Below are positions 1 through 64,000 of a stretch of DNA of 64,000 bases, in pieces (position 1 is the first letter of the stretch; the number at the start of each line of letters is the position of its first letter). The notes beneath the pieces are model-generated. The model had not been told where the DNA came from. It saw only the letters and a list, made by a program, of their open reading frames with translations, and did no database searches. The position numbers and the translations under genes are program-made. Origin of the DNA: Rickettsiales bacterium (GTDB lineage: Bacteria > Pseudomonadota > Alphaproteobacteria > Rickettsiales > CANDYO01); NCBI GenBank assembly GCA_965228885.1, contig OZ245841.1, forward strand, positions 1,464,348-1,528,347. Direction: 5' to 3'.

Positions 1-1040
1 TATTCATGATTCCTTTCATAATCTTCAGCTCTGTATATAGTGCCTTTGCAAAAATAAGAGGTAACGCTCTTTCTTTTATGGTGCTATTGCTGGTTTGCAT
101 AGTTTCTTCAAACTTTTTTAGCGTGGGAATAGCTGGTGTTTTTAGTTATTTCATAGTATTTACTGGAGATGTTGTTCTCCATAGACCAGAAACTGCACTT
201 GGAATGGCTCCATTATGGGAGTTATCAATTCCAAAATTAGTACCAAATAATGTGGTGCTTTTATTTTCACTAATTCTTGCTTGCATCAGCTATCCTAAGA
301 TTGAAAAAAGAGCAAATAAACTTGCCAAATTTACAGCAAAAATTGTAGATATATTTTTAAAGAAATTTTTTGTTCCTTTACTACCAATTTTTATTTTTGG
401 ATTTTTATTAAAGCTATTAAGCGATGATATAATTGGCGATGTATTGGCGGTTAACCCTCAAGCCTTCGTCCTTATGATAATTGTATTATTAGTTTATTTA
501 TCTATTATTCTTTATATGGCAGTTATCTTCTACCGCAAAAAAGCTGGAGATATATTACGCAATATTGCAGCACCTTTCATAACTGCATTCACCTGCATGT
601 CCAGCGCTGCAGCCCTTCCATTTTCTATTAAAGCCGCGGAGGCAAACACCAAAAATAAGAATGTTGCAGATGTTGTGATGCCAGCAACTGTGAATATTCA
701 TATGATTGGCGATTCAATCATCATTCCAACCATGGCAATGATTCTACTTATGGCTTTTGGTCACACAATGCCAGACCCACAAACCTATTTGATATTTGCT
801 ATGACTTTTGTTATCACAAAATTCTCGGGAGCAGGAGTTCCAGGCGGAAGTATTTTGGTTATGATTCCAGTGCTGGAAAGCTGCTTAGGATTCACAGCAG
901 AAATGACAGCTCTAATAACTATATGCTATATGCTATTAGACCCCATCTGTACTTCTGGTAATGTAACAGGAAATAACTTATTTGTTATTCACTTTAATAA
1001 ATTATATGGTTGGATAACTAAGAAAAGCAAAAAGATCTAA
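1..1040 (+). CDS. dicarboxylate/amino acid:cation symporter (DAACS family), 5'-truncated by window edge
   Basis: Multi-TM protein with FTCMSSAAALP, ATVNIHMIGD and GAGVPGGS motifs typical of GltP/SstT symporters; first TM segments missing. Confidence 0.85.
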   Translation, partial: FMIPFIIFSSVYSAFAKIRGNALSFMVLLLVCIVSSNFFSVGIAGVFSYFIVFTGDVVLHRPETALGMAPLWELSIPKLVPNNVVLLFSLILACISYPKIEKRANKLAKFTAKIVDIFLKKFFVPLLPIFIFGFLLKLLSDDIIGDVLAVNPQAFVLMIIVLLVYLSIILYMAVIFYRKKAGDILRNIAAPFITAFTCMSSAAALPFSIKAAEANTKNKNVADVVMPATVNIHMIGDSIIIPTMAMILLMAFGHTMPDPQTYLIFAMTFVITKFSGAGVPGGSILVMIPVLESCLGFTAEMTALITICYMLLDPICTSGNVTGNNLFVIHFNKLYGWITKKSKKI

Positions 1041-1051
1041 ATTATTAAACA

Positions 1052-1077
1052 GCAGTATAATATATATGCTATACTGC
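1052..1077 (+). terminator. hairpin after symporter, possible terminator
   Basis: GCAGTATA...TATACTGC inverted repeat 11 bp after the stop; weak U-tract. Confidence 0.35.
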
Positions 1078-1388
1078 ACCACTATTTTGTTGACAGAAAT
1101 TAATAACTTTATTGAAACACTAAATCATATTTGCAGCACTAATAGTAGAGCCTTTTACAAAATATGTCTATATTTATTTAATAGCCCTAATTAATTTTTA
1201 TCATTTTTTATTGACTTCCATTATTGCCTATGTTATTAATAAACATTAATCTATATTGAGTAAAAGTTAATAAATAAACTAGGCGAGCCATAAAAGTCAA
1301 TTAATAATAAAAAGATATAGTCCTGATTTCATAGGTTATGACAACTGTCTATAAACATAAAACAACTAAAAGTACTAGGAGAAAATTA

Positions 1389-2135
1389 ATGTCTGATAAC
1401 AAAATTCAAGATAAAAATCTTATAGAATCACCAAATGAAAAAATAAAAAGCTTGAACAAACAAGTAAAAGATCTTGGTATACAAGTTACCACACTTACAG
1501 AAGAGACCTCTAACTTAGAAACACAAGTTACAACTTGTACAGCAGAAAAAGGAAACTATGATGCAGAAGTTTTAGCTCTAAATGCTCGAGTTACAATTAT
1601 TCAAGAAGAGCAAATAAAGCTATCAAAAACTATTGATGATATAAATGAATATATTATATCTACACCTAGCTCAGCCGAAGAATTATTATCTTATAGCAAT
1701 GATGATTTAGAAGAAAACAACTCTTGCCAGAATAATGGCTGGTTAAGTGATAATATATTTTGTCCTATTTCAAATAAAATGAATGAATTCTGGGAGCCTC
1801 TTCCAACTTGGGGAAAATTCTCTGTAGTTACAATTGCCATAACTGGAGTTATATTAATCACCTATTTTTTATTACCAACTTCAGAACAAACATTTAACGT
1901 AGAATCTGCACAAACATATAGAGAAGGAATAGAAGCGCAAGCAGCGGGACTAGAAAGGGTGAGTCTTCTAAATAAACATTGGACAGAAAAGTATCCTGAA
2001 TATCCAGATTTTGCAGAAAATTGGACTAAATATTTCATTAGCGTAGCTAAAGATATGACAGAATCACAGAAGGATGAAGAGATAAATGATTTGATAAAGT
2101 TCACCGATAATCTGTTTGACGCTTGGGTAGAGTAA
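1389..2135 (+). CDS. hypothetical coiled-coil protein with one TM helix
   Basis: AGGAGA RBS before ATG 1389; heptad-rich N-half; TM FSVVTIAITGVILITYFLL. Confidence 0.65.
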   Translation: MSDNKIQDKNLIESPNEKIKSLNKQVKDLGIQVTTLTEETSNLETQVTTCTAEKGNYDAEVLALNARVTIIQEEQIKLSKTIDDINEYIISTPSSAEELLSYSNDDLEENNSCQNNGWLSDNIFCPISNKMNEFWEPLPTWGKFSVVTIAITGVILITYFLLPTSEQTFNVESAQTYREGIEAQAAGLERVSLLNKHWTEKYPEYPDFAENWTKYFISVAKDMTESQKDEEINDLIKFTDNLFDAWVE

Positions 2136-2172
2136 TGTTTAATTTTATATTAATGCAAGAGGTGATGATTTA

Positions 2173-4686
2173 ATGAAAAGATCGTTAGAAACAAGTGAAA
2201 AATCGACAAAAAAACCTAAAATCTCTTTAGAGCCAGATGTTAGTGAGCTAGGAGATTCAGATTCTGAAATGCAGTCATCGTTAGAAATAGACGTTCGTGA
2301 GATGAGAGCTTCAGATTTAGAAGGTATGCCATCTGGAATGCAGTCATCATTAGAGCTAGACGTTCGTGAGACGAAAGCTTCAGATTTAGAAGGTATGCCA
2401 CCTAAAATGCAGTCATCATTAATAAAACTTGCGTCTGCTCAAAAATCTTATGTTGCTCTTTCAAATAGAAACTCATTAAACTCAGAATTGAGATCAGCTG
2501 AGCAAGAGCTTGAAAAAGCTTATTTAGCCATTAGGGATCTTTTTTTTGATACTGATAATTATTCCTTGACGTCTGTTGCAAAGCTTCTGCAACTTGGTTT
2601 TGATCCTAATATAGAAAATTCTAGAGGTGCTACTACATTACTTCAAGTCTTGTCTAATATCTTGGTACTTCCATTTCAATTTGATGATAAACGATATCCA
2701 TATCATCCAGGGTTTATAGAACAAGAAGAATTGGATATTAAAATGAAAATAATAGAAGAATCTGAAAAAATATCCAAACTATTATTCAAATATAGCAGTA
2801 TAGAAGCGAGTGATATTTATAATTTTTATTATGAGAGTTGTTTAGAGGTGGATATAAGTAAGAATGGAAGGGAGACTATATGTTGTCCCATGGAAATGTG
2901 TCTAATAAGACTTGGTGAAAAAGCATTTAAAATATGTATGAATCTAAATATTTCACCTCAAATATCAAGCATATTTTATACCTCGGAACAAATAGAAATA
3001 TCGGCTAATTATGGAGAAGAGTACGAAGGGTTTACGGTAGAAGAGGAGGACATAATAGACTCAGTCTTGAGTGGGAGTGAGATGATTACAATGGAAGAGG
3101 GTGCTCAAACTGTTATAAACAAAGTAATATCTATTACAAAACATTTTGGATGTTTTGTATCTAGTTTCTGGAAAGCAGAAATGAATGATGATAAAAAAAT
3201 TACAGATTATAGGCGGGAGCATCATTTTATAGGCCTGTTTAAACATTATTATTATAAAGGTTTTCCTAGCTATGATCCTACAGAAAATACAGTAGAAAAA
3301 AATGACAAATTACTAAAAAAATTATTTGGTGATATGTCTGATTTATGCAGCACCCTTGATATAGCATATAAATCTGAAATGGGTATTACTTTATTCCCCT
3401 CTGAGATAAAATTCAAAAAATCGGAACACTATGTAGAAGAAGCAGCGAAAGAACAGGCTACTCTTGCTCAAGAACAACTGGCCGCAATAAGATCTTTTAT
3501 TCCAGCCGTCGTCAGCTCTAAACTAAAACAAAACGATAAAATTATAGAAGCTGAAAAATCTGCAACAAAATGTCTAGATTGTGATGACATGCTAAAGTAT
3601 ATCATAAAATTTTTACCCAGAAATGAACTTAATAAAATTACCTACGCCCGTAAGGAAGTTCAAGAAAGTAAAAATCTCCTTAAAAATAAGATAAGTTCCA
3701 TAGAAAGTAAAGGTTATTCTGTACAAGATGTATCAGGCGATGGAAATTGTTTTTTTCATGCGGTGGCGTTAGCTTTACAAGACTCAAATTATAATGCTGC
3801 CGGTTTAAGAGCCATGGCAATAGATTATATATTAAATCACCCAGAACAGTTTCAAGGATTTGTAGAACATAATTTAGATGCTTACGTTGATGATATGGTA
3901 GGAGATGGCACTTGGGCAGATAACCAAGTTATTCAAGCTTTGTCTTTAGCATTAAACCGTCCTATAACCATCTTTCATATAAATGGAAGAGAAATTAACA
4001 TCAATGATTCTATAGAAAACTCTGATATTCATCTTTTATACACTGGTAATCATTATATGTCGATCACACCAACAACACATAATCCTTCAGAAGAAGTTAC
4101 TATAGAGCGATCTTCACATACTGTTGATGATTTCACTACTGTTCTAATGCAATCCAGCAGCACTACCAGTGAGGAAGCAACACAAGATATAGAGTCTATG
4201 CATAGTAAATTAGCAAAGTCTAATCAACTAGAGTTCTCTGTAGATCAAGGAATAAGTTCTATTATTGAAAATATGTTTGGTTCAGGCCAAAACTCTCTTG
4301 ATGATTTAATTGGCACTAAAGAATCCTATGCTCTAGAGGCAAGTAATAGAGGCTTTTTTGATTCATTTGGGAATGTAGTTGATTATTTAAGCAACAAACT
4401 GAGTTCCTTATTAGATATAGAAGTTGAAGGCAGCGCAGTTGAAGCAACCGTATTACAATTACAAGCGCTATTGACTATGGCTGGCAGTGGAAATATGCCA
4501 ATGGGAATACCAAATCGTTATAATCCAGATGATGACGATGGTGACTTTGAGCCTTATTTTGGTGGTGGAAATGGTGGAATTGTGTCATTTGATAATACCC
4601 CTGAATTACCTCAAAATATTCAGATAGTTACAATCCTAGGTAATGGCACTCTGGTTGTTGCTGAAGACTCACACAATACTCAATAA
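2173..4686 (+). CDS. candidate effector: ankyrin-like + F-box-like + OTU deubiquitinase
   Basis: OTU motifs DVSGDGNCFFHAV, GTWAD and LLYTGNHY; ankyrin-like LLQLGFDPNIENSRGATTLL; F-box-like DDMLKYIIKFLPRNELNKI. Confidence 0.8.
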   Translation: MKRSLETSEKSTKKPKISLEPDVSELGDSDSEMQSSLEIDVREMRASDLEGMPSGMQSSLELDVRETKASDLEGMPPKMQSSLIKLASAQKSYVALSNRNSLNSELRSAEQELEKAYLAIRDLFFDTDNYSLTSVAKLLQLGFDPNIENSRGATTLLQVLSNILVLPFQFDDKRYPYHPGFIEQEELDIKMKIIEESEKISKLLFKYSSIEASDIYNFYYESCLEVDISKNGRETICCPMEMCLIRLGEKAFKICMNLNISPQISSIFYTSEQIEISANYGEEYEGFTVEEEDIIDSVLSGSEMITMEEGAQTVINKVISITKHFGCFVSSFWKAEMNDDKKITDYRREHHFIGLFKHYYYKGFPSYDPTENTVEKNDKLLKKLFGDMSDLCSTLDIAYKSEMGITLFPSEIKFKKSEHYVEEAAKEQATLAQEQLAAIRSFIPAVVSSKLKQNDKIIEAEKSATKCLDCDDMLKYIIKFLPRNELNKITYARKEVQESKNLLKNKISSIESKGYSVQDVSGDGNCFFHAVALALQDSNYNAAGLRAMAIDYILNHPEQFQGFVEHNLDAYVDDMVGDGTWADNQVIQALSLALNRPITIFHINGREININDSIENSDIHLLYTGNHYMSITPTTHNPSEEVTIERSSHTVDDFTTVLMQSSSTTSEEATQDIESMHSKLAKSNQLEFSVDQGISSIIENMFGSGQNSLDDLIGTKESYALEASNRGFFDSFGNVVDYLSNKLSSLLDIEVEGSAVEATVLQLQALLTMAGSGNMPMGIPNRYNPDDDDGDFEPYFGGGNGGIVSFDNTPELPQNIQIVTILGNGTLVVAEDSHNTQ
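2269..2421 (+). repeat. 69-bp (23-aa) intragenic tandem repeat, 2.2 copies
   Basis: ATGCAGTCATC recurs at 2269, 2338 and 2407; MQSSLE.DVRE..ASDLEGMP. Confidence 0.9.
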
Positions 4687-4787
4687 ATTAAAGATAACTA
4701 TTTGATTCATTAGAGTGTCTCTTCTTTATAATCAGACTTAGAATGCATAATAAATTAATTCTTAATTAAAAGAGCATAGGAAGAACT

Positions 4788-5894
4788 ATGGGAAACCCAA
4801 CTAAATCAAATTCTATCGGAGAATGTAGCAAAGCAGCAAAAATATGTAAAAAAGCATTAGATAAAGCCCTTGCTAATAGCAATAATTACCAAGAAACATA
4901 TTATTCTGGAATGGGAAAAATTTTAGATAAACTTTATGCTTCAACTAAAATAGGTTTTGAATGTCGTCCTTATATTATGTGGGATTTACATAAATCATAT
5001 ATTGGAGAGAGCTCTAAAAACTCTATAATGATGAAATCATTTCAATATGCAGCAGCTACCGAAGCAGGACATCAATATTATAAAATAAATAGAGAATTGC
5101 TAGGCGGGAAAAGAACCCATGATAGCTTAACTTATAAAGATTTAGATCTCTATGCCCAAAAAATGGCTATCTCCTCCAAGCATAATACCAAAAGCACTGA
5201 AACTAAACTTAAGCAAGTGAATGGAATTTGGCTTACAAATAAAAATTCCCCAAGAGAAATCCATAAAGACGATATTAAATCTTTAATAGCTCAAAAAAAA
5301 TTCTTTGAAAATGATGGTCAATGGTCTCATGTTGTATGGACTAATGATAAATCACTTATACCTAAATCAGTTAAATATTTAGAAAAACATAATATAGAAG
5401 TTAGATCTATTTATGACTATAAAGACGAACTTAAATTATTTGATGAAATTATAAAATTGATTGATGTAAATAAACTTGGCATGGCCTCTGACACATTACG
5501 CTGTTCAATAACCTACTTGCAAGGAGGTGTTTATGCAGATATTAATTATAAGTTCCTTCAGAAAATAGATCAATATTGTAGTAAATATGATATGTTTTCG
5601 GCTGATCATCAGAATAATTTATTTTGTGTCAAGAAAGAACATATAGTTATAAAAGAAACATTAAATGGAATGGAATCTCTCCTTAAAAGCCATCCTAAAT
5701 ATTTAAAAAATGGTGATGATCAACCTATTCAAACAATTTACTCTCAATATTACAATGCAATGATTAAGTATTCGAATGATGAAGGAAATATAGATTTTTA
5801 TTATGACTATTACGATGCTCATGGGATAAAGGATGAAGGCCCTATAGGCGAAGATAACGCAGGGACTACATCCTTAACATGGACAGAATTGTAA
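4788..5894 (+). CDS. DxD-type glycosyltransferase (GT32/TcdA-TcdB-like sugar-binding region), DxN variant
   Basis: GIWLT, VVWTND, ASDTLRCSITYLQGGVYADIN. Confidence 0.7.
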   Translation: MGNPTKSNSIGECSKAAKICKKALDKALANSNNYQETYYSGMGKILDKLYASTKIGFECRPYIMWDLHKSYIGESSKNSIMMKSFQYAAATEAGHQYYKINRELLGGKRTHDSLTYKDLDLYAQKMAISSKHNTKSTETKLKQVNGIWLTNKNSPREIHKDDIKSLIAQKKFFENDGQWSHVVWTNDKSLIPKSVKYLEKHNIEVRSIYDYKDELKLFDEIIKLIDVNKLGMASDTLRCSITYLQGGVYADINYKFLQKIDQYCSKYDMFSADHQNNLFCVKKEHIVIKETLNGMESLLKSHPKYLKNGDDQPIQTIYSQYYNAMIKYSNDEGNIDFYYDYYDAHGIKDEGPIGEDNAGTTSLTWTEL

Positions 5895-5963
5895 AAACTG
5901 TATTTTAGCGCCACTTCATATGCTATTATAACTCATCTATAATAATTTTAGAATGGCCTAACA

Positions 5964-6503
5964 ATGACAGAATCCTTTTCACATAAAGATATCCTAGATT
6001 TTTGGTTTGCAAAAGAAAATAAGCCAAAATGGTTTATTGCAGATAATGAGTTTGATCAATTAATCAAAGATAATTTTTCCAATATACATAAGAAAGCAAG
6101 CAATGGCAAATTATCCTCTTGGCGTAATTCTCCAGAGACTATTCTGGCATTAATTATAATCCTTGATCAATTCTCTAGAAATATGTTTAGGGGGTCTCAT
6201 TTAAGCTTTGCCAATGATAAAAAAGCTTTAGAATATACCAAAGAAGCATTATCAAAAGAATTTGATAAACAACTTGCCAATGATGATTTGCGCCATTTCT
6301 TATATATGCCACTTATGCATAGTGAAAACATGGATGATCAAATTCTAAGCGTAAAATTATTTTCTTTTCTCCCTCACATTTTACCATATGCCCAACAACA
6401 TATGGAAGTAATCCAAAGATTTGGAAGATTCCCTACTAGGAATAAAGCGCTCAACAGGAAATCCACTCCTGAAGAAACAAGATTTTTACAGAAAGCTAAT
6501 TAG
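5964..6503 (+). CDS. DUF924 family protein
   Basis: ILDFWF, IIILDQFSRNMFRG, FLYMPLMHSE, RFGRFPTRN. Confidence 0.9.
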   Translation: MTESFSHKDILDFWFAKENKPKWFIADNEFDQLIKDNFSNIHKKASNGKLSSWRNSPETILALIIILDQFSRNMFRGSHLSFANDKKALEYTKEALSKEFDKQLANDDLRHFLYMPLMHSENMDDQILSVKLFSFLPHILPYAQQHMEVIQRFGRFPTRNKALNRKSTPEETRFLQKAN

Positions 6504-6554
6504 TATAGTCTATAAATATAATATCTATTTCTAACTTTATTCTTAACACTCATC

Positions 6555-8603
6555 CTAGTAATCCTGCAGTTTCATCCATTCATTTTCAGATAAAATATTA
6601 AGGCCCAGATCTTGAGCCTTAGTTAATTTAGATCCAGCTTCGCTTCCCACCACAACATAATCTAAATTCTTAGAAACACTGCTTAAAACTTTCATCCCCA
6701 GGCTTTCAGCTTTAGCTTTAGCTTCTGCGCGGCTCATTTGCTCTAAGTTACCTGTAAAAATAATAGTCTTTCCGCTCAAAGATGTTTGTCTTTCATTTTC
6801 AATATAATCTTCAATTCTCACTAAATCTTTTAACTGATCGATAATTTGACAATTCACTTTATCAACAAAAAACTCACCTATCATAAATATGGTTTTTCCA
6901 CCAACTCCATCAATATTATTTAAAAAATCTTCAGAATCTTGATCATTATTAGATATAGAAATCATCATGGAATACCAATTGTCAAAGCTTTGGTGATTCT
7001 TAGCCAGCAGCTTAGCTGTTACGCTTCCAACTGAGCGAATTCCTAAGCTATAGATAAATCGAGCCAGACTAATATCTTTTGATTTCTCAATAGAAGCTAA
7101 GAGATTCACTACCGATTTCTCACCCCAACCATCAAAAGTTTTTAAATCCTGACTATGATCATTAAGCCTAAATATATCCGCAGGAGATTTAACATATCCC
7201 TTCTCAATTAAAAAAGCCAATTGCTTTTCCCCAAGACCATCAATGTCAAAAGCATTCTTGCTAACAAAATGACATAAATGCTCTAGACTCTGTGCAGGAC
7301 ATGCAAGCCCACTTGGGCAGCGAACCACCGATTCTTCCTCTTCACGAATTGCTTTACTGCCACATGAAGGACATTCTTCTGGCAAATGGAATCGAACATT
7401 ATCTTCAGGGCGCAAATCCATTTTCACCTCCACAACTTGGGGAATCACATCCCCAGCGCGCTGAACAACAACTACATCCCCTATTCTGATATCTTTTCTA
7501 TCTATCTCATCTTGATTATGCAAACTAGCCCTAGAAACCAACACCCCACCAATATTAATTGGCTCTAACTCTGCTACCGGGGTTAAAGCACCTGTTCTTC
7601 CAACTTGCACTGTAATGTTAAGCAATTTAGTATTTGCCCTTTCTGCAGGAAATTTATGAGCAATAGCCCAACGAGGATTCTTGCCAACAAAACCTAGACG
7701 TTCTTGAAGCTTCAAATCATTAACTTTATAAACCATTCCATCAATATCAAAATCCATTTTGCTTCTATATTGCTCAATCTCTTGATAAAACTCCATTAGT
7801 TGATCTAATGAATTACATAGCTTATATCTAGGATTCACTGATAACCCAAGTGAGACAAAATAATCTAATAATTCACTCTGCTTAAAAACTTTAACATCAG
7901 CCTCCCCTATTGCATATGCAAAGTATCGCAAATTCCTACCGGCTGTAATAGAGCTATCTAGCTGGCGAAGTGAACCAGAAGCTGCATTTCTAGGGTTAGC
8001 AAAGATAGACACACCCTTTTCTTCTTGCAGCTTATTTAAAGCATAGAAATCTTCATGGGTCATATAAATCTCTCCACGAATTTCTAACACTCCTTGATGA
8101 TTTATATTGGAAGGAAAATTCAGCACTTGTTTAATATTGTCGGTTATATCTTCACCCACATATCCATCACCACGAGTGGCTGCATGGATCAATTCACCAT
8201 CTTCAAATCTAGCTGCAAAAGATAAACCATCTATTTTTGTTTCACAGCAAAATTCTGGACAATGATTGATATTTAAAAAACGCTGTAATCTCTCAATAAA
8301 ATCCTGTAAATCTTTTTCATTAAAGACATTCCCTAAAGATAACATCGGCTTACTATGGGTAATTTTCTTAAATTTACTAACAATAGGACTGATAACCTGA
8401 CTAGGGCTATCATCTAATACTAAATTGGGAAACTTCTTTTCAAGTTGAAGATTTAGTTGAAATAATTTGTCATATTCTGCATCAGTAATTACTGGATTGT
8501 TTTTTTCATAATATTGTTGGTTATGATATTTTATGGCCTTGGCCAATCTTTCTAGTTCTAATTTTGCTTCTTTTTCAGTTAATTGATCAGGTGTTTTAAA
8601 CAT
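6555..8603 (-). CDS. ligA: NAD-dependent DNA ligase
   Basis: KIDG adenylation motif, TRGDG, Zn finger, HhH, C-terminal BRCT; start at ATG 8603 or TTG 8621. Confidence 0.97.
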   Translation of the reverse strand: MFKTPDQLTEKEAKLELERLAKAIKYHNQQYYEKNNPVITDAEYDKLFQLNLQLEKKFPNLVLDDSPSQVISPIVSKFKKITHSKPMLSLGNVFNEKDLQDFIERLQRFLNINHCPEFCCETKIDGLSFAARFEDGELIHAATRGDGYVGEDITDNIKQVLNFPSNINHQGVLEIRGEIYMTHEDFYALNKLQEEKGVSIFANPRNAASGSLRQLDSSITAGRNLRYFAYAIGEADVKVFKQSELLDYFVSLGLSVNPRYKLCNSLDQLMEFYQEIEQYRSKMDFDIDGMVYKVNDLKLQERLGFVGKNPRWAIAHKFPAERANTKLLNITVQVGRTGALTPVAELEPINIGGVLVSRASLHNQDEIDRKDIRIGDVVVVQRAGDVIPQVVEVKMDLRPEDNVRFHLPEECPSCGSKAIREEEESVVRCPSGLACPAQSLEHLCHFVSKNAFDIDGLGEKQLAFLIEKGYVKSPADIFRLNDHSQDLKTFDGWGEKSVVNLLASIEKSKDISLARFIYSLGIRSVGSVTAKLLAKNHQSFDNWYSMMISISNNDQDSEDFLNNIDGVGGKTIFMIGEFFVDKVNCQIIDQLKDLVRIEDYIENERQTSLSGKTIIFTGNLEQMSRAEAKAKAESLGMKVLSSVSKNLDYVVVGSEAGSKLTKAQDLGLNILSENEWMKLQDY

Positions 8604-9339
8604 CTTTATCGAATCTTTCAATTATTTCTAATAACTCTTGCATAACCTTTTCTATGAGCTCTGCATCACTTCCTCTTAAAACCAACGTGGTGCTCCATTT
8701 ATTATTTTTTTTGGATGGATAACTCCCCATTTCAATCTTTGGATATTTCTCTTGCAAAAGCCCAAAATCTCCAGCAATTTTACCTTCAGATATATCTGTT
8801 ACAACAGATTTAGAAATAATTGGCTTGCCTTTTTGAAGATGTTTTTTAGCTTCTTCAAACATTGCTTGCATAATGTAGGGAACGCCAGCCATCACAAAAA
8901 CATTATCCAATTTAAAACCTGGGGCCCCCGTTGCATGATTAAACAAAGGAACAGCTCTTTTGGGCATATAGCACATTTTTATATGATCTTCTCTAAGTTC
9001 TCTATTAATCTCTTTTGCATGTTTCTCCATCATTTCTTTAGCATATTTATGGAGAATAAACTCGTCACCAAAAGCCTTAGCCATAGTCTTAGCAGTTATA
9101 TCATCATGAGTTGGTCCAATACCTCCAGTTGTGAACACATAAGTATATTTTTCTCTTAAGTGATTAACCACAGATATTATATCTTCTTCCACGTCAGGTA
9201 TCACTCGAACTTCTTTTAACACAATACCAAATTCTGCTAAACCTAGAGCTATATGCTGCACATTAACGTCCTGAGTTTTACCTGATAAAATCTCATTACC
9301 AATAATAATAATCGCTGCATCAAGAGTTTCTAAATTCAT
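8596..9339 (-). CDS. CinA-like molybdopterin-binding domain protein
   Basis: IIGNEILSGKTQDVN, TTGGIGPTHDDIT, MAGVP. Confidence 0.9.
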   Translation of the reverse strand: MNLETLDAAIIIIGNEILSGKTQDVNVQHIALGLAEFGIVLKEVRVIPDVEEDIISVVNHLREKYTYVFTTGGIGPTHDDITAKTMAKAFGDEFILHKYAKEMMEKHAKEINRELREDHIKMCYMPKRAVPLFNHATGAPGFKLDNVFVMAGVPYIMQAMFEEAKKHLQKGKPIISKSVVTDISEGKIAGDFGLLQEKYPKIEMGSYPSKKNNKWSTTLVLRGSDAELIEKVMQELLEIIERFDKDV

Positions 9340-9488
9340 AGTTTTACCCCAATAAATCTTCGTATTTATAATAATATATCATATGGGTAAAACCACAATA
9401 GATAAGATCATTTATAACATTTATTATTGATTAATCACCCCAAGATGATTATATAATATTACAATGAGAGATCCTCTGAAGAACAAAT

Positions 9489-10283
9489 ATGGCAAAGTAT
9501 TTTTTTAATGATGAATGGAAAGACTGGATCTGGTCTAATATAAAAAAAGGTGTAAGTAAACAAAGAATATATAATGACCTAGTCGCTCAAGATTATGATG
9601 TATTCACCATTATCAGCGAATTAAGATTCATCCCTGATATTTTACGCAAACAAGACGCAATAAATTACAATCACGTGATCAACAACCTAAAAAATTCAGG
9701 TGCAATAGAATTAAACGCACCTATTCCTTTCTTTATTCTTCCAGAATTTATTTCAAAAACAGAATGTCAAAAAATCATTGAAATGCAAAAAGAAAGAAAT
9801 ACTCGCTCTACAACTGGTGACAATAATGAACGCAAAGTTAATGAAAAAAGAATTAGTCTCTCCACTTTTTTTGAACTAGATGAAACTCCAGCTCATTCAG
9901 TAATTCAATCAGTAAAACAAAAGATACTGTCAACCACCGGTATCCCCACTCAATATTCAGAGAAAATACAAGGACAATGGTATAAAGAAAACGGATTTTA
10001 TAATGATCATTATGATGCTTATGATGACTATAATAAATTCCAGAACCATTCTGGGAATAGAACCTGGACATGTATCATAACATTAAATGATGTGGAAGAA
10101 GGTGGAGAAACTTATTTTCCAAAGTTAAATAAGAGTTTCCCCCCCCAAACAGGCCAAGCCTTAATTTGGTATAATCTAAATGAATATGGACTGGCACATC
10201 CATTAACTTTGCATACAGGCAAGCCCGTAATAAAAGGAGAAAAATTCATTATAACGCAGTGGTTTAGACAAGAGTCATTATAA
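9489..10283 (+). CDS. prolyl 4-hydroxylase-like 2OG-Fe(II) oxygenase
   Basis: HYD iron motif, RTWT..LNDVEEGGETYFP, LHTGKPVIKGEK. Confidence 0.88.
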   Translation: MAKYFFNDEWKDWIWSNIKKGVSKQRIYNDLVAQDYDVFTIISELRFIPDILRKQDAINYNHVINNLKNSGAIELNAPIPFFILPEFISKTECQKIIEMQKERNTRSTTGDNNERKVNEKRISLSTFFELDETPAHSVIQSVKQKILSTTGIPTQYSEKIQGQWYKENGFYNDHYDAYDDYNKFQNHSGNRTWTCIITLNDVEEGGETYFPKLNKSFPPQTGQALIWYNLNEYGLAHPLTLHTGKPVIKGEKFIITQWFRQESL

Positions 10284-10480
10284 TTTATAAATTTATCACC
10301 TCATATTACGTCACCCTTGACACGAAGGGCCGAGGGGCCAGTAAGATCTTCTTAAATACACTTCAAACAACTTTTCTTAAAACACAAACAAACAACCGTT
10401 ATGTGAAGTTCTAATTGCATCTTTGCTCATTTATGCTAAATTCTAAGGCTATATTCATACAATAATAAAATAAGAGAAAA

Positions 10481-11269
10481 ATGCATAATATAACAATACA
10501 TAAACCAGAAGATTTTAGCAAAATGCGCATCAGTGGAAAACTTGCTGCTGAGGTTTTAGATTTCATCACAGATTATGTTAAACCAGGGGTAACCACCCTT
10601 GAATTAAATGATCTATGTCATGATATGATTATTAAAAATGGAGCGATTCCAGCTCCCCTTAATTATCGTGGATTTCCAAAATCTATTTGCACTTCAATTA
10701 ATCACGTTGTTTGTCACGGCATACCTGATGATCGTAAATTAAAAGATGGTGATATTATTAATATAGACGTCACTGTGATCGTTGATGGATGGCACGGCGA
10801 TAGCAGTAGGACCTATTACGTTGGCAAACCTTCAGTTAAAGCAAAGCGCTTAGTGGAAACAACTCACGAGGCTATGATGCGCGGCATCGAGCAAGTTAAG
10901 CCTGGTGCTCATTTGAGTGATATTGGCCATGCAATTGAAAGCTATATCAAGCCTTTTGGTTATTCTTCTGTTAGAGAATATTGTGGGCATGGTATTGGCA
11001 GAATCTTCCATACTGAACCAAGCGTGATGCATTTTGGCAAAGCAGGAACCGGGCCAGTTTTAGAAGAAGGAATGTTTTTCACTGTAGAACCAATGATTAA
11101 TGTTGGCACATATCAAACTAGATTAAGCCCCGTAGATAACTGGACTGTAACCACAAAAGACAGACAATTATCAGCTCAGTTTGAGCATACAATAGGAGTA
11201 ACAAGTGATGGATATGAAATTTTCACTCTATCACCAAAAGGATATGACAAACCTCCTTATAATAACTAG
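10481..11269 (+). CDS. map: methionine aminopeptidase type I
   Basis: GFPKSICTSINHVVCHGIP, DVT, GHGIG, EPM, SAQFEHT. Confidence 0.97.
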   Translation: MHNITIHKPEDFSKMRISGKLAAEVLDFITDYVKPGVTTLELNDLCHDMIIKNGAIPAPLNYRGFPKSICTSINHVVCHGIPDDRKLKDGDIINIDVTVIVDGWHGDSSRTYYVGKPSVKAKRLVETTHEAMMRGIEQVKPGAHLSDIGHAIESYIKPFGYSSVREYCGHGIGRIFHTEPSVMHFGKAGTGPVLEEGMFFTVEPMINVGTYQTRLSPVDNWTVTTKDRQLSAQFEHTIGVTSDGYEIFTLSPKGYDKPPYNN

Positions 11270-11279
11270 GATTTAAAAA

Positions 11280-12755
11280 ATGAAAGCTTATAGCAAACTA
11301 GAAGAGATTTTCAAAAGAATTGGCACATTAAACAGCATCCAAGCTTTAGTTTCTTGGGATAATAATGTGATGCTTCCTAAAGGAGCCACATCTTCTTGTG
11401 CAATGCAGATGACATATCTCTCTGGGGAAAGTTATAAGCTCTTAAATGATCCTTCCCTAGAAAATCTTATTGAAGATGCATCAGAGGAAAACTTGAACGA
11501 TTGGCAGAAGGCAAATCTTTCACATATTAAATATCAATATTTATGTAACAAAGTTGTTGATGAGAAATTTGTTAAAGAAAAAACCAATCTTTCTCTAACT
11601 TCTGAATTCAACTGGAGGGAAGCAAGAAAGAATAATAACTTTAAATTATTTGCCCAACATGTTAAACCTCTATTAAAATTAGTCCAAGAAGAAGCCTCAC
11701 GCAGAGGAGAATTATTTAATCTCTCCCCTTATGATGCCTTATTAGATGGATATGATAAGGGTCGTAAATCTGAAGAAATTGATGTTATTTTTGCAGATTT
11801 AGAAAACTTTTTACCTGAGTTTATTTCTCAAGCACAAGAAAAACAAAAAACTAGAAAAATTACTCCTTTAAATGGCAATTTCTCTGAAGAGAAGCAGAAA
11901 GAATTAGGCTTATTCTGTATGAAAGCTTTAGGGTTTGATTTAAATCGTGGCAGACTTGATGTTAGTGTTCACCCCTTTTCCACTGGAATCTCCCCTAATG
12001 ATGTGAGAATCACCACTCGTTATGATAAAAAGAGTTTTATCTCTGGATTATATGGAGTGCTTCATGAAACTGGTCATGCTCTATATGAACAAAATCTTCC
12101 TCAAGATTATATTCTTCAACCAGTTTCTGGTCATTGTGGTATGACAATTCATGAAAGCCAATCTCTTTTTGTTGAAAATCATATAGGTAATAGCAAAGAA
12201 TTCTTCGAGTGGATCATGCCAGAAATTATTGATAAATTTGGTAAACATCCAAGTTTAACTGCAGAAAATTTATATAACATAACTAATAAAGTTTCTCCAA
12301 GCTTTATAAGAGTGGACGCAGATGAAGTGACTTATCCAGCCCATGTAATTATGCGTTATAAGTTAGAAAAGGCTCTCTTATCGGGTGATCTTCCCATAGA
12401 AGAATTACCTGAAGCTTGGGAGGAAGAAATATATAGATTACTAAAAATAAAACCAAAAAACTTCACAGAAGGATGCTTGCAAGACATCCACTGGGCTTGG
12501 GGAGCTATTGGGTATTTTCCCACTTACACTTTAGGAGCAATGTTTGCATCTCAACTTGGAGCTACAATGAATAAAAGTATCAATAATGCTGACCTAGTTA
12601 GAAAAGGTGATTTAAAACCTATTATCAATTGGTTGAAAGAAAAGATTCATATTCATGGCTCTAGATACTCTTCAAATGAATTGGTGATCAACTCAACTGG
12701 GGAGCCCATAAATAGCGATGTTTTTAAAACATATCTTAAAAAGAAGTATTTATAA
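11280..12755 (+). CDS. carboxypeptidase M32 family
   Basis: HPF, HETGH, HESQS, IRVDADE, GCLQDIHW, GYFPTY. Confidence 0.95.
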   Translation: MKAYSKLEEIFKRIGTLNSIQALVSWDNNVMLPKGATSSCAMQMTYLSGESYKLLNDPSLENLIEDASEENLNDWQKANLSHIKYQYLCNKVVDEKFVKEKTNLSLTSEFNWREARKNNNFKLFAQHVKPLLKLVQEEASRRGELFNLSPYDALLDGYDKGRKSEEIDVIFADLENFLPEFISQAQEKQKTRKITPLNGNFSEEKQKELGLFCMKALGFDLNRGRLDVSVHPFSTGISPNDVRITTRYDKKSFISGLYGVLHETGHALYEQNLPQDYILQPVSGHCGMTIHESQSLFVENHIGNSKEFFEWIMPEIIDKFGKHPSLTAENLYNITNKVSPSFIRVDADEVTYPAHVIMRYKLEKALLSGDLPIEELPEAWEEEIYRLLKIKPKNFTEGCLQDIHWAWGAIGYFPTYTLGAMFASQLGATMNKSINNADLVRKGDLKPIINWLKEKIHIHGSRYSSNELVINSTGEPINSDVFKTYLKKKYL

Positions 12756-12764
12756 TTTTAAATA

Positions 12765-13835
12765 TCAAAGACTATAATGCTCCGTTACCTCACCCACAAA
12801 TGATGTATGGCTAACATCTTCATTACCACCTGTATGATATGTATGGTTAGAATCCTCTATCGACATATCCTCCATTAATATATTAACTTCAGGCCATTCA
12901 AGAGAATAATAATTTTCTCCTGCAGCAAATAAGCGAATCTCTATATTACTGGAAGAGGATTCAAATAAAATTGGGATTTCTCCAATATTTCTATATAGAT
13001 ATATATTTATACTAAAGAAATTTGCTAAATCTTGAATAATTGAAGTGTCTATTGAATACTGTATTGCAAATAATATCATGCTATCTAAATACTCTTCAAA
13101 TCCATCTATATAAATATTATCTTGACTTCTAACATCGCGTATAAGATACATATAATTTATAAAATCTGTTCTTAAAGAAATTGAATCAGTATAAATAATT
13201 TCTCTTGAAATAACGTCAAATATATTACTATTCTCTACTACTAAATATCCCTGTTCTTCAACATCATTAATCATATGTATTCTATAGTATTCAATAAAAC
13301 TATTTGAAGCCTCTTCTTCATAAAATTCCACTAAGTGAACAAATTCTTCATCTGAACTTAAAGGAAAAATATTAAATAAATTAGGATCAAAAGAGCGCAA
13401 TAAAGATACTAACTCTATATAAGAAGTGGGGATAGGATGGCTACCTAAAGAAAAACATTCTATAAATAAAGTAATACCAATTCCATTATCTAACATCAAC
13501 TTAAAAGTCTTAAGCAATTCTATAGACTTATAATTATAACGATTATTTAACATTTCTTTAATGGTATCAATGCTTACTCTAGCTCCATTACTAATTAATA
13601 AATTTATGATACCTAATCTATAATACTGACATGCCATTTCCAATGGAGTAACTCCTAGATATTCATCAAAAGCAGCGTTAACACTCACTCCCTCTTCAAT
13701 CCTGTTCTGCACAATATCTACTCTATTTGTTGCTATAGCAGAGAAGATATCCATATCTCTGTCTCTAATTCTAGATTCAATTTCTAGGTCTCTTTGATGC
13801 ATAGTTTTAAGTCTTTTATTTGGCACTTCTTTCAT
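12765..13835 (-). CDS. ankyrin repeat protein
   Basis: IEEGVSVNA..GVTPLEMACQ..IINLLISNGA. Confidence 0.75.
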   Translation of the reverse strand: MKEVPNKRLKTMHQRDLEIESRIRDRDMDIFSAIATNRVDIVQNRIEEGVSVNAAFDEYLGVTPLEMACQYYRLGIINLLISNGARVSIDTIKEMLNNRYNYKSIELLKTFKLMLDNGIGITLFIECFSLGSHPIPTSYIELVSLLRSFDPNLFNIFPLSSDEEFVHLVEFYEEEASNSFIEYYRIHMINDVEEQGYLVVENSNIFDVISREIIYTDSISLRTDFINYMYLIRDVRSQDNIYIDGFEEYLDSMILFAIQYSIDTSIIQDLANFFSINIYLYRNIGEIPILFESSSSNIEIRLFAAGENYYSLEWPEVNILMEDMSIEDSNHTYHTGGNEDVSHTSFVGEVTEHYSL

Positions 13836-13847
13836 ATATTATCTTAT

Positions 13848-14405
13848 AATAAATCATCCTCGGAGCAAGCCCCGAGGTATTTATTATAAGAATAACTTCA
13901 ACTGCTGTTTATGTAATACTTGGTATTCTGCTTCTTTACCTTGATTTTTTACATAATTAGCTATGCTCTTTTCGTTTCCATGTTGACCTACTGTATTTAT
14001 AAAGAATCCTTTGCTCCAGAACTCCCCTCCCCACAATTGTTTCTTTACTTTAGGAGACAATCTAAAAACTTCTCTTGCTGTTATACTCTTTACAATAGTT
14101 GCTATCTTAGTAGGACTATACATAGGTACTGACTGAATAAGAAAATGAACATGATCTTTATCAGTTCCAATTTCTAAAAACACTATTTCATATCTTTTTG
14201 AAATTTCTAAGCAAACCTCTTTCAAAACATGATCTACTTCTTCTTCAAATATTACTTTCCTATATTTTGCCGGACATACCAAATGATACAGAAGCACTGA
14301 TACATTATGGCTCTTATGTTTATATTCACTCTTAGGCATTCCATAACTTTATCACTGTTATTTCTACGAGGCAAGCCTCGAGGAATTAAACCTGTAGCGA
14401 TTAAA
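13848..14405 (-). mobile_element. IS200-family element, copy 1
   Basis: 558 bp appearing identical to 51995-52552; subterminal hairpins CCTCGGAGCAAGCCCCGAGG and CGAGGCAAGCCTCG; no tnpB. Confidence 0.9.
13884..14339 (-). CDS. tnpA: IS200/IS605 Y1 transposase
   Basis: YHLV..KYR, HuH (DHVH), LWGGEFWS, YVKNQ. Confidence 0.95.
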   Translation of the reverse strand: MPKSEYKHKSHNVSVLLYHLVCPAKYRKVIFEEEVDHVLKEVCLEISKRYEIVFLEIGTDKDHVHFLIQSVPMYSPTKIATIVKSITAREVFRLSPKVKKQLWGGEFWSKGFFINTVGQHGNEKSIANYVKNQGKEAEYQVLHKQQLKLFL

Positions 14406-14694
14406 ATGACCATATTATTAATATAAATAGTTTTTCCTAGAATAAATAGACATTATCTTTAATTTGAGTAAGTTTATTATTGGAATGCTGTCACAAAAGA
14501 TATCTAACTATCTAACACATCAAATATATAAAATGAAAAAAATCACCCCAAATAAATAATATTAATAAAACTTAACCTACAATAGAATAACGCTAGTATT
14601 TATCCTCTATAAATATACGTATTATATACGTATTCACTTCCCCTGATAAAAGGTATATAAATATAATATAGTAAATTATTAGGGAGGATTAACT

Positions 14695-15015
14695 ATGTTT
14701 ATACAAAATAAAGACTCTTTTTTTCTTGATGAAAATTTCTACTTCAATCAATTTATTCCCTTTATCAATAAAGAAAAAGAAAATGAATGGAAGATAAATT
14801 ATCTAAAAATAAAAACCAACGAAGTTTTATTTCATAATACAAAAGATAATGACGAGCTCATTGTCATTCTTAGTGGGAATGGAGGAATTACTATGAATGA
14901 AGAAAGCACTCTAACCAAAACTGGAGATCTAGTTCATTTTCCTAAGAATACAATACGGTCCATTGCCAATATAAAAAAAGAAGATCTTCATGTGATTATT
15001 ATTACAATTAATTAA
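14695..15015 (+). CDS. cupin-fold protein
   Basis: ELIVILSGNG..KTGDLVHFPKN cupin pattern; GGGAGG RBS. Confidence 0.65.
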   Translation: MFIQNKDSFFLDENFYFNQFIPFINKEKENEWKINYLKIKTNEVLFHNTKDNDELIVILSGNGGITMNEESTLTKTGDLVHFPKNTIRSIANIKKEDLHVIIITIN

Positions 15016-15132
15016 AATTAAATACGACCAAAAAAAATTCGTTGACAAGTTGTATTTATCTGACTACCATACAACCTATGGAATATATCGTTATTCTCCA
15101 GTAGCCCTATTCTGATAAAAAGGGAAAATGCT

Positions 15133-15981
15133 ATGATGAAACCGAACGACAATGAAAGAGCCTATCAATATAATAAAGCAATTAACTATAAATTAAGACA
15201 CATATGCCAGCCATTCTTAAATGCTTCTAAAGCTTCTGTAATTGCATACCATAAGGTTTACTACGATGGCAGCACAGTGAGCGTTGCGACAAATTATAAA
15301 GTGCTAAAAGAATATTATTTATACGTACAAAGGAAAGGGCTGTTTTTTTTAGCTCATTTACATAACATCCCTACAAACAAACTGTTTTACTTTCTCTGGC
15401 CGGAAATAGTAGAAAATGAATTGCATGACCTTATGATCCATCTTGGTATATGGAATGGATTTAACATATATATAAAGCATAAAGACTGCATAGAAAACTT
15501 TGTATTTACAGGAGATCTAGACAATAAAATCATGCAAAATTACTGCATTAACAATCTAGAATTAGTAGATAGTTTTATTGGATATTTCAAAGAAAAGGCT
15601 CATGAATTTATTTATAATATTGATAAAAGAGATATGGCTTTTTTTAACTATTCTAACACTATTAAAACCAATCCTTCAACGACTCCCAAAACATCCAGTA
15701 TCTTTGATATTAAAAAAATACCTTTATATATAAATAATAACAAAATTTACCTAACCAAGCGTCAAGCTTTATGCATTAGCTTTATTGCCGATGGACATTC
15801 AGTTAAAAACGCGTCCTCCATATTAAATATATCATACAGGACAATAGAGAAACACATCGACAACATAAGATCAAAAGCAGATAATATGTATAGAGATAAA
15901 CTTATCGATCTGGTTAATCTTCCAGAAAATACAATAATTAAAAATCTAAAATCTGTTCTTAAAAATGAATATAAAACCTAA
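15133..15981 (+). CDS. LuxR-type HTH regulator with atypical N-terminal sensor domain
   Basis: LTKRQALC..G.SVK..ILNISYRTIEKHI; paralogous to the 34372-39893 cluster; TTGACA-17-TACCAT at 15042. Confidence 0.8.
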   Translation: MMKPNDNERAYQYNKAINYKLRHICQPFLNASKASVIAYHKVYYDGSTVSVATNYKVLKEYYLYVQRKGLFFLAHLHNIPTNKLFYFLWPEIVENELHDLMIHLGIWNGFNIYIKHKDCIENFVFTGDLDNKIMQNYCINNLELVDSFIGYFKEKAHEFIYNIDKRDMAFFNYSNTIKTNPSTTPKTSSIFDIKKIPLYINNNKIYLTKRQALCISFIADGHSVKNASSILNISYRTIEKHIDNIRSKADNMYRDKLIDLVNLPENTIIKNLKSVLKNEYKT

Positions 15982-16286
15982 TACAAATCCTCAATTACAA
16001 ATTGATTTTTTATTGAGAAGCTATGCAAAATTATTCCAATATCGTTATTTAAGATTTATAAACTTCAAAGTAATTTGAAGTGATTTAAAACCAAAAAACA
16101 TCTCATAATAGAAAACCGAGCGAACTCTTGTGTAAACTAAATGGTAATATTGGATGTAACTTTAGCAAATTTAGCTAATATAAGTTCTTTAAATATACTG
16201 AACTTATAATAAAGTAAAAACCCCTAGTTTTTTATATATTTTCTGTTATATTACTGCATTTGGGAAATAGTGAATAGAAATTAATA

Positions 16287-16363
16287 TGGTAGCTGGGGAG
16301 GGATTTGAACCCCCGACCCCAGGATTATGATTCCCGTGCTCTAACCAACTGAGCTACCCAGCC
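16287..16363 (-). tRNA. tRNA-Met(CAT), elongator-like
   Basis: GGCTGGGTAGCTCAG...AATCATAAT...TTCAAATCC...ACCA cloverleaf. Confidence 0.93.
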
Positions 16364-16417
16364 ATATTATTCAAGCTATTATGTATAATGATTCATTTAG
16401 GTGTTGTCAAGTAAGCA

Positions 16418-16885
16418 ATGATTATATTTGATATAAATCAATTTAAAAATTCTCTAAAAGATGGATATCGTCTATTAGGACTAGATATAGGAAAGGTTAG
16501 AATTGGCTCTTCTTTGAGTGATGAGAATAAAATTTTAGCCAGTGGACATCTTTTATTTAATTTAAAGAAGCAGAAGTTTACTTTATCTAACTTGCGTTCT
16601 ATTATAGATAATGAAAAGGTCTACGGTATTGTGGTTGGTTATCCTCTTCAAATGGATGGAGAAAAAGGTGATTCTTGTTTTATGGTAGATAAATTTATTG
16701 AAAAATTTGTATTACCTCTAAATCAACCTATTTTTCTCCAAGATGAAAGACTATCTACAGCAGCAGTGGGGCGTTTTTTTAAAGAAATGGAACTAACTAG
16801 AAAGCAACAAGCTGATAGAAATGATGTAGCTTCAGCTAGATATATCTTACAAAATGTGATAGATAAATTAGAGAATATTAAATAA
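16418..16885 (+). CDS. ruvX: RuvX/YqgF family nuclease
   Basis: LGLDIGKVRIG, VVGYPLQMDG, DERLST, D..SA..ILQ. Confidence 0.92.
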   Translation: MIIFDINQFKNSLKDGYRLLGLDIGKVRIGSSLSDENKILASGHLLFNLKKQKFTLSNLRSIIDNEKVYGIVVGYPLQMDGEKGDSCFMVDKFIEKFVLPLNQPIFLQDERLSTAAVGRFFKEMELTRKQQADRNDVASARYILQNVIDKLENIK

Positions 16886-16895
16886 GGCATTAAAA

Positions 16896-17387
16896 ATGAA
16901 ATATTATACTATCTTAATATTAATTGTACTTCAAGGAACTGCCTCCGCCTCAAGCCAGGTAATAGCCACATCTAATCCTAACAGTACTACACAAACCCAA
17001 ACAGCAAATATACCTACTGCGCAGCCAGAGAAACCATTGCCATCCCTAGGAAGCTGTGATGAATATACAGATTATTATATCTATCAATGCATACCCCATA
17101 AATGCAGTCTACAAATTGGAGACTATGTTGGGGTTACCAGAACAATGGAAACAATAGGATATAAAGATAATTTATGCGTTCATAATATAGTATTTAGAAT
17201 GCGTAATCCAAAATACCCTCCATCTGAATCTTATATATATTGTAAATTGAATGAACAAGGAAGACTGGAAATGGCTAATTCCTTCACCAGATATAAAAAA
17301 GGTGATTTAAAAGCTTATGTAGATCCAGTAATGAGCAAAGAACTTAAAAATCAATGTAAATTTTCTAGAAATCAAAGAGTATGGTAG
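16896..17387 (+). CDS. hypothetical secreted protein
   Basis: Signal peptide, T/Q/P linker, six Cys. Confidence 0.65.
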
Positions 17388-18442
17388 ATATATATAATTT
17401 AAATAAATCTGAACTATCCCAAGAATTAAGCATAATGGGAGAGAAATCTTATCGTGCTGAGCAAATATGGCATTGGCTGTATGTTAAAGGGGTTACAAAA
17501 TTTTCCCAAATGAGCAATCTCTCACCAAGCTTACAAGAAAAGCTAGACAATCATTTCACTATTACTCGTCAGAAAATAGCTGAAAAACAAGAATCTACCG
17601 ACGGAACCATAAAATGGCTATTAAAGCTAGAAGATGGAAATAAAGTTGAAGTTGTTTTCATTCCTGAAAAAACTAGAGGAACATTATGTATATCATCCCA
17701 AGTTGGCTGCACCTTAACTTGTAGTTTTTGTCACACTGGAACACAAAGATTTGTAAGAAACCTCACGACAAGCGAAGTGATAGGGCAATTGGTCTTGGCT
17801 AAAGATGAACTAAATGATTGGCATGACTCACCAAAAATCACTAATATTGTAATGATGGGGATGGGAGAACCTTTATATAACTACGACAATGTATCAAAGG
17901 CTCTAAAAATTCTTATGGAACAAAAAGGAATTGATTTTGCTCGCAGTCGCATTACCTTATCTACTTCTGGAGTGGTGCCAATGATCGATAAATGCGGAGA
18001 AGAATTAGGAGTGCATCTGGCTATCTCGCTCCATGCAGTGAATGACGAGCTAAGAAACATTCTTGTTCCTTTAAATAAAAAATATAACATAGAAGAACTA
18101 CTTAATTCTTGCAGGAACTATCCCGCTAACAGGCATCATAAAATAACTTTCGAATATGTAATGTTAGATGGCATGAATGATTCTATTGAACACGCACAAA
18201 AGCTAACAAAACTAATCAAAGGAATTCCCGCAAAAATTAATATTATTCCTTTTAATCCATGGCCAGGAAGTATATATTTATGTTCAAGCAAAGAGAAGAT
18301 TGCAGCATTTGCTAAAGAGATCAGAGATGCTGGATATCAAGCATTGGTTAGAACCCCCAGAGGGCAGGACATTCTAGCGGCTTGTGGTCAATTAAAAACA
18401 GAGAGTGAAAGACAGTCCAAATCTATTCTCTGTAAAACTTAA
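17381..18442 (+). CDS. rlmN: 23S rRNA m2A2503 radical SAM methyltransferase
   Basis: [27 protein letters not shown]. Confidence 0.97.
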
Positions 18443-18483
18443 AAGATGTTAGTTTAAAATAAAATTTGGTATATAATTTAATC

Positions 18484-18798
18484 ATGAAAGCGTTATATTT
18501 ATTATTATTATTTTTTTCACTAAACTCATTTGCTACAGATACATATGAAGTGGTAATCCTTGAGCATAAATTTATTCCAGATACTTTAGTTATTCCTGCG
18601 AATAAAAAAATTAAGCTTATGGTGATTAATAAAGATGATACTGCAGAAGAGTTTGAAAGTTTTGAGTTAAGAAGAGAGAAAATTGTTCCAGCACATGGAC
18701 AAATTAAGGTAAACATAGGCCCATTAGAACCTGGCGAATATAACTTTTTTGGTGAATTTCATCAGAAAACCGCCCAAGGAAAAATTATTGTCAAATAA
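18484..18798 (+). CDS. cupredoxin-domain periplasmic protein (iron uptake partner)
   Basis: Signal peptide, AEEFES, PGEYNFFGEFH; adjacent to FTR1 permease. Confidence 0.85.
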   Translation: MKALYLLLLFFSLNSFATDTYEVVILEHKFIPDTLVIPANKKIKLMVINKDDTAEEFESFELRREKIVPAHGQIKVNIGPLEPGEYNFFGEFHQKTAQGKIIVK

Positions 18799-18813
18799 AG
18801 GTATATTAAGTAT

Positions 18814-19620
18814 ATGTTAGCCACTGCTGTTATTGTTTTTAGAGAAATGCTAGAAATCTGTTTAATTTTAGGAATTATATCTGCTGCTCTAGATAGTCTA
18901 AAAAACAAGAAAACATTATTACTGACAGGAATTACTGGAGGGATAATCCTTTCAATAATTTTTGCTTTCACTATGACTTATATCAATGGATTATTTGACG
19001 GAAATGGCCAGGAGATACTCAAAATTATTATTTTAACTATATCCATCATTTTTATTAATCTTACTATTATCTGGATAACTAAACATCGTAAAGAGCTGCA
19101 TAATAAAATTAACAACGCCACTCAAAGATTAATTAACAAAGAAATAAACACCCTCTCTTTAGTTATTGTTATAATATTTGTAATTAGTCGTGAAGGCATG
19201 GAAATAATTTTATTCTTAAGTGGAATATATAGCGCTGGCTCCACCCCGCAGGATCTAATTTTAGGGTCTATTATTGGAACGGCATCCGGCATAACATTTG
19301 GGCTATTATTATATAATGGATTATTAAAAATTCATGTAAAAAACTTTTTTAGCGTAATTAATATAATGCTAATATTATTAGCTGCTGGCATGGCTTCTGA
19401 ATTAGCAAATTATTTAAACTCCGCTGATCTTATTGAAGTTTTATCTAAACAAATATGGGATAGTTCTTGGTTAATCAATGAAAACAGTATTACTGGTAAA
19501 ATACTTCATAGTATTTTAGGTTATTCTTCTAAACCAACTCAGCTACAAGTAATTTTCTATGGAACATCTATAGCAATAACTTCAATATTATTAATGAATA
19601 GCAAAAAATTGTCTAAATGA
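18814..19620 (+). CDS. FTR1 family iron permease
   Basis: Two RExxE motifs (REMLE, REGME), multi-TM. Confidence 0.9.
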   Translation: MLATAVIVFREMLEICLILGIISAALDSLKNKKTLLLTGITGGIILSIIFAFTMTYINGLFDGNGQEILKIIILTISIIFINLTIIWITKHRKELHNKINNATQRLINKEINTLSLVIVIIFVISREGMEIILFLSGIYSAGSTPQDLILGSIIGTASGITFGLLLYNGLLKIHVKNFFSVINIMLILLAAGMASELANYLNSADLIEVLSKQIWDSSWLINENSITGKILHSILGYSSKPTQLQVIFYGTSIAITSILLMNSKKLSK

Positions 19621-20393
19621 AAATAACTAACTCAAGTAAAATTTCATTTGCGATTTGTTTTACTATAGCCCTATTGATAGTGGTAAATTATGATCGAAGT
19701 GATCCTTTTTATGACTCAATAAAATCTAAAATTCTTGACATAACCGAACCCATATTAACTTCTGCAAGTTCTGGTATATATGCCTTCAGTAAATTTACTG
19801 ACAATATCAACAACCTATTCACTATTCGTAAAGATAATGCAAAGCTAAAAGAGAGAAATAAATTATTAGAACATTATTTTTATCTTTATAAGCAAATAAA
19901 AGGAGAAAACCAAGAACTAAAAAGACAACTAAATTACACACAAGAACTTAACTACAACTATGTAACCGGACAAATAATAAGTAGAACTAACAATTACTTA
20001 AATAGAGAATTAATTGTCAATATAGGGGAAGATCAAGGAATAAAAAAAAGACAAATGGTCTTAGCTAAAAATACTTTTATCGGTAGAGTAATTAAAACTA
20101 GCAACAACACATCTAATATCCTATTAATTACTGATAATGAATCAAAAATTCCTGCCATTGGAGTTAACTCAAGAATCAAATTTATTGCTAGCGGATTAGA
20201 TAATGGAAATTTAAGCTGCGACTATTTACATAGCAATCAACTAGAAGAAGAATTAGTTATAACCTCAGGAGATAGCGAATTAATTCTTCCAAATATTATA
20301 ATAGGTAATGTGTTTCAAAAGGATAATTCGTTCTATATAAAACCCATTGTTAACTTCGATGAAATTGAATTTGTTCAAATATTGCAGCCTTAA
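19617..20393 (+). CDS. mreC: rod shape-determining protein MreC
   Basis: N-terminal TM, coiled coil, IGRVI..S.ILLITD, VITSG. Confidence 0.85.
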   Translation: MKITNSSKISFAICFTIALLIVVNYDRSDPFYDSIKSKILDITEPILTSASSGIYAFSKFTDNINNLFTIRKDNAKLKERNKLLEHYFYLYKQIKGENQELKRQLNYTQELNYNYVTGQIISRTNNYLNRELIVNIGEDQGIKKRQMVLAKNTFIGRVIKTSNNTSNILLITDNESKIPAIGVNSRIKFIASGLDNGNLSCDYLHSNQLEEELVITSGDSELILPNIIIGNVFQKDNSFYIKPIVNFDEIEFVQILQP

Positions 20394-20395
20394 AG

Positions 20396-21274
20396 ATGAA
20401 ACATAATAAGATAATAATAATTACAGGCCCCACAGCCAGCGGAAAAACTAGCTTTGCTGTAAAGTTAGCTCGAGAAATTGATGGAGAAATTATTAACGCT
20501 GATTCTCTTCAAGTATATAAAGAAAACCCCATCATTTCAGCCCAGCCTACTGAATTAGAGAAACAAAACATTCCTCATCATTTATTTGGCTATGTTATAG
20601 GAGATGAAGAATATAACGTTGCCAGGTGGATTAAAGATGCTTGTGAATGCATAAAATCATTAAAGAAAACACCAATTATAGTAGGTGGCACGGGACTATA
20701 TTTAAAGCATTTAATTTTTGGGCTAAGCTCCATTCCTAATATTCCTGATGAAACTAGATCCCAAGCAATGGAATTATTAAATAAGTTAGGCAATGATAAT
20801 TTCCATAAGGCATTAAGTGAACTAGATCCAGAAGCAGCAGCAAAAATAAACCCTAATAATGTGAAAAGATCTTTGCGTAGCTACGAAGTAATAAAATTCA
20901 CTGGTAAGTCTATTCTCCAATGGCAAAAAAAGAATATTAGCTATTTCCCAATTTCTAGCTTTAAAGTGAAAATTCTAGAACCAAATAGAGAAGATTTATA
21001 TAAGAAATGCAATCAGCGCTTCCTGAACATGTTAGAACTTGGAGTGATAGAAGAAGTAAGGCATCTAATGGCTCAAAATTATAATCCAATTTGCGGAATC
21101 ATGAAATCTCACGGCGTTCCAGAACTTAGCAAATACCTACTCAAAGAATGGAGTTTAGAAGAAGCCATTGCAAAATCACAGCAAGTCACCCGTAACTATG
21201 CTAAAAGACAAACCACCTGGTTTAAACATCAATTCAAACATGCTGAATTAGATGTTGAATTCATTAAACCTTAA
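20396..21274 (+). CDS. miaA: tRNA dimethylallyltransferase
   Basis: GPTASGKT, INADSLQVY, VGGTGLY, YAKRQTTWF. Confidence 0.96.
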   Translation: MKHNKIIIITGPTASGKTSFAVKLAREIDGEIINADSLQVYKENPIISAQPTELEKQNIPHHLFGYVIGDEEYNVARWIKDACECIKSLKKTPIIVGGTGLYLKHLIFGLSSIPNIPDETRSQAMELLNKLGNDNFHKALSELDPEAAAKINPNNVKRSLRSYEVIKFTGKSILQWQKKNISYFPISSFKVKILEPNREDLYKKCNQRFLNMLELGVIEEVRHLMAQNYNPICGIMKSHGVPELSKYLLKEWSLEEAIAKSQQVTRNYAKRQTTWFKHQFKHAELDVEFIKP

Positions 21275-21304
21275 TATCCTTTGATTTTTTTCTAATAGTC
21301 AACC

Positions 21305-21652
21305 TCAGTTCCTCAACTTCCAAAGAATCCCTATAAATATACCCTTAGCTCTTGGAAGAATTATCATCGCTAAAACCACCACTAACACAGACCATATACT
21401 AATAGACAACCAATTAGGCCAGATAGTATTGAATGAAAATGCTATTATAAAGGGAGCCAATAAATGCCCCACGATCAATATAGTTAACCATGCTGGGCCG
21501 TCATCTGCACGAATAGCACCTAAGCGCTCATTACATATTTCACAATGCTCCACCTGTTTTAGATATCTATAGAACATCTTTCCCTCACCACATCTTGGGC
21601 AACGTTCTAACAATCCTTTTATAATAACTGGCCAGAATTCTTTTAAACTCAT
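21305..21652 (-). CDS. DUF983 family membrane protein
   Basis: RCPRCGEG..C..C..ADDGPAW plus two TM helices. Confidence 0.88.
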   Translation of the reverse strand: MSLKEFWPVIIKGLLERCPRCGEGKMFYRYLKQVEHCEICNERLGAIRADDGPAWLTILIVGHLLAPFIIAFSFNTIWPNWLSISIWSVLVVVLAMIILPRAKGIFIGILWKLRN

Positions 21653-21662
21653 TGAATATAAT

Positions 21663-22043
21663 CTAATCTTCTACAATATGAAATATTTCATCAATACAGT
21701 CTATTTTAACTCCATCAGAAGATTCCAAAATGGCAATAACATCAAAAACATTATCCTTGGTTTTAAGACTATAACTAATCACATAATCGTTATTATCAGC
21801 AGATTTAATAGTCCTTGTAGGCTCTATATTCCATCCTCCCACCATTTTCTTTATATCTTCAAGCTGAGTCTTTAATTCATCGCGCTTGCTAACTAATTGA
21901 GTACGATTTCCTGTTTTAGTAAATTCTGGGGAAAATAACTCCTCTATAATAGAATCATAATCTTGTACAACGCCAGATCCAAAATCATTCTGAAATTTGT
22001 TATATCTCTCCGCTATATTAGTTATATCACATTGTTCTGTCAT
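21663..22043 (-). CDS. hypothetical protein, possibly NTF2/SnoaL-like
   Basis: 126-aa ORF with GGGA RBS; alpha then beta pattern. Confidence 0.55.
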   Translation of the reverse strand: MTEQCDITNIAERYNKFQNDFGSGVVQDYDSIIEELFSPEFTKTGNRTQLVSKRDELKTQLEDIKKMVGGWNIEPTRTIKSADNNDYVISYSLKTKDNVFDVIAILESSDGVKIDCIDEIFHIVED

Positions 22044-22074
22044 TTTATTTCCCTTTTTATTTAAGTATAAAAAT

Positions 22075-22437
22075 TTATTCTATATTATCCGCAGATGGAT
22101 TATGATCTCCCCATAAATCCACCACTTTAAATAATCTAGCATCCTCAGCAATGTTTTCATCAAGTCTATACTTTAATTTTAATTCTAATGTTGTAGCTCT
22201 ACCTATCATTTCAAAAATATTATCTGCCACCTCTAGATGATCCTTCATATACATTTTTGCTTCTTCTGAATCGCTATCACATTCTATATCTAAAGCTATA
22301 CTCCTATCACTACTCTGTTGTAGTAATTCTGTGAGTTCTGCTTTATTATCTGGTTCATTTATAGCACGCTGCATTAGCTCAGCATGCTCTCTCATAACAT
22401 CTATAACTCGATCGATACATGACTCTAAATTTAACAT
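22075..22437 (-). CDS. hypothetical helical protein
   Basis: GGAGG RBS; 120-aa acidic ORF. Confidence 0.6.
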   Translation of the reverse strand: MLNLESCIDRVIDVMREHAELMQRAINEPDNKAELTELLQQSSDRSIALDIECDSDSEEAKMYMKDHLEVADNIFEMIGRATTLELKLKYRLDENIAEDARLFKVVDLWGDHNPSADNIE

Positions 22438-22455
22438 AACAACCTCCGTTCAAAA

Positions 22456-23310
22456 TTAACATTTATAGCTTGTATGAATGTAATATACATTACCATAATC
22501 TTTAGGCAGCTCATGTCCCTCTGGAAAATCATATCCAACCGCACCATATTCAATGGTAGGATTATAGAAAATACCCTTATCAATGAATTCTAATCTCTCC
22601 TCTTTAGGAATAAAAACATCATGATGATTTATAGGGAAAAAATAAAGCCCCTTATGAGATAAATCAGCAAGAAATTGTAATTTCAACCTGGCTTTTGCCC
22701 TACTCTCTTCATTTGAAAGAATCTCATTTCCATCCATTCCATAATTATAAAATGATACTTCTGGATTTTTAAGATGAACACTATCATATAAAAATTTAGT
22801 ATATTTTTCTAGGGTCTTACTAGGAATAATTTTAGTATAATCACCAGCAATAGATTCAATTATCACCTCATTATATCCTTTATCCCTAGCATATTCTTTT
22901 AATCTATCAGCTGCATAATCAGAATACTGAGAATATATATCATTAACATGAAATATCCCCTTATTTCCTTGTTTCTCTACTAATTGATCTAATGTTTTAA
23001 ATAAAACAGCATATTGATGTGAAGGATTACAATTAACTTCATTATTCTCAGCCAAAGTATCAACATAGTTTGGTTTATTTGAAACAAATTTAAGATCCAT
23101 TAAAACTGTCATTCTTTGAGAAGTTTTGGTATGCCCTTCTTCACCGTAATTCCCAGCACCTAATTCCATATGACTCCAGAAAGAACTATATTCACTCTCT
23201 GGTGGCTCTTGAATGCCACTAGCATAATAGTGACAATAATCTAGATTAGCCTGAAAATACTCATAAGAAGCTACCTCCCCAGTAATAATTAAATTATAAC
23301 TATGTGACAT
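22456..23310 (-). CDS. hypothetical protein, possible divergent class I SAM-methyltransferase fold
   Basis: MELGAGNYG, FHVND, IAGDY, YDSVHLKNP in MTase motif order. Confidence 0.55.
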   Translation of the reverse strand: MSHSYNLIITGEVASYEYFQANLDYCHYYASGIQEPPESEYSSFWSHMELGAGNYGEEGHTKTSQRMTVLMDLKFVSNKPNYVDTLAENNEVNCNPSHQYAVLFKTLDQLVEKQGNKGIFHVNDIYSQYSDYAADRLKEYARDKGYNEVIIESIAGDYTKIIPSKTLEKYTKFLYDSVHLKNPEVSFYNYGMDGNEILSNEESRAKARLKLQFLADLSHKGLYFFPINHHDVFIPKEERLEFIDKGIFYNPTIEYGAVGYDFPEGHELPKDYGNVYYIHTSYKC

Positions 23311-23597
23311 AGAGGATATCCTTTAAATTGTATTTTTTCTGAATAGTAAGATATTAGATTAAAAAATCTAGTCAATTATTTAAGTAAGCTATAAATATAC
23401 TTTCCTCGCTTTAGGACAAAACCTTATGCTTCCTCATTTAACCAATTATTACTTCAAAGATTATCAGAACTTAAAGCAAAATTTGCAACAATATACTCTA
23501 ATATTATCAATATTATACGAAGTTAAGGTTATTATAGAGAAGATTGGACAAACAGCCACACACAAGAAGCATTCAGATCTACAAACAAATTCAAGAC

Positions 23598-23625
23598 AAA
23601 AAAAAGGCCCCTTTAGAGGGAGCCT
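23598..23625 (-). terminator. second terminator-like hairpin downstream of 16S
   Basis: AGGCCCCT-TTAG-AGGGAGCCT with T8 on minus strand; flank shared with 24029-24052. Confidence 0.55.
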
Positions 23626-23658
23626 ATAGTCTATTGTTAGGGTAGCAAAGCAGATAAA

Positions 23659-24000
23659 TTATTCCATATCCAATTGATTCCATTGATTCCATTTATCCCA
23701 TATTGCCTTCCATTTATCTATTTCAAATCGCGGCCCTCTCATAGGTTCGGCATAATCTTCATGAGACAATATATCTTCTCTATTCGCAGAATAAGCATAA
23801 CTAGGTTCATCATAACGTGCAGGATAATGTGCAGGACAGGAATTTCCTTCCAAAGATAGAACGTCATAACAAGTTGTCCCTATAAGCAATTCAAAGGCTC
23901 TATCTTCTTCAAGCAATTCAAAGAGTCTATCTTCTTAAAAATCTATTTCTTCTTCAAAATCTATTTCTTCCGTAATTTATTCTCCATAATCCCATACCCC
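23659..24000 (-). pseudogene. decayed orphan gene with micro-duplications
   Basis: Frame extends upstream of the 85-aa ORF through two in-frame TAA (GVWDYGE*ITEEIDFEEEIDF*EDRLFELLEEDRAFELL). Confidence 0.45.
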
Positions 24001-24040
24001 TCTGCAGGTAGATTAACAAAATACAACTCAAATTCAAGAC

Positions 24041-24071
24041 AAAAAAAAAGGCTCACCCTTTGGTAAGCCTT
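24041..24071 (-). terminator. rho-independent terminator of the 16S transcript
   Basis: AAGGCTCACC-CTTT-GGTAAGCCTT stem-loop followed by a T-run on the minus strand. Confidence 0.75.
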
Positions 24072-24170
24072 TCTCGAATGTGTAATTTTGTAAAGAAGAA
24101 ATGTAGATGGTGGTGAGTCTTGTTCATTGACTATATCTAGTACCTAAGTACTGATATGTATATTGTCTTT

Positions 24171-25670
<1,500 letters not shown>

Positions 25671-25820
25671 AATCCATGTTCAATATTAAATCGACAGGCT
25701 TTTGTTCGCATCACTTTACTATGGTATATTTTACCGTAAGTGATGGATAAGTTTATTAAAAACTACACCACCACCTACATTTCTTCTCTAAACAATTTCA
25801 TACAACATTTGGTAGAAGGA

Positions 25821-25849
25821 GTTATATATCGATTCCTTTTGCATGTCAA
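25821..25849 (-). promoter_or_regulatory. sigma70 promoter of 16S
   Basis: TTGACA-17-TATAAC on minus strand. Confidence 0.7.
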
Positions 25850-26274
25850 TAACCAATTTCAACTTTTTTTGATTATTTTTCATTTTTTTTCAAATGAGGC
25901 AAATATCCCCATAAACCTTATAATATTAACTACATCACAATGTTTAAAACATCATATATTCAGAATGATCCACCTAGTGTTATTTCTCTTATATTAATAT
26001 GATTGTTTTTAATGGGAATATATTATAGATCCTAAAATCATTTAAGGGGCCGTTGTGAGATAAGGTTTTAGAGATTTTGGTAGTTAAAATTTTTTCTTGA
26101 GAGTTTTTACAAGAATTTTTCTATCAGAAATTAGAGATTAGTCTCAATAAAATTATAACATAATTTCATTTTTAACTGTTCTAGCTTTATTCTATCATCT
26201 CAAATCACTTTTCCTACGACCTATTTGTGACCTAGTACTTATTTTCAAACTTTTGTGATTTATTAAAACTAGCG

Positions 26275-26329
26275 GATTTGTTGGTGTGCCCAGTAGGATT
26301 CGAACCTACGACCCTTTGATTAAAAGTCA
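26275..26329 (-). repeat. att direct repeat (3' part of tRNA-Lys)
   Basis: GATTTGTTGGTGTGCCC...TTAAAAGTCA identical to 48965-49019. Confidence 0.95.
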
Positions 26330-26445
26330 GTTATCCCTATTATCACGCAAAGTCACTACATGTCTATATAGCGCATTTTTCCTAAGATTTGTGCAATTTG
26401 TGCCATCTTCATTTATCACTAAATATCACCTAAAAACACCCCTTC

Positions 26446-26523
26446 TGGTCACTTATTGGTCACTTTTTATACTTGCTTTAGCCCAGCATTCCTGCTAATA
26501 TAAAAATCAATTGGTCACTTATT
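26446..26523 (+). promoter_or_regulatory. putative integrase arm-binding repeats
   Basis: TGGTCACTTATTGGTCACTTTT at 26446 and 48905; single unit at 26512. Confidence 0.7.
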
Positions 26524-26535
26524 TTGGTATTTATT

Positions 26536-27690
26536 ATGAGTAAAGCGATAAAACTTACAAAAAGAATTATAGATAATATGGTCGCAGAAAAAGATTGGGA
26601 TGTTAGATGGGATGCTGAATTGCCAGGATTTGGAATAAGACTATATGCAGGTGGCAAGAAATCCTTTGTACTTTCCTATCGTGCTAGTGGACAGAAAAAA
26701 CTAATGGTAATTGGAAATTATGGAGCGCTCACATTAGATGAAGCTAGAAATATTGCAAAAACTAAGCTTGCTGAAATAATTCAAGGAAAAGATCCTGCTA
26801 TAGAAAAGCTAAGACTGAGCAAAAATTTTAAATTTTCAGATTTTGCTAATAAATATATCGAGAATTATGCTATAAAACACAAAAAGACTTGGGAAGAAGA
26901 TAAAAGAAAAATTGAAAAACATCTTTTACCTATTTGGGCTAATAAATCAATAAAATCAATCACAAGAAATGATATACTTGCTTTACATAATCAAATTGGT
27001 GAGAAAACACCTTATGAAGCTAATAGACTTCTTAGACAATTATCTAAAATGTTCGAACTTGCTAAAGATTGGAATTATTTAGATCATTCTGATAGCAATC
27101 CTGCAAAAGGAATTAAACTGTTTAAAGAAATTAAGCGTGACAGATGGCTCAGCCACAATGAATTGCCAAAATTAATTGAAGCAGTCGATAAAGAGCAAAA
27201 TCTTTATGCTAGAATTGCCATTTGGTTATACCTACTCACTGGTATGCGTAAAACTGAATTACTAACAGCCAAATGGTCTGATATTGATTTTGACCGTAAA
27301 GAAATTCGCTTAAATGATACTAAAGCTGGTAGAGTTCATTATGTGCCATTAAGTGAAGCAGCAATAGATTTATTAAGCCGAGTACCAAAACTTAAAGGAA
27401 ATCCATATATAATACCTGGCAATATTTCAGGAAAGCATTTGATAAATATTGCTAAGCCTTGGAATAGAATAAAAAAAGCAGCTAATCTTGAAGACGTTAG
27501 ATTGCATGATTTACGCAGAACTGTTGGCTCCTGGCTTGCTCAGTCTGGGAATAGCCTGCACCTAATAGGCAAGGTCTTAAACCATTCCAATCAAAGTACA
27601 ACAGCGGTTTATGCTAGATTTGCTCAAGATGATGTGAGAAATGCATTAGAGAATCATGGTAAATTAATCATCTCAAAAGCAAGAAAGTGA
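26536..27690 (+). CDS. tyrosine integrase with N-terminal arm-binding domain
   Basis: WDAELPGFGIR arm domain; catalytic R (TGMRK), K, HDLRR, H, Y intact. Confidence 0.95.
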   Translation: MSKAIKLTKRIIDNMVAEKDWDVRWDAELPGFGIRLYAGGKKSFVLSYRASGQKKLMVIGNYGALTLDEARNIAKTKLAEIIQGKDPAIEKLRLSKNFKFSDFANKYIENYAIKHKKTWEEDKRKIEKHLLPIWANKSIKSITRNDILALHNQIGEKTPYEANRLLRQLSKMFELAKDWNYLDHSDSNPAKGIKLFKEIKRDRWLSHNELPKLIEAVDKEQNLYARIAIWLYLLTGMRKTELLTAKWSDIDFDRKEIRLNDTKAGRVHYVPLSEAAIDLLSRVPKLKGNPYIIPGNISGKHLINIAKPWNRIKKAANLEDVRLHDLRRTVGSWLAQSGNSLHLIGKVLNHSNQSTTAVYARFAQDDVRNALENHGKLIISKARK

Positions 27691-27811
27691 ATTATGTGTG
27701 TGAGTCTAAACTCTTGCATTTTTTGCAACAGTTTGATCAGATATTAAGAAATTTATAAATTGGATTGACAAATAATCGCATTTATGCGACTATAAGACAC
27801 TAGGAGAATTT

Positions 27812-28143
27812 GTGGTAGAAGTAATAAATAAAGAAGTTAAATTATTTTATGATTCAAATAGCAAAGCACCTTTTGTTAGTTGGCTTGAAAAACTTGACAA
27901 TATTACAAGAAGAATAATTGAGAATAGAATGGTAAGATTGTCATTTGGCAACTATATGGAGACTATAAAAGAATAGACAAAGACATCTTTGAATTAAGGT
28001 TCCATATAGGCCCTGGATATAGAGCTTATTTTGCAGAAGATGGAGATACTATAGTAATTTTACTTCTAGGTGGAGATAAGAAAACTCAAAAAAGAGATAT
28101 TGAAAAATCAAAAGAATATTATTATAAGTATAAGAGGCAATAA
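27812..28143 (+). pseudogene. RelE-like addiction module killer protein (HI1419-type), frameshifted
   Basis: PFVSWLEKL..RLSFGNY then shifted frame GDYK..FELRFHIGPGYRAYF..LLLGGDKKTQKRDI; extra 2 bp in TATAT at 27953-27957. Confidence 0.85.
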
Positions 28144-28144
28144 A

Positions 28145-28462
28145 ATGACACGCACATTTATTAGATTTAATGATTATTTAGTTGATAGATTAAAAGATCC
28201 AATTGAAGCCAAGGCGCATTTAGAACTTGCAATAAGTGAATATGAGAAAGATGGAGATACAGAAGCTTTTATGCTATTGTTAAGACTTATTGTTGAAGCT
28301 CAAGGCGGTGTTCCTCAACTATCTGAACGTGCTCATTTAAACAGACAAAATCTTTATAAAGTCCTGACTGGAAAAACTACTCCTAGGTTTGATACCATGA
28401 TTTCTATTATTAAAGGACTTGGTTACCATTTAGTACCTCAGAACATTGATACAGTTGCTTGA
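28145..28462 (+). CDS. addiction module antidote HTH protein (HI1420-type)
   Basis: EAQGGVPQLSERAHLNRQNLYKVL.G..PRFDT..IIKGLG; ATG directly after toxin stop. Confidence 0.88.
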   Translation: MTRTFIRFNDYLVDRLKDPIEAKAHLELAISEYEKDGDTEAFMLLLRLIVEAQGGVPQLSERAHLNRQNLYKVLTGKTTPRFDTMISIIKGLGYHLVPQNIDTVA

Positions 28463-28530
28463 AGAAAAAAGAATTTTTCTTTTATATTTCTGAAAAATAC
28501 ACAATTTGCCTAAGATGATATGAAGGTATT

Positions 28531-28680
28531 TGTCCCTCACTTAATCAAGTGACAGATCTATTTAGCAGAGATAAATCGTTGTTAACAAAACATTTAAAAA
28601 AGATTTTAAAGCAAAAGAATTCGATAGAAATTCAGTTGTGGCATTTTTTGCAACAACTGCTTCGGATGTGAAAACTGGGT
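28531..28680 (+). pseudogene. RhuM-family N-terminal fragment
   Basis: SLNQVTDLFSRDKSLLTKHLKKI / KEFDRNSVVAFFATTASD across a frameshift. Confidence 0.65.
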
Positions 28681-28843
28681 TGAGCGCTTTAATTTAAGTG
28701 CAATTATTTAGCTTGAACATTGGGTTAATTCAAGTTGATAATAAGATTGGTTATTTAAGTGGATTTTTTATTGTAAATATGAAGATTGACAATTAGTATG
28801 TTAGTTTATATAATTATAAACAAACATACTTTAAGGGTGAATA

Positions 28844-29611
28844 ATGAATAAGTTAGATACTTTACTTAACGATGCTCCTAAAAATACTGTAATACTAGAT
28901 AGTTGGTTAAAAAAACATTTAATATCCAATAGCTTAAAACAAAAATATTTGCAATATGGTTGGTTAAGATCAATAGGACGTGGAGCGAGTTATTTAAAAG
29001 ATAATCCACCTGATTGGCAAGGAGCAATAAGTGCAATGCAAGAAGCTGGAATAAATCTTCATGTAGGGGGGAAAACAGCATTACAACTTCAAGGTACAGG
29101 GCATTTCATAGCACCTAAACTTTCTAACCTTTATCTTTATGAGCATTCTAATCAAAGATTACCTTCTTGGTTTTTGCAGTATGATTGGCAAATACAAATA
29201 CATTATTGCAATACAGCTTTTATACCAGTGAACTTAGGAATACAAAACTTTAAAACAGATAATGGCACAATATTAAGAATATCTACAACAGAAAGAGCTA
29301 TATTAGAGTTACTTTATCTTGTTCCAAAAGCACAAGGAATAGAGGAAGCTTATTATATAATAGAAAATCTAAATTCTCTTCAGGCTGAATTATTACAAGA
29401 ATTGCTAGAATCTTGTCATTCGATAAAAGTTAGGCGATTATTTTTCTGCCTAAGTGAAAGAGCTGGTCATAGTTGGGTGAAATTACTCAATAAAGAGAAA
29501 ATAGATTTTGGCTCAGGAAAAAGACATATAGTAACTGGTGGATATCTTGATCCTGCTTATAATATAACATTACCAAAAAGTTGGAGAGAAAATGAAGAAC
29601 CAGTATTTTGA
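28844..29611 (+). CDS. type IV TA antitoxin, AbiEi family
   Basis: GWLRSIGRG, HVGGKTALQLQG, ERAILELL, KVRRLF, GSGKR. Confidence 0.88.
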   Translation: MNKLDTLLNDAPKNTVILDSWLKKHLISNSLKQKYLQYGWLRSIGRGASYLKDNPPDWQGAISAMQEAGINLHVGGKTALQLQGTGHFIAPKLSNLYLYEHSNQRLPSWFLQYDWQIQIHYCNTAFIPVNLGIQNFKTDNGTILRISTTERAILELLYLVPKAQGIEEAYYIIENLNSLQAELLQELLESCHSIKVRRLFFCLSERAGHSWVKLLNKEKIDFGSGKRHIVTGGYLDPAYNITLPKSWRENEEPVF

Positions 29612-30503
29612 TCAAGTAAAATTACTACTAAAAATATTACCATTTGCTCTGAAGAATCCTAATTTTGCCTTAAAAGGCGGGACGGCGATTAATTTATTTT
29701 TCCGTGATATGACAAGACTGTCAGTTGATATTGATCTCTGCTATTTAAAATTAGCTCCAAGAGAGGAAGCTTTAAAAGAAATAGAGTCAGGACTTGAAGC
29801 TATTGCTTCCAATATCATAAACCATTTTCCTGATATGTACGCAGAAACAAAATATACTAAAGATAATCAAGCTAAGAATATAGTAGTATCAGAAAATGAA
29901 GTTACGGTAAAAATAGAGATAAACTTAATTGTGAGAAGTGCTCTTTATCCTTGTGTTACTATAGACCTTTGTCCTGCAGCAAGCAAAAGTTTTAATAGCA
30001 AAATCTCAGCGCGCTGCCTTGATTTTGCAGATATTTATGGAGGCAAAATATGTGCAGCTTTGGATAGGCAGCATCCAAGAGATTGGTATGATTGTTGGAT
30101 TTTATTGGAGAATGAAGGGATAACAGAGAGAATTCGTAAAGCTTTCTTATTGTACCTACTCAGTGGAAAAAGGCCAATTTATGAAATGTTGGATCCATTG
30201 TCAGTAGATCAGAGATTGCTTTTTACCAACGAACTAGAAGGCATGAATGAATTTATACCTGATTATAAAACATTATCAGAAGTAAGAATAAGATTAGTTA
30301 AAGAATTGCAAAACACCATCACAGAAGATGAACGCTTATTTTTACTTTCTTTCAAAAAAGGCGCTCCTGAATGGAAAAGAAGTGGAATTGCTGGTTTAGA
30401 AAATTTTCCTGCAGTAAAATGGAAGTTGCTGAATGTACAAAAGATGAGCGCTGAAAAACAACGTGGCGCACTCAGTAAGCTAAAGCAGGTATTATTATTG
30501 TAA
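29592..30503 (+). CDS. type IV TA nucleotidyltransferase toxin, AbiEii family
   Basis: FALKGGTAINLF..RLSVDIDL, GKICAALDRQHPRD. Confidence 0.92.
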   Translation: MKNQYFDQVKLLLKILPFALKNPNFALKGGTAINLFFRDMTRLSVDIDLCYLKLAPREEALKEIESGLEAIASNIINHFPDMYAETKYTKDNQAKNIVVSENEVTVKIEINLIVRSALYPCVTIDLCPAASKSFNSKISARCLDFADIYGGKICAALDRQHPRDWYDCWILLENEGITERIRKAFLLYLLSGKRPIYEMLDPLSVDQRLLFTNELEGMNEFIPDYKTLSEVRIRLVKELQNTITEDERLFLLSFKKGAPEWKRSGIAGLENFPAVKWKLLNVQKMSAEKQRGALSKLKQVLLL

Positions 30504-30696
30504 TTTTAACTATAATTCAGGATCTATATCTCTTATTAAGAGCGAGATTAATGATAGCATTCTTTTACTATAACGGGAGAAATTCCAGAACTAAAAATTT
30601 TAATAATAACTTGATTCAAAAAATTTAATTAACCAGAGGTTAATAAGAATTAATTGACATAATGTTAAAACAATAAATACTGTATTTTATTATAAA

Positions 30697-33600
30697 GTGA
30701 ATCAAAAAATTTTTATGTTTAACGATTATCAATATAATATTGAGGATGTTAAGAATCATGTTTCTTATACTGATTTTGCTAGAGGTGTAGCATATCATAG
30801 TCAAAATAGAGTAAGCAATCTAAAAGCAGAAAAAAACAAATTAGCTGCTAATGTACAAGGAACTAGATTTAGGCCTTATGATGTTGAAGCACAAATTATT
30901 AATGAACAAGGAAAAAAATCTTTTATTGCCACTTGTTCATGTCCTGTGGCTTTTGGATGTAAGCATATTGTGGCCACTTTACTCTCAGGGATTGATCATT
31001 TCTCTAATGTAACTTCTATACAAAATATTTCTCAACCTCAGCCAATAAAATTAAATTATCATCTATCTAATTGGATTGAAAGCTTAAGTCCTAAAGCAAA
31101 AGATAATGATTCTGGTAAATTATTGATCTATATAATTGAAGGTTCAACTAAAGCTAATGTAGCATTCAAAGTTTCTTCACTAACCATTAGTGTACTTAAG
31201 AAGGGAATGTTTGGCGTATCTAAGCCTTATAGATTGGATCAGATTCACAATCCTGCTAAGTATGTACAAGAAGATGATTTAATGATCCTGCGGTTCATTT
31301 CATCCCTTATGCCATATTATTACGGAGGTTATAATACTCATGATATTCCAGTCACTCTAGATGCGAACATATTATTGCAATTACTTATAAAAACTGGCAG
31401 ATGTTACTTGCCGAATCCATATTTCCCAGAAAAGAACTTGTCTATTGGTGAATCACGTAAAGCTTTTATAAGCTGGAAAGCTGAATCTGATGGCTCTCAG
31501 AGCATAAAGATAGATGTAGATGGGGTGTCCTTTCCTATTATTATGCCAATGTATCCCCCGTACTATATTTGCCCTAACACAAGAACTATAGGAATGCTAC
31601 AAACAGATATGCCTGATAAGCAAGCCGTTGCCTTACTTAGAGCCCCTACTATTTCCCCTGAACAAGTGGCTCTTGTTAGTGAAAAACTATCATCAATATT
31701 AACAAATCCTGAGTTAATGCCCAAAGCTTTACCTATACGTAAACTTGAAATAAAACCTATCCCTCATCTGAAATTAACCAGTATTAAAATACAACCTAAG
31801 AAAAAAGGTTGGGGCTATAGTAATCAAGATCATGTGGAAATTGCGGCAGCAAATCTATATTTTGATTATCAAGGTAAAAAATTAAACCATAATGATAGCA
31901 CGCAAGAAATTACTAGTTATAAAAATGGTGAAGTTTTGAGCATACAAAGAGATAAGATTTTTGAACAAGGCTGCACAGAACTTCTAAAACATATGGGAAT
32001 GACCCTTAGGTTAGGAGATGTAGACGATTATTACAATACAAAACAAGAACATAAAAACATTATAACTATTGGAAATATCCAAGAAGAATTCCATAAAGAG
32101 GCAAATTTAAGTACATCTTGGACAAAATTCACTAAGGAAAGCATACCAAAACTTAAAGAAATGGAATGGCAAATTAAAATGGATAAAGTTTTTCCATATA
32201 ATATTGTTGAGGTTGATGATGAATGGTACGCTAACATTGATGAGGGCAGTGAAATCGACTGGTTCAGTGTAGAGCTCGGGGTTACTGTGGAAGGGCAGCA
32301 CTTTAACTTGGTGCCTATTTTACTAGATTTACTTAAAAATAATAAAGATTTTTCTGCTAAAGAATCTTTGTTTATTCCTATGAAAGATGGACGTAAATTG
32401 TCTATCCCATCAGATCGAGCCCAAATATTACTAAATACCTTAGAACATATATTTAGTTTCCAGAATCTTAGCAATAAAAATAATAAACTGAACTTACAAA
32501 AATTAGATGCCGCTTTGATAGCTGAGATAGAGACTGCTGCAGAATCTTTAAACATGCGTTGGTTCGGTGGAGATAAAATACGCAGCTTAGGAAAACGTTT
32601 AAAAGAATTTACTGAAATTTCTTCTTCAAATATCACAAAAAATTTTAAAGGTGAGTTACGACATTATCAACAAGATGGATTAAATTGGTTACAATTCCTG
32701 CGTGAATTTGAACTAGCTGGTATTTTGGCTGATGATATGGGACTTGGAAAAACAGTGCAAGTTCTTGCGCATATTGCAAAAGAAAAAGAAGAAGGTAGGT
32801 TAGAGAGTCCTATTTTAGTTGTTGCTCCGACTAGTCTAATGGTGAATTGGAGAATGGAAGCAGAACGATTTGTTCCAGATTTAAAGGTTATAACTTTGCA
32901 TGGTGCAAATAGAAAAAAGCATTTTAATGAAATAAAGCAATATGATTTAGTCCTTACTACATATCCTCTTTTAGCTCGTGATAAAGATAACTTACTGAAT
33001 TATAAATACCATACAGTTATTCTTGATGAAGCTCAGATTATTAAGAATACTCGCGCCAAAGTAACTCAGATAGCCAACCAGCTGAAATCACAGCATCGTT
33101 TATGCTTAACAGGAACACCGCTAGAAAATCATTTGGGAGAATTATGGTCGTTATTTAATTTTCTTCTTCCTGGTTATTTAGGTACTCAACAACAATTTGG
33201 TACTTTATTTCGCAATCCCATTGAAAAGAATGGAGATGCAACCAAGGGGCAAATTTTATTAAAAAGAATAAAACCTTTTATTCTTAGACGCACTAAACAA
33301 CAAGTGGTTACTGAGCTTCCTCCAAAAACTGAAATGATTCGAAAGATTGAATTAGAGGGTGTACAGCGTGATTTATATGAAACAATCCGAGTAAGCATGC
33401 ATAAAAAGATTCTAAAAGAAATAAAGGCTCGTGGAATGGATAAGAGTCATATAATTATATTAGACGCATTGTTGAAGTTGCGTCAGGTTTGCTGTGATCC
33501 AGCACTACTTAAGATGAATATAGCTAAGAATATTACCGAATCAGCAAAATGTAATGAATTAATGAACATGATTCCTGCAATGATCGAAGAAGGACGTAAA

Positions 33601-34053
33601 ATTTTATTGTTTTCTCAATTTACCAGCATGCTTGCATTAATTGAAAAACAATTAGATTTGCTTAAAATTCCATATGTGAAGCTAACTGGGCAAACTAAAG
33701 ATCGTGAAAGTCCTATACGTGATTTTCAAGAAGGAAAAGTACCATTATTTTTAATTAGCTTAAAAGCTGGTGGAACTGGACTTAATCTAACTAGTGCTGA
33801 TACTGTTATTCATTATGATCCATGGTGGAATCCTGCTGTTGAGAATCAAGCCACTGACCGAGCTTATAGAATTGGTCAAGATAAACCAGTTTTTGTCTAT
33901 AAATTAATTACTGTCGGTACAGTAGAAGAGAAAATTCTTGAGATGCAAGAGAAAAAACGTAAACTTGCCGATGCACTTTTCAACCCTTCAGAACAATCCA
34001 ACTCGAAACTAACCTCTGAAGATATTCAAACCTTATTTGAGCCGCTTGAATAA
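30697..34053 (+). CDS. SWIM Zn-finger SNF2-family helicase
   Basis: CSC..CKH SWIM; DDMGLGKT, DEAQ, TGTP.EN, GLNLT.AD, WNPA.E.QA.DRAYRIGQ. Confidence 0.93.
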   Translation: MNQKIFMFNDYQYNIEDVKNHVSYTDFARGVAYHSQNRVSNLKAEKNKLAANVQGTRFRPYDVEAQIINEQGKKSFIATCSCPVAFGCKHIVATLLSGIDHFSNVTSIQNISQPQPIKLNYHLSNWIESLSPKAKDNDSGKLLIYIIEGSTKANVAFKVSSLTISVLKKGMFGVSKPYRLDQIHNPAKYVQEDDLMILRFISSLMPYYYGGYNTHDIPVTLDANILLQLLIKTGRCYLPNPYFPEKNLSIGESRKAFISWKAESDGSQSIKIDVDGVSFPIIMPMYPPYYICPNTRTIGMLQTDMPDKQAVALLRAPTISPEQVALVSEKLSSILTNPELMPKALPIRKLEIKPIPHLKLTSIKIQPKKKGWGYSNQDHVEIAAANLYFDYQGKKLNHNDSTQEITSYKNGEVLSIQRDKIFEQGCTELLKHMGMTLRLGDVDDYYNTKQEHKNIITIGNIQEEFHKEANLSTSWTKFTKESIPKLKEMEWQIKMDKVFPYNIVEVDDEWYANIDEGSEIDWFSVELGVTVEGQHFNLVPILLDLLKNNKDFSAKESLFIPMKDGRKLSIPSDRAQILLNTLEHIFSFQNLSNKNNKLNLQKLDAALIAEIETAAESLNMRWFGGDKIRSLGKRLKEFTEISSSNITKNFKGELRHYQQDGLNWLQFLREFELAGILADDMGLGKTVQVLAHIAKEKEEGRLESPILVVAPTSLMVNWRMEAERFVPDLKVITLHGANRKKHFNEIKQYDLVLTTYPLLARDKDNLLNYKYHTVILDEAQIIKNTRAKVTQIANQLKSQHRLCLTGTPLENHLGELWSLFNFLLPGYLGTQQQFGTLFRNPIEKNGDATKGQILLKRIKPFILRRTKQQVVTELPPKTEMIRKIELEGVQRDLYETIRVSMHKKILKEIKARGMDKSHIIILDALLKLRQVCCDPALLKMNIAKNITESAKCNELMNMIPAMIEEGRKILLFSQFTSMLALIEKQLDLLKIPYVKLTGQTKDRESPIRDFQEGKVPLFLISLKAGGTGLNLTSADTVIHYDPWWNPAVENQATDRAYRIGQDKPVFVYKLITVGTVEEKILEMQEKKRKLADALFNPSEQSNSKLTSEDIQTLFEPLE

Positions 34054-34371
34054 TTTTAGAGTAATGCGCAATATTCGAAACTGAAGTTCAAGCGCCACTT
34101 ATGGCTATTGCTAATGAAATTGTAATTTCAGTAACATAACTTGAAGATAAGTTTTGAATAAAGAATCTTACGGCAGAGCCGATTCGCGCGACCACACCAT
34201 TGCATCAATATGAGTTTTAAAGAGGTCCCTATAGACTAATGAGTTTGAGACTATATATACGATCTATATATCTAAATTGTAGAAGTGTCAGACAATGTAT
34301 AGACAAATTTGTAGATACTTCTATATTAAAGGAGTTGAGAGCTATATAACTTGTATATACTAAAACATCTC

Positions 34372-35124
34372 CTAAAGAATAAAACTAGATTGATTAAATT
34401 TATTTGAAATTGCCTCAAATAATTGACTCTTACTATTAACCTCTAACTTAAGTTTTATATGACTTATATGCACTTCCACAGTTTTAGGAGCAATATTTAA
34501 AGTACGAGCTATCTCTTTTGCTGTTTTTCCCATTATTATTAAACGGGCACATTCAATTTCTCTATATGTAAGAAAGTTCTCTTTGAGGCTACATGAAATA
34601 TCAATTGATATTAAAGCTTTTTTGAAAAAAAATAAATCATTTCTCTCTATTAATAAATTACTACAAAAATCTATAACATTCTCAAGTTTAATTATATTAG
34701 TGAAACAAAAATCATGAAATTGTGGTATGTCGGCTTGTCCTATAAAAGCCCACATTTCTACATAATCTTTTTGTCTCTTGTATATATCAAAACCTTGGTC
34801 AAGTTTATGGCTGTGATTAAATTCTAGTAAAGAATCTAGCTTATTGTAACTCCAAGCACAATATACACTAGAAACAGATGATATAGCTTTTGTAAGTTTT
34901 TCTTGGAACAAGGTGTTATCAAAATAAGAAAAATTTAATAACCAGTTATTTAAGTATTGTTCATTTGTTGTTAGCATAGTTACATAATTATCTTTATATA
35001 TCCTGAAATAAAATAGATCTTTACCTAAAACTATATCTTTAATTGGTTTGCAAATTTCTAAAAATGAATAAGCTAAATTATTAGCATTATAATGCTGTAA
35101 GTATTGTTCATTATTATGTTTCAT
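34372..35124 (-). CDS. LuxR-type HTH regulator, array paralog 4
   Basis: LTYREIEC..GKTAKEIARTLNIAPKTVEVH. Confidence 0.85.
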   Translation of the reverse strand: MKHNNEQYLQHYNANNLAYSFLEICKPIKDIVLGKDLFYFRIYKDNYVTMLTTNEQYLNNWLLNFSYFDNTLFQEKLTKAISSVSSVYCAWSYNKLDSLLEFNHSHKLDQGFDIYKRQKDYVEMWAFIGQADIPQFHDFCFTNIIKLENVIDFCSNLLIERNDLFFFKKALISIDISCSLKENFLTYREIECARLIIMGKTAKEIARTLNIAPKTVEVHISHIKLKLEVNSKSQLFEAISNKFNQSSFIL

Positions 35125-35143
35125 ATATATTCTCCTACCATTC

Positions 35144-35875
35144 TTATAAAGAATCCTTATATAAATTAATTAAGTTATGCTTATAACTACATCCTGTTTT
35201 TTGTTTAATGTTATTTATATAAACCTCAACAGTTCTTGAAGATAAATTTAAATCTCTAGCTATTTCTTTTGTGGTCTTACCTAATATGATTAATCTTGTA
35301 CATTCTACTTCTCTATAAGTAAGAAAATTTTTGTTAAAAGAAGAAGCAAGGTTAAGTGGGATGAAAGCTTTTTTCTCTAAGAATAAACTTCCCTGTTGAG
35401 TTATAGGAGTACTACATAAATCAATTAAATCATTAAGTTTATTGATGTTGTTGATACAAAAGTCATGAAATAATGGTTGATTGGTTTTACCTATAAAACT
35501 CCATAATTCCACGTGATCCTTTTGTCTTCTATATATATCGAATCCTTGATCCATTGCATAAGAGTGATCAAATTCTAATAATGCATCCTGCTTTACATAT
35601 TCCCATACACAATATACATCGATAACAGAATTTATTGCTTGTTTTATTTTATCTCTAAATAATGTCAAATCATAATTGCTAAACATCATTAACCAATTAT
35701 TCATCCAAGAACTTGCTGTCGTTAAGATAATCATAGTATCATCTGGGTATATCCTCATATATGAAACCTCTTTAAAGTTTAGCTCTTTAAGAAAAGTAGA
35801 GCATATTTCAGAGAATAATCTAGATAAATCAGAAGAGTGATAAAATTGCAAAAATTGATCATTATTGAGTTTCAT
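35144..35875 (-). CDS. LuxR-type HTH regulator, array paralog 3
   Basis: LTYREVEC..GKTTKEIARDLNLSSRTVE; ATG 35875 after AGGAGA. Confidence 0.85.
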   Translation of the reverse strand: MKLNNDQFLQFYHSSDLSRLFSEICSTFLKELNFKEVSYMRIYPDDTMIILTTASSWMNNWLMMFSNYDLTLFRDKIKQAINSVIDVYCVWEYVKQDALLEFDHSYAMDQGFDIYRRQKDHVELWSFIGKTNQPLFHDFCINNINKLNDLIDLCSTPITQQGSLFLEKKAFIPLNLASSFNKNFLTYREVECTRLIILGKTTKEIARDLNLSSRTVEVYINNIKQKTGCSYKHNLINLYKDSL

Positions 35876-35894
35876 ATGCTTTTCTCCTATAAAA

Positions 35895-36626
35895 TCAATA
35901 AACACCCTGATAAAATTTGATTAAGTCATGCTTATAATGACATCCTGTTTTTTGTTTTATATTATTTATATAAACTTCCACCGTTTTTGGCGATATATTT
36001 AAACCTCTAGCTATTTCTTTTGTAGTTTTGCCTAGTATGAGTAGTCTTGCGCATTCCGTTTCTCTTACCGTAAGCAAAACTTTACTAAAATTTGAACTAA
36101 GGTCTATAGGAATATTTGCCCTTTTATAAAAAAACAAATCCTTATTATGATTTAATTGCTTAGTACATAACTCTATTATTTCTTTAATTTTGCATAAATT
36201 ATTAATACAAAAATCATGAAATAAAGGTATTTCAGCGCTACCAGAAAAAGCCCACATTTCTACAAAGTCTTTTTTTCTTGTATATATATCAAAGCCTTGA
36301 TCTATTCTATATCGATGATTGAACTCTAATAATGGATCGTGTTTGTTGTAACTCCAAGCTCCATAAATATTATTAACTGAAGGGATAGATTTTTTTATTT
36401 TATCCTGAAAAAAAGTGTCGTTAAAATCATTAAAATAACTTAACCAGTTATTTATCCATTCTTTGTTTGTAGTAATGCTATAGATAGAGCCATCTTTGTA
36501 TACTCTACTATAATATATATCCTTTTTGAACATCATATTCTTAAGAGGTTTAACAATCTCTAAAAATGAATTGGATAAATTATTAGAATTATAATATTGT
36601 AAATATTCTTCATTTTTCTTTTCCAT
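35895..36626 (-). CDS. LuxR-type HTH regulator, array paralog 2
   Basis: LTVRETEC..GKTTKEIARGLNISPKTVE. Confidence 0.85.
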   Translation of the reverse strand: MEKKNEEYLQYYNSNNLSNSFLEIVKPLKNMMFKKDIYYSRVYKDGSIYSITTNKEWINNWLSYFNDFNDTFFQDKIKKSIPSVNNIYGAWSYNKHDPLLEFNHRYRIDQGFDIYTRKKDFVEMWAFSGSAEIPLFHDFCINNLCKIKEIIELCTKQLNHNKDLFFYKRANIPIDLSSNFSKVLLTVRETECARLLILGKTTKEIARGLNISPKTVEVYINNIKQKTGCHYKHDLIKFYQGVY

Positions 36627-36660
36627 AATATACCCCATAAAATAAAGGTTCTTATTTTTG

Positions 36661-37467
36661 TTATTTATATATCAAAAACATTTTTTTATTCTCATGATAA
36701 ATTTTTGCTAAATCGGATTTAGAGTAATGACCTATTTTACTCCTAATATTATTTATGTGTGTTTCTACAGTCTTTTCTGAAATTGATAACTCTTTCGCTA
36801 TACATTTATAAGTCAACCCTTTAGCTAGACCGGAAATGCACTTAGATTCTTTATTAGTAAATTTTTTTACTTTATTCTCTTTCATAAAATATAAATCTTG
36901 TTCTAGTGAGGGGGCATTTAATTTAAGGTTGTTTTCTTGACATGTTAAGTCTTTTATTTCTTTAAAATGCCCTAGTACATCTTCGTCTAGAGGAGTTAAT
37001 ATTCGTTGGGCTTTACTCCTAATATATAAAATAAACTCTTCTACAAACTTGGTATTATTTATAATAAAATTTGGTATTTGAGTATCTGAAATATCTCCTG
37101 CAAATGCAAAAGATTCTACAAAGTCATTTTCTCTATAATATATGGTTATACCATTCCAGATATTAAAAGAATGAAGTGCAGAAATTATAAAATCATTTGA
37201 TACTTGTGGCCATAAAAAATAAGTAAATTTTTTATGTATAGATTTTTGTATTGCTGTACTAAATACTGTTCCAAGATCTTTAATATTCACAAAATAGAAA
37301 TCTTGCCATTTGTGATGGTTACATAAGGCTAAATATTGACCATTTATAAAAAATTTTCTATAACCAAAAATTTTTATACCGCATTGGGAACATAAAGGCT
37401 CACAAAGCTTGTACAACTTTTCCGCATTTTCTTTATTATATTGAATAGAAAGTAGTTTATCACTCAT
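36661..37467 (-). CDS. LuxR-type HTH regulator, array paralog 1
   Basis: FTNKESKC..GLTYKCIAKELSISEKTVETH; GAGG RBS before ATG 37467. Confidence 0.85.
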   Translation of the reverse strand: MSDKLLSIQYNKENAEKLYKLCEPLCSQCGIKIFGYRKFFINGQYLALCNHHKWQDFYFVNIKDLGTVFSTAIQKSIHKKFTYFLWPQVSNDFIISALHSFNIWNGITIYYRENDFVESFAFAGDISDTQIPNFIINNTKFVEEFILYIRSKAQRILTPLDEDVLGHFKEIKDLTCQENNLKLNAPSLEQDLYFMKENKVKKFTNKESKCISGLAKGLTYKCIAKELSISEKTVETHINNIRSKIGHYSKSDLAKIYHENKKMFLIYK

Positions 37468-37729
37468 AGCAAACCTCTTTTTCATTAATTCTAATTAATC
37501 TTATTATAAAAATCTATAAGGGAAAAATACCTAGAAAAAACTTTTATTTTGAATCTTAAGTTTATCTCCGTATTTTTTACTTAGAGGTATTCACTCTAAG
37601 TATTCTTTCAGAATTATTTCTTCTCAAAATATATATTAAAAATATTTACATAAGGTAGTTAAACTCACACAAAGAAAAAACTGAAGTCTACCTTATTAAA
37701 TAACAACATATAATATATAGGAGGAAAAT

Positions 37730-38005
37730 ATGTGTTTAGATATTGTTTATAAATTAGTTTCAAGTCCAGTTGGAGGAACTTTAGATTATATAAATCAAGG
37801 TACTCTCAGAGCGGATAGTATTAATTACATTAGAAATAAGTCTCCAATAGAACATGCCGCTTGCGGAGCACTTGCTGGATATTTAGCTTACAAAGCTTAC
37901 CAAGATTACGTATTGAATAATGATTATTCTAACTTTCATCATTTAAGAGGATCAGATCATAATAATACTATTGTTGGAGAGGTAAATGACAGTATTAGTG
38001 ATTAG
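37730..38005 (+). CDS. small hypothetical protein divergent from the LuxR array
   Basis: AGGAGG RBS, 91 aa, followed by a strong hairpin. Confidence 0.7.
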   Translation: MCLDIVYKLVSSPVGGTLDYINQGTLRADSINYIRNKSPIEHAACGALAGYLAYKAYQDYVLNNDYSNFHHLRGSDHNNTIVGEVNDSISD

Positions 38006-38022
38006 GGTCTTAGTTCTTCATT

Positions 38023-38064
38023 ATAGCTACTCTATCTTTATACCCAAAGAAGTAGAGTAGCTAT
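38023..38064. terminator. hairpin between convergent genes
   Basis: ATAGCTACTCTA...TAGAGTAGCTAT. Confidence 0.65.
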
Positions 38065-38715
38065 TATTTATTTCTTATATGTGTAATCGATTAAAAGTGA
38101 TAAAATTAAATTTCTATTTCATCTTTAAAAAATTTTATTAATTCACTTTTAAAGTGAGTATTAGATTTAAGCTTGATATTATTTAAATTTTGCTCTACTG
38201 TTCTTGGTTTTACATTTATCTCAATAGCAATTTCTTTCATAGATAATCCATTAGAAAATTTTGATAAAATCTCAAATTCTCTTTTTGTAAGGTAAACTTT
38301 ATTATTCTTTCTTGAATAATATTTCTTCACTGGAAATAATATATTAGAATCGTCCAAATTTCCTTGAATGATATTGCTACTAGTATAAAATTCGTATTTT
38401 CTAATTTCTAAAGTAGGTAAAGTCATAAAAACTTGTTTTTCAGCTACTAATAATTCTTCGTGAAACTGCTCTTTGAAATAAGAAATAAATTCTTTTAGAA
38501 TTTTTAGGTTATTAGAGTAAAATTCTAAAATTTTATCGTTATTTCTTGAAGAAGAAAACCCATATACTTCGAAATATACGTCATATCTTGCATATAGCGT
38601 AATTCCATTCCAAATATCGTGCTCATACATTAATTTAAACATATCGTTAGATTTAATGGATGACCATGGCATACTTTTTAAATCCATATTAGCTTCTGCA
38701 CTTAAAACATAACTA

Positions 38716-39670
38716 TAGTGTTTCCTCTTTATAATTAGACCTGAAAAGCATAATCTACAGCGTCATTGAAATTTTCAAATTTGTGTTTATATTTTCTAAA
38801 TTTTCTCTTTAATACAGCCCATTGATTTTCAATTGGATTTAAGTCTGGAGAATATGCTGGTTGATATAGTAGACTGCAACCAACTGATTCTATAAGCTCT
38901 TTTGTTCTGGGTGATTTATGGAAGGCAGCGTTATCCATAATAACAACTTGACCTTCTTTAAGTTCTGGAAGTAGATATCTTTCAAGCCATATATTGAATC
39001 TTTGTGAATCAGTATAACCTGTAAAAACATAAGGAGCGATCATCTCTTTTTTCTTAGATAACCAAGCTGCTATAATTGAAATTCTTCCATATTTTCTCCC
39101 ATGAATCTCGGATATTACTTGCTCTCCACGTGGTGATCTGGCATAATCACGTTGGAGGAATTCATCAATTCCAGACTCATCAAGCCAAACTAACTTAGCA
39201 GGATCGATTTGCTCTATCTTGGATAGAAATTCTTGTCTTCTTTCTTCATTTCGTTCCGCGTACAATGTTGTTTTTTTTACGAGTGATACCAAACTTTTTA
39301 CAGCGTTTATGAATCGACTGAGGCCAACAATCGAATTGTTCAGAGAGTTCTTCTAATGTTGCGTCTGGAGTTTTATTAATAGCGGCTACTAGAAGATCCG
39401 AATCTATCTTACGAACCTTATATGCCTTGCGAGGAGAATCAGAAATTTTTCCTGTTAACTTAATATTCTTTATCCATGAAGCAATACTACCCTTACTAAT
39501 AGAAAATACTTTGCAGGCCTTATCCCAAGACATACCTTTAGAAATATTTTCTAGAACACATTTTCTAAAATCAGTGCTGTAACTCATAAAAACTCCTGTT
39601 TTAATAATTATATAAACAAGTATTATTATGGCAGAGCAGAAATTAGTTTATTTATAAAGAGGAAATACTA
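38716..39670 (-). mobile_element. IS630-family element
   Basis: IRs TAGTGTTTCCTCTTTATAA / TTATAAAGAGGAAATACTA; TA duplication. Confidence 0.92.
38735..39587 (-). CDS. IS630 transposase (two ORFs, probable -1 frameshift at A8)
   Basis: HTH ORF 39246-39587; DDE ORF with DESG, MDNAAFH, YSPDLNPIE; A8 run at 39271-39278. Confidence 0.9.
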
Positions 39671-40092
39671 TATATAAATCTAAATTATTATATAGATTTT
39701 TGATAAAAGCTACGTTAAGCCAATTTTCATTACTACAAAAGTGGATCTTTTTTCCTTGGTTTGTAATTTTCATGTAAGAAAAAGTTTTGATACCATAAGC
39801 TTCATCTAGAGGTTTACAAAATTGCCTTAATTTTCTAGATTGAAGTAAACTATACTCTTTGAACTCTAAAATTTTATTGGTATTTAGTAACATAAGTATT
39901 ACCTTTTTATACTAAAATGTCCCTTTATATATAATTAATGAAGTAAAATTTATTTATTTCTTTGTAGTACCTTCCTTTATAATTATGTAGTAGTTTTAAA
40001 TTTTTGCCATAATATACCAAAAACTTACTTTATTTTTAGTTATATATTAATTTTCAAGCAAGATAAAGCTTAATATCTTAATATGAAAGATT

Positions 40093-40898
40093 GGGAGTGT
40101 TCATAAATAGATAGAAAGTGATAAATCTTGATTATAAAACATCAAAACTGTCAATCTTAACATCTCTGCGCATTTGCTAAATCTCTTGGTTTTCCTATTA
40201 AGTCTAGCAAGCATATCTCTAAGGCTAGAATTAAAACTCTCTACCAGACAAGTTTCTGATTTACTAGCAATGTGATGATTAGCTATCTTATAATATCTGT
40301 ACGCTTCATATTTATCAGTGCACATATAATTTATTTCATATTTATTCTCTAATTCCATAGCAATTTCCAAGTAACTACTTATTGTCCCATCGCCTATTTT
40401 AAATGCAACATTTTTGAATCCGTCCCTATCAACAGCAGTCCATACTCGTGTTTTGTTTTCTTTTTTTTGATATAAGTATAAAGCTCATCCATTTCGAGTA
40501 TCTCTATAGTTCCTTTTTCATGATCTCTACTTTTAACCATTTCATCAACTATTTTGCCAGCTTTTTTAATCCAAGAAAACACAGTAGAAAGAGGAATACT
40601 CAATATTGCAGATATTCTTCTAAAACCGCAATTATTCAAGTACATCTTAATAACCATATTTCTTGTATCATTATTATATTTTTGGGCTCCTCTTCTATCG
40701 CCAGAAATAAAATTTTTATAGCACTTGCTACAACGATAGCGTTGCATAGACCTCACTAAACCATTCTTTACAATACTTCCATTTCCACAAAATTTACATT
40801 TAATTTGTTCCATAATATTAGTTTTTTAAGTTATACACTAGTAAAACTAAATTATAGAGCATTATTCTTAACTTGTCTATCTATTTATAAACACTCCC
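40093..40898 (-). mobile_element. IS1-family element
   Basis: IR GGGAGTGTTYATAAATAGATAG; 8-bp target duplication GAAAGATT. Confidence 0.9.
40101..40813 (-). CDS. IS1-family transposase (InsA/InsB, probable -1 frameshift)
   Basis: CxxC..QRYRCxxC Zn ribbon, HTH, EMDE, A8 at 40461-40468, TD.Y, VESFNSSLR. Confidence 0.88.
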
Positions 40899-40904
40899 GA
40901 AAGA

Positions 40905-41731
40905 TTGATTCAAAGGTTAAAGCATGTTAGGATATTTTTGATTAGAATGAAAAATGGGGTTTTAATTACTATATCTTTCATAAATGATTTTTTAGCAGAT
41001 GAGAAGGATTTTAATCGTAAATTAAAAGCAGACGAATATTTAAGTCCTCATGAATTTCCTAATGCAAAAATAGAAAAAATAGGTTTTTTAGGAAAGGGTA
41101 CCATAAGGCCAGATGAAAAAGCCTGCGAAACATACACTTGTATTGCAGTGTCTGGACCAATATTTTTATTTGACCCCATTACAGGAAAGTCTGCAGGAGA
41201 AATTAAGATATCTCCATCTTCACTGCCATTATATCAAAACACGTGGGATATGTGTAATTCTGGTAAATATAAGTGCATAATAAATGAACATTTTGGAGCT
41301 ACATACAATTGTATAGGTTGGGCGCTTGGAATCAGTAAGTGGCTAAATCCATCTGAAATTAACTCATATATAAATATAGGCCTTAGTAAAGAAGAGGCAT
41401 TAAAAAAATTCATTGAAGTAAAAAGGTCTGTTTATCACAATGAGCATATTAATAATTTTGATAAAATAATTGATAAATTTAATTATATACATCCAGACTT
41501 ACAAAGTAAGCCTCTTAACAATACTATATCTTTTTATTTTAAAGACGGGAAATGCACACACGGAGCAAGATTTTTAAATACTTTTATGGATAAACCATTA
41601 GACTCCTGGACTTCGGTAGCAATTTAATAAGTCATACTGCATCAGATTTAACGGGTAATAATTCAATTTATGGGAATGAATTGCATTATGTTAGTATAAT
41701 TGGTGCCCATGATACAAATGACGAATTTTAA
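40905..41731 (+). pseudogene. papain-like YNC..WALG/H protein, frameshifted near C-terminus
   Basis: YNCIGWALG, THGAR, WTS then shifted frame GSNLISHTASDLTGNNSIYG..IIGAHDTNDEF. Confidence 0.55.
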
Positions 41732-41748
41732 TCTATTGGAGGTGAATT

Positions 41749-42282
41749 ATGACATCTAGAGTTAACAACGAACGTGCATCAAATGATTTGTTTGGCTATA
41801 TTGGTAGTGTTTCAGATTACGTTACAATGAATAATTTTCAGAATCGTTATAAATCTCTAATACATGAGTATTTTAGCAAACCAGAATCCCGTCTATTATC
41901 TGAAATTGACGTAAGTAATTTAGAAACATATAAAAGTTGGACAATGACAGCTTTGCAAGAAAAAAACAAAATATACCCTTTGTTGATATCTAAAATTTTA
42001 CAAGGGGATATTTTTGCTCTTAATATTTATGATAATTTACATCAAGTTGATGGTAAATCTCAGCTAATTTTAAGTTATTCTAAAATTCATTCAGATCCTC
42101 TGTTAATGGAAAAATTTAATGCATATGGAAGCTCAGAGGATGCAAGAGCCATTTTAACGGCTGAATATTGGTTAAAAAGCCAAGAAGCAGTCGAACTAAT
42201 GGGACAGAATTCTGAGGGCCTAGAGAATTTATGTTCATTAACAGGTATGTTACATCTAAATAATGAATATATTATTTGCTAA
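41749..42282 (+). CDS. hypothetical protein
   Basis: GGAGGTG RBS; 177 aa; follows the previous gene by 17 bp. Confidence 0.7.
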   Translation: MTSRVNNERASNDLFGYIGSVSDYVTMNNFQNRYKSLIHEYFSKPESRLLSEIDVSNLETYKSWTMTALQEKNKIYPLLISKILQGDIFALNIYDNLHQVDGKSQLILSYSKIHSDPLLMEKFNAYGSSEDARAILTAEYWLKSQEAVELMGQNSEGLENLCSLTGMLHLNNEYIIC

Positions 42283-42372
42283 ATGATATAAATTTAGGAA
42301 AAGTAAATGCTCTTAACTTTTATTCGTTTGTATATAACGTATAGAACCTAAGTTGTCATAATTTTTAAGGTA

Positions 42373-45170
42373 CTACCACATCTGCATTTTGAATTCTTTC
42401 TTTTGCATTTGATTTGCTTTAACATGATCACTCATTTTTACCTGATTTTGTAGTTCAGTGGCTGATGTTTGATTTCCATCGTTTTTTATTAGAGTTTTTT
42501 CTAGCTCCTGTTTGTTTTGTGTGAGGATTTTTATCTCATCCTGATGCCTTGATAAAGTTACCAGCCAAGATTTTTGTTCATTTAATAATTTATGATTTTC
42601 AATTGCAGCGATTGTATTAGCGTAAGTTTTGCCCTGTGAGGAATGCACTGTGATGCAATAGCCATAATCAGTATGTTTTAAAGCAGATATAGGAACAATT
42701 CTGGTGAGATTATTTTCAAATTGAAGTGATACTTTATCATTTCTTATTTGTTTGATAATAGCAGTTTCTGAATTTATAAGTCCAAACTCCTTATTATTCT
42801 GAGTAAAAATTATTTTTAGATTCTCTTGTAGTTTAAGTTGTTGCTCAGTAAATACGGTGAATTTATTGCTATAATCTATCGATAGTTTTAAATAGAATAG
42901 AACTTCTTTGCCATTTTCTTTTGCAAGAATAAGGCTATTAGTGAAACTATTGCATTTTTTAACTCGCAAAAATTCATTCTTTTCAATCTTATTTTTATAA
43001 GATTTGTTGAATTTTAAAATATCTCCTTCCTTATAATTCTGTACAAATCTCATCTCAGCTTTGCTCAAATCTTTTAGCCTTAATATATGATGTGATTTTC
43101 CTTTACCAGATAAGGTTCCTTCTTCTTGCAGCCCAGTTCTTATCTGATTATTAATAGCATCACGTAAACTTCTAGTAGGCGAGATTAGTAATGTGTTATT
43201 TCGTTTTTCCTTATCGACCCGAAGATAAGCATTTACAGCATCATTACTTAAATTCTTACTTTCAGCGATGTTATTATCATGAATTGCAAAAGTTTCTTTT
43301 ATTTTGCCTTGACTTGCAGCAATAATTGCTTGTTTGTGAGCTTGCTCTTTTTGCCTTACGATTTGTTTTAATTCAATCGGTTTAACTATTGATAAAATCT
43401 GCTTAAATGGCTTACCAGCTTCTACAGCAGAGAGTTGCTTTGGATCTCCCACTAAAACCATTCTGAACTTTAGCATGTCTTGTAGAGAAGTTAGTTTATG
43501 CATTACATTAGTTGAGATCAAGGAAGCTTCATCAACAAATATAATGGTATTTTTATATTCTTTGCTTAAACCGCATAGCGATTCTTTTGTGCCTCTACCT
43601 TCTAAATAACCCTGATATTTTGCTAAAAAGCTATGAATAGTATTAGACTCTATTTTAGCTGAACTTCCTAATGTTTTACTAGCAGAAGCAGTAGGTGCCA
43701 TTCCTTCAAATTCTTCATGTTTTATAAATAATCTGATGATTTTATTTAGCTTATGATCTGCAATGTCCCTAACGGAATTAAGTACTGTGGATTTACCTAC
43801 ACCTGGTAAGCCAACAACCGAAATAATATTATCTTTAGAAGAAAGAATATGCTTTGTAACTTTTTCTTGCTGATTATTCATTTGAAAATCGGGATTTTGT
43901 TTTAAAGACCTATTGATAAATTTCTTATAATGAGCCTTGAAATATTTTTCTTCTACTAGAGGTTTTGCTTTACCTATAGAATTTTGAGCATGTTTTAGAA
44001 TTTGTTTTTCTTTTGTTAGTAGGACTTTGCTAGTATATTGATTATTATACTCAATTAATGAACCTTGTTGTACCTGGTTTTTAAATTCCTGATCTATTTC
44101 TCTAATAGTATGATTACCTATAGATAATTTTAAAGCTTTCCTGGATAAATCTTCTTTAGTAAACACTGATTTATACTGTGTTACATCCTCTATGCATAAT
44201 TTTACTAAATCTTTTAAATCAAGTTTTTCATTGATTGAAGGGTCTGATGATTGTTCACACCCTTTACTCAGTTGATTCTCTTGAGTGATTTCTTGAATAA
44301 CCTTCTTCTCCAGTTTATGCCAAGCTTTAGTGATATCTTCTTGCAAACTTATGCTTTTAGATTTTCTAGAGTTAATAACTATTTTATCTCGGCCTTCCTT
44401 AGTAGTTACATTATAAAATTTACATAATTCTTCAATTTCCTTTCTCCTAGTAGAAAATGCATCAATTATTTTTGGGTGAACATGACTCAATTCAAACGAA
44501 CTACTACCATCTGATAAAATTGTTGGAGTAATGTCATAGCCTAATTTCTTAGTTTCAATTGCTAATTCATTACGGAATATCTGGCCAAAAAATTTGTTGT
44601 TCTTTAGGACTTCCTCGAAAGCAATACTTCTATATTTACCATCATCGCATTTAGCAGCGTTAGCTAATAAACAATGAATATGCGCTTGTGGCTCAACATT
44701 ACGATTAGTGCTATGCAAAAAGCAAGCAAATGTGAGTTTATTGACTGGCTCTTTTATTACGCTATTGTGACCTTTTCTAAATTTTACATAATTATTTTCT
44801 TCTATGTATTTTAGAGTATTATTCACTGCAATTTTAAAGCTGATTCTAGATTTTGTTTATTCTCATTATTAGCATAAATCAGCATCTCTATTGAAAAGCT
44901 CTTTGGAGCTGAGAAAGTTAAATCTACCCCTGTACAATGCTCTTCTTTACCATTAATTTTTCTAGCAAGCTTCTGACCATTAGGCATTTTCCCTTCAAGT
45001 AAGTCTATAAAGCTTTGATTATCTTTAGCCTTAAATTTACCAGAAAGATTAAAATCATCTTTAGCCCCTTCGCCAAACCAATAGCCTTGGGCCTCGCTTC
45101 CATAATAATCTCCATGAGAATAATAATTCGCTGCAGCGCTTGAACTTTTAAACACACGAGTTGATAACAT
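42373..45170 (-). pseudogene. MOBF (TrwC/TraI-like) relaxase-helicase, frameshifted
   Basis: NYYSHGDYY, DLTFSAPKS, H.TNR..PQAHIH, FSTRR, GLPGVGKS, VDEAS, GYCITVHSSQG; 1 bp missing near 44831-44835. Confidence 0.9.
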
Positions 45171-45203
45171 GATTTACCCTTTATACTATTTGAATTATTT
45201 TAT

Positions 45204-45548
45204 TTAAGATTTTCTTTTAATAATTTTATATCCATATGGCTCTCTTGCTATACGACTATACTCTAGAGCGTTTTTATCAATTTCCTCTATCTCATCTTGT
45301 TCATAATATTGTGTTAAAGCTTTTCTTTGGAAGTAAACCAATTTCAATAATAAATTGATGCTCAATATATTATGCCTCTCAATTGGAGTACTAGTGTACC
45401 GCTCATTTTCATCAAGCAAGTCAGTATTTTCGTTGAATAACTTCTTTCTCATATATTCACTTAGACTAAATCCAAATTGCTTAGCTATTTCCTGCAAAGC
45501 TTGTTTTTCTGACTTTGTCATTGATAATAAAAAATTTGTCTTTTTCAT
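45204..45548 (-). CDS. ribbon-helix-helix relaxosome accessory protein (MobC/TrwA-like)
   Basis: FLLSMTKSEKQALQEIAKQFGFSLSEYMR; directly upstream of relaxase. Confidence 0.7.
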   Translation of the reverse strand: MKKTNFLLSMTKSEKQALQEIAKQFGFSLSEYMRKKLFNENTDLLDENERYTSTPIERHNILSINLLLKLVYFQRKALTQYYEQDEIEEIDKNALEYSRIAREPYGYKIIKRKS

Positions 45549-45612
45549 AAATATTTCCTTATATTTCTTAGGGTGGGCACAGTATGCCTATCCTTTATAG
45601 TTAATCTAAAAA

Positions 45613-45924
45613 GTTACACCTGGTAACACCGGGGCTGGTTATCATTTTTATCCTGGTGTAACCAACAAATGCTGATAAAATAAGGCTTTAGGATAGGTGG
45701 TAACACAAGTTACACCGGTAACACCGAAAATTTAATGACTTTCAGACTTTTTGTTTTTTTATGCCTTATTATTTAGCAAAATTTTTGAAAAATTCTAAAA
45801 CCTATATTTTTGTGGTGTTACCGGTGTTACTTGTGTAACTTTATTCTCAATCCCTTGATATACTTAACTTCTTAAGTTACACCTTGACTTGATTTGAATA
45901 AAATCCAGGTGTTACCGGTGTAAC
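45613..45924. repeat. dyad-symmetric array of 12 GTWACACM octamers (putative replication origin)
   Basis: Units at 45613, 45623, 45655, 45700, 45709, 45718, 45814, 45823, 45832, 45876, 45908, 45917. Confidence 0.85.
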
Positions 45925-45937
45925 TTTTTTAGGTCAA

Positions 45938-47703
45938 TTAAATTAATATTTTATCAGCAATATGGTAAACCCTAATTTTACCAACATCAGGTAAATGCTT
46001 AACTTCCATACTCTTACCTTGACTATCTGGAATTAAAAAACCCTTTTGAATCAGATACTGACTAACTTGCCTATAATTTAATCCCTTACAAACTTCGTTT
46101 TTGTAAACTTCTGGTAAAATATAGTAATGAAATACTCCTTCGATTCTCTGTTTATAACCAGCTCGATCAATGGGCTTAATTAAAGAGGAAATATCACTAA
46201 TATTAATAAATCTACTTTCACCATATTTTTCCAAAAAAGATTTTACTTGGGCTATAGCTTTTTTTTGCTCTAAATCTTTAGTATTTCCTCGTTCAATGAG
46301 CCAAGATTTGAAACACTTAGATATTGCTTCTTGTGCGTCTCCTTGATTTAAGGAAGATAAAATTCCAAACTTAATTGCGAGCTCTCCAGCTGCTGCTATG
46401 AGTCCAAAGCGATTTGCAACTCTAGTTACTTGACCACTTGAACTTTCTGGTAAGTATTTATTCTTAAATTCTTGGCTAATTTGTTTAACTTGAGTAATTA
46501 CTGAATCAATATCAGCAGTGAAACCTTCAAGATATTTAGTAATTGCAGTACCATAATATTTACTACATGCATCTTTTAAATGTCTGGATAATAATTCTCC
46601 ATTTTTAAAACCATGTAGATCTTCAAATATACCAAATCCACTATTACAATTAGCAGGAATACTTACAAATCTTACTTCCATACCAGCAAAAGATCTTTTG
46701 TTGGTTTCTTGAACTTTAGTCGCGATATCAATTTCACCAGTGGAAAAAATAAGGGTGCCCCAATTGTGGACCTCCTTCATTGTAATATTGCTCTTAAGTC
46801 TTCTTTTTCCCTGATTATTAGCAAGCATATAAACCATGTCACTAACTGCCTTACTATCTGCCTGTGCAAGTTCATCCAAAGGTAATAAACAATCATTATG
46901 ATTTTGTGCAACCACTTCTAAAGCATTACAAGTAACTCTCCATTGCTTGATAAAGCTACTTGATCCCCAAACGCTAGCTGCTACTTGTAAAGCTGTAGTT
47001 TTACCAAGTGAGCTACTACCAACTAAATGAATTGCTCCACTTTCTTCGTTTACGAGTTTCAGTAACGGAGCGGCAAAACTACAAGATAAAGCCAAAATTA
47101 ACCTTGAATTATTATTAGCATATTTAGCTATATTGTTTTGCCAATCTTCTAAACTACCAGAAGATTCAAATTGCCTTTCTAGCTCAGTACTAGATTTTAA
47201 TACTAGTTCATTATTTATTGGATATATTGTACCAGGTAAAACGAAATGATTTCTATACCAACCAACGCTTCCAACTAAAGTAAATTTTCTAGATGGGAAT
47301 TCATTGAAATATAGCTAAGTAGTTTTTCTTTAGCTTTCTTGCTATAATTTATTTCGATTCCTTCTGATAAAAATTTATTGAGAATCTCTTTACCATCTCC
47401 GGCAAGTAATCCTGCTGGCATATACCATTTATGCTTCTTTCTGGTTTTTAAAGTTTCCCAAGACAGTAAAAGCCCATAATTATTATCATGTTCATCGCAA
47501 AAATATGCTTCAATATCAAAAGGAGATGAAAGCCACAGCTTCTCTCTATTTCTGGTTTTCTCGTCTACCTTATTATCAATATCTGCTATTAATTGCTTAA
47601 AGTTGTGAGTAGTAGGTTTGATGTTTTTTGCATCAATATTATTCTTTTCTGGAAGTAGATAACAAAGTGCATTTTTGTTTTTAATGTAATTTTCTAAACT
47701 CAC
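45938..47703 (-). pseudogene. DUF927-domain helicase/replication protein, frameshifted
   Basis: VGWYRNHFVLP, GSLEDW, SCSFAAPLL, GSSSLGKT, LDE, STGE, RVANRFGL; frame break near 47290-47310. Confidence 0.85.
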
Positions 47704-47705
47704 TA

Positions 47706-47927
47706 TTACCCCCTTATTTGAGAAGTTGAGTTTACGGTATTGGCTTGAAGATAATCTTCAATATCTCGCAAATCATAGCGCACGCATTTACCTATTTTAA
47801 TATAGAGAATACCCCCACCTTTAATACGATCAGCTTCTAGCTTCCGTCTTGTGCAGTTAAGTAATTTAGCTGCTTGGGCTGTATCTAAAAGAATATAATT
47901 AAAATTGTTATTAGTTTTTTCTAGCAT
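47706..47927 (-). CDS. AlpA/excisionase-like HTH protein
   Basis: LLDTAQAAKLL..R..GGG..YIKIGKCVRY...DIEDYL. Confidence 0.85.
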   Translation of the reverse strand: MLEKTNNNFNYILLDTAQAAKLLNCTRRKLEADRIKGGGILYIKIGKCVRYDLRDIEDYLQANTVNSTSQIRG

Positions 47928-48113
47928 TTATAAGTCCTCGTCACTTTAAGTTAATAACAGACGTAAATGTAGAGTGTGATGATTCCAATAAAAACGTTCA
48001 AAGCATTAGATCCAAAAGGGTAAGACCCTTTAGAAATTAAATAAAAACTGGTATCAATGTGTTGCAAAATAAGGAATTAGGTGGGTATGATGCTTCAGAA
48101 CAAAAAAAAGTGA

Positions 48114-48812
48114 TTATTTAGAGTTATTTTTATTCAATTTTTTTAAGCCACCTTTTTGAGATTCTGGTTCTCTCACGAAAGTAGCTAACATTTTTGCTTT
48201 AGTCATTGATGAATAAATTTCACCAGGCATTTCTTTCAATTTATTATAAAACCAGTCTATGAGTATTTTTGTTTGTGGCTGATTGGTATCCGTTATGTTA
48301 AATTCTGTAACTGCTAAATCAAGAAGTTTCATATATGGACTCAAGTAATTAGCTCTGTGATGAATGACAGGAGCAGATTTTCTTTTTAAGGATGGATAAG
48401 GAAAAACTTCATATAGTTCATTAGTCTTGAGAAAAATATTTATGTATAATCTTTTGTCATACAATGAATTTACAGGTTGTAATTCACTTTCGTCCCAATT
48501 AATTTTATTATACTGCCACTGAATTCCTGATATTTCATAACGAAGTGGATGTTCATAAGCAGTTTCAGGTGGATCACCTTCTCTTTGAGCAATTGCAACT
48601 ATTTTTTCTTCAAATAAAGCTAAAAATAAAAGTCTCTTAGCATAATCTATTTCTGTTATATCTGAATTCTGGATACTTCTTTTTTCTCCGCGAATAACCA
48701 TTTAGTATACTTCAGGTATAGGCTTAAATCCAAAAGCTATCCATTCAACTGCTTGACGTAGGTCTGCTGACCTCATAATAATTGGAGATTCTGGAAGTTC
48801 AAATTCTGACAT
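48114..48812 (-). pseudogene. island hypothetical protein with in-frame stop
   Basis: ATG 48812 MSEF..LRQAVEWIAFG..EVY* is in frame with the ORF starting at 48701. Confidence 0.55.
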
Positions 48813-48971
48813 TGCTAATAGATAATGTTTATCGCACTTGAATATATAAATAATGCTATTAAGAGCAATTTTCAAGTTTTAGTCTAATTTGAAATTAATC
48901 CTGGTGGTCACTTATTGGTCACTTTTGATTTTTAGCGTTTTTAAAGAGTTTTCTGAATCCAGCAGATTTGT

Positions 48972-49047
48972 TGGTGTGCCCAGTAGGATTCGAACCTACG
49001 ACCCTTTGATTAAAAGTCAAATGCTCTACCAACTGAGCTATGGGCAC
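48972..49047 (-). tRNA. tRNA-Lys(TTT), integration site
   Basis: GTGCCCATAGCTCAG..GACTTTTAATC..TTCGAATCC..GGGCACACCA. Confidence 0.97.
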
Positions 49048-49147
49048 ATAAAAAAGAACAGGCTTCTATTTGTAGCAAGATTATAAAACTTGTCAATCAT
49101 AAACTTTCGATTATGCTGTTAAATATGAGAATATTTTTAAATAAGGT

Positions 49148-49903
49148 ATGCGAATGACTAATTTAGATGATAAAACTGTAATTATTATTCCAATTCGTAT
49201 GGCATCAACTCGTCTGCCAGGGAAGTTTCATGTTGATATTGAGGGGAAAGAAATGATCCTTCATGTAATTGATCGTGCACGTGAATCTGGTTTTAGTAAT
49301 ATTGTTGTAGCTTGCGACCATCAAGATCATTTTAAATTAGTTATGGATTATGGTGTTAAGGTTGTGATGACAGGTGACCATCATCAATCAGGCTCAGACA
49401 GATCTTATGAGGCCTTGAACATTATTGATCCGGACAAGAAGTTTGAATATGTAATTAATTTACAGGGTGATATGCCATTTTTTGATCCTCTAGCTATTGC
49501 TGGAGTGGTGCAAGAATTAGACAAAGATGCAAAAGCTGACATTTCCACTATGGCAGCTTTGATAACAGATATAGATGATGTGAAAGACCCCAATGTGGTT
49601 AAGGTGGTGTTTAATGAGAATCATCATGCACTTTATTTCTCAAGGCTTCCAATCCCATATTCAAAAGACTTATCTAAAGCAGATTATTTCTATCATGTGG
49701 GAATATATGCCTATCGCCGCGCGGCTTTAAAGAAATATATAGAGCTTCCTCAAAGTGTTCTTGAAATCACTGAAAAGTTAGAGCAATTAAGAGCCTTAGA
49801 AAAGGATATGATTATTAGGGTTGGAATATCAAAAGAAATCCCCATCTCAATTGATGTGCCAGAAGATTTAGAACATGCTAGAGAGCATGCAAGAAAATTA
49901 TAG
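49148..49903 (+). CDS. kdsB: CMP-KDO synthetase
   Basis: IP.RMASTRLPGK, SGSDR, INLQGD, HVGIYAY, EKLEQLRALE. Confidence 0.95.
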   Translation: MRMTNLDDKTVIIIPIRMASTRLPGKFHVDIEGKEMILHVIDRARESGFSNIVVACDHQDHFKLVMDYGVKVVMTGDHHQSGSDRSYEALNIIDPDKKFEYVINLQGDMPFFDPLAIAGVVQELDKDAKADISTMAALITDIDDVKDPNVVKVVFNENHHALYFSRLPIPYSKDLSKADYFYHVGIYAYRRAALKKYIELPQSVLEITEKLEQLRALEKDMIIRVGISKEIPISIDVPEDLEHAREHARKL

Positions 49904-50084
49904 GAAATGAATTAACCCAAGGTTCTAGTAGATGTAAATCCCTGGACTCCATGAAATTATAGCTAGTACTAAAACTTCTCTTAAATGACAAAGGAGTTGT
50001 TACGTAATAGTTGACAAAAATTAACCTTTATGTTATATCTAATTTATAAATTAATCATTAATTAATAATTATTAGGTGTTAGTT

Positions 50085-51824
50085 ATGTATATAACATTGG
50101 CTCTAACAGCAGCTTATACTGCTTCTTCTTATTATTATAACCATTACAATCGTGCTCAAGCTAATGAATATCGTCATAAAGCTGGGGTGAGCTTTGCAGT
50201 TATGAGCGGAAGATTACTTGGTATAATTGAAGGTATAACATCGGGAATGTATGACCTACTTCTTTCAAAAGATATTAACACAGAAACTCTTTACGATCAG
50301 CTTATAGAGTTAGGAGAGGAAGAAAAGCTACGAAATTATAGTTATATAGGTAAGGATTTTTCAGTTCAGTTTGAGAATTTGATGAATTTCATCAAAGAGT
50401 TTGGAGTGCATAATATGCAGGCCTCTGTCAGCGCTGTATTGGAAGGGGAGGATTTAGAAGAACTTCCTTATCTTTATATGCCCTATCATCAATATATAAA
50501 GCCGAGCATAGCAATGATCGGTGTTTCAGAATTTATATACCAACAATTCGATAGAATAAAATTAATTTATGATTACCAGACTGGTAACTTAGATATGATG
50601 GATATTATTGAAGAATATGGTATAGAGAGTGTTCCAACTTTAAAAATGATAGGAGTTAATTTTTCTGAGGTAATTGACTTTTATATTTACACTATCGTAA
50701 TGGAAAATGGCATAGAATCTATCAAGATTCTAAAAGATGCAGGTGCCGATTTTGATAAAATGAGAGGTGATTATATTACTTTAATAGCTAAAAAATATGG
50801 CAAGGATGCTATATATTGGCTAAAAGATGCAGGTAGCGATTTTGCTAAATTATATGGACATGATATTGTTGATATTGCTAAAAAATACGGCAAGGATGCT
50901 CTGCAGTGGCTAAAAGATGCAGGTAGCGATTTCAATATGTTAGGTCCATATGATATTGGGCAGATTATTATAAACCATGGTCTAGAAATCATCCCTTTCT
51001 TAGTTAATGATCTTGATGTTAAGTTGAGTAAAATGGGAGGAGGTGATATTGCTAAGGTTACTATAAAATATGGCAAGGATTCTTTGTATATCTTAAAAAA
51101 TGCTGATGCAGATTTTAGTAAGATGGAAGGAAAAGATATTGTTTCGGTTGCTAATATTTATGGTGGGGATTGTCTAAAATTATTTAAAGAATGGGGAGCA
51201 GATTATAGTAAATTTTTTGCTAAGAATATAGTTGATTTTGTTATCCATCATGGATTAGAAAGCATCTCATTTCTGGCTGCAATAGGTGGAGTTGATTTCT
51301 CTAAAATGACTGGAGGTGATATTGTTGCCGTTGCTAAAAAATATGGTAATGAGTCTCTCTGGTTATTAAAAGACGCAGGTAGTGATTTTGATATGTTAGG
51401 GCCAGATGATCTTTCTCATCTTATTTTAGATCAAGGGTTAGATGTTGTTGAGTTCTTAAGTGATATAAGTATTGATTTTGCTAAGATGGGTGAGAAAGAT
51501 GTTATGCTGCTGTTAGATAAATATGGCAAAAATGGAATTGATACGCTACACAAGGTTGGAGCTGATTTCAGCGCATTAAGTTTAAGTGATGTCCTTTCTG
51601 TGATTGATACTTATGGGGAGGAAGTTATTTGGTCATTTCAAGATGCTGAGGTTGATTTTACTAAGTTGTCTGAAGAAATTAACGATAATATAGTTTCAGA
51701 ATCTGAGATATTGGAAGAGGAGATGTTTAAAGCATTTAGTTCAATTGATATTAATAATATACATTCTGCTTTAGGAGCTATACGGTCTGATTTAGATGTT
51801 ATTGAAGCGGGACAAATTGTATGA
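50085..51824 (+). CDS. ankyrin-like 30-aa repeat protein
   Basis: About 12 repeats I..IAKKYG..AL.WLKDAG.DF.KM; TTGACA-17-TATATC at 50012. Confidence 0.8.
   Translation: MYITLALTAAYTASSYYYNHYNRAQANEYRHKAGVSFAVMSGRLLGIIEGITSGMYDLLLSKDINTETLYDQLIELGEEEKLRNYSYIGKDFSVQFENLMNFIKEFGVHNMQASVSAVLEGEDLEELPYLYMPYHQYIKPSIAMIGVSEFIYQQFDRIKLIYDYQTGNLDMMDIIEEYGIESVPTLKMIGVNFSEVIDFYIYTIVMENGIESIKILKDAGADFDKMRGDYITLIAKKYGKDAIYWLKDAGSDFAKLYGHDIVDIAKKYGKDALQWLKDAGSDFNMLGPYDIGQIIINHGLEIIPFLVNDLDVKLSKMGGGDIAKVTIKYGKDSLYILKNADADFSKMEGKDIVSVANIYGGDCLKLFKEWGADYSKFFAKNIVDFVIHHGLESISFLAAIGGVDFSKMTGGDIVAVAKKYGNESLWLLKDAGSDFDMLGPDDLSHLILDQGLDVVEFLSDISIDFAKMGEKDVMLLLDKYGKNGIDTLHKVGADFSALSLSDVLSVIDTYGEEVIWSFQDAEVDFTKLSEEINDNIVSESEILEEEMFKAFSSIDINNIHSALGAIRSDLDVIEAGQIV
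50598..51668 (+). repeat. 90-bp (30-aa) intragenic tandem repeats
   Basis: Near-identical DNA at ~50788-50842 and ~50878-50932. Confidence 0.85.
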
Positions 51825-51994
51825 GGATAATAGCTTATTAGTTGGGGGATGATGTGATTAAGGTTGGTAATAAAATAAAAATTGAGGATTATAATGAAAT
51901 AAAAGGAGATACAAAGATAAAAATAGGGAAAAAATCACCCTTCCATCTTATTTCTTCTATTATGAAAAAACATGGTAGTAAATCTATTCATTCA

Positions 51995-52552
51995 AATAAA
52001 TCATCCTCGGAGCAAGCCCCGAGGTATTTATTATAAGAATAACTTCAACTGCTGTTTATGTAATACTTGGTATTCTGCTTCTTTACCTTGATTTTTTACA
52101 TAATTAGCTATGCTCTTTTCGTTTCCATGTTGACCTACTGTATTTATAAAGAATCCTTTGCTCCAGAACTCCCCTCCCCACAATTGTTTCTTTACTTTAG
52201 GAGACAATCTAAAAACTTCTCTTGCTGTTATACTCTTTACAATAGTTGCTATCTTAGTAGGACTATACATAGGTACTGACTGAATAAGAAAATGAACATG
52301 ATCTTTATCAGTTCCAATTTCTAAAAACACTATTTCATATCTTTTTGAAATTTCTAAGCAAACCTCTTTCAAAACATGATCTACTTCTTCTTCAAATATT
52401 ACTTTCCTATATTTTGCCGGACATACCAAATGATACAGAAGCACTGATACATTATGGCTCTTATGTTTATATTCACTCTTAGGCATTCCATAACTTTATC
52501 ACTGTTATTTCTACGAGGCAAGCCTCGAGGAATTAAACCTGTAGCGATTAAA
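51995..52552 (-). mobile_element. IS200-family element, copy 2
   Basis: Appears identical to 13848-14405. Confidence 0.9.
52031..52486 (-). CDS. tnpA: IS200/IS605 Y1 transposase
   Basis: Same protein sequence as 13884-14339. Confidence 0.95.
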   Translation of the reverse strand: MPKSEYKHKSHNVSVLLYHLVCPAKYRKVIFEEEVDHVLKEVCLEISKRYEIVFLEIGTDKDHVHFLIQSVPMYSPTKIATIVKSITAREVFRLSPKVKKQLWGGEFWSKGFFINTVGQHGNEKSIANYVKNQGKEAEYQVLHKQQLKLFL

Positions 52553-52692
52553 TGGATTAAACATAACATTATATCATTAACCTCACTATCAGCTATAAGC
52601 TCTATATTACCTTAATATAGTAAATTAACTTGACATTTAGCTAAACTATGTTAATATATTAACCAATTCAACTAAGATAAGGAAAAGTTATT

Positions 52693-52956
52693 ATGTTTGA
52701 TCTCAAAAAAATAAAAAATCAAGCTGAAAAATTTGCCTCTGAAACTAAAACTCAATTTAAAAACATAGAAGATGAGCTAAGTGCAACAAAACAGGAATTA
52801 GCAAATCTACAAAATAATCAGCAGGAAACCACCAAATCTCTAAAGTGTATGATGGACTACATCATCTGCACTAAAACTGCTAGTTATTCAGACTCTAATC
52901 AACTAGAGCAAATAAAAGTTTGCGGTGAAATTTTAGAATTTGAGTGCCAATTTTAA
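52693..52956 (+). CDS. small coiled-coil hypothetical protein
   Basis: AAGGA RBS; TTGACA upstream; 87 aa. Confidence 0.6.
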   Translation: MFDLKKIKNQAEKFASETKTQFKNIEDELSATKQELANLQNNQQETTKSLKCMMDYIICTKTASYSDSNQLEQIKVCGEILEFECQF

Positions 52957-53035
52957 TCATTCAACAAGTATTTCTATTATAATTTAGAAATTACTGTTAT
53001 AAGTTTTATATATAAATACTCTTAAAACTTAACGA

Positions 53036-53947
53036 ATGATAGAAATGATATCACCGCACCGTAATAACCTCAAAGGCATAATATTCATGATACTTCATGC
53101 ATTGTCTGCCTCTATGTTATTTGCTTTAGTAAAAACACTCTCAAAAGATATCAGCTCTAATCAAGTGGTATTCTTATATAAATTTACATTGCTTCTAATA
53201 ATCTCTCCTTGGATAATTAAAAACGGATTAAAAGTTTTTTATACTGAAAGGTTAAAAACTTATATAGTGAGTGGTATATTTGGCACCTCAGCAACTTTAT
53301 GCTTAATGTATGGAATACAACATATCCCTTTAGCCAATGTAACCGCCTTATGGTATATGGAGAAAATATTCTTGGTTATTATTGGGGTTATTTTTTTTAA
53401 GGAAAAAATAGATATAAAAAGAGCAACAGCAATTATTTTAAGCTTTATTGGAGCTATAATTGTGATTCTACCTCGTCTAAACCTGTCTAATTTTAACAAC
53501 TATTATTATTTTATATTCGCAGCAGTCATATTATGGTTGTTATATTGCCTAACTATAAAGTCTTTAGGAAAGACTGAAAAACTAACAACCCAAACTTTGT
53601 ATAATATATTAGTTTCAACTATATTATCTTCTCCAATAGCTTTTATTGGTTACTCTAATGGAAATTTTAGCTGGACAACACAAACTATAGAGTTAATACA
53701 CCTCCCTTTTCTTCTTCTAACCTCGCTATGCTATTTAATAGTATGCACTTCTAACTTTAAATCTTTTCAATGCGGAGATCTTAGTGTAGTTGGGCCCTTC
53801 GGATATACAAAGATTATATTTGCGGGAATACTTGGAATGATATTCTTCAATGAATATCCACTGATAAATAGTTATATTGGTTACATTATAATTGGTTTAT
53901 GTTCATGGTATTTAGTCAAAACAGCTATTAAAACAAAGACTATTTAG
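53036..53947 (+). CDS. DMT/EamA family transporter
   Basis: About 10 TM in two EamA repeats; FFKEKI, IFFNEYP. Confidence 0.88.
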   Translation: MIEMISPHRNNLKGIIFMILHALSASMLFALVKTLSKDISSNQVVFLYKFTLLLIISPWIIKNGLKVFYTERLKTYIVSGIFGTSATLCLMYGIQHIPLANVTALWYMEKIFLVIIGVIFFKEKIDIKRATAIILSFIGAIIVILPRLNLSNFNNYYYFIFAAVILWLLYCLTIKSLGKTEKLTTQTLYNILVSTILSSPIAFIGYSNGNFSWTTQTIELIHLPFLLLTSLCYLIVCTSNFKSFQCGDLSVVGPFGYTKIIFAGILGMIFFNEYPLINSYIGYIIIGLCSWYLVKTAIKTKTI

Positions 53948-54010
53948 TTGATCTACGTCCAATAGATATGATATAAAATAAATATTATTAATTCTAAGGA
54001 ACAAAACAGC

Positions 54011-54646
54011 ATGAGCAAAAAAGCACTAATCCTAATGGTATTATTTAGTCTAATATTAATTATATCTTCATTATATGTAATAAAAACCTTGGATCCAGGA
54101 GAAAAACCTAAACCAACTTCTGAAATCACTAATATTCCTAATAATACTATTGTGGTAAATACTGATTTTAAACTCATGTCAGACAATGGAAAAGAATTTA
54201 ACTATAATGATCTAAAAGGAAAATTCACCGTAATGTATTTAGGCTTCAGTTATTGCCCTGATATATGCCCTGTTGTTTTACAACAACTCAGCAAGCTTGC
54301 AGATTCTTTTGAAGCATCACAATTAGATAAAATCCAATTTCTTTTTGTTTCTGTTGATCCTTCAAGAGATACTCCAGAAACTTTAAATAACTTTGTTTCT
54401 CAATTTGGCGACAAAGTTATAGGTATAACTGGTGATAAACTTGAAATAGATAAGCTAGCGTCTTCTTTAAAAGGGTATTATGCAAAAGTAGAAAATAAAG
54501 AAGACCCTGACAATTACTACGTAGATCATTCATCTTTCATTTATTTGCTTGATCCACAAGCAAATTTAGTTAGTCAATTCACTTCAGGGGCTTCTGTAGA
54601 AGAGATGTACAATAGCCTAAAAGAGAGATTAGCTAAATCTGAATAA
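54011..54646 (+). CDS. SCO family cytochrome oxidase assembly protein
   Basis: GFSYCPDICP, SVDPSRDT, YYVDHS. Confidence 0.93.
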   Translation: MSKKALILMVLFSLILIISSLYVIKTLDPGEKPKPTSEITNIPNNTIVVNTDFKLMSDNGKEFNYNDLKGKFTVMYLGFSYCPDICPVVLQQLSKLADSFEASQLDKIQFLFVSVDPSRDTPETLNNFVSQFGDKVIGITGDKLEIDKLASSLKGYYAKVENKEDPDNYYVDHSSFIYLLDPQANLVSQFTSGASVEEMYNSLKERLAKSE

Positions 54647-54668
54647 ATAATATGCTTGAGGATTATAA

Positions 54669-54950
54669 ATGTTTGATATTGGGTGGACTGAAATTATTGT
54701 AGTGGTTATAGTGTCCTGTCTTGCATTAGATATGAAAGATATACCTAAGATTCTAAGAACCATTAAACAAGCCATACGCTATTTAGGAAATCTAACTGAT
54801 GAAATTAGAACATTCTTTATTGACTTAGAAGAAGAAACTAAAACCATCCTTGATTTAGATGGAAAAGAACAAAAAACTTACGATTTAAATCATATAACAC
54901 CAGATATAAAAAATTCTAAAAGTGATGAAGATAATGAGAAAAAATTATAA
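54669..54950 (+). CDS. tatB: Tat translocase subunit TatB
   Basis: MFDIGWTEI..; upstream of tatC. Confidence 0.82.
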   Translation: MFDIGWTEIIVVVIVSCLALDMKDIPKILRTIKQAIRYLGNLTDEIRTFFIDLEEETKTILDLDGKEQKTYDLNHITPDIKNSKSDEDNEKKL

Positions 54951-55671
54951 TCTAACATCACATTTTAACGAACTTAAACTAAGGATTTTTTACACCTTAA
55001 GTTTTTTCTTTTTTTGCTTTATTTTAGCATATATTTACTCTGAGCAAATTTATAAATTTCTTCTAATTCCATTGGTTGATACCTGGATCAGCCAAGATAA
55101 ACATATGATTTATACCAATCTATCTGAAATATTCTTTAGCTATCTAAAGTTATCTTATTACTCAGCTTTATTTTTAGCCATACCTTTCTTTATTTGCCAA
55201 GTTTATATTTTCATTGCTCCAGGTTTATATAAACATGAAAAAAAAACTTTCTTACCATTTTTAATATTATCACCAATTCTATTTGCTCTAGGTATGATAT
55301 TTGTTTATTATATTATCTTTCCGTTAGCATGGAGTTTTTTCTTAAGCTTTGAACAACATACTGTAGGAAGCTTACCGGTAAAACTTGAAGCTAAAGTTAG
55401 TGAATATCTAACGCTTGTGATCAACATGTTACTTGCATTTGGTACTGCCTTTCAGATGCCAATTTTGCTAGTATTATTAGCCAAGCTTGATATAATCACT
55501 GGACAAAGTTTAAAAAACAAAAGGCGCTTCGCTATTGTATTAATATTTATATTGGCAGCAATTCTAACTCCACCAGATGCGGTCAGCCAAATTGGCCTTG
55601 CTATTCCAATGTTAATACTTTATGAATTGTCGATATTAGCTTGCACAAAAATAAATAAGGGTAAAACGTAA
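54934..55671 (+). CDS. tatC: Tat translocase subunit TatC
   Basis: [24 protein letters not shown]. Confidence 0.95.
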
Positions 55672-56942
55672 TGCATGATATAAAATGGATTAGAGAAAAC
55701 ACTGAAGAATTTGATATAGCTTTAAAAAAACGTGGTATTGATCCAATATCTCAAGAAATTCTTGTGTTAGATGAATCAAAACGCAAATTAGTAACTTTAA
55801 TCCAGAAATTACAACATGCCAAAAAAGAAAAAGCTGCTCTAATAGCTAAACACGGTAATGTTCATACTCCAGAGTTAGTAACTTTAAAACGTGATGCTAG
55901 CCACATAAAAGATAAATTATCCGAATTAGAGTCAAAACTTCATAGTGAAGTAGAACTAGAAAAATTATTATCTACTCTTCCTAATATTCCAAGCGATGAA
56001 GTTCCCGTAGGGGAAAATGAAGATTCTAATATTGAAATTAGAAAATGGGGTGAAATTCCTAAGTTTTCTTTTACTCCCAAAGCTCATTGCGATCTTGGTG
56101 AAACAATGGGAACAATAGATTTTGTTCAAAGTGCTAAAATATCTGGTAGTAGATTTGTAACACTAAAAGATGGACTCGCAAAACTTGAAAGAGCTCTGGT
56201 AAACTTCATGCTCGATCTTAATACTACAAAATTTAACTATACCGAAATTAGCCCCCCTCTTTTAGTAAGAGATAGCGCAATGTATAATGCAGGACAGCTA
56301 CCTAAATTTGCTGAAGATTCCTTTCTAACAACTGACGGGCATAGATTAATCCCAACATCTGAAGTATCTCTAGTTAATCTAGTATCTGACCACATTATTA
56401 ATGCTGAATCGCTACCTTTACGATTTACTGCATTTACTCCTTGTTTTCGCTCTGAAGCTGGTGCTGCTGGAAAAGACACAAAAGGAATGATTAGACTACA
56501 TCAATTCTCCAAAGTAGAACTAGTAAGCATTACCACTCCTGAAGAATCAGAAGCAGAACATGAACGCATTACTTCTATAGCTGAAGAAATGTTAAAATTA
56601 CTTGGTCTTCCTTACAGAGTGATGTTATTATGCACCGGAGATATGGGATTCACCTCCAAAAAAACTTATGATTTAGAAGTATGGCTTCCAAGTCAAAATA
56701 AATATCGTGAAATATCGAGTTGTTCTAATTGTGGAGATTTCCAAGCGCGAAGACTAAAGGCAAGATATGTAGCTAATGCCTCTAGTCGTGAGAAAAATTT
56801 AGTTCATACTCTCAATGGATCAGCTTTAGCTGTTGGAAGAACCATTGTAGCTATTTTAGAAAACTATCAACAAAAAGATGGTAGTATTCAGATACCAGAA
56901 ATTCTTATACCTTATATGCATGGGGTTAAAACATTAAAATAA
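55671..56942 (+). CDS. serS: seryl-tRNA synthetase
   Basis: LIPTSE, FRSEAG, HQFSKVE, EISSCS, TLNGS. Confidence 0.98.
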
Positions 56943-56968
56943 AACAACTTTAGAATAGGTAAACAACC

Positions 56969-57760
56969 ATGAAAGTATTTTTATTATTATTAAGTATATT
57001 GATTCCATTTATTTGTTTTGCAACAGAAAAACCTACAATAGAAAAAACTCCTACAAAGGTTTTTGTTGTTTTAAATGTTGATCATACCATAGTTGATAAA
57101 ATTACTCCCCAAGGACCAACTGCCAATAATGAATCAGCATCAAAGTTAGTTGAAAAAGGTCTTCTAGTTCAAAATTTTGAGTTCTATAGTAAAAAAGAAG
57201 AAGACCCTTTATTTGAACTTTATAAAACGAAAAAAAATTCTCAAATGTTAGTGGAAATAGAATCTGAAGATAAAATAAAAATATCTGAAATGATTGCTAT
57301 TCGTCCAAGTATCTCCGACTTCCTTCACGAAATAACTAAATTAAAATTACCTACACATATTCTCATTTGTCCAAGAGGAAATAACGATAGGGCTAAAAGC
57401 ATTGTAAACAGTCTTAAGTTGGATATTAATGAAAAACCTTTCAAAGATGCTGTAGATTTTGTCTCTGGTGAAAAATGCCGGGCACAAATTAAATCCATTT
57501 CATCTCATAAAACGGGTGGAAAAAGTGCTTGGCAGCTTAGAAAGAAATATAATGGTAAATTTGGAAGAATAAAAAAAGATGATTATGTAGTATCAATAGA
57601 TCAACTACCTAATCATCGTTTTATATATTCAAACCCTGAGAAAGATTTAAACATTAATCTTCCTCCATTCTATAGCAAGAACTATGAAACAAATACAAAT
57701 AATGATAAAAAAAACATGGATTTGGCGCTTAAAAAAATCAAGGAATTCATTAAAAAATGA
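56969..57760 (+). CDS. secreted hypothetical protein with degenerate NIF/HAD-like motifs
   Basis: Signal peptide; VVLNVDHTIV, IRPSISDFL, VVSIDQ. Confidence 0.6.
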   Translation: MKVFLLLLSILIPFICFATEKPTIEKTPTKVFVVLNVDHTIVDKITPQGPTANNESASKLVEKGLLVQNFEFYSKKEEDPLFELYKTKKNSQMLVEIESEDKIKISEMIAIRPSISDFLHEITKLKLPTHILICPRGNNDRAKSIVNSLKLDINEKPFKDAVDFVSGEKCRAQIKSISSHKTGGKSAWQLRKKYNGKFGRIKKDDYVVSIDQLPNHRFIYSNPEKDLNINLPPFYSKNYETNTNNDKKNMDLALKKIKEFIKK

Positions 57761-58473
57761 CCATTTCTACATCCTCAGCTAAAGAAATTGTTAAATTTGA
57801 ATCAATGGCTGAAGAATGGTGGAATCCTCATGGGAAATTTAAACCTTTGCATGACCTAACACCGTTGCGCCTTGAATATATTACTAGCCTAGCTAAACAA
57901 CATTTTAAAAAAGATTCACTTAAAGGAATTAAAACTCTTGATATAGGCTGTGGAGGTGGATTAATAAGTGAGCCTTTAAGTAGGCTTGGCACTAAAGTTA
58001 CTGGAATTGATGCTAGCTCTGTTAATATTGATATAGCTAAATCTCATGCTAATAAATGTAACCTTAATATTAACTATCAACAAATTTTAGCTGAAGACTT
58101 AGCTAAAACTAAACAAAAATTTCAATTAATTTTAGCACTAGAAATTATAGAACACGTTGAAAATATTGAATTATTTATTAAATCATGTACTACATTACTT
58201 GAAGAAGGAGGCATCATAATTTTCTCTACCATCAACAGAACTAGCAAATCATTCTTAGAATCTATTGTCGCAGCAGAATATATCTTAAGATGGTTACCTA
58301 TTGGAACTCATTCTTGGTCAAAATTTGTGAAACCATCTGAAATTAATAAATATGCTATTAGATTTGGATTAAAAGAACCAAATATTCAAGGACTTTCATT
58401 TTCTCTAACCTCATCTTCTTGGAATTTAAGTGATGACATTAGAAACAATTATTTTATTAGCTACACTTCTTAG
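57757..58473 (+). CDS. ubiG: ubiquinone biosynthesis O-methyltransferase
   Basis: WWNPHGKFKPLH, LDIGCGGG, EIIEHV, GTHSWSKF. Confidence 0.95.
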   Translation: MTISTSSAKEIVKFESMAEEWWNPHGKFKPLHDLTPLRLEYITSLAKQHFKKDSLKGIKTLDIGCGGGLISEPLSRLGTKVTGIDASSVNIDIAKSHANKCNLNINYQQILAEDLAKTKQKFQLILALEIIEHVENIELFIKSCTTLLEEGGIIIFSTINRTSKSFLESIVAAEYILRWLPIGTHSWSKFVKPSEINKYAIRFGLKEPNIQGLSFSLTSSSWNLSDDIRNNYFISYTS

Positions 58474-58545
58474 AGAAATATATTGAATATTATTTCAAAC
58501 ATATTAACTTATAAGATATACAGAAACATAGTTTAAAGATAAAAA

Positions 58546-59748
58546 ATGAAAAACCTAACTTATTTATTCCACCTAGAAAAACCACCTCAAATAACCATTG
58601 ATGCTTATAATTTAATAAGTCATTTTTATACAAATAGTCCTACTTTATCATCAAGATCTCTAGGAGTGGTACTTAAATACACAGCCCAAGAATTTTTTTT
58701 AAAAGAAAATGTACTCACTCAAGATGGAAACCCAACAGTTACTAATGTTATAAGAGAAGGAGTGAATGTTATACCTTTGTCCTACAATACTTACAAAGGA
58801 GAAAAACATACTGCTGGAAGAAATGAAACTTTAGAAGGAATATATTTGCTTGGACAAGAAACTAGATTCTTGTGCAAAGCAATTCCACAATATATATCTG
58901 GTGGAGACACAACTTATGCTAGGCTCCTGAATATAGGCTGCGACTCCCCTTCTATAATGGGCAATCATTTATCTAAAATTAGTCAACATAACCCAAATCA
59001 AAAAGTATATTGGTTCTGGAAAGAGGAAGACCCTTCCATAAAAAACATATGGGTATGGGACTTTATTAAAGAAAAAGCTACTCCTGATTATATTAGGGAA
59101 GCTATAACAACAGCTGGAATAAAAGCTATAATTCTAGACCAATTGGGTGAAGTAATAAAAGTAATAACACAATCATCCATTGTTAAGTCTTCATATCAAT
59201 ATATAGCCTCCTCACAGGAAGGGATAGTAAATATAATATCTTCTAATCCAGCTTCTAACAACATTAATAAACTAATTAGTTACGCTCTTCCAAAAAAATA
59301 TATAGCAGAATGGGCAGAAAAACCTATAACAGGCGAATTATTAAGTGGTTCTTTCTCTATATTCAACTCTGCACTGCCGGATTTATTTATCACTGGCCCT
59401 TTTATGCTTTCTATGTCAAATGATATTGTCAGAATGTATAATACTGCCACAGAGAAAGAGGGTAATGCCATTCTGTTTAATAGCTTCTTACTATTTACAT
59501 TTAAAAATCAATTATTTTCATTAGCAACAGAAGCAGCCCCCTATACTCTACCAATTTTAGCAGTTTTTCTTGTATCAGATAAACAATATAATAACTTTAA
59601 AAATCAAGTGTCAGAAGATTTAGAAGTCATATATTTAAAAGAACAAGACTATATTTCTTACGCTATAGAGGAAATTGGTAATTTACCTTCAAACACCATA
59701 AACTTCTTAATTGGAGAAAACGGATTCTATCCAGATGATCCTTGTTAA
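58546..59748 (+). CDS. hypothetical protein
   Basis: 400-aa ORF, hydrophobic C-half, no recognised motif. Confidence 0.65.
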   Translation: MKNLTYLFHLEKPPQITIDAYNLISHFYTNSPTLSSRSLGVVLKYTAQEFFLKENVLTQDGNPTVTNVIREGVNVIPLSYNTYKGEKHTAGRNETLEGIYLLGQETRFLCKAIPQYISGGDTTYARLLNIGCDSPSIMGNHLSKISQHNPNQKVYWFWKEEDPSIKNIWVWDFIKEKATPDYIREAITTAGIKAIILDQLGEVIKVITQSSIVKSSYQYIASSQEGIVNIISSNPASNNINKLISYALPKKYIAEWAEKPITGELLSGSFSIFNSALPDLFITGPFMLSMSNDIVRMYNTATEKEGNAILFNSFLLFTFKNQLFSLATEAAPYTLPILAVFLVSDKQYNNFKNQVSEDLEVIYLKEQDYISYAIEEIGNLPSNTINFLIGENGFYPDDPC

Positions 59749-61038
59749 TTATTTTTCATCTTTATGAATCTTATGCATTATAATATGTGCAATTGTTACT
59801 GCTCCTAGAATGTAGCAGTAATAAACATGCGGAGTTACACTTAAAGGAGAAACTCCTGCAATTATGCTCACCAATAATACTTGCGCTCCATAAGGTATGA
59901 TTCCCTGACAAACGCAAGAAAATATATCTATCCAAGCAGCGCTATAGTGGGCTGGTATTTTATGTTTTTTAGATATGTCTCTTACAATTTCACCACTAAA
60001 TATTATAGCAATAGTATTATTAGCTAGTAATATATCAAAAATACAAACAATCTTAGCTATAACAAACTGAGCCATTCTTCTACTTCCATGCTTAGATATC
60101 CAATCTCCCAATTTTTGTGCAAGCTCTTTAGAACCACTACCTATAAGCCCAGAAAGACCACCAACTAATAAAGAAAGTATCATTATCTCCTGCATATTGG
60201 CAAAACCTTCGGTAATATCATGACTTAAAGATAAAATGCTATACTCACTACTTATAAAACCTGTTAACCCAGCAAATACCAAACTAACAACCAAAGCTAC
60301 AAAAACATTAAGACCAGAAATAGCTAACATGATTAAAAATATATATGGAGCAACCAAAAGAGGAGAATAATCTCCAGCTTCTATTAGCTCGTTACCACCA
60401 TTATTGATAAGTAAAACTGCAATAGTGACAATCGCAGCAATTAAGGCCACCTTAGCATTAAGTGCTAACTTTGGTTTTATCTTAGCTTTTTGTGACATAA
60501 CTGAAGCTATGGTTGTGTCAGAAACAATAGATAAATTATCACCAAACATAGCACCACCAACTACAGTTGCCGCTCCTAATGCTGCTGGAAAAGCACCCTG
60601 AGCGCTTAATCCCGCTGCAATAGGAGCAATTGTTGCTATTGTTCCCATAGAAGTACCAATAGAAGTGGCAATAAAAGCAGATGTTAAAAACAAACCTATA
60701 AGTAGAAACTTAGAAGGAATAAAAGACAAAGAGAGATTCACTGTAGCCTCTACACTACCTATAGATCTGGTAACAGCACTAAATGCCCCAGCTAATAAAA
60801 ATATTATACACATTGTTATAACATCTCTATGCCTAACTCCATCAAGAAAGGCGTACATTCTATCTTCTGTGGTTCCACGATGCAGCAACCACCCTAGCAT
60901 TATTGCAGGTATTATAGCAGCCAAAGGGGAAAGTTGGTAAAAAGCATTATCAACCCCCATCCAAGTAAAATATACCCCACTACCAACAAAAATAGAAACA
61001 AATAAAAGAACAGGTAAGAAACCTCTAGTATAAGACAT
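59749..61038 (-). CDS. NhaC-family transporter (often amino acid/methionine uptake)
   Basis: IGTSMGTI, GAMFGDNLSIVSDTTI, QGIIPYGAQ. Confidence 0.88.
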   Translation of the reverse strand: MSYTRGFLPVLLFVSIFVGSGVYFTWMGVDNAFYQLSPLAAIIPAIMLGWLLHRGTTEDRMYAFLDGVRHRDVITMCIIFLLAGAFSAVTRSIGSVEATVNLSLSFIPSKFLLIGLFLTSAFIATSIGTSMGTIATIAPIAAGLSAQGAFPAALGAATVVGGAMFGDNLSIVSDTTIASVMSQKAKIKPKLALNAKVALIAAIVTIAVLLINNGGNELIEAGDYSPLLVAPYIFLIMLAISGLNVFVALVVSLVFAGLTGFISSEYSILSLSHDITEGFANMQEIMILSLLVGGLSGLIGSGSKELAQKLGDWISKHGSRRMAQFVIAKIVCIFDILLANNTIAIIFSGEIVRDISKKHKIPAHYSAAWIDIFSCVCQGIIPYGAQVLLVSIIAGVSPLSVTPHVYYCYILGAVTIAHIIMHKIHKDEK

Positions 61039-61238
61039 TCACTAACTCAATGATTAAAAAAAACAATAATATATTTATTAATATATCTCCTATTTTTTAT
61101 AAACGTAAAACTCATAATTTTCAAGTATAAACTAGTTTATAAGTAAATGTTATAACGAAAAATATACTTTAAATCACCTAATGCAATATCATATAAACTA
61201 TAGTATAGTGCTTATAATATTAAGTAATACATTGAGGA

Positions 61239-62384
61239 ATGTATATGCAAATAAGACTCAACCAAGTAAGCAAATCTTATAAAGAATGCCAAGCTTTAGA
61301 AGCCATCTCCATGACAGTTGAAGAAGGAGAGCTCATTGCTGTAATTGGACCTTCTGGCTCTGGTAAAAGCACTTTACTTAAAATTATTTCCGGTCTTGAA
61401 ACTCTAACTCAAGGACAAATACATATCAATAATAAAAATGTTACCAAGTCATCACCAAAAGATCGTGACATAGGATTTGTCTTTCAGCATTATGCTCTTT
61501 TCAAACACATGACTGTGTTTGAAAATATTGCTTTTGGTCATAGAGTAAAAGAAAAAAAACATCGCTTACCTAATCAAGAAATTGAAAATAGAGTCAATAA
61601 GTTATTAGAATTAGTACAAATTAACAACCTACATAATCGTTATCCCCACGAATTATCAGGAGGACAAAGACAAAGAGTAGCCTTAGCTAGAGCCTTAGCA
61701 GTGGAACCAAAAATATTACTATTAGACGAACCATTTGCTGCACTTGATGCAAAATTAAAACTTGAACTCAGAAGATGGTTACGTAAATTACAAAAACAAA
61801 CTAAAATTACCATCATTTTAGTAACTCACGATCAAGAAGAAGCATTAGACATTGCAGATAAAGTCATGGTGCTAAATAATGGGCATATTGAACAAATTGG
61901 AACCCCTAAAGAAATATACCACACACCTAATAATCCTTTTGTTTATAACTTTATAGGACATTACAATGTGTTTAATGCTATTAAAAATAATAACGGAAAA
62001 ATATCTATTCTTAATAAACAAGCAAGTAGCACTATTAAAAAAGAAAAATGGTATAACAAACATAAAATTGTTTCTAATATAGCAAGCATATTTAACCCCA
62101 ATAAATTGGAAACTGTAAATGACCAAAAAATAGAAGAATATTTTGAGGTATTTGTTAGACCTCATGATATAGAAATTTCTAATAAACCCGTTGATAATGA
62201 ACATATAGAAGCTACTATTACTCATATAAATCTAGCTGCTCCTTTAGTTAAATTAGAGCTTGAATCCCCTAAATATGAATTGATTCAAGCTGAAATTACT
62301 CAAGACATGTTTAATAAATTAAAAGTTAAAAATGGAGACATAGTGTTTATCAAAGCTAAACAGTTTACTATGTTTGCTGAATAA
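61239..62384 (+). CDS. cysA: sulfate ABC transporter ATP-binding protein CysA-like
   Basis: GPSGSGKS, FVFQHYALFKHMTVFENIAFG, LSGGQRQR, LRRWLR, TOBE domain. Confidence 0.8.
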   Translation: MYMQIRLNQVSKSYKECQALEAISMTVEEGELIAVIGPSGSGKSTLLKIISGLETLTQGQIHINNKNVTKSSPKDRDIGFVFQHYALFKHMTVFENIAFGHRVKEKKHRLPNQEIENRVNKLLELVQINNLHNRYPHELSGGQRQRVALARALAVEPKILLLDEPFAALDAKLKLELRRWLRKLQKQTKITIILVTHDQEEALDIADKVMVLNNGHIEQIGTPKEIYHTPNNPFVYNFIGHYNVFNAIKNNNGKISILNKQASSTIKKEKWYNKHKIVSNIASIFNPNKLETVNDQKIEEYFEVFVRPHDIEISNKPVDNEHIEATITHINLAAPLVKLELESPKYELIQAEITQDMFNKLKVKNGDIVFIKAKQFTMFAE

Positions 62385-62495
62385 TTACATTAAGATCAGA
62401 TTCTTAAAAAATCATTTTTATAATTTTAACACATATCTTGATTTATTTATTGACAGAATCTCAATTACAGATATATTTAATCTCTACTACCTGAT

Positions 62496-62573
62496 GGCGA
62501 GTGTAGCTCAGTTGGTTAGAGCACTAGATTGTGATTCTAGGGGTCGCCGATTCAAATTCGGTCACTCGCCCCA
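62496..62573 (+). tRNA. tRNA-His(GTG) with G-1:C73
   Basis: GGCGAGTGTAGCTCAG..ATTGTGATT..TTCAAAT..CACTCGCCCCA. Confidence 0.96.
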
Positions 62574-62647
62574 TCTTTTATTATCGAAAAATTCAAATAT
62601 AATTGTTATAGTTTATTTATGTCAGTATTTTCTAAATGGAATAACAA

Positions 62648-63340
62648 ATGAGAATAGGTATTGTTGGATTAAATGGTAGAATGAGTAAAGTAGTGATTGA
62701 AGAAATCAACAATCATCCTGAATGCACTGTTTCTGGAGCTCTAGTGAGAGACAAATCTCAAGAATCATCTATCACTCTTTATGATAAAGTAGAAGAACTA
62801 GCTGATGTTAGTGACGCTATTATAGATTTCAGCACCTCATCTACAAGCTTATCTATTATAAAAGATTTATCCAATAGCAACGTAACTCTAGTTTGTGGCA
62901 CAACAGGTTTCTCAGCAAAAGAATTTGAAGCATTCAAAGCTCCGTCCATAACCTTAATTTACTCTGCGAATATGAGTATAGGTATAAACCTATTACAAAA
63001 ACTGCTAAAAACCACCTCCTCTAAACTAAGTGATGATTTTGACTCAGCTATTATTGATATTCACCATAAACATAAAAAAGATAGTCCTTCTGGAACTGCA
63101 TTGATGTTAGCCAGTACCATAGAAGAAATCAGAAGAAATAAAGTACAAATATCTGATCTACGTATTGGTGAAGTTCCAGGAGAACATAGTGTTATTTTTA
63201 CTAATAAAGATGAATCTATAACTATATCTCATAAAGCTTTTAATCGAAATATTTTTGCTAAAGGTGCCATCACAGCATGTCTTTGGGGAAAAGATAAGAA
63301 GCCTGGATTATACTCAATGCAAGATGTGTTAAATGACTAA
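62648..63340 (+). CDS. dapB: 4-hydroxy-tetrahydrodipicolinate reductase
   Basis: G.NGRM, IDFS, CGTTG, ANMSIG, HHKHKKDSPSGTA. Confidence 0.95.
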   Translation: MRIGIVGLNGRMSKVVIEEINNHPECTVSGALVRDKSQESSITLYDKVEELADVSDAIIDFSTSSTSLSIIKDLSNSNVTLVCGTTGFSAKEFEAFKAPSITLIYSANMSIGINLLQKLLKTTSSKLSDDFDSAIIDIHHKHKKDSPSGTALMLASTIEEIRRNKVQISDLRIGEVPGEHSVIFTNKDESITISHKAFNRNIFAKGAITACLWGKDKKPGLYSMQDVLND

Positions 63341-64000
63341 AGAATTTACCCCTCTTCCCCAAGAGGCGCCCTGCCCTTATTTTGAAGAATGTGGTGGATG
63401 TAGTTTACAAAACATTAGTAACAGTGGTGAATATAAAGAATTCTTGCTAAAAAAATCTTTAAAAAACATTGATACTAAAATTCATAATATTTATCAAATA
63501 TCTACAAATAGCAGAAGAAGAGCTAATTTCAAAGTCACCAATAATAAACTAAGTTTTAATCAATTTCATAGTAAGAATACATTAGCCATAGCAAATTGCT
63601 TATTACTAGAAAATTCTATCAATAATTTAATTACTCCAATCAATAATTTGCTTAAAAAAACCAAAAATAAAATTACTTCTATAAATATAACTAATAGCGA
63701 CACAGGAATTGAAATAGTTTTTCAAGCGCAAGAAAAAAGTGATTTAGATACTGAAATTATGATAACTGAATTTGCCAAAGCACATAATATAGCAATAGCA
63801 GCCTGGCAAACTAAAACTCATCCAGCTTATGTAATTATTCAATATAAACCTGCACAACTAAAATTTAAAAATATTCATGTAAATTTACCAATTAATAGCT
63901 TCCTTCAAGTTAGCAAGGAGTCTAATGATTTTATGACTAAAATCATCTTACAACATCTGGATCAATCAAAACAAATTTTAGAGTTATATTGTGGTGTTGG
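63333..64000 (+). CDS. RlmD/TrmA family RNA m5U methyltransferase, 3'-truncated
   Basis: CPYFEECGGCSLQ, SFLQV, LELYCGVG at window end; not in ORF track. Confidence 0.85.
   Translation, partial: MTKEFTPLPQEAPCPYFEECGGCSLQNISNSGEYKEFLLKKSLKNIDTKIHNIYQISTNSRRRANFKVTNNKLSFNQFHSKNTLAIANCLLLENSINNLITPINNLLKKTKNKITSINITNSDTGIEIVFQAQEKSDLDTEIMITEFAKAHNIAIAAWQTKTHPAYVIIQYKPAQLKFKNIHVNLPINSFLQVSKESNDFMTKIILQHLDQSKQILELYCGV

Follow-up and report, generated by a model that had tools for sequence, protein, structure and literature searches.

An island-borne array of LuxR-type solo receptors with a divergent sensor pocket in a Rickettsiales genome without a signal synthase

The question raised by this locus is what a bank of LuxR-type receptors may sense in a cell that lacks the enzyme for making their classical signal. 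The locus lies in a 64,000-nucleotide stretch of a Rickettsiales genome (the window), in which an array of five regulator genes with a non-canonical sensor pocket had been noted and predicted to respond to non-AHL, perhaps host-derived, signals. With a lone 16S gene and a size of 1.55 Mb, the genome has the appearance of one from an intracellular member of the Rickettsiales.

Four intact and co-oriented genes of the GerE/LuxR-HTH type, P1-P4, occupy positions 34372-37485 of the minus strand in the ORF list, and the gaps between them measure 19, 19 and, according to which start codon is taken, 22-34 bp. The original prediction of four co-oriented genes spaced by 19-34 bp, a split fifth gene and a homolog at 15133 was borne out for every ORF. 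The features of the array and the homolog outside it are as follows:

34372-35124, minus strand: P1, 250 aa; LuxR-type receptor of the P1-P3 subfamily, with an N-domain of predicted AHL-receptor fold and a GerE HTH
35144-35875, minus strand: P2, 243 aa from an ATG at 35875 with AGGAG upstream; the listed ORF reaches a GTG at 35905
35895-36626 or 36638, minus strand: P3, 243-247 aa, depending on the start codon
36661-37485, minus strand: P4, 274 aa; divergent subfamily with 24-26% identity to P1-P3
37578-37602, no strand: palindrome with perfect 9-bp arms and a 7-bp spacer; candidate operator or stem-loop
38106-38713 (ORF 38106-38687), minus strand: C-terminal part of P5, reaching to the IS630 insertion point and comprising the remainder of the LBD and the HTH
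38716-39670, minus strand: IS630-family element of 955 bp, with two overlapping transposase ORFs and terminal inverted repeats
39673-39893 (ORF 39648-39893), minus strand: N-terminal part of P5, the upstream piece of the IS630-split gene
15133-15981, plus strand: P6, 282 aa; family member outside the island, with a GerE stretch (E 6e-9 in the whole-genome search)

P1 is preceded by an AGGAG Shine-Dalgarno sequence. The near edge of the palindrome is located 93 bp upstream of the start of P4, and the palindrome occurs only once in the genome; no operator motif common to the copies, which had been proposed to control neighbouring effector-like genes, was found. An orthologue of P6 is present in a sister genome (G001), and a small cupin gene (14695-15015) precedes P6 in the window.

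Matches to GerE were obtained in the Pfam scan for all five HTH-bearing array ORFs, with E-values from 2.5e-10 to 3.9e-17 (the latter for P1), the evidence for P6 coming from the whole-genome search rather than from the single-protein scan. Likewise, 74 of the 75 family members scanned contain GerE, and this HTH is all that Pfam and NCBIfam see. Autoind_bind (PF03472) was not detected in the six scanned ORFs of the array (E<=0.1), nor was it found anywhere in the genome, including the seven intact copies, in a search in which the E. coli positive control matched; a single one of the 75 family members has a match, at a sub-threshold E of 2.9e-4. PAS_4 (PF08448) was absent at E<=0.1 from the six array ORFs and from the 25 listed of the 28 families matched by the 75 members.

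The nature of the N-domain is suggested by structure predictions and remote homology. The AF2 models of P4 and P1 (mean pLDDT 91.1 and 90.9) found their best Foldseek matches in the PDB among the AHL receptors SdiA, QscR, RhlR, TraR, LasR and CviR, with SdiA at the top for both (E 2.1e-7 for P4 and 9.1e-9 for P1). Matches to the LBD only, again for P4 and P1, had TM scores of 0.58-0.66 and an rmsd of 3.1-4.4 Å, as for the LBDs of YenR with P4 (TM 0.65) and LasR with P1 (TM 0.62-0.65). Furthermore, hhalign aligned the N-domains alone with 29 canonical Autoind_bind proteins over 140 columns (probability 95.0%, E 3.8e-8), and 23 of the 30 nearest clusters in the ESM Atlas fell within a set carrying Autoind_bind. 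In each protein, an N-terminal LBD that is predicted to adopt the alpha/beta/alpha fold known from AHL receptors is joined by a short linker to the GerE helix-turn-helix at the C-terminus.

The amide of the homoserine lactone is held by D70 and P71 (TraR numbering). These belong to six AHL hallmarks, W57, Y61, D70, P71, W85 and G113, as given in PMC10134790. In the 29 canonical proteins, the hallmarks were counted in 24 (W57), 28 (Y61), 25 (D70), 24 (P71), 27 (W85) and 27 (G113), and the corresponding counts among the 75 family members were 39, 35, 5, 5, 73 and 72. The columns of W85 and G113 rank third and fifth in conservation among the 160 columns of the LBD, and the other four rank between 53rd (W57) and 125th, with Y61 at 64th. 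In the profile-profile alignment, the TraR residues W57, Y61, W85 and G113 are matched by W60, Y64, W92 and G112 of P4, and D70 and P71 by G72 and T73, which agrees with a mapping made earlier by eye. The position of D70 is mostly occupied by G in the family, and W is found in the Y61 column in P1-P3 and in P7/P8. The D-P pair is found at the mapped columns in none of the seven intact copies, a result that depends on profile alignments and multiple alignments with an identity of 14-18%, in which the mapping near D70 is ambiguous by one column in P1-P3, with an Asp one column before the mapped position. By this mapping, the family keeps the scaffold of the pocket and has replaced D70 and P71, while the residues at W57 and Y61 vary with the subfamily. 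Taken together, the models and alignments support the identification of the array proteins as LuxR-type receptors with a sensor domain that has the predicted fold of AHL receptors and lacks the D70/P71 pair, in line with the non-canonical sensor originally proposed.

The absence of a signal synthase, which had been noted for the window, extends to the complete genome, in which no match to LuxI (PF00765) was found. Nor was any found in the five other carrier genomes, while the same search was positive for 21 out of 121 genomes from the class, a set that includes one unpublished genome (G080). The receptors are LuxR solos in a genome without LuxI, a conclusion that is supported by these searches. 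The changed pocket and the lack of a signal-making enzyme indicate that something other than the classical bacterial signal is probably sensed.

We considered the possibility that the receptors eavesdrop on AHLs from other bacteria in the manner of SdiA, as the fold and the best structural matches would suggest. A related subfamily in sister genomes retains Y-D-P-W-G, and AHL-like ligands are therefore possible for some subfamilies. However, the lack of the D-P pair in the intact copies and the position of every copy below the Pfam threshold for Autoind_bind argue against this explanation, and foreign AHLs are an unlikely cue inside cells, as far as can be judged from the intracellular appearance of the genome. 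We therefore regard eavesdropping as improbable for the copies studied here.

Another hypothesis is that no ligand is involved, and that the N-domain serves in folding, oligomerisation or control by a protein partner, so that the genes would activate or repress their targets constitutively or according to dosage. The rarity of the key contacts D70 and P71, the moderate conservation of the W57 and Y61 positions and the missing synthase are all in accordance with this hypothesis. On the other hand, W85 and G113 are near-invariant, and the pocket signatures are constant within subfamilies across species and different between subfamilies, which suggests specific recognition rather than drift. Purifying selection on the N-domain is also as strong as on the HTH (dN/dS 0.20-0.31 in both domains, which is only approximate because dS is saturated). 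We consider regulation without a ligand to be unlikely, if less so than eavesdropping.

We favor instead, with some confidence, the hypothesis that the genes of the array code for one-component transcription factors that belong to a very divergent branch within the LuxR receptor superfamily and act as solos gated by non-AHL ligands. Ligand-switched DNA binding is the known working mode of LuxR solos. A non-AHL small molecule, which no LuxI enzyme in the cell makes, would enter the pocket, and the bound ligand would stabilise or switch the protein and alter DNA binding and transcription. Since there are at least three old subfamilies, each with a pocket signature of its own, the array is proposed to cover several ligands. 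The gating by a ligand, its non-AHL nature and the use of different ligands by different subfamilies are all inferred.

The array proteins have much in common with the AHL-type receptors and solos (TraR, LasR, SdiA and QscR; PluR and PauR; the OryR/XccR type), including the two-domain architecture, the LBD fold, the GerE HTH, a length of about 250-280 aa and the equivalents of W85 and G113; like the solos, they have no cognate LuxI. They differ in being too divergent for PF03472. According to PMC4235431, the altered hallmarks of PluR (TYDQCS), PauR (TYDQYI) and plant-associated solos (W57M, Y61W) are read as pointing to ligands other than AHLs, and the last of these proteins share the W in the Y61 column with P1-P3 and P7/P8; these proteins keep D70, whereas the array family has replaced it. 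The same paper describes the Photorhabdus PAS4-LuxR clusters plu0915-plu0925 and plu2001-plu2016, for which host sensing has been proposed; they resemble the array in that a host-associated bacterium has many solos in tandem, with sensor motifs that vary and without a synthase. However, the Photorhabdus proteins carry a PAS_4 sensor, in contrast to the AHL-receptor LBDs matched by P4 and P1, and the array resides in a reduced Rickettsiales genome, on a tRNA-integrated element.

That the array is island-borne, as had been claimed, is indicated by an integrase and by a perfect 55-bp repeat that bounds a 22.7-kb element in tRNA-Lys, with the array as cargo:

26275-26329, no strand: island end, att repeat; the 3' part of tRNA-Lys in a perfect copy of 55 bp
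26524-27690, plus strand: tyrosine integrase, 388 aa, apparently intact
28844-30503, plus strand: AbiEi/AbiEii type IV toxin-antitoxin pair, island cargo
30697-34053, plus strand: SWIM and SNF2 helicase, 1118 aa; island cargo whose orientation is convergent to that of the array
42373-45170, minus strand: TrwC-type relaxase, split in two ORFs (44823-45170 and 42373-44826)
45204-47703, minus strand: NikA-like mobilisation protein and DUF927 gene, the latter split in two ORFs
48972-49047 (feature 48965-49047), minus strand: tRNA-Lys, the integration site, with the other 55-bp att repeat at 48965-49019

The tyrosine integrase, the direct repeats formed by the tRNA 3' end at either border, the relaxase with its NikA-like accessory protein and the toxin-antitoxin cargo are shared with tRNA-inserted integrative mobilisable elements. 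A further common trait is the lack of type IV secretion genes, none of which turned up in those island ORFs that were scanned. Unlike in the usual elements of this kind, the relaxase and the DUF927 gene are each split in two ORFs, and regulators make up the main cargo. Judged from these genes, the element is integrative and was once mobilisable, and it carries the receptor bank.

The IS630 element has disrupted P5 precisely, in agreement with the split noted before: it has inverted repeats and is flanked by a TA duplication (38714-38715 and 39671-39672), and in-silico excision of the element and one TA restores a single frame of 276 aa. Each junction is spanned by a contig of run X1, and three other IS630 copies in the genome are about 88% identical. 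Because one of the five array genes has been inactivated in this way, at least one copy is dispensable.

It could be argued that the genes are functionless cargo of a decaying mobile element, retained by chance; the split relaxase and DUF927 genes, the disrupted paralog and the GC content of the array (26.0%, as compared to 33.1% for the genome) would fit. However, four ORFs of 243-274 aa are intact despite dS values above 1, the dN/dS ratios are low (0.2-0.3), orthologues are kept in other species and additional copies exist outside the island, including two full-length ones (P7/P8) outside the window, and all eight GerE-type matches in the genome belong to the family. Functionless cargo is therefore a highly improbable explanation. 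The idea that the array survives while the mobility genes decay is only roughly true, since the integrase looks intact and one receptor has been disrupted, even though the two split genes and the purifying selection accord with it.

The array had also been described as a duplicating bank with three close paralogs, and this description is misleading. P1, P2 and P3 do form a subfamily with a shared motif (quoted one dot short between H and DQG), but their pairwise identity is only 50-53% and their dS values are 1.2-1.7. Copies from two further species in this genus fall into their clade, orthologues exist in sister species, and P4 and P5 are members of other, deeply divergent subfamilies. The reported similarity of the HTH ends of P2 and P3 was confirmed, the last 40 codons being 85-86% identical in DNA as compared to 43-73% elsewhere, a pattern that we interpret as a gene-conversion tract. 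The array is thus an old mosaic with one such tract.

An exhaustive N-domain profile search identified 711 cluster representatives at E<=1e-10, and relatives were found within the Rickettsiales genus studied here, among Holosporales, Legionella and Francisellaceae, and on a plasmid of Candidatus Megaira. The censuses of LuxR proteins and LuxR solos define members by PF03472 (PMC10134790; bioRxiv 10.64898/2026.01.11.698852), for which reason Rickettsia, Legionella and Francisella are reported there to be without LuxR systems; the named carriers found here are intracellular or protist-associated lineages that the same censuses list as lacking them. The N-domain family is large, without a name and overlooked by PF03472-based censuses.

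Our findings reveal a sizeable receptor family of the same predicted fold that is invisible to such censuses, and a reduced intracellular genome whose GerE-type repertoire consists entirely of this family. Since symbionts with reduced genomes retain few regulators, eight copies of one receptor type with diverged pockets suggest signals of importance inside the host cell. Ligand screens are feasible, given the small size of the proteins and the high confidence of their models. A more far-reaching and doubtful hypothesis is that this hidden, mobile LuxR branch represents the main set of transcription factors with which symbionts living inside the cells of protists and algae sense small molecules, with subfamilies that read different host metabolites and genes that are exchanged between lineages on islands and plasmids. 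If true, it would constitute an interkingdom sensing toolkit for living inside eukaryotic cells.

The array consists of five LuxR-type receptor genes (P1 to P5), and a sixth homolog (P6) lies off the island in the same window. The ORF calls recovered every array gene of the original prediction at its position on the minus strand:

34372-35124, minus strand: P1, with an AGGAG motif preceding the ATG
35144-35875, or up to a GTG at 35905, minus strand: P2, with an AGGAG motif preceding the ATG
35895-36626/36638, minus strand: P3
36661-37485, minus strand: P4
38106-38687, minus strand: C-terminal part of P5, ORF of 193 aa
within the split P5, minus strand: IS630 transposase, two ORFs
39648-39893, minus strand: N-terminal part of P5, ORF of 81 aa
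15133-15981, plus strand: P6

The intergenic gaps along P1, P2, P3 and P4 are 19, 19 and 22-34 bp. All five array ORFs that contain the C-terminal helix-turn-helix domain (HTH) matched the Pfam GerE model (E 2.5e-10 to 3.9e-17), and in a Pfam scan of the six array ORFs at E<=0.1 not one matched Autoind_bind. A profile of the copies retrieved two further full-length members outside the window (P7 and P8; C1:1051931-1052725 and C1:438696-439505), and a whole-genome search gave eight GerE matches, one at each of the eight family loci, P6 included. Immediately upstream of P6 and in the same orientation is a gene for a cupin of 106 aa (14695-15015), in place of which the P6 orthologue in the sister genome G001 is flanked by genes for a TauD-like dioxygenase and for SDF and MFS transporters. 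P7 and P8 are each preceded by a large same-strand gene (L007:2331-3755 and L008:2339-3754), one for an acidic 474-aa protein without a Pfam match and one for a 471-aa TPR protein, and P7 is adjoined by an IS630 copy.

The genome is complete in a single contig of 1.55 Mb, of which the window covers bases 1464348-1528347. The array had been described as island-borne, which we can confirm and for which the borders are now defined: a 55-bp perfect direct repeat (48965-49019 and 26275-26329) spans the 3' part of a tRNA-Lys gene (48972-49047) and encloses about 22.7 kb, in the following order:

26524-27690: tyrosine integrase, apparently intact, first between the repeats
after the integrase: addiction-module antidote protein, AbiEi/AbiEii pair, SWIM-SNF2 helicase, receptor array
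after the array: IS1 remnants, DUF7689 protein, split TrwC relaxase, NikA-like protein, split DUF927 gene

The TrwC relaxase and the DUF927 gene are broken into two ORFs apiece. At 26.0%, the array is lower in GC than the island (30.5%) and the genome (33.1%). Only fragments of the island are syntenic across the genus; the sister genome G002 has a similar neighbourhood, yet its sole copy is of the P7/P8 subfamily. The helicase (SWIM zinc finger plus SNF2, 1118 aa, 30697-34053) adjoins the AbiEi/AbiEii pair, with which it may form a defence module. The plus-strand ORFs adjoining the array, for the DUF7689 protein and a 177-aa protein without a Pfam match (40905-41627 and 41749-42282), are presumably the neighbours that had been called effector-like, and nothing ties them to the regulators. 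A lone 16S rRNA gene (24172-25670) is located about 600 bp from the distal att repeat at 26275-26329, and no 23S gene was matched in the window. Two 151-aa ORFs for IS200-type Y1 transposases with identical Pfam scores (13884-14339 and 52031-52486) flank the island, one of them just upstream of the cupin-P6 pair.

The reading of the fifth gene as split by IS630 was borne out. The element (38716-39670, 955 bp) carries inverted repeats at its ends and is bounded by a TA at either side, and three more copies, about 88% identical, are present in the genome. In-silico removal of the element and one TA restores a single open frame of 276 aa, and P5 is therefore a full-length paralog interrupted by a clean insertion. 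Two runs of DNA contigs from one study were compared: contigs of X1 span both junctions and cover 33000-38777 without any difference, and X2 holds the same sequence at low depth. Since X1 is probably the source sample, its agreement is not independent support.

The N-terminal domain was difficult to place by sequence. Profile searches against Pfam, NCBIfam and the PDB (7- and 75-sequence profiles) matched the HTH alone, and a word-based search recovered just 5 outside relatives, so that an exhaustive profile search was needed. With the N-domains of 7 own copies as query (170 positions), this recovered 2062 cluster representatives at E<=0.001, of which 711 reached E<=1e-10 and 12 reached E<=1e-30; we consider 711 the safer figure for the size of the family, because the weak tail may include canonical (Autoind_bind, PF03472) LuxR proteins. 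Nearly all of the best 150 representatives are 250-300 aa long. In a set of 75 members, combining the 7 own copies with 68 matches from both searches, GerE was found in 74 and Autoind_bind in a single protein, below threshold (E 2.9e-4). A cluster look-up of ten relatives returned no names beyond the generic "LuxR family" and "CsgD family".

AlphaFold2 models built on family alignments were confident for both P4 (pLDDT 91.1, pTM 0.72) and P1 (pLDDT 90.9, pTM 0.83), and show a long N-terminal helix and a helix-packed five-stranded sheet, with a linker, modelled at low confidence, leading to an HTH of four helices. AHL receptors top the Foldseek list of PDB entries for both models, with SdiA first. 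For P4, SdiA (4lfu, E 2.1e-7) is followed by QscR, RhlR, TraR, LasR and CviR, with TM 0.58-0.65 and rmsd 3.7-4.3 A against entries that contain only the ligand-binding domain (LBD); for P1, SdiA was matched at E 9.1e-9 and the LBDs of LasR and YenR at TM 0.62-0.66 and rmsd 3.1-4.4 A. A profile-profile comparison of the family with 29 canonical proteins, namely E. coli SdiA (NC_000913) and 28 Autoind_bind ORFs from alphaproteobacterial genomes, gave a probability of 99.8% at full length and 95.0% for the N-domains alone (E 3.8e-8, 140 columns), and 23 of the 30 nearest clusters in the ESM Atlas lie in a set carrying Autoind_bind. Judging from profiles and predicted models, the N-domain is therefore remotely homologous to the autoinducer-binding domain and shares its fold. 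A prediction of the P1 homodimer (two copies, own alignment) scored 0.00 against a mark of 0.42, which we count neither for nor against a dimer.

Six residues are hallmarks of AHL receptors (W57, Y61, D70, P71, W85 and G113 in TraR numbering; PMC10134790, in the portion cited here). We mapped these columns by anchoring on the SdiA numbering and on the invariant columns of the 29 canonical proteins.

Hallmark residues in the canonical set, in the family and in P4
W57: canonical 24/29; family 39/75; P4 W60
Y61: canonical 28/29; family 35/75 (plus F 10, W 9); P4 Y64
D70: canonical 25/29; family 5/75 (G 37); P4 G72
P71: canonical 24/29; family 5/75; P4 T73
W85: canonical 27/29; family 73/75; P4 W92
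G113: canonical 27/29; family 72/75; P4 G112

The impression gained by eye, that W/Y, W and G equivalents are kept and the DP is absent, thus describes P4 well. Among 160 LBD columns ordered by entropy, W85 comes 3rd and G113 5th, and the other four hallmarks 53rd to 125th. D-P occurs at the mapped columns in none of the 7 intact copies of the genome, where the mapping of P1 and P2 is uncertain by one position because an Asp is located one column earlier. The pocket signatures are stable within subfamilies between species and unlike from one subfamily to the next.

Pocket signatures at the W57/Y61/D70/P71 columns
P1-P3 clade, with copies from sister genomes G001 and G004: Y/W, W, variable, T
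P4 group: W, Y, G, variable
P6 pair: V/I, Y, G, L
P7/P8 clade: C, W/F, mostly H, I
subfamily seen in sister genomes only: F/L, Y, D, P/S (near the canonical motif)

In addition, the P1-P3 clade mostly has DQG instead of WNG, with L in one G001 copy. This pattern in the alignments fits better with diverged but functional pockets than with decay. The near-canonical Y-D-P/S-W-G members (L053:2756-3604 in G004, L052:15323-16162 in G001 and L056:1945-2811 in G003) belong to a subfamily with no intact member in this genome.

The absence of a luxI gene from the window holds and extends to the whole of this complete genome, in which the LuxI synthase model PF00765 had no match. Nor was it matched in any of the 5 other family-carrying genomes, and as a positive control it matched 21 of the 121 genomes searched in the class (a tally that includes the unpublished genome G080). 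The array receptors are therefore solos, that is, LuxR proteins without a cognate LuxI.

One part of the original prediction, that of a duplicating bank, proved misleading. Pairwise identity is 50-53% among P1, P2 and P3 and 24-26% between these and P4, and synonymous divergence among the three is saturated (Nei-Gojobori dS 1.2-1.7). With this saturation in mind, dN/dS comes to 0.20-0.26 in the N-domain and 0.20-0.31 in the HTH. A maximum-likelihood tree was built from 35 members of the family; in it the P1-P3 clade (100/100) takes in copies from G001 and G004, and P1 is sister to a G004 copy (91/86). An orthologue of P6 is present in G001 (100/100), P7 and P8 cluster with copies from G001-G004 (100/100), P4 clusters weakly with a Holosporales copy (91/70), and the placement of the C-terminal part of P5 was not resolved. 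The mixing in the tree and the saturated dS argue that the array is old and mixes members of at least three subfamilies, and is not the product of a recent burst of duplication. The likeness of the HTH ends of P2 and P3 in DNA was confirmed: identity is 85-86% over the last 40 codons and 43-73% elsewhere, which, with a dS of 0.66 for the HTH part, indicates gene conversion at the 3' end.

The family was found in 5/5 other genomes of the genus (1-10 matches each), in 1/35 of the other families sampled in the order and in 2/400 other genomes of an even phylum sample (E<=1e-8). A search with a 14-row alignment yielded eight loci through a single peptide pattern, so that the taxon list is a small sample: one MAG each from Holosporales, Francisellaceae and Gammaproteobacteria, and five from Alphaproteobacteria. 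Members are also carried by plasmid pMegNEIS296 of the Candidatus Megaira endosymbiont of Mesostigma viride, where the annotation says no more than "helix-turn-helix transcriptional regulator", and by a Legionella adelaidensis plasmid, annotated as "LuxR C-terminal-related". Tandem triplets occur in G004 (C6) and the Holosporales MAG, and tandem pairs in G004 (C153), G001 (C6) and the Gammaproteobacteria MAG. The relatives' neighbours are mixed, with ankyrin and FG-GAP repeat proteins, SDF and MFS transporters, TauD and 2OG-Fe dioxygenases, methyltransferases, an integrase fragment, a TraG/VirD4 coupling protein and a histidine-kinase pair, and no constant partner gene was seen across the loci examined. 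The aminoglycoside-synthesis cluster of Rickettsia buchneri contains a 275-aa "luxR family" gene, said to be gammaproteobacterial-like in the part of the source cited (PMC8770908); by its length it is a candidate member of the family. Literature searches, judged by titles and the beginnings of abstracts, turned up no work on these receptors in either Rickettsiales or Megaira.

The evidence favours most a bank of LuxR-type transcription factors that would be gated by ligands and have pockets unfit for the AHL head group. The analysis shows the architecture and fold, the homology, the residue pattern, the solo status, the selection and the mobile context. By analogy with TraR, LasR, SdiA and non-AHL solos like PluR (PMC4235431), a ligand in the LBD would control folding or DNA binding. 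A single candidate cis element emerged, upstream of P4 (37578-37602): a perfect 9+7+9 palindrome that has no second occurrence in the genome when up to 2 mismatches are allowed. Upstream of P1, P2, P5, P6, P7 and P8, no GC-containing palindrome had arms of 7 bp or longer, and the palindrome comparison found no operator common to the receptor copies. A promoter and terminator scan gave 35 promoter-like sites against 40.7 expected, that is, no enrichment.

Overall, the earlier observations are confirmed and the interpretation is upheld in part, for the fold, the lost D70/P71, the solo status and the island, though the idea of a duplicating bank is misleading. Among known families, the Autoind_bind LuxR receptors and the LuxR solos come nearest, and P1-P8 and their relatives share fold and architecture with them; however, neither the Pfam model nor the D70/P71 hallmark fits the new family. 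In organisation, the closest analogy is to the PAS4-LuxR solo clusters of Photorhabdus, in which the sensor domain differs (PMC4235431). Large LuxR censuses use PF03472 as their definition and, in the portions cited here, list Legionella, Rickettsia, Francisella and Wolbachia as being without LuxR systems (PMC10134790; bioRxiv 10.64898/2026.01.11.698852). The P1-P8 family lies beyond the reach of such censuses, and it is a large, unnamed and very divergent LuxR-type clade, whose members here form an old mosaic of tandem genes on an island in tRNA-Lys, within a reduced intracellular genome.

Follow-up and report, generated by a model that had tools for sequence, protein, structure and literature searches.

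The window, by which we mean the whole 64-kb stretch of DNA analyzed here and whose numbering is used throughout, contains a 22.7-kb island at a tRNA-Lys gene. The island is bounded by 55-bp direct repeats that are identical to the 3′ part of tRNA-Lys; one copy marks the far end (26275..26329, plus strand), and the second (48965..49019, plus strand) lies inside the tRNA gene itself (48972-49047, minus strand). A tyrosine integrase is encoded at 26524..27690 on the plus strand (Pfam Phage_integrase, E = 7.5e-30, together with Arm-DNA-bind_3). Reading along the minus strand from the tRNA, we found a 195-aa open reading frame (ORF), an HTH_17 (AlpA/excisionase-like) gene (47706..47927), a DUF927 helicase gene in two pieces, an array of short repeats, a NikA-like gene, and a TrwC/AAA_30 gene in two pieces. 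The HTH_17 gene lies directly upstream of the helicase gene, an order shared with three other genomes (G004, G002, and G053). The island also carries, beyond the relaxase gene, insertion sequence fragments, five LuxR-type genes, an SNF2 helicase gene, AbiEi/AbiEii, and a toxin-antitoxin gene.

The helicase gene comprises an N-terminal piece of 142 aa (47275..47703, minus strand; Pfam E = 3.5e-15) and a C-terminal piece of 385 aa (45938..47095, minus strand; Pfam DUF927, E = 6.3e-38). A tblastn comparison with the intact 583-aa orthologue from G004, located at L016:2186-3937, placed a single frameshift near 47296. The same approach located a single frameshift near 44829-44835 in the TrwC-type (MOBF) relaxase-helicase gene (42373..45170, minus strand; Pfam TrwC and AAA_30), whose pieces occupy 44823-45170 and 42373-44826. 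The gene between the array and the relaxase (45204..45548, minus strand) encodes a NikA-like ribbon-helix-helix relaxosome accessory protein, an assignment based on an alignment and on a Pfam NikA-like match (E = 1.7e-06) that scores 28.5 bits against a cut-off of 27. An earlier reading of this DNA, made from the letters alone (the sequence-only reading), had named the DUF927 helicase as the neighbor of the array, as we also found, but the adjoining NikA-like/TrwC relaxase operon had gone unremarked.

In a public assembly, one contig covers 42300-48994 with no differences, and the depth of the 55-nt unitig, 156, is close to the depths of the adjoining island contig (72.6) and flanking contig (82.5) added together. 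Neither an excision joint nor excess island depth was found in this assembly, which consists of contigs only and probably derives from the source sample. A second run covers the stretch patchily, and none of its listed pieces spans the helicase frameshift site.

Pfam searches of the island ORFs found no terminase or capsid genes, and the packaging, capsid-remodeling, or interference genes that serve as the criterion for a PICI were likewise not among them. Since packaging and interference genes are absent and a MOBF relaxase is present, we rejected a PICI or phage satellite identity. Judging from its gene content, we class the element as a mobilizable island with a predicted SaPI-type replicon.

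A mirror-symmetric array of octamers

The array occupies 312 bp (45613..45924); a gap of 13 nt separates it from the stop codon of the helicase gene, and one of 64 nt from the nikA-like start codon. All 12 GTWACACM octamers that the sequence-only reading had reported here were recovered at the same coordinates and on the same strands. In the nikA-side half, an outer pair (45613..45630, plus strand; octamers at 45613 and 45623, 10-nt spacing) is followed by a single reversed octamer (45655..45662, minus strand) and by an inner triple that points at the core (45700..45725, plus strand; octamers at 45700, 45709, and 45718, with a 9-nt period). An 88-bp core (45726..45813) separates this half from the helicase-side half, which consists of an inner triple (45814..45839, minus strand; octamers at 45814, 45823, and 45832), a single reversed octamer (45876..45883, plus strand), and an outer pair (45908..45924, minus strand; octamers at 45908 and 45917).

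The six mirrored pairs are centered at 45768.5, 45769.0, 45769.0, 45769.5, 45769.5, and 45769.5, so the proposed layout of 2-1-3, AT core, and 3-1-2 holds. When 12 octamers were placed at random within 312 bp, this mirror symmetry arose in 0 of 100,000 placements. The spacers of the two halves also have the matching lengths previously given for them (24/24 and 37/36 nt) and differ in sequence: after reverse-complementing, the halves were identical at 8/24, 14/36, and 17/44 positions, i.e., spacer sequence is not conserved. The motif is strongly concentrated in the array. The window contains 14 GTWACACM matches, 12 of which fall inside 45613-45924, compared with 3.05 expected (standard deviation, 1.62; shuffle maximum, 8; at least 14 in 0/100 shuffles). 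The core, a putative DNA-unwinding region, is 81% A+T, compared with 68% across the window, a value reached by 2.5% of 88-bp windows.

Inspection by eye revealed a further motif distinct from the iterons, AAGGCTTT, which lies in the 37-nt spacer (45682..45689, plus strand), and a partner, AAGGGATT, in the opposite spacer (45849..45856, minus strand). This pair is also centered on 45769, and by eye its consensus, AAGGSWTT, can be found in the corresponding spacers of G004 and G002.

The octamer doublet GTWACACNNGTWACAC occurs five times in the 1.55-Mb genome, always within the array, and its backwards control does not occur. Since the doublet is confined to the array genome-wide, we ruled out the possibility, raised by the sequence-only reading itself, that the region is a MITE or another dispersed repeat. 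A distant-mode blastn search of a plasmid database with the array and its flanks as the query gave no match, and an Rfam search over the window identified only a 16S rRNA and three tRNAs, with nothing inside the array. That the octamers are integrase arm sites or part of an attP site was rejected as well, given that the island ends (the 55-bp repeats) are ~3 kb away on one side and ~19 kb away on the other and that arrays accompany the helicase in other genomes.

Arrays and their neighbors in other genomes

Two same-genus genomes carry helicases that are 75% (G004) and 79 to 89% (G002) identical to the one in the window. In both, the stretch from the helicase stop codon to the nikA start codon is laid out collinearly with that of the window (two iterons, one reversed, three, an A+T-rich core in a conserved position, and the mirror image), although the inner block on one side of the G002 array has two clear copies rather than three. 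The iteron word differs in each case: GTWACACC in the window, WACGCAA in G004, and GGTACGCR in G002. The earlier suggestion that geometry, and not spacer sequence, is conserved was thus borne out by relatives that share the layout but use a different word. That the word appears to have changed at every recognizable site, with positions kept, is what coevolution with one reading protein would predict. The helicase and relaxase genes are both intact in G004; both are split in G002, at places other than those in the window. The window's GTWACAC word reappears in two distant relatives, G053 (37% identity) and G009 (53%, partial).

We surveyed DUF927 genes for neighboring arrays on two scales. The first survey covered 61 genomes, 8 of which contained DUF927 homologues (G000 included), and DNA was fetched around 7 matches. 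A heptamer cluster directly followed the DUF927 gene in six of these seven loci, each with its own word; no heptamer cluster was found at L022 (G014), where the helicase match is partial and has 31% identity. Four of the six cluster-bearing loci lacked NikA and TrwC within 5.5 kb. One of these has three small-terminase genes after the array and looks like a phage satellite, another is a small int-AlpA-helicase island, and the remaining two (G039 and G009) have neighbors of other or no known families.

The wider survey used one genome per species and comprised 80 further DUF927 loci (37 to 79% identity). An array was scored when some 7-mer had at least 5 exact copies, on either strand, within 400 bp of an anchor point. 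With the anchor just after the helicase gene, where the sequence-only reading had proposed to look beside homologous helicases, arrays were present in 50/74 scorable loci; at least 6 copies were found in 38/74 and at least 8 in 26/74. Control anchors produced at least 5 copies far less often, in 4/70 loci at -3000, 1/60 at -4500, 1/60 at +2000, and 3/58 at +3500. The other 24 of the 74 homologous loci fell below 5 exact 7-mer copies, a score that counts exact copies and not degenerate iterons. The distant relatives L019 and L102 carry TerS. A metagenome scan for closer relatives yielded five loci, of which the two close ones (76% and 86%) stop at a contig end before the array.

Some of these arrays share an ordered arrangement of sites. 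With one mismatch allowed, the exact orientation string >>><>><<><<< (three, one reversed, and two, mirrored; 12 sites) was present in 9/34 arrays, and several more arrays have one or two extra sites relative to it. The blocks of three, one reversed, and two recur from Rickettsiales to Chlamydiae and Deltaproteobacteria. These three blocks are present in the window too, in unchanged polarity (GGTAAC end toward the center), but in the order 2-1-3/3-1-2 and with a much longer center; by eye, G004 and G002 are alike in this respect. The presence of six sites per half suggests one site per hexamer subunit and two hexamers per origin.

Because the array in the window lies between the helicase stop codon and the nikA start codon, a replication origin and a transfer origin compete on position alone, and the two can be told apart by the company that arrays keep elsewhere. 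Homologues of the window's relaxase and NikA were found in 2 of 84 DUF927 loci, namely, the same-genus G004 and G002. Excluding these two, arrays were present in 48/72 scorable DUF927 loci, and no Pfam domain of the relaxase or NikA type was detected in the ORFs within 3.2 kb downstream of arrays at 48 loci (0/127). The genes in these stretches were instead of the portal, capsid, small-terminase, integrase, and toxin-antitoxin kinds. In a reciprocal survey, 12 other loci in the same order encoded a relaxase 34 to 57% identical to that of the window. Nine of them had a nikA-like gene, none of the nine had DUF927, and an array upstream of nikA was seen in one (L132) and absent in eight. At L132, the array comes straight after genes for a Toprim primase and for an AAA_25 helicase whose C terminus bears an HTH; this locus is a different replicon occupying the same place. 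Since the array follows DUF927 genes and not relaxase loci, it belongs to the helicase.

The helicase and related replicons

A family profile compared with all PDB sequences matched 8tch (E = 5e-29) and 5dgk (E = 6.7e-18). For the 385-aa piece, AF2 produced a model from 51 sequences with a mean pLDDT of 90.8 and a pTM of 0.84. In a Foldseek search, this model came closest to SCCmec Cch (5dgk; E = 3.4e-16, TMq = 0.69), then to SaPIbov1 Rep (8tch; E = 8.3e-13, TMq = 0.60), and after these to MCM/CMG subunits and PriRep1, with alignments that span the whole chain. Both profile and fold comparisons place the predicted initiator in the SaPIbov1 Rep/Cch (DUF927) family of self-loading helicases. The C-terminal piece holds the Walker A ATPase core, and the model ends in a confidently predicted beta-beta-alpha-alpha-beta-beta domain of putative winged-helix type (residues ~313 to 380), which we infer to be the reader of the iterons.

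Across 34 loci, identity in a wing segment (window residues 355 to 372, IPDSQGKSMEVKHLPDVG) tracked iteron similarity with ATPase-core identity controlled (partial Mantel r = 0.31, P = 0.0004), in a test for which the segment was picked after the alignment had been viewed and the loci are related. The same test gave r = 0.13 (P = 0.08) for the whole C-terminal domain and r = 0.12 (P = 0.11) for the reverse control. We regard the apparent correlation between wing and iteron as a hint and not as proof.

The published accounts of SaPI origins provide a close parallel. As described in PMC9371898, the C-terminal winged helix of SaPI Rep binds penta- or hexanucleotide iterons, 6 to 12 of which follow directly after rep; close to the center is an AT-rich region, with half of the iterons (at least two) on each side and in opposite directions, and binding and melting by Rep are ATP independent. 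SaPI and PICI origins are reported just 3′ of the helicase gene (PMC9371898, PMC7581432, and PMC6092414). Cch contains DUF927 and is described as related to SaPIbov1 Rep (PMC7581432). SCCmec Cch, the best fold match to the island helicase, is assigned to the same Pfam family in that source; in the portion of it available to us, the origin of SCC elements is given as not previously identified, with one described only for the unrelated Cch2 (three 5-nt direct repeats) (PMC7581432).

The island thus shares several properties with the pri-rep-ori modules of SaPIs and PICIs, Gram-negative examples such as EcCICFT073 among them. The island helicase belongs to the same self-loading family, the origin would lie immediately 3′ of its gene (13 nt away here), two iteron sets of opposite polarity, up to twelve iterons in all, flank an A+T-rich center (for SaPIs and PICIs, as described in PMC9371898 and PMC6092414), and the iteron word varies between close relatives. 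In contrast, the island lacks phage-type packaging and interference genes and has a MOBF relaxase module, its iterons are 8 bp long rather than the 5 to 6 bp reported for SaPIs (PMC9371898), no primase gene or domain was found beside the 583-aa helicase type of this genus, the host belongs to the Rickettsiales, and the helicase gene is frameshifted here. Measured against these descriptions, the array has every sequence-level feature of a SaPI Rep-ori module.

Phage P4, with which the sequence-only reading had compared the array, was a more distant match. P4 integrates at a tRNA gene, carries an AlpA-type regulator, and has an octamer iteron that is read by the C-terminal domain of its primase-helicase, alpha, an SF3 helicase of the D5_N/Primase_Cterm type. 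Octamer iterons, integration at a tRNA gene, and an AlpA-type gene are therefore common to P4 and the island. However, the island helicase is DUF927/MCM-like rather than SF3, and P4 has an ori and a distant crr, whereas GTWACACNNGTWACAC marks a single cluster in this genome. Given that no second, crr-like iteron cluster was present genome-wide and that the helicase is of the SaPIbov1 Rep/Cch type, we rejected a P4-like ori/crr replicon and consider the SaPI/PICI Rep-ori the closer relative.

A further parallel is offered by the MGIVchHai6-type islands, which are mobilized by IncC plasmids. These mobilizable islands contain the same HTH_17 and DUF927 gene pair, whose conservation is noted and whose role is called puzzling; the two genes are reported to be dispensable for mobilization, and the available part of the islands' description mentions no origin (PMC7449626). 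A limited search of the literature on DUF927 and SaPI iteron origins, which is no proof of absence, turned up no DUF927-type origin reported in Rickettsiales or beside a relaxase module.

A probable replication origin and its alternatives

Given that the array tracks the DUF927 helicase, that its anatomy fits, and that the protein is homologous to SaPIbov1 Rep and Cch, we consider it highly likely that the array serves this integrative mobilizable island as its origin of vegetative replication, read by the adjoining DUF927 helicase in the manner of SaPIs and PICIs. The origin or helicase-loading function put forward in the sequence-only reading is accordingly strengthened by the arrays found after 50/74 DUF927 loci and by a motif that is not dispersed. 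By homology with SaPI Rep, the winged-helix-like C-terminal domain of the helicase would bind the 8-bp iterons. Each half of the array, with its center-pointing pair and triple and its one reversed iteron, could dock one hexamer, one winged-helix domain per iteron. With one half facing inward from either side, the 88-bp A+T-rich core would melt and two helicase rings would load, allowing bidirectional replication after excision.

Because the helicase gene is frameshifted, the origin in this genome is probably inactive in cis and silent unless helicase is supplied in trans. All 12 iterons still fit the consensus, which would imply either that the break is recent or that helicase is available in trans.

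The alternative that survives best adds to the helicase-read origin a second function, namely, that the array is also the promoter/operator or nick site of nikA-trwC and couples replication with mobilization. The gap between the last iteron and the nikA start codon is only 64 nt in the window and roughly 45 nt in G002 (by eye), so that the mobilization promoter must sit in the array or at its edge, and the non-iteron motif AAGGSWTT is placed symmetrically in both spacers. L132 shows the order helicase, iterons, nikA, and relaxase with an unrelated helicase, which indicates that a replicon-then-mobilization arrangement recurs. On the other hand, this adjacency may merely reflect modular assembly, and no conserved asymmetric nick-like word was evident by eye among the three same-genus arrays. 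A scan of 45100-46100 for promoters and terminators was uninformative, with 5 promoter-like sites compared with 4.8 expected. We therefore consider such a dual role unlikely. The same holds for a joint reading that treats the 2 × 6 iterons as a double-hexamer template, with permuted blocks and an 88-bp melting core, and the array as a mobilization control region or transfer origin as well; we would be somewhat surprised if all of its parts proved correct. Were they to do so, theta replication of the excised island would be tied to its conjugative mobilization.

It is much less probable that the array is solely an oriT or relaxosome assembly site, with its octamers bound by the NikA-like protein or the relaxase. 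An oriT is usually located upstream of the accessory and relaxase genes, as in R64 and R388, and the array does lie in such a position, with a gap of 64 nt before the nikA-like gene starts. The order array, nikA, and trwC is repeated in G004 and G002, and in each of the three same-genus loci the only intergenic space before nikA is taken up almost entirely by the array. Nevertheless, a site of this kind should travel with the relaxase and its accessory gene, whereas similar arrays occur in the 48/72 DUF927 loci counted without the two that bear NikA and TrwC, no relaxase or NikA domain was detected among the 127 ORFs downstream, and of the nine nikA-relaxase loci that lack DUF927, eight show no array before nikA. 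Among the window, G004, and G002, the ribbon-helix-helix region at the N terminus of NikA hardly varies despite their differing iterons, and it is the C-terminal part of the helicase that differs. Moreover, 12 dyad-symmetric sites around an AT core do not resemble a single nick site beside an inverted repeat. A 10-bp stem is present at 45570-45594, between the array and nikA, but by eye it was not seen in G004 or G002.

We find it barely credible that the array plays no part in replication, being instead a relic or a site bound by protein for another purpose, such as a partition/centromere-like site or a transcriptional operator: the helicase and relaxase genes are frameshifted both here and in G002, as if these elements were decaying, and ribbon-helix-helix partition and regulator proteins also use mixed-orientation arrays of short repeats, but 12/12 octamers still fit GTWACACM, the intact G004 element retains the layout, Pfam searches of the island ORFs gave no partition genes, and the helicase family is one of proven origin-binding initiators.

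With the helicase-read origin as the preferred reading, the HTH_17 and DUF927 gene pair gains a proposed function, that of a SaPI-type replicon that would copy the excised island before transfer. The data suggest that iterons should be sought just after the DUF927 gene in MGIVchHai6-type islands. The kind of origin is already known; what is added here is its placement next to a relaxase module in an island of the Rickettsiales, the permuted order of the blocks, and a series of three genomes in which one geometry carries three different words. The origin design would reach beyond phage satellites and cocci to a relaxase-bearing island in a lineage of the obligate-intracellular type (Rickettsiales), and a fixed grammar of twelve sites recurs in different phyla. 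With one geometry and three iteron words, the arrays of the window, G004, and G002 form a natural specificity-swap series, through which DNA reading by the C-terminal domain could be mapped. For annotation, these results suggest a simple rule, which is to check the first 400 bp beyond every DUF927 gene for 6 to 14 copies of a 7- to 9-mer.

A second symmetric motif within the array

The iterons are not the only symmetric element of the array. A non-iteron motif, AAGGSWTT, occurs once on the forward strand in one 37-nt spacer (45682-45689), and its partner copy lies on the reverse strand in the other 37-nt spacer (45849-45856), such that the pair is mirror-symmetric about 45769, which is also the centre of the iteron array. 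Words resembling AAGGSWTT were also found in the corresponding spacers of the arrays of two same-genus genomes, G004 (L016) and G002 (L017). This motif may be bound by a host factor or by a second protein of the island. A hairpin with a 10-bp stem (45570-45594) separates the array from the start codon of the nikA-like gene; it was not seen at the equivalent place in G004 or G002.

Boundaries, cargo and decay of the island

Since a perfect 55-bp direct repeat corresponding to the 3' part of tRNA-Lys is present at 26275-26329 and 48965-49019, these two copies were taken as the bounds of the 22.7-kb island, whose integrase is located at the end opposite tRNA-Lys. Just beyond the left repeat lies a complete 16S rRNA gene (24172-25670, reverse strand). 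Given that Rfam detected no 23S or 5S rRNA gene in the whole 64-kb window, the rRNA operon is split.

Adjoining the integrase is defence-like cargo on the forward strand (28070-34053), consisting of an HI1420-type antitoxin, an AbiEi/AbiEii pair and an SNF2-family helicase of 1118 aa with a SWIM zinc finger. The island also carries five LuxR-family (GerE domain) genes in a row on the reverse strand (34372-38687; 193-274 aa), after which come fragments of IS630 and IS1 transposases (38735-40813).

In G002 (L017, G002:C10, 1329-7025), the helicase and relaxase genes are both split, as they are in the window. The split points differ between the two islands, which points to their having decayed independently.

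Arrays and replication genes at other loci

In the anchor scan of further helicase loci (L023-L102), 4 of 70 loci also had a 7-mer cluster at the anchor placed ~3 kb upstream of where the helicase gene ends. Such a cluster may represent a second origin-like array, flanking the replication gene on its opposite side.

L132 (G124:C24, 2286-5074), a relaxase locus without DUF927, carries a different replicon at the same position relative to the nikA-trwC module, in the order Toprim primase, AAA_25 helicase with a C-terminal HTH, TGAAACA iterons and nikA. These iterons are located within a 142-aa ORF (4242-4670), and iterons inside a small ORF 3' of the helicase gene were found at several distant loci, including L018 (8248-8718) and L020 (9735-10109). 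The products of these ORFs, which matched no Pfam family, have the motif EER.AI..(Y/F/H)D.G in common. Coding sequence and origin may here occupy one DNA stretch.
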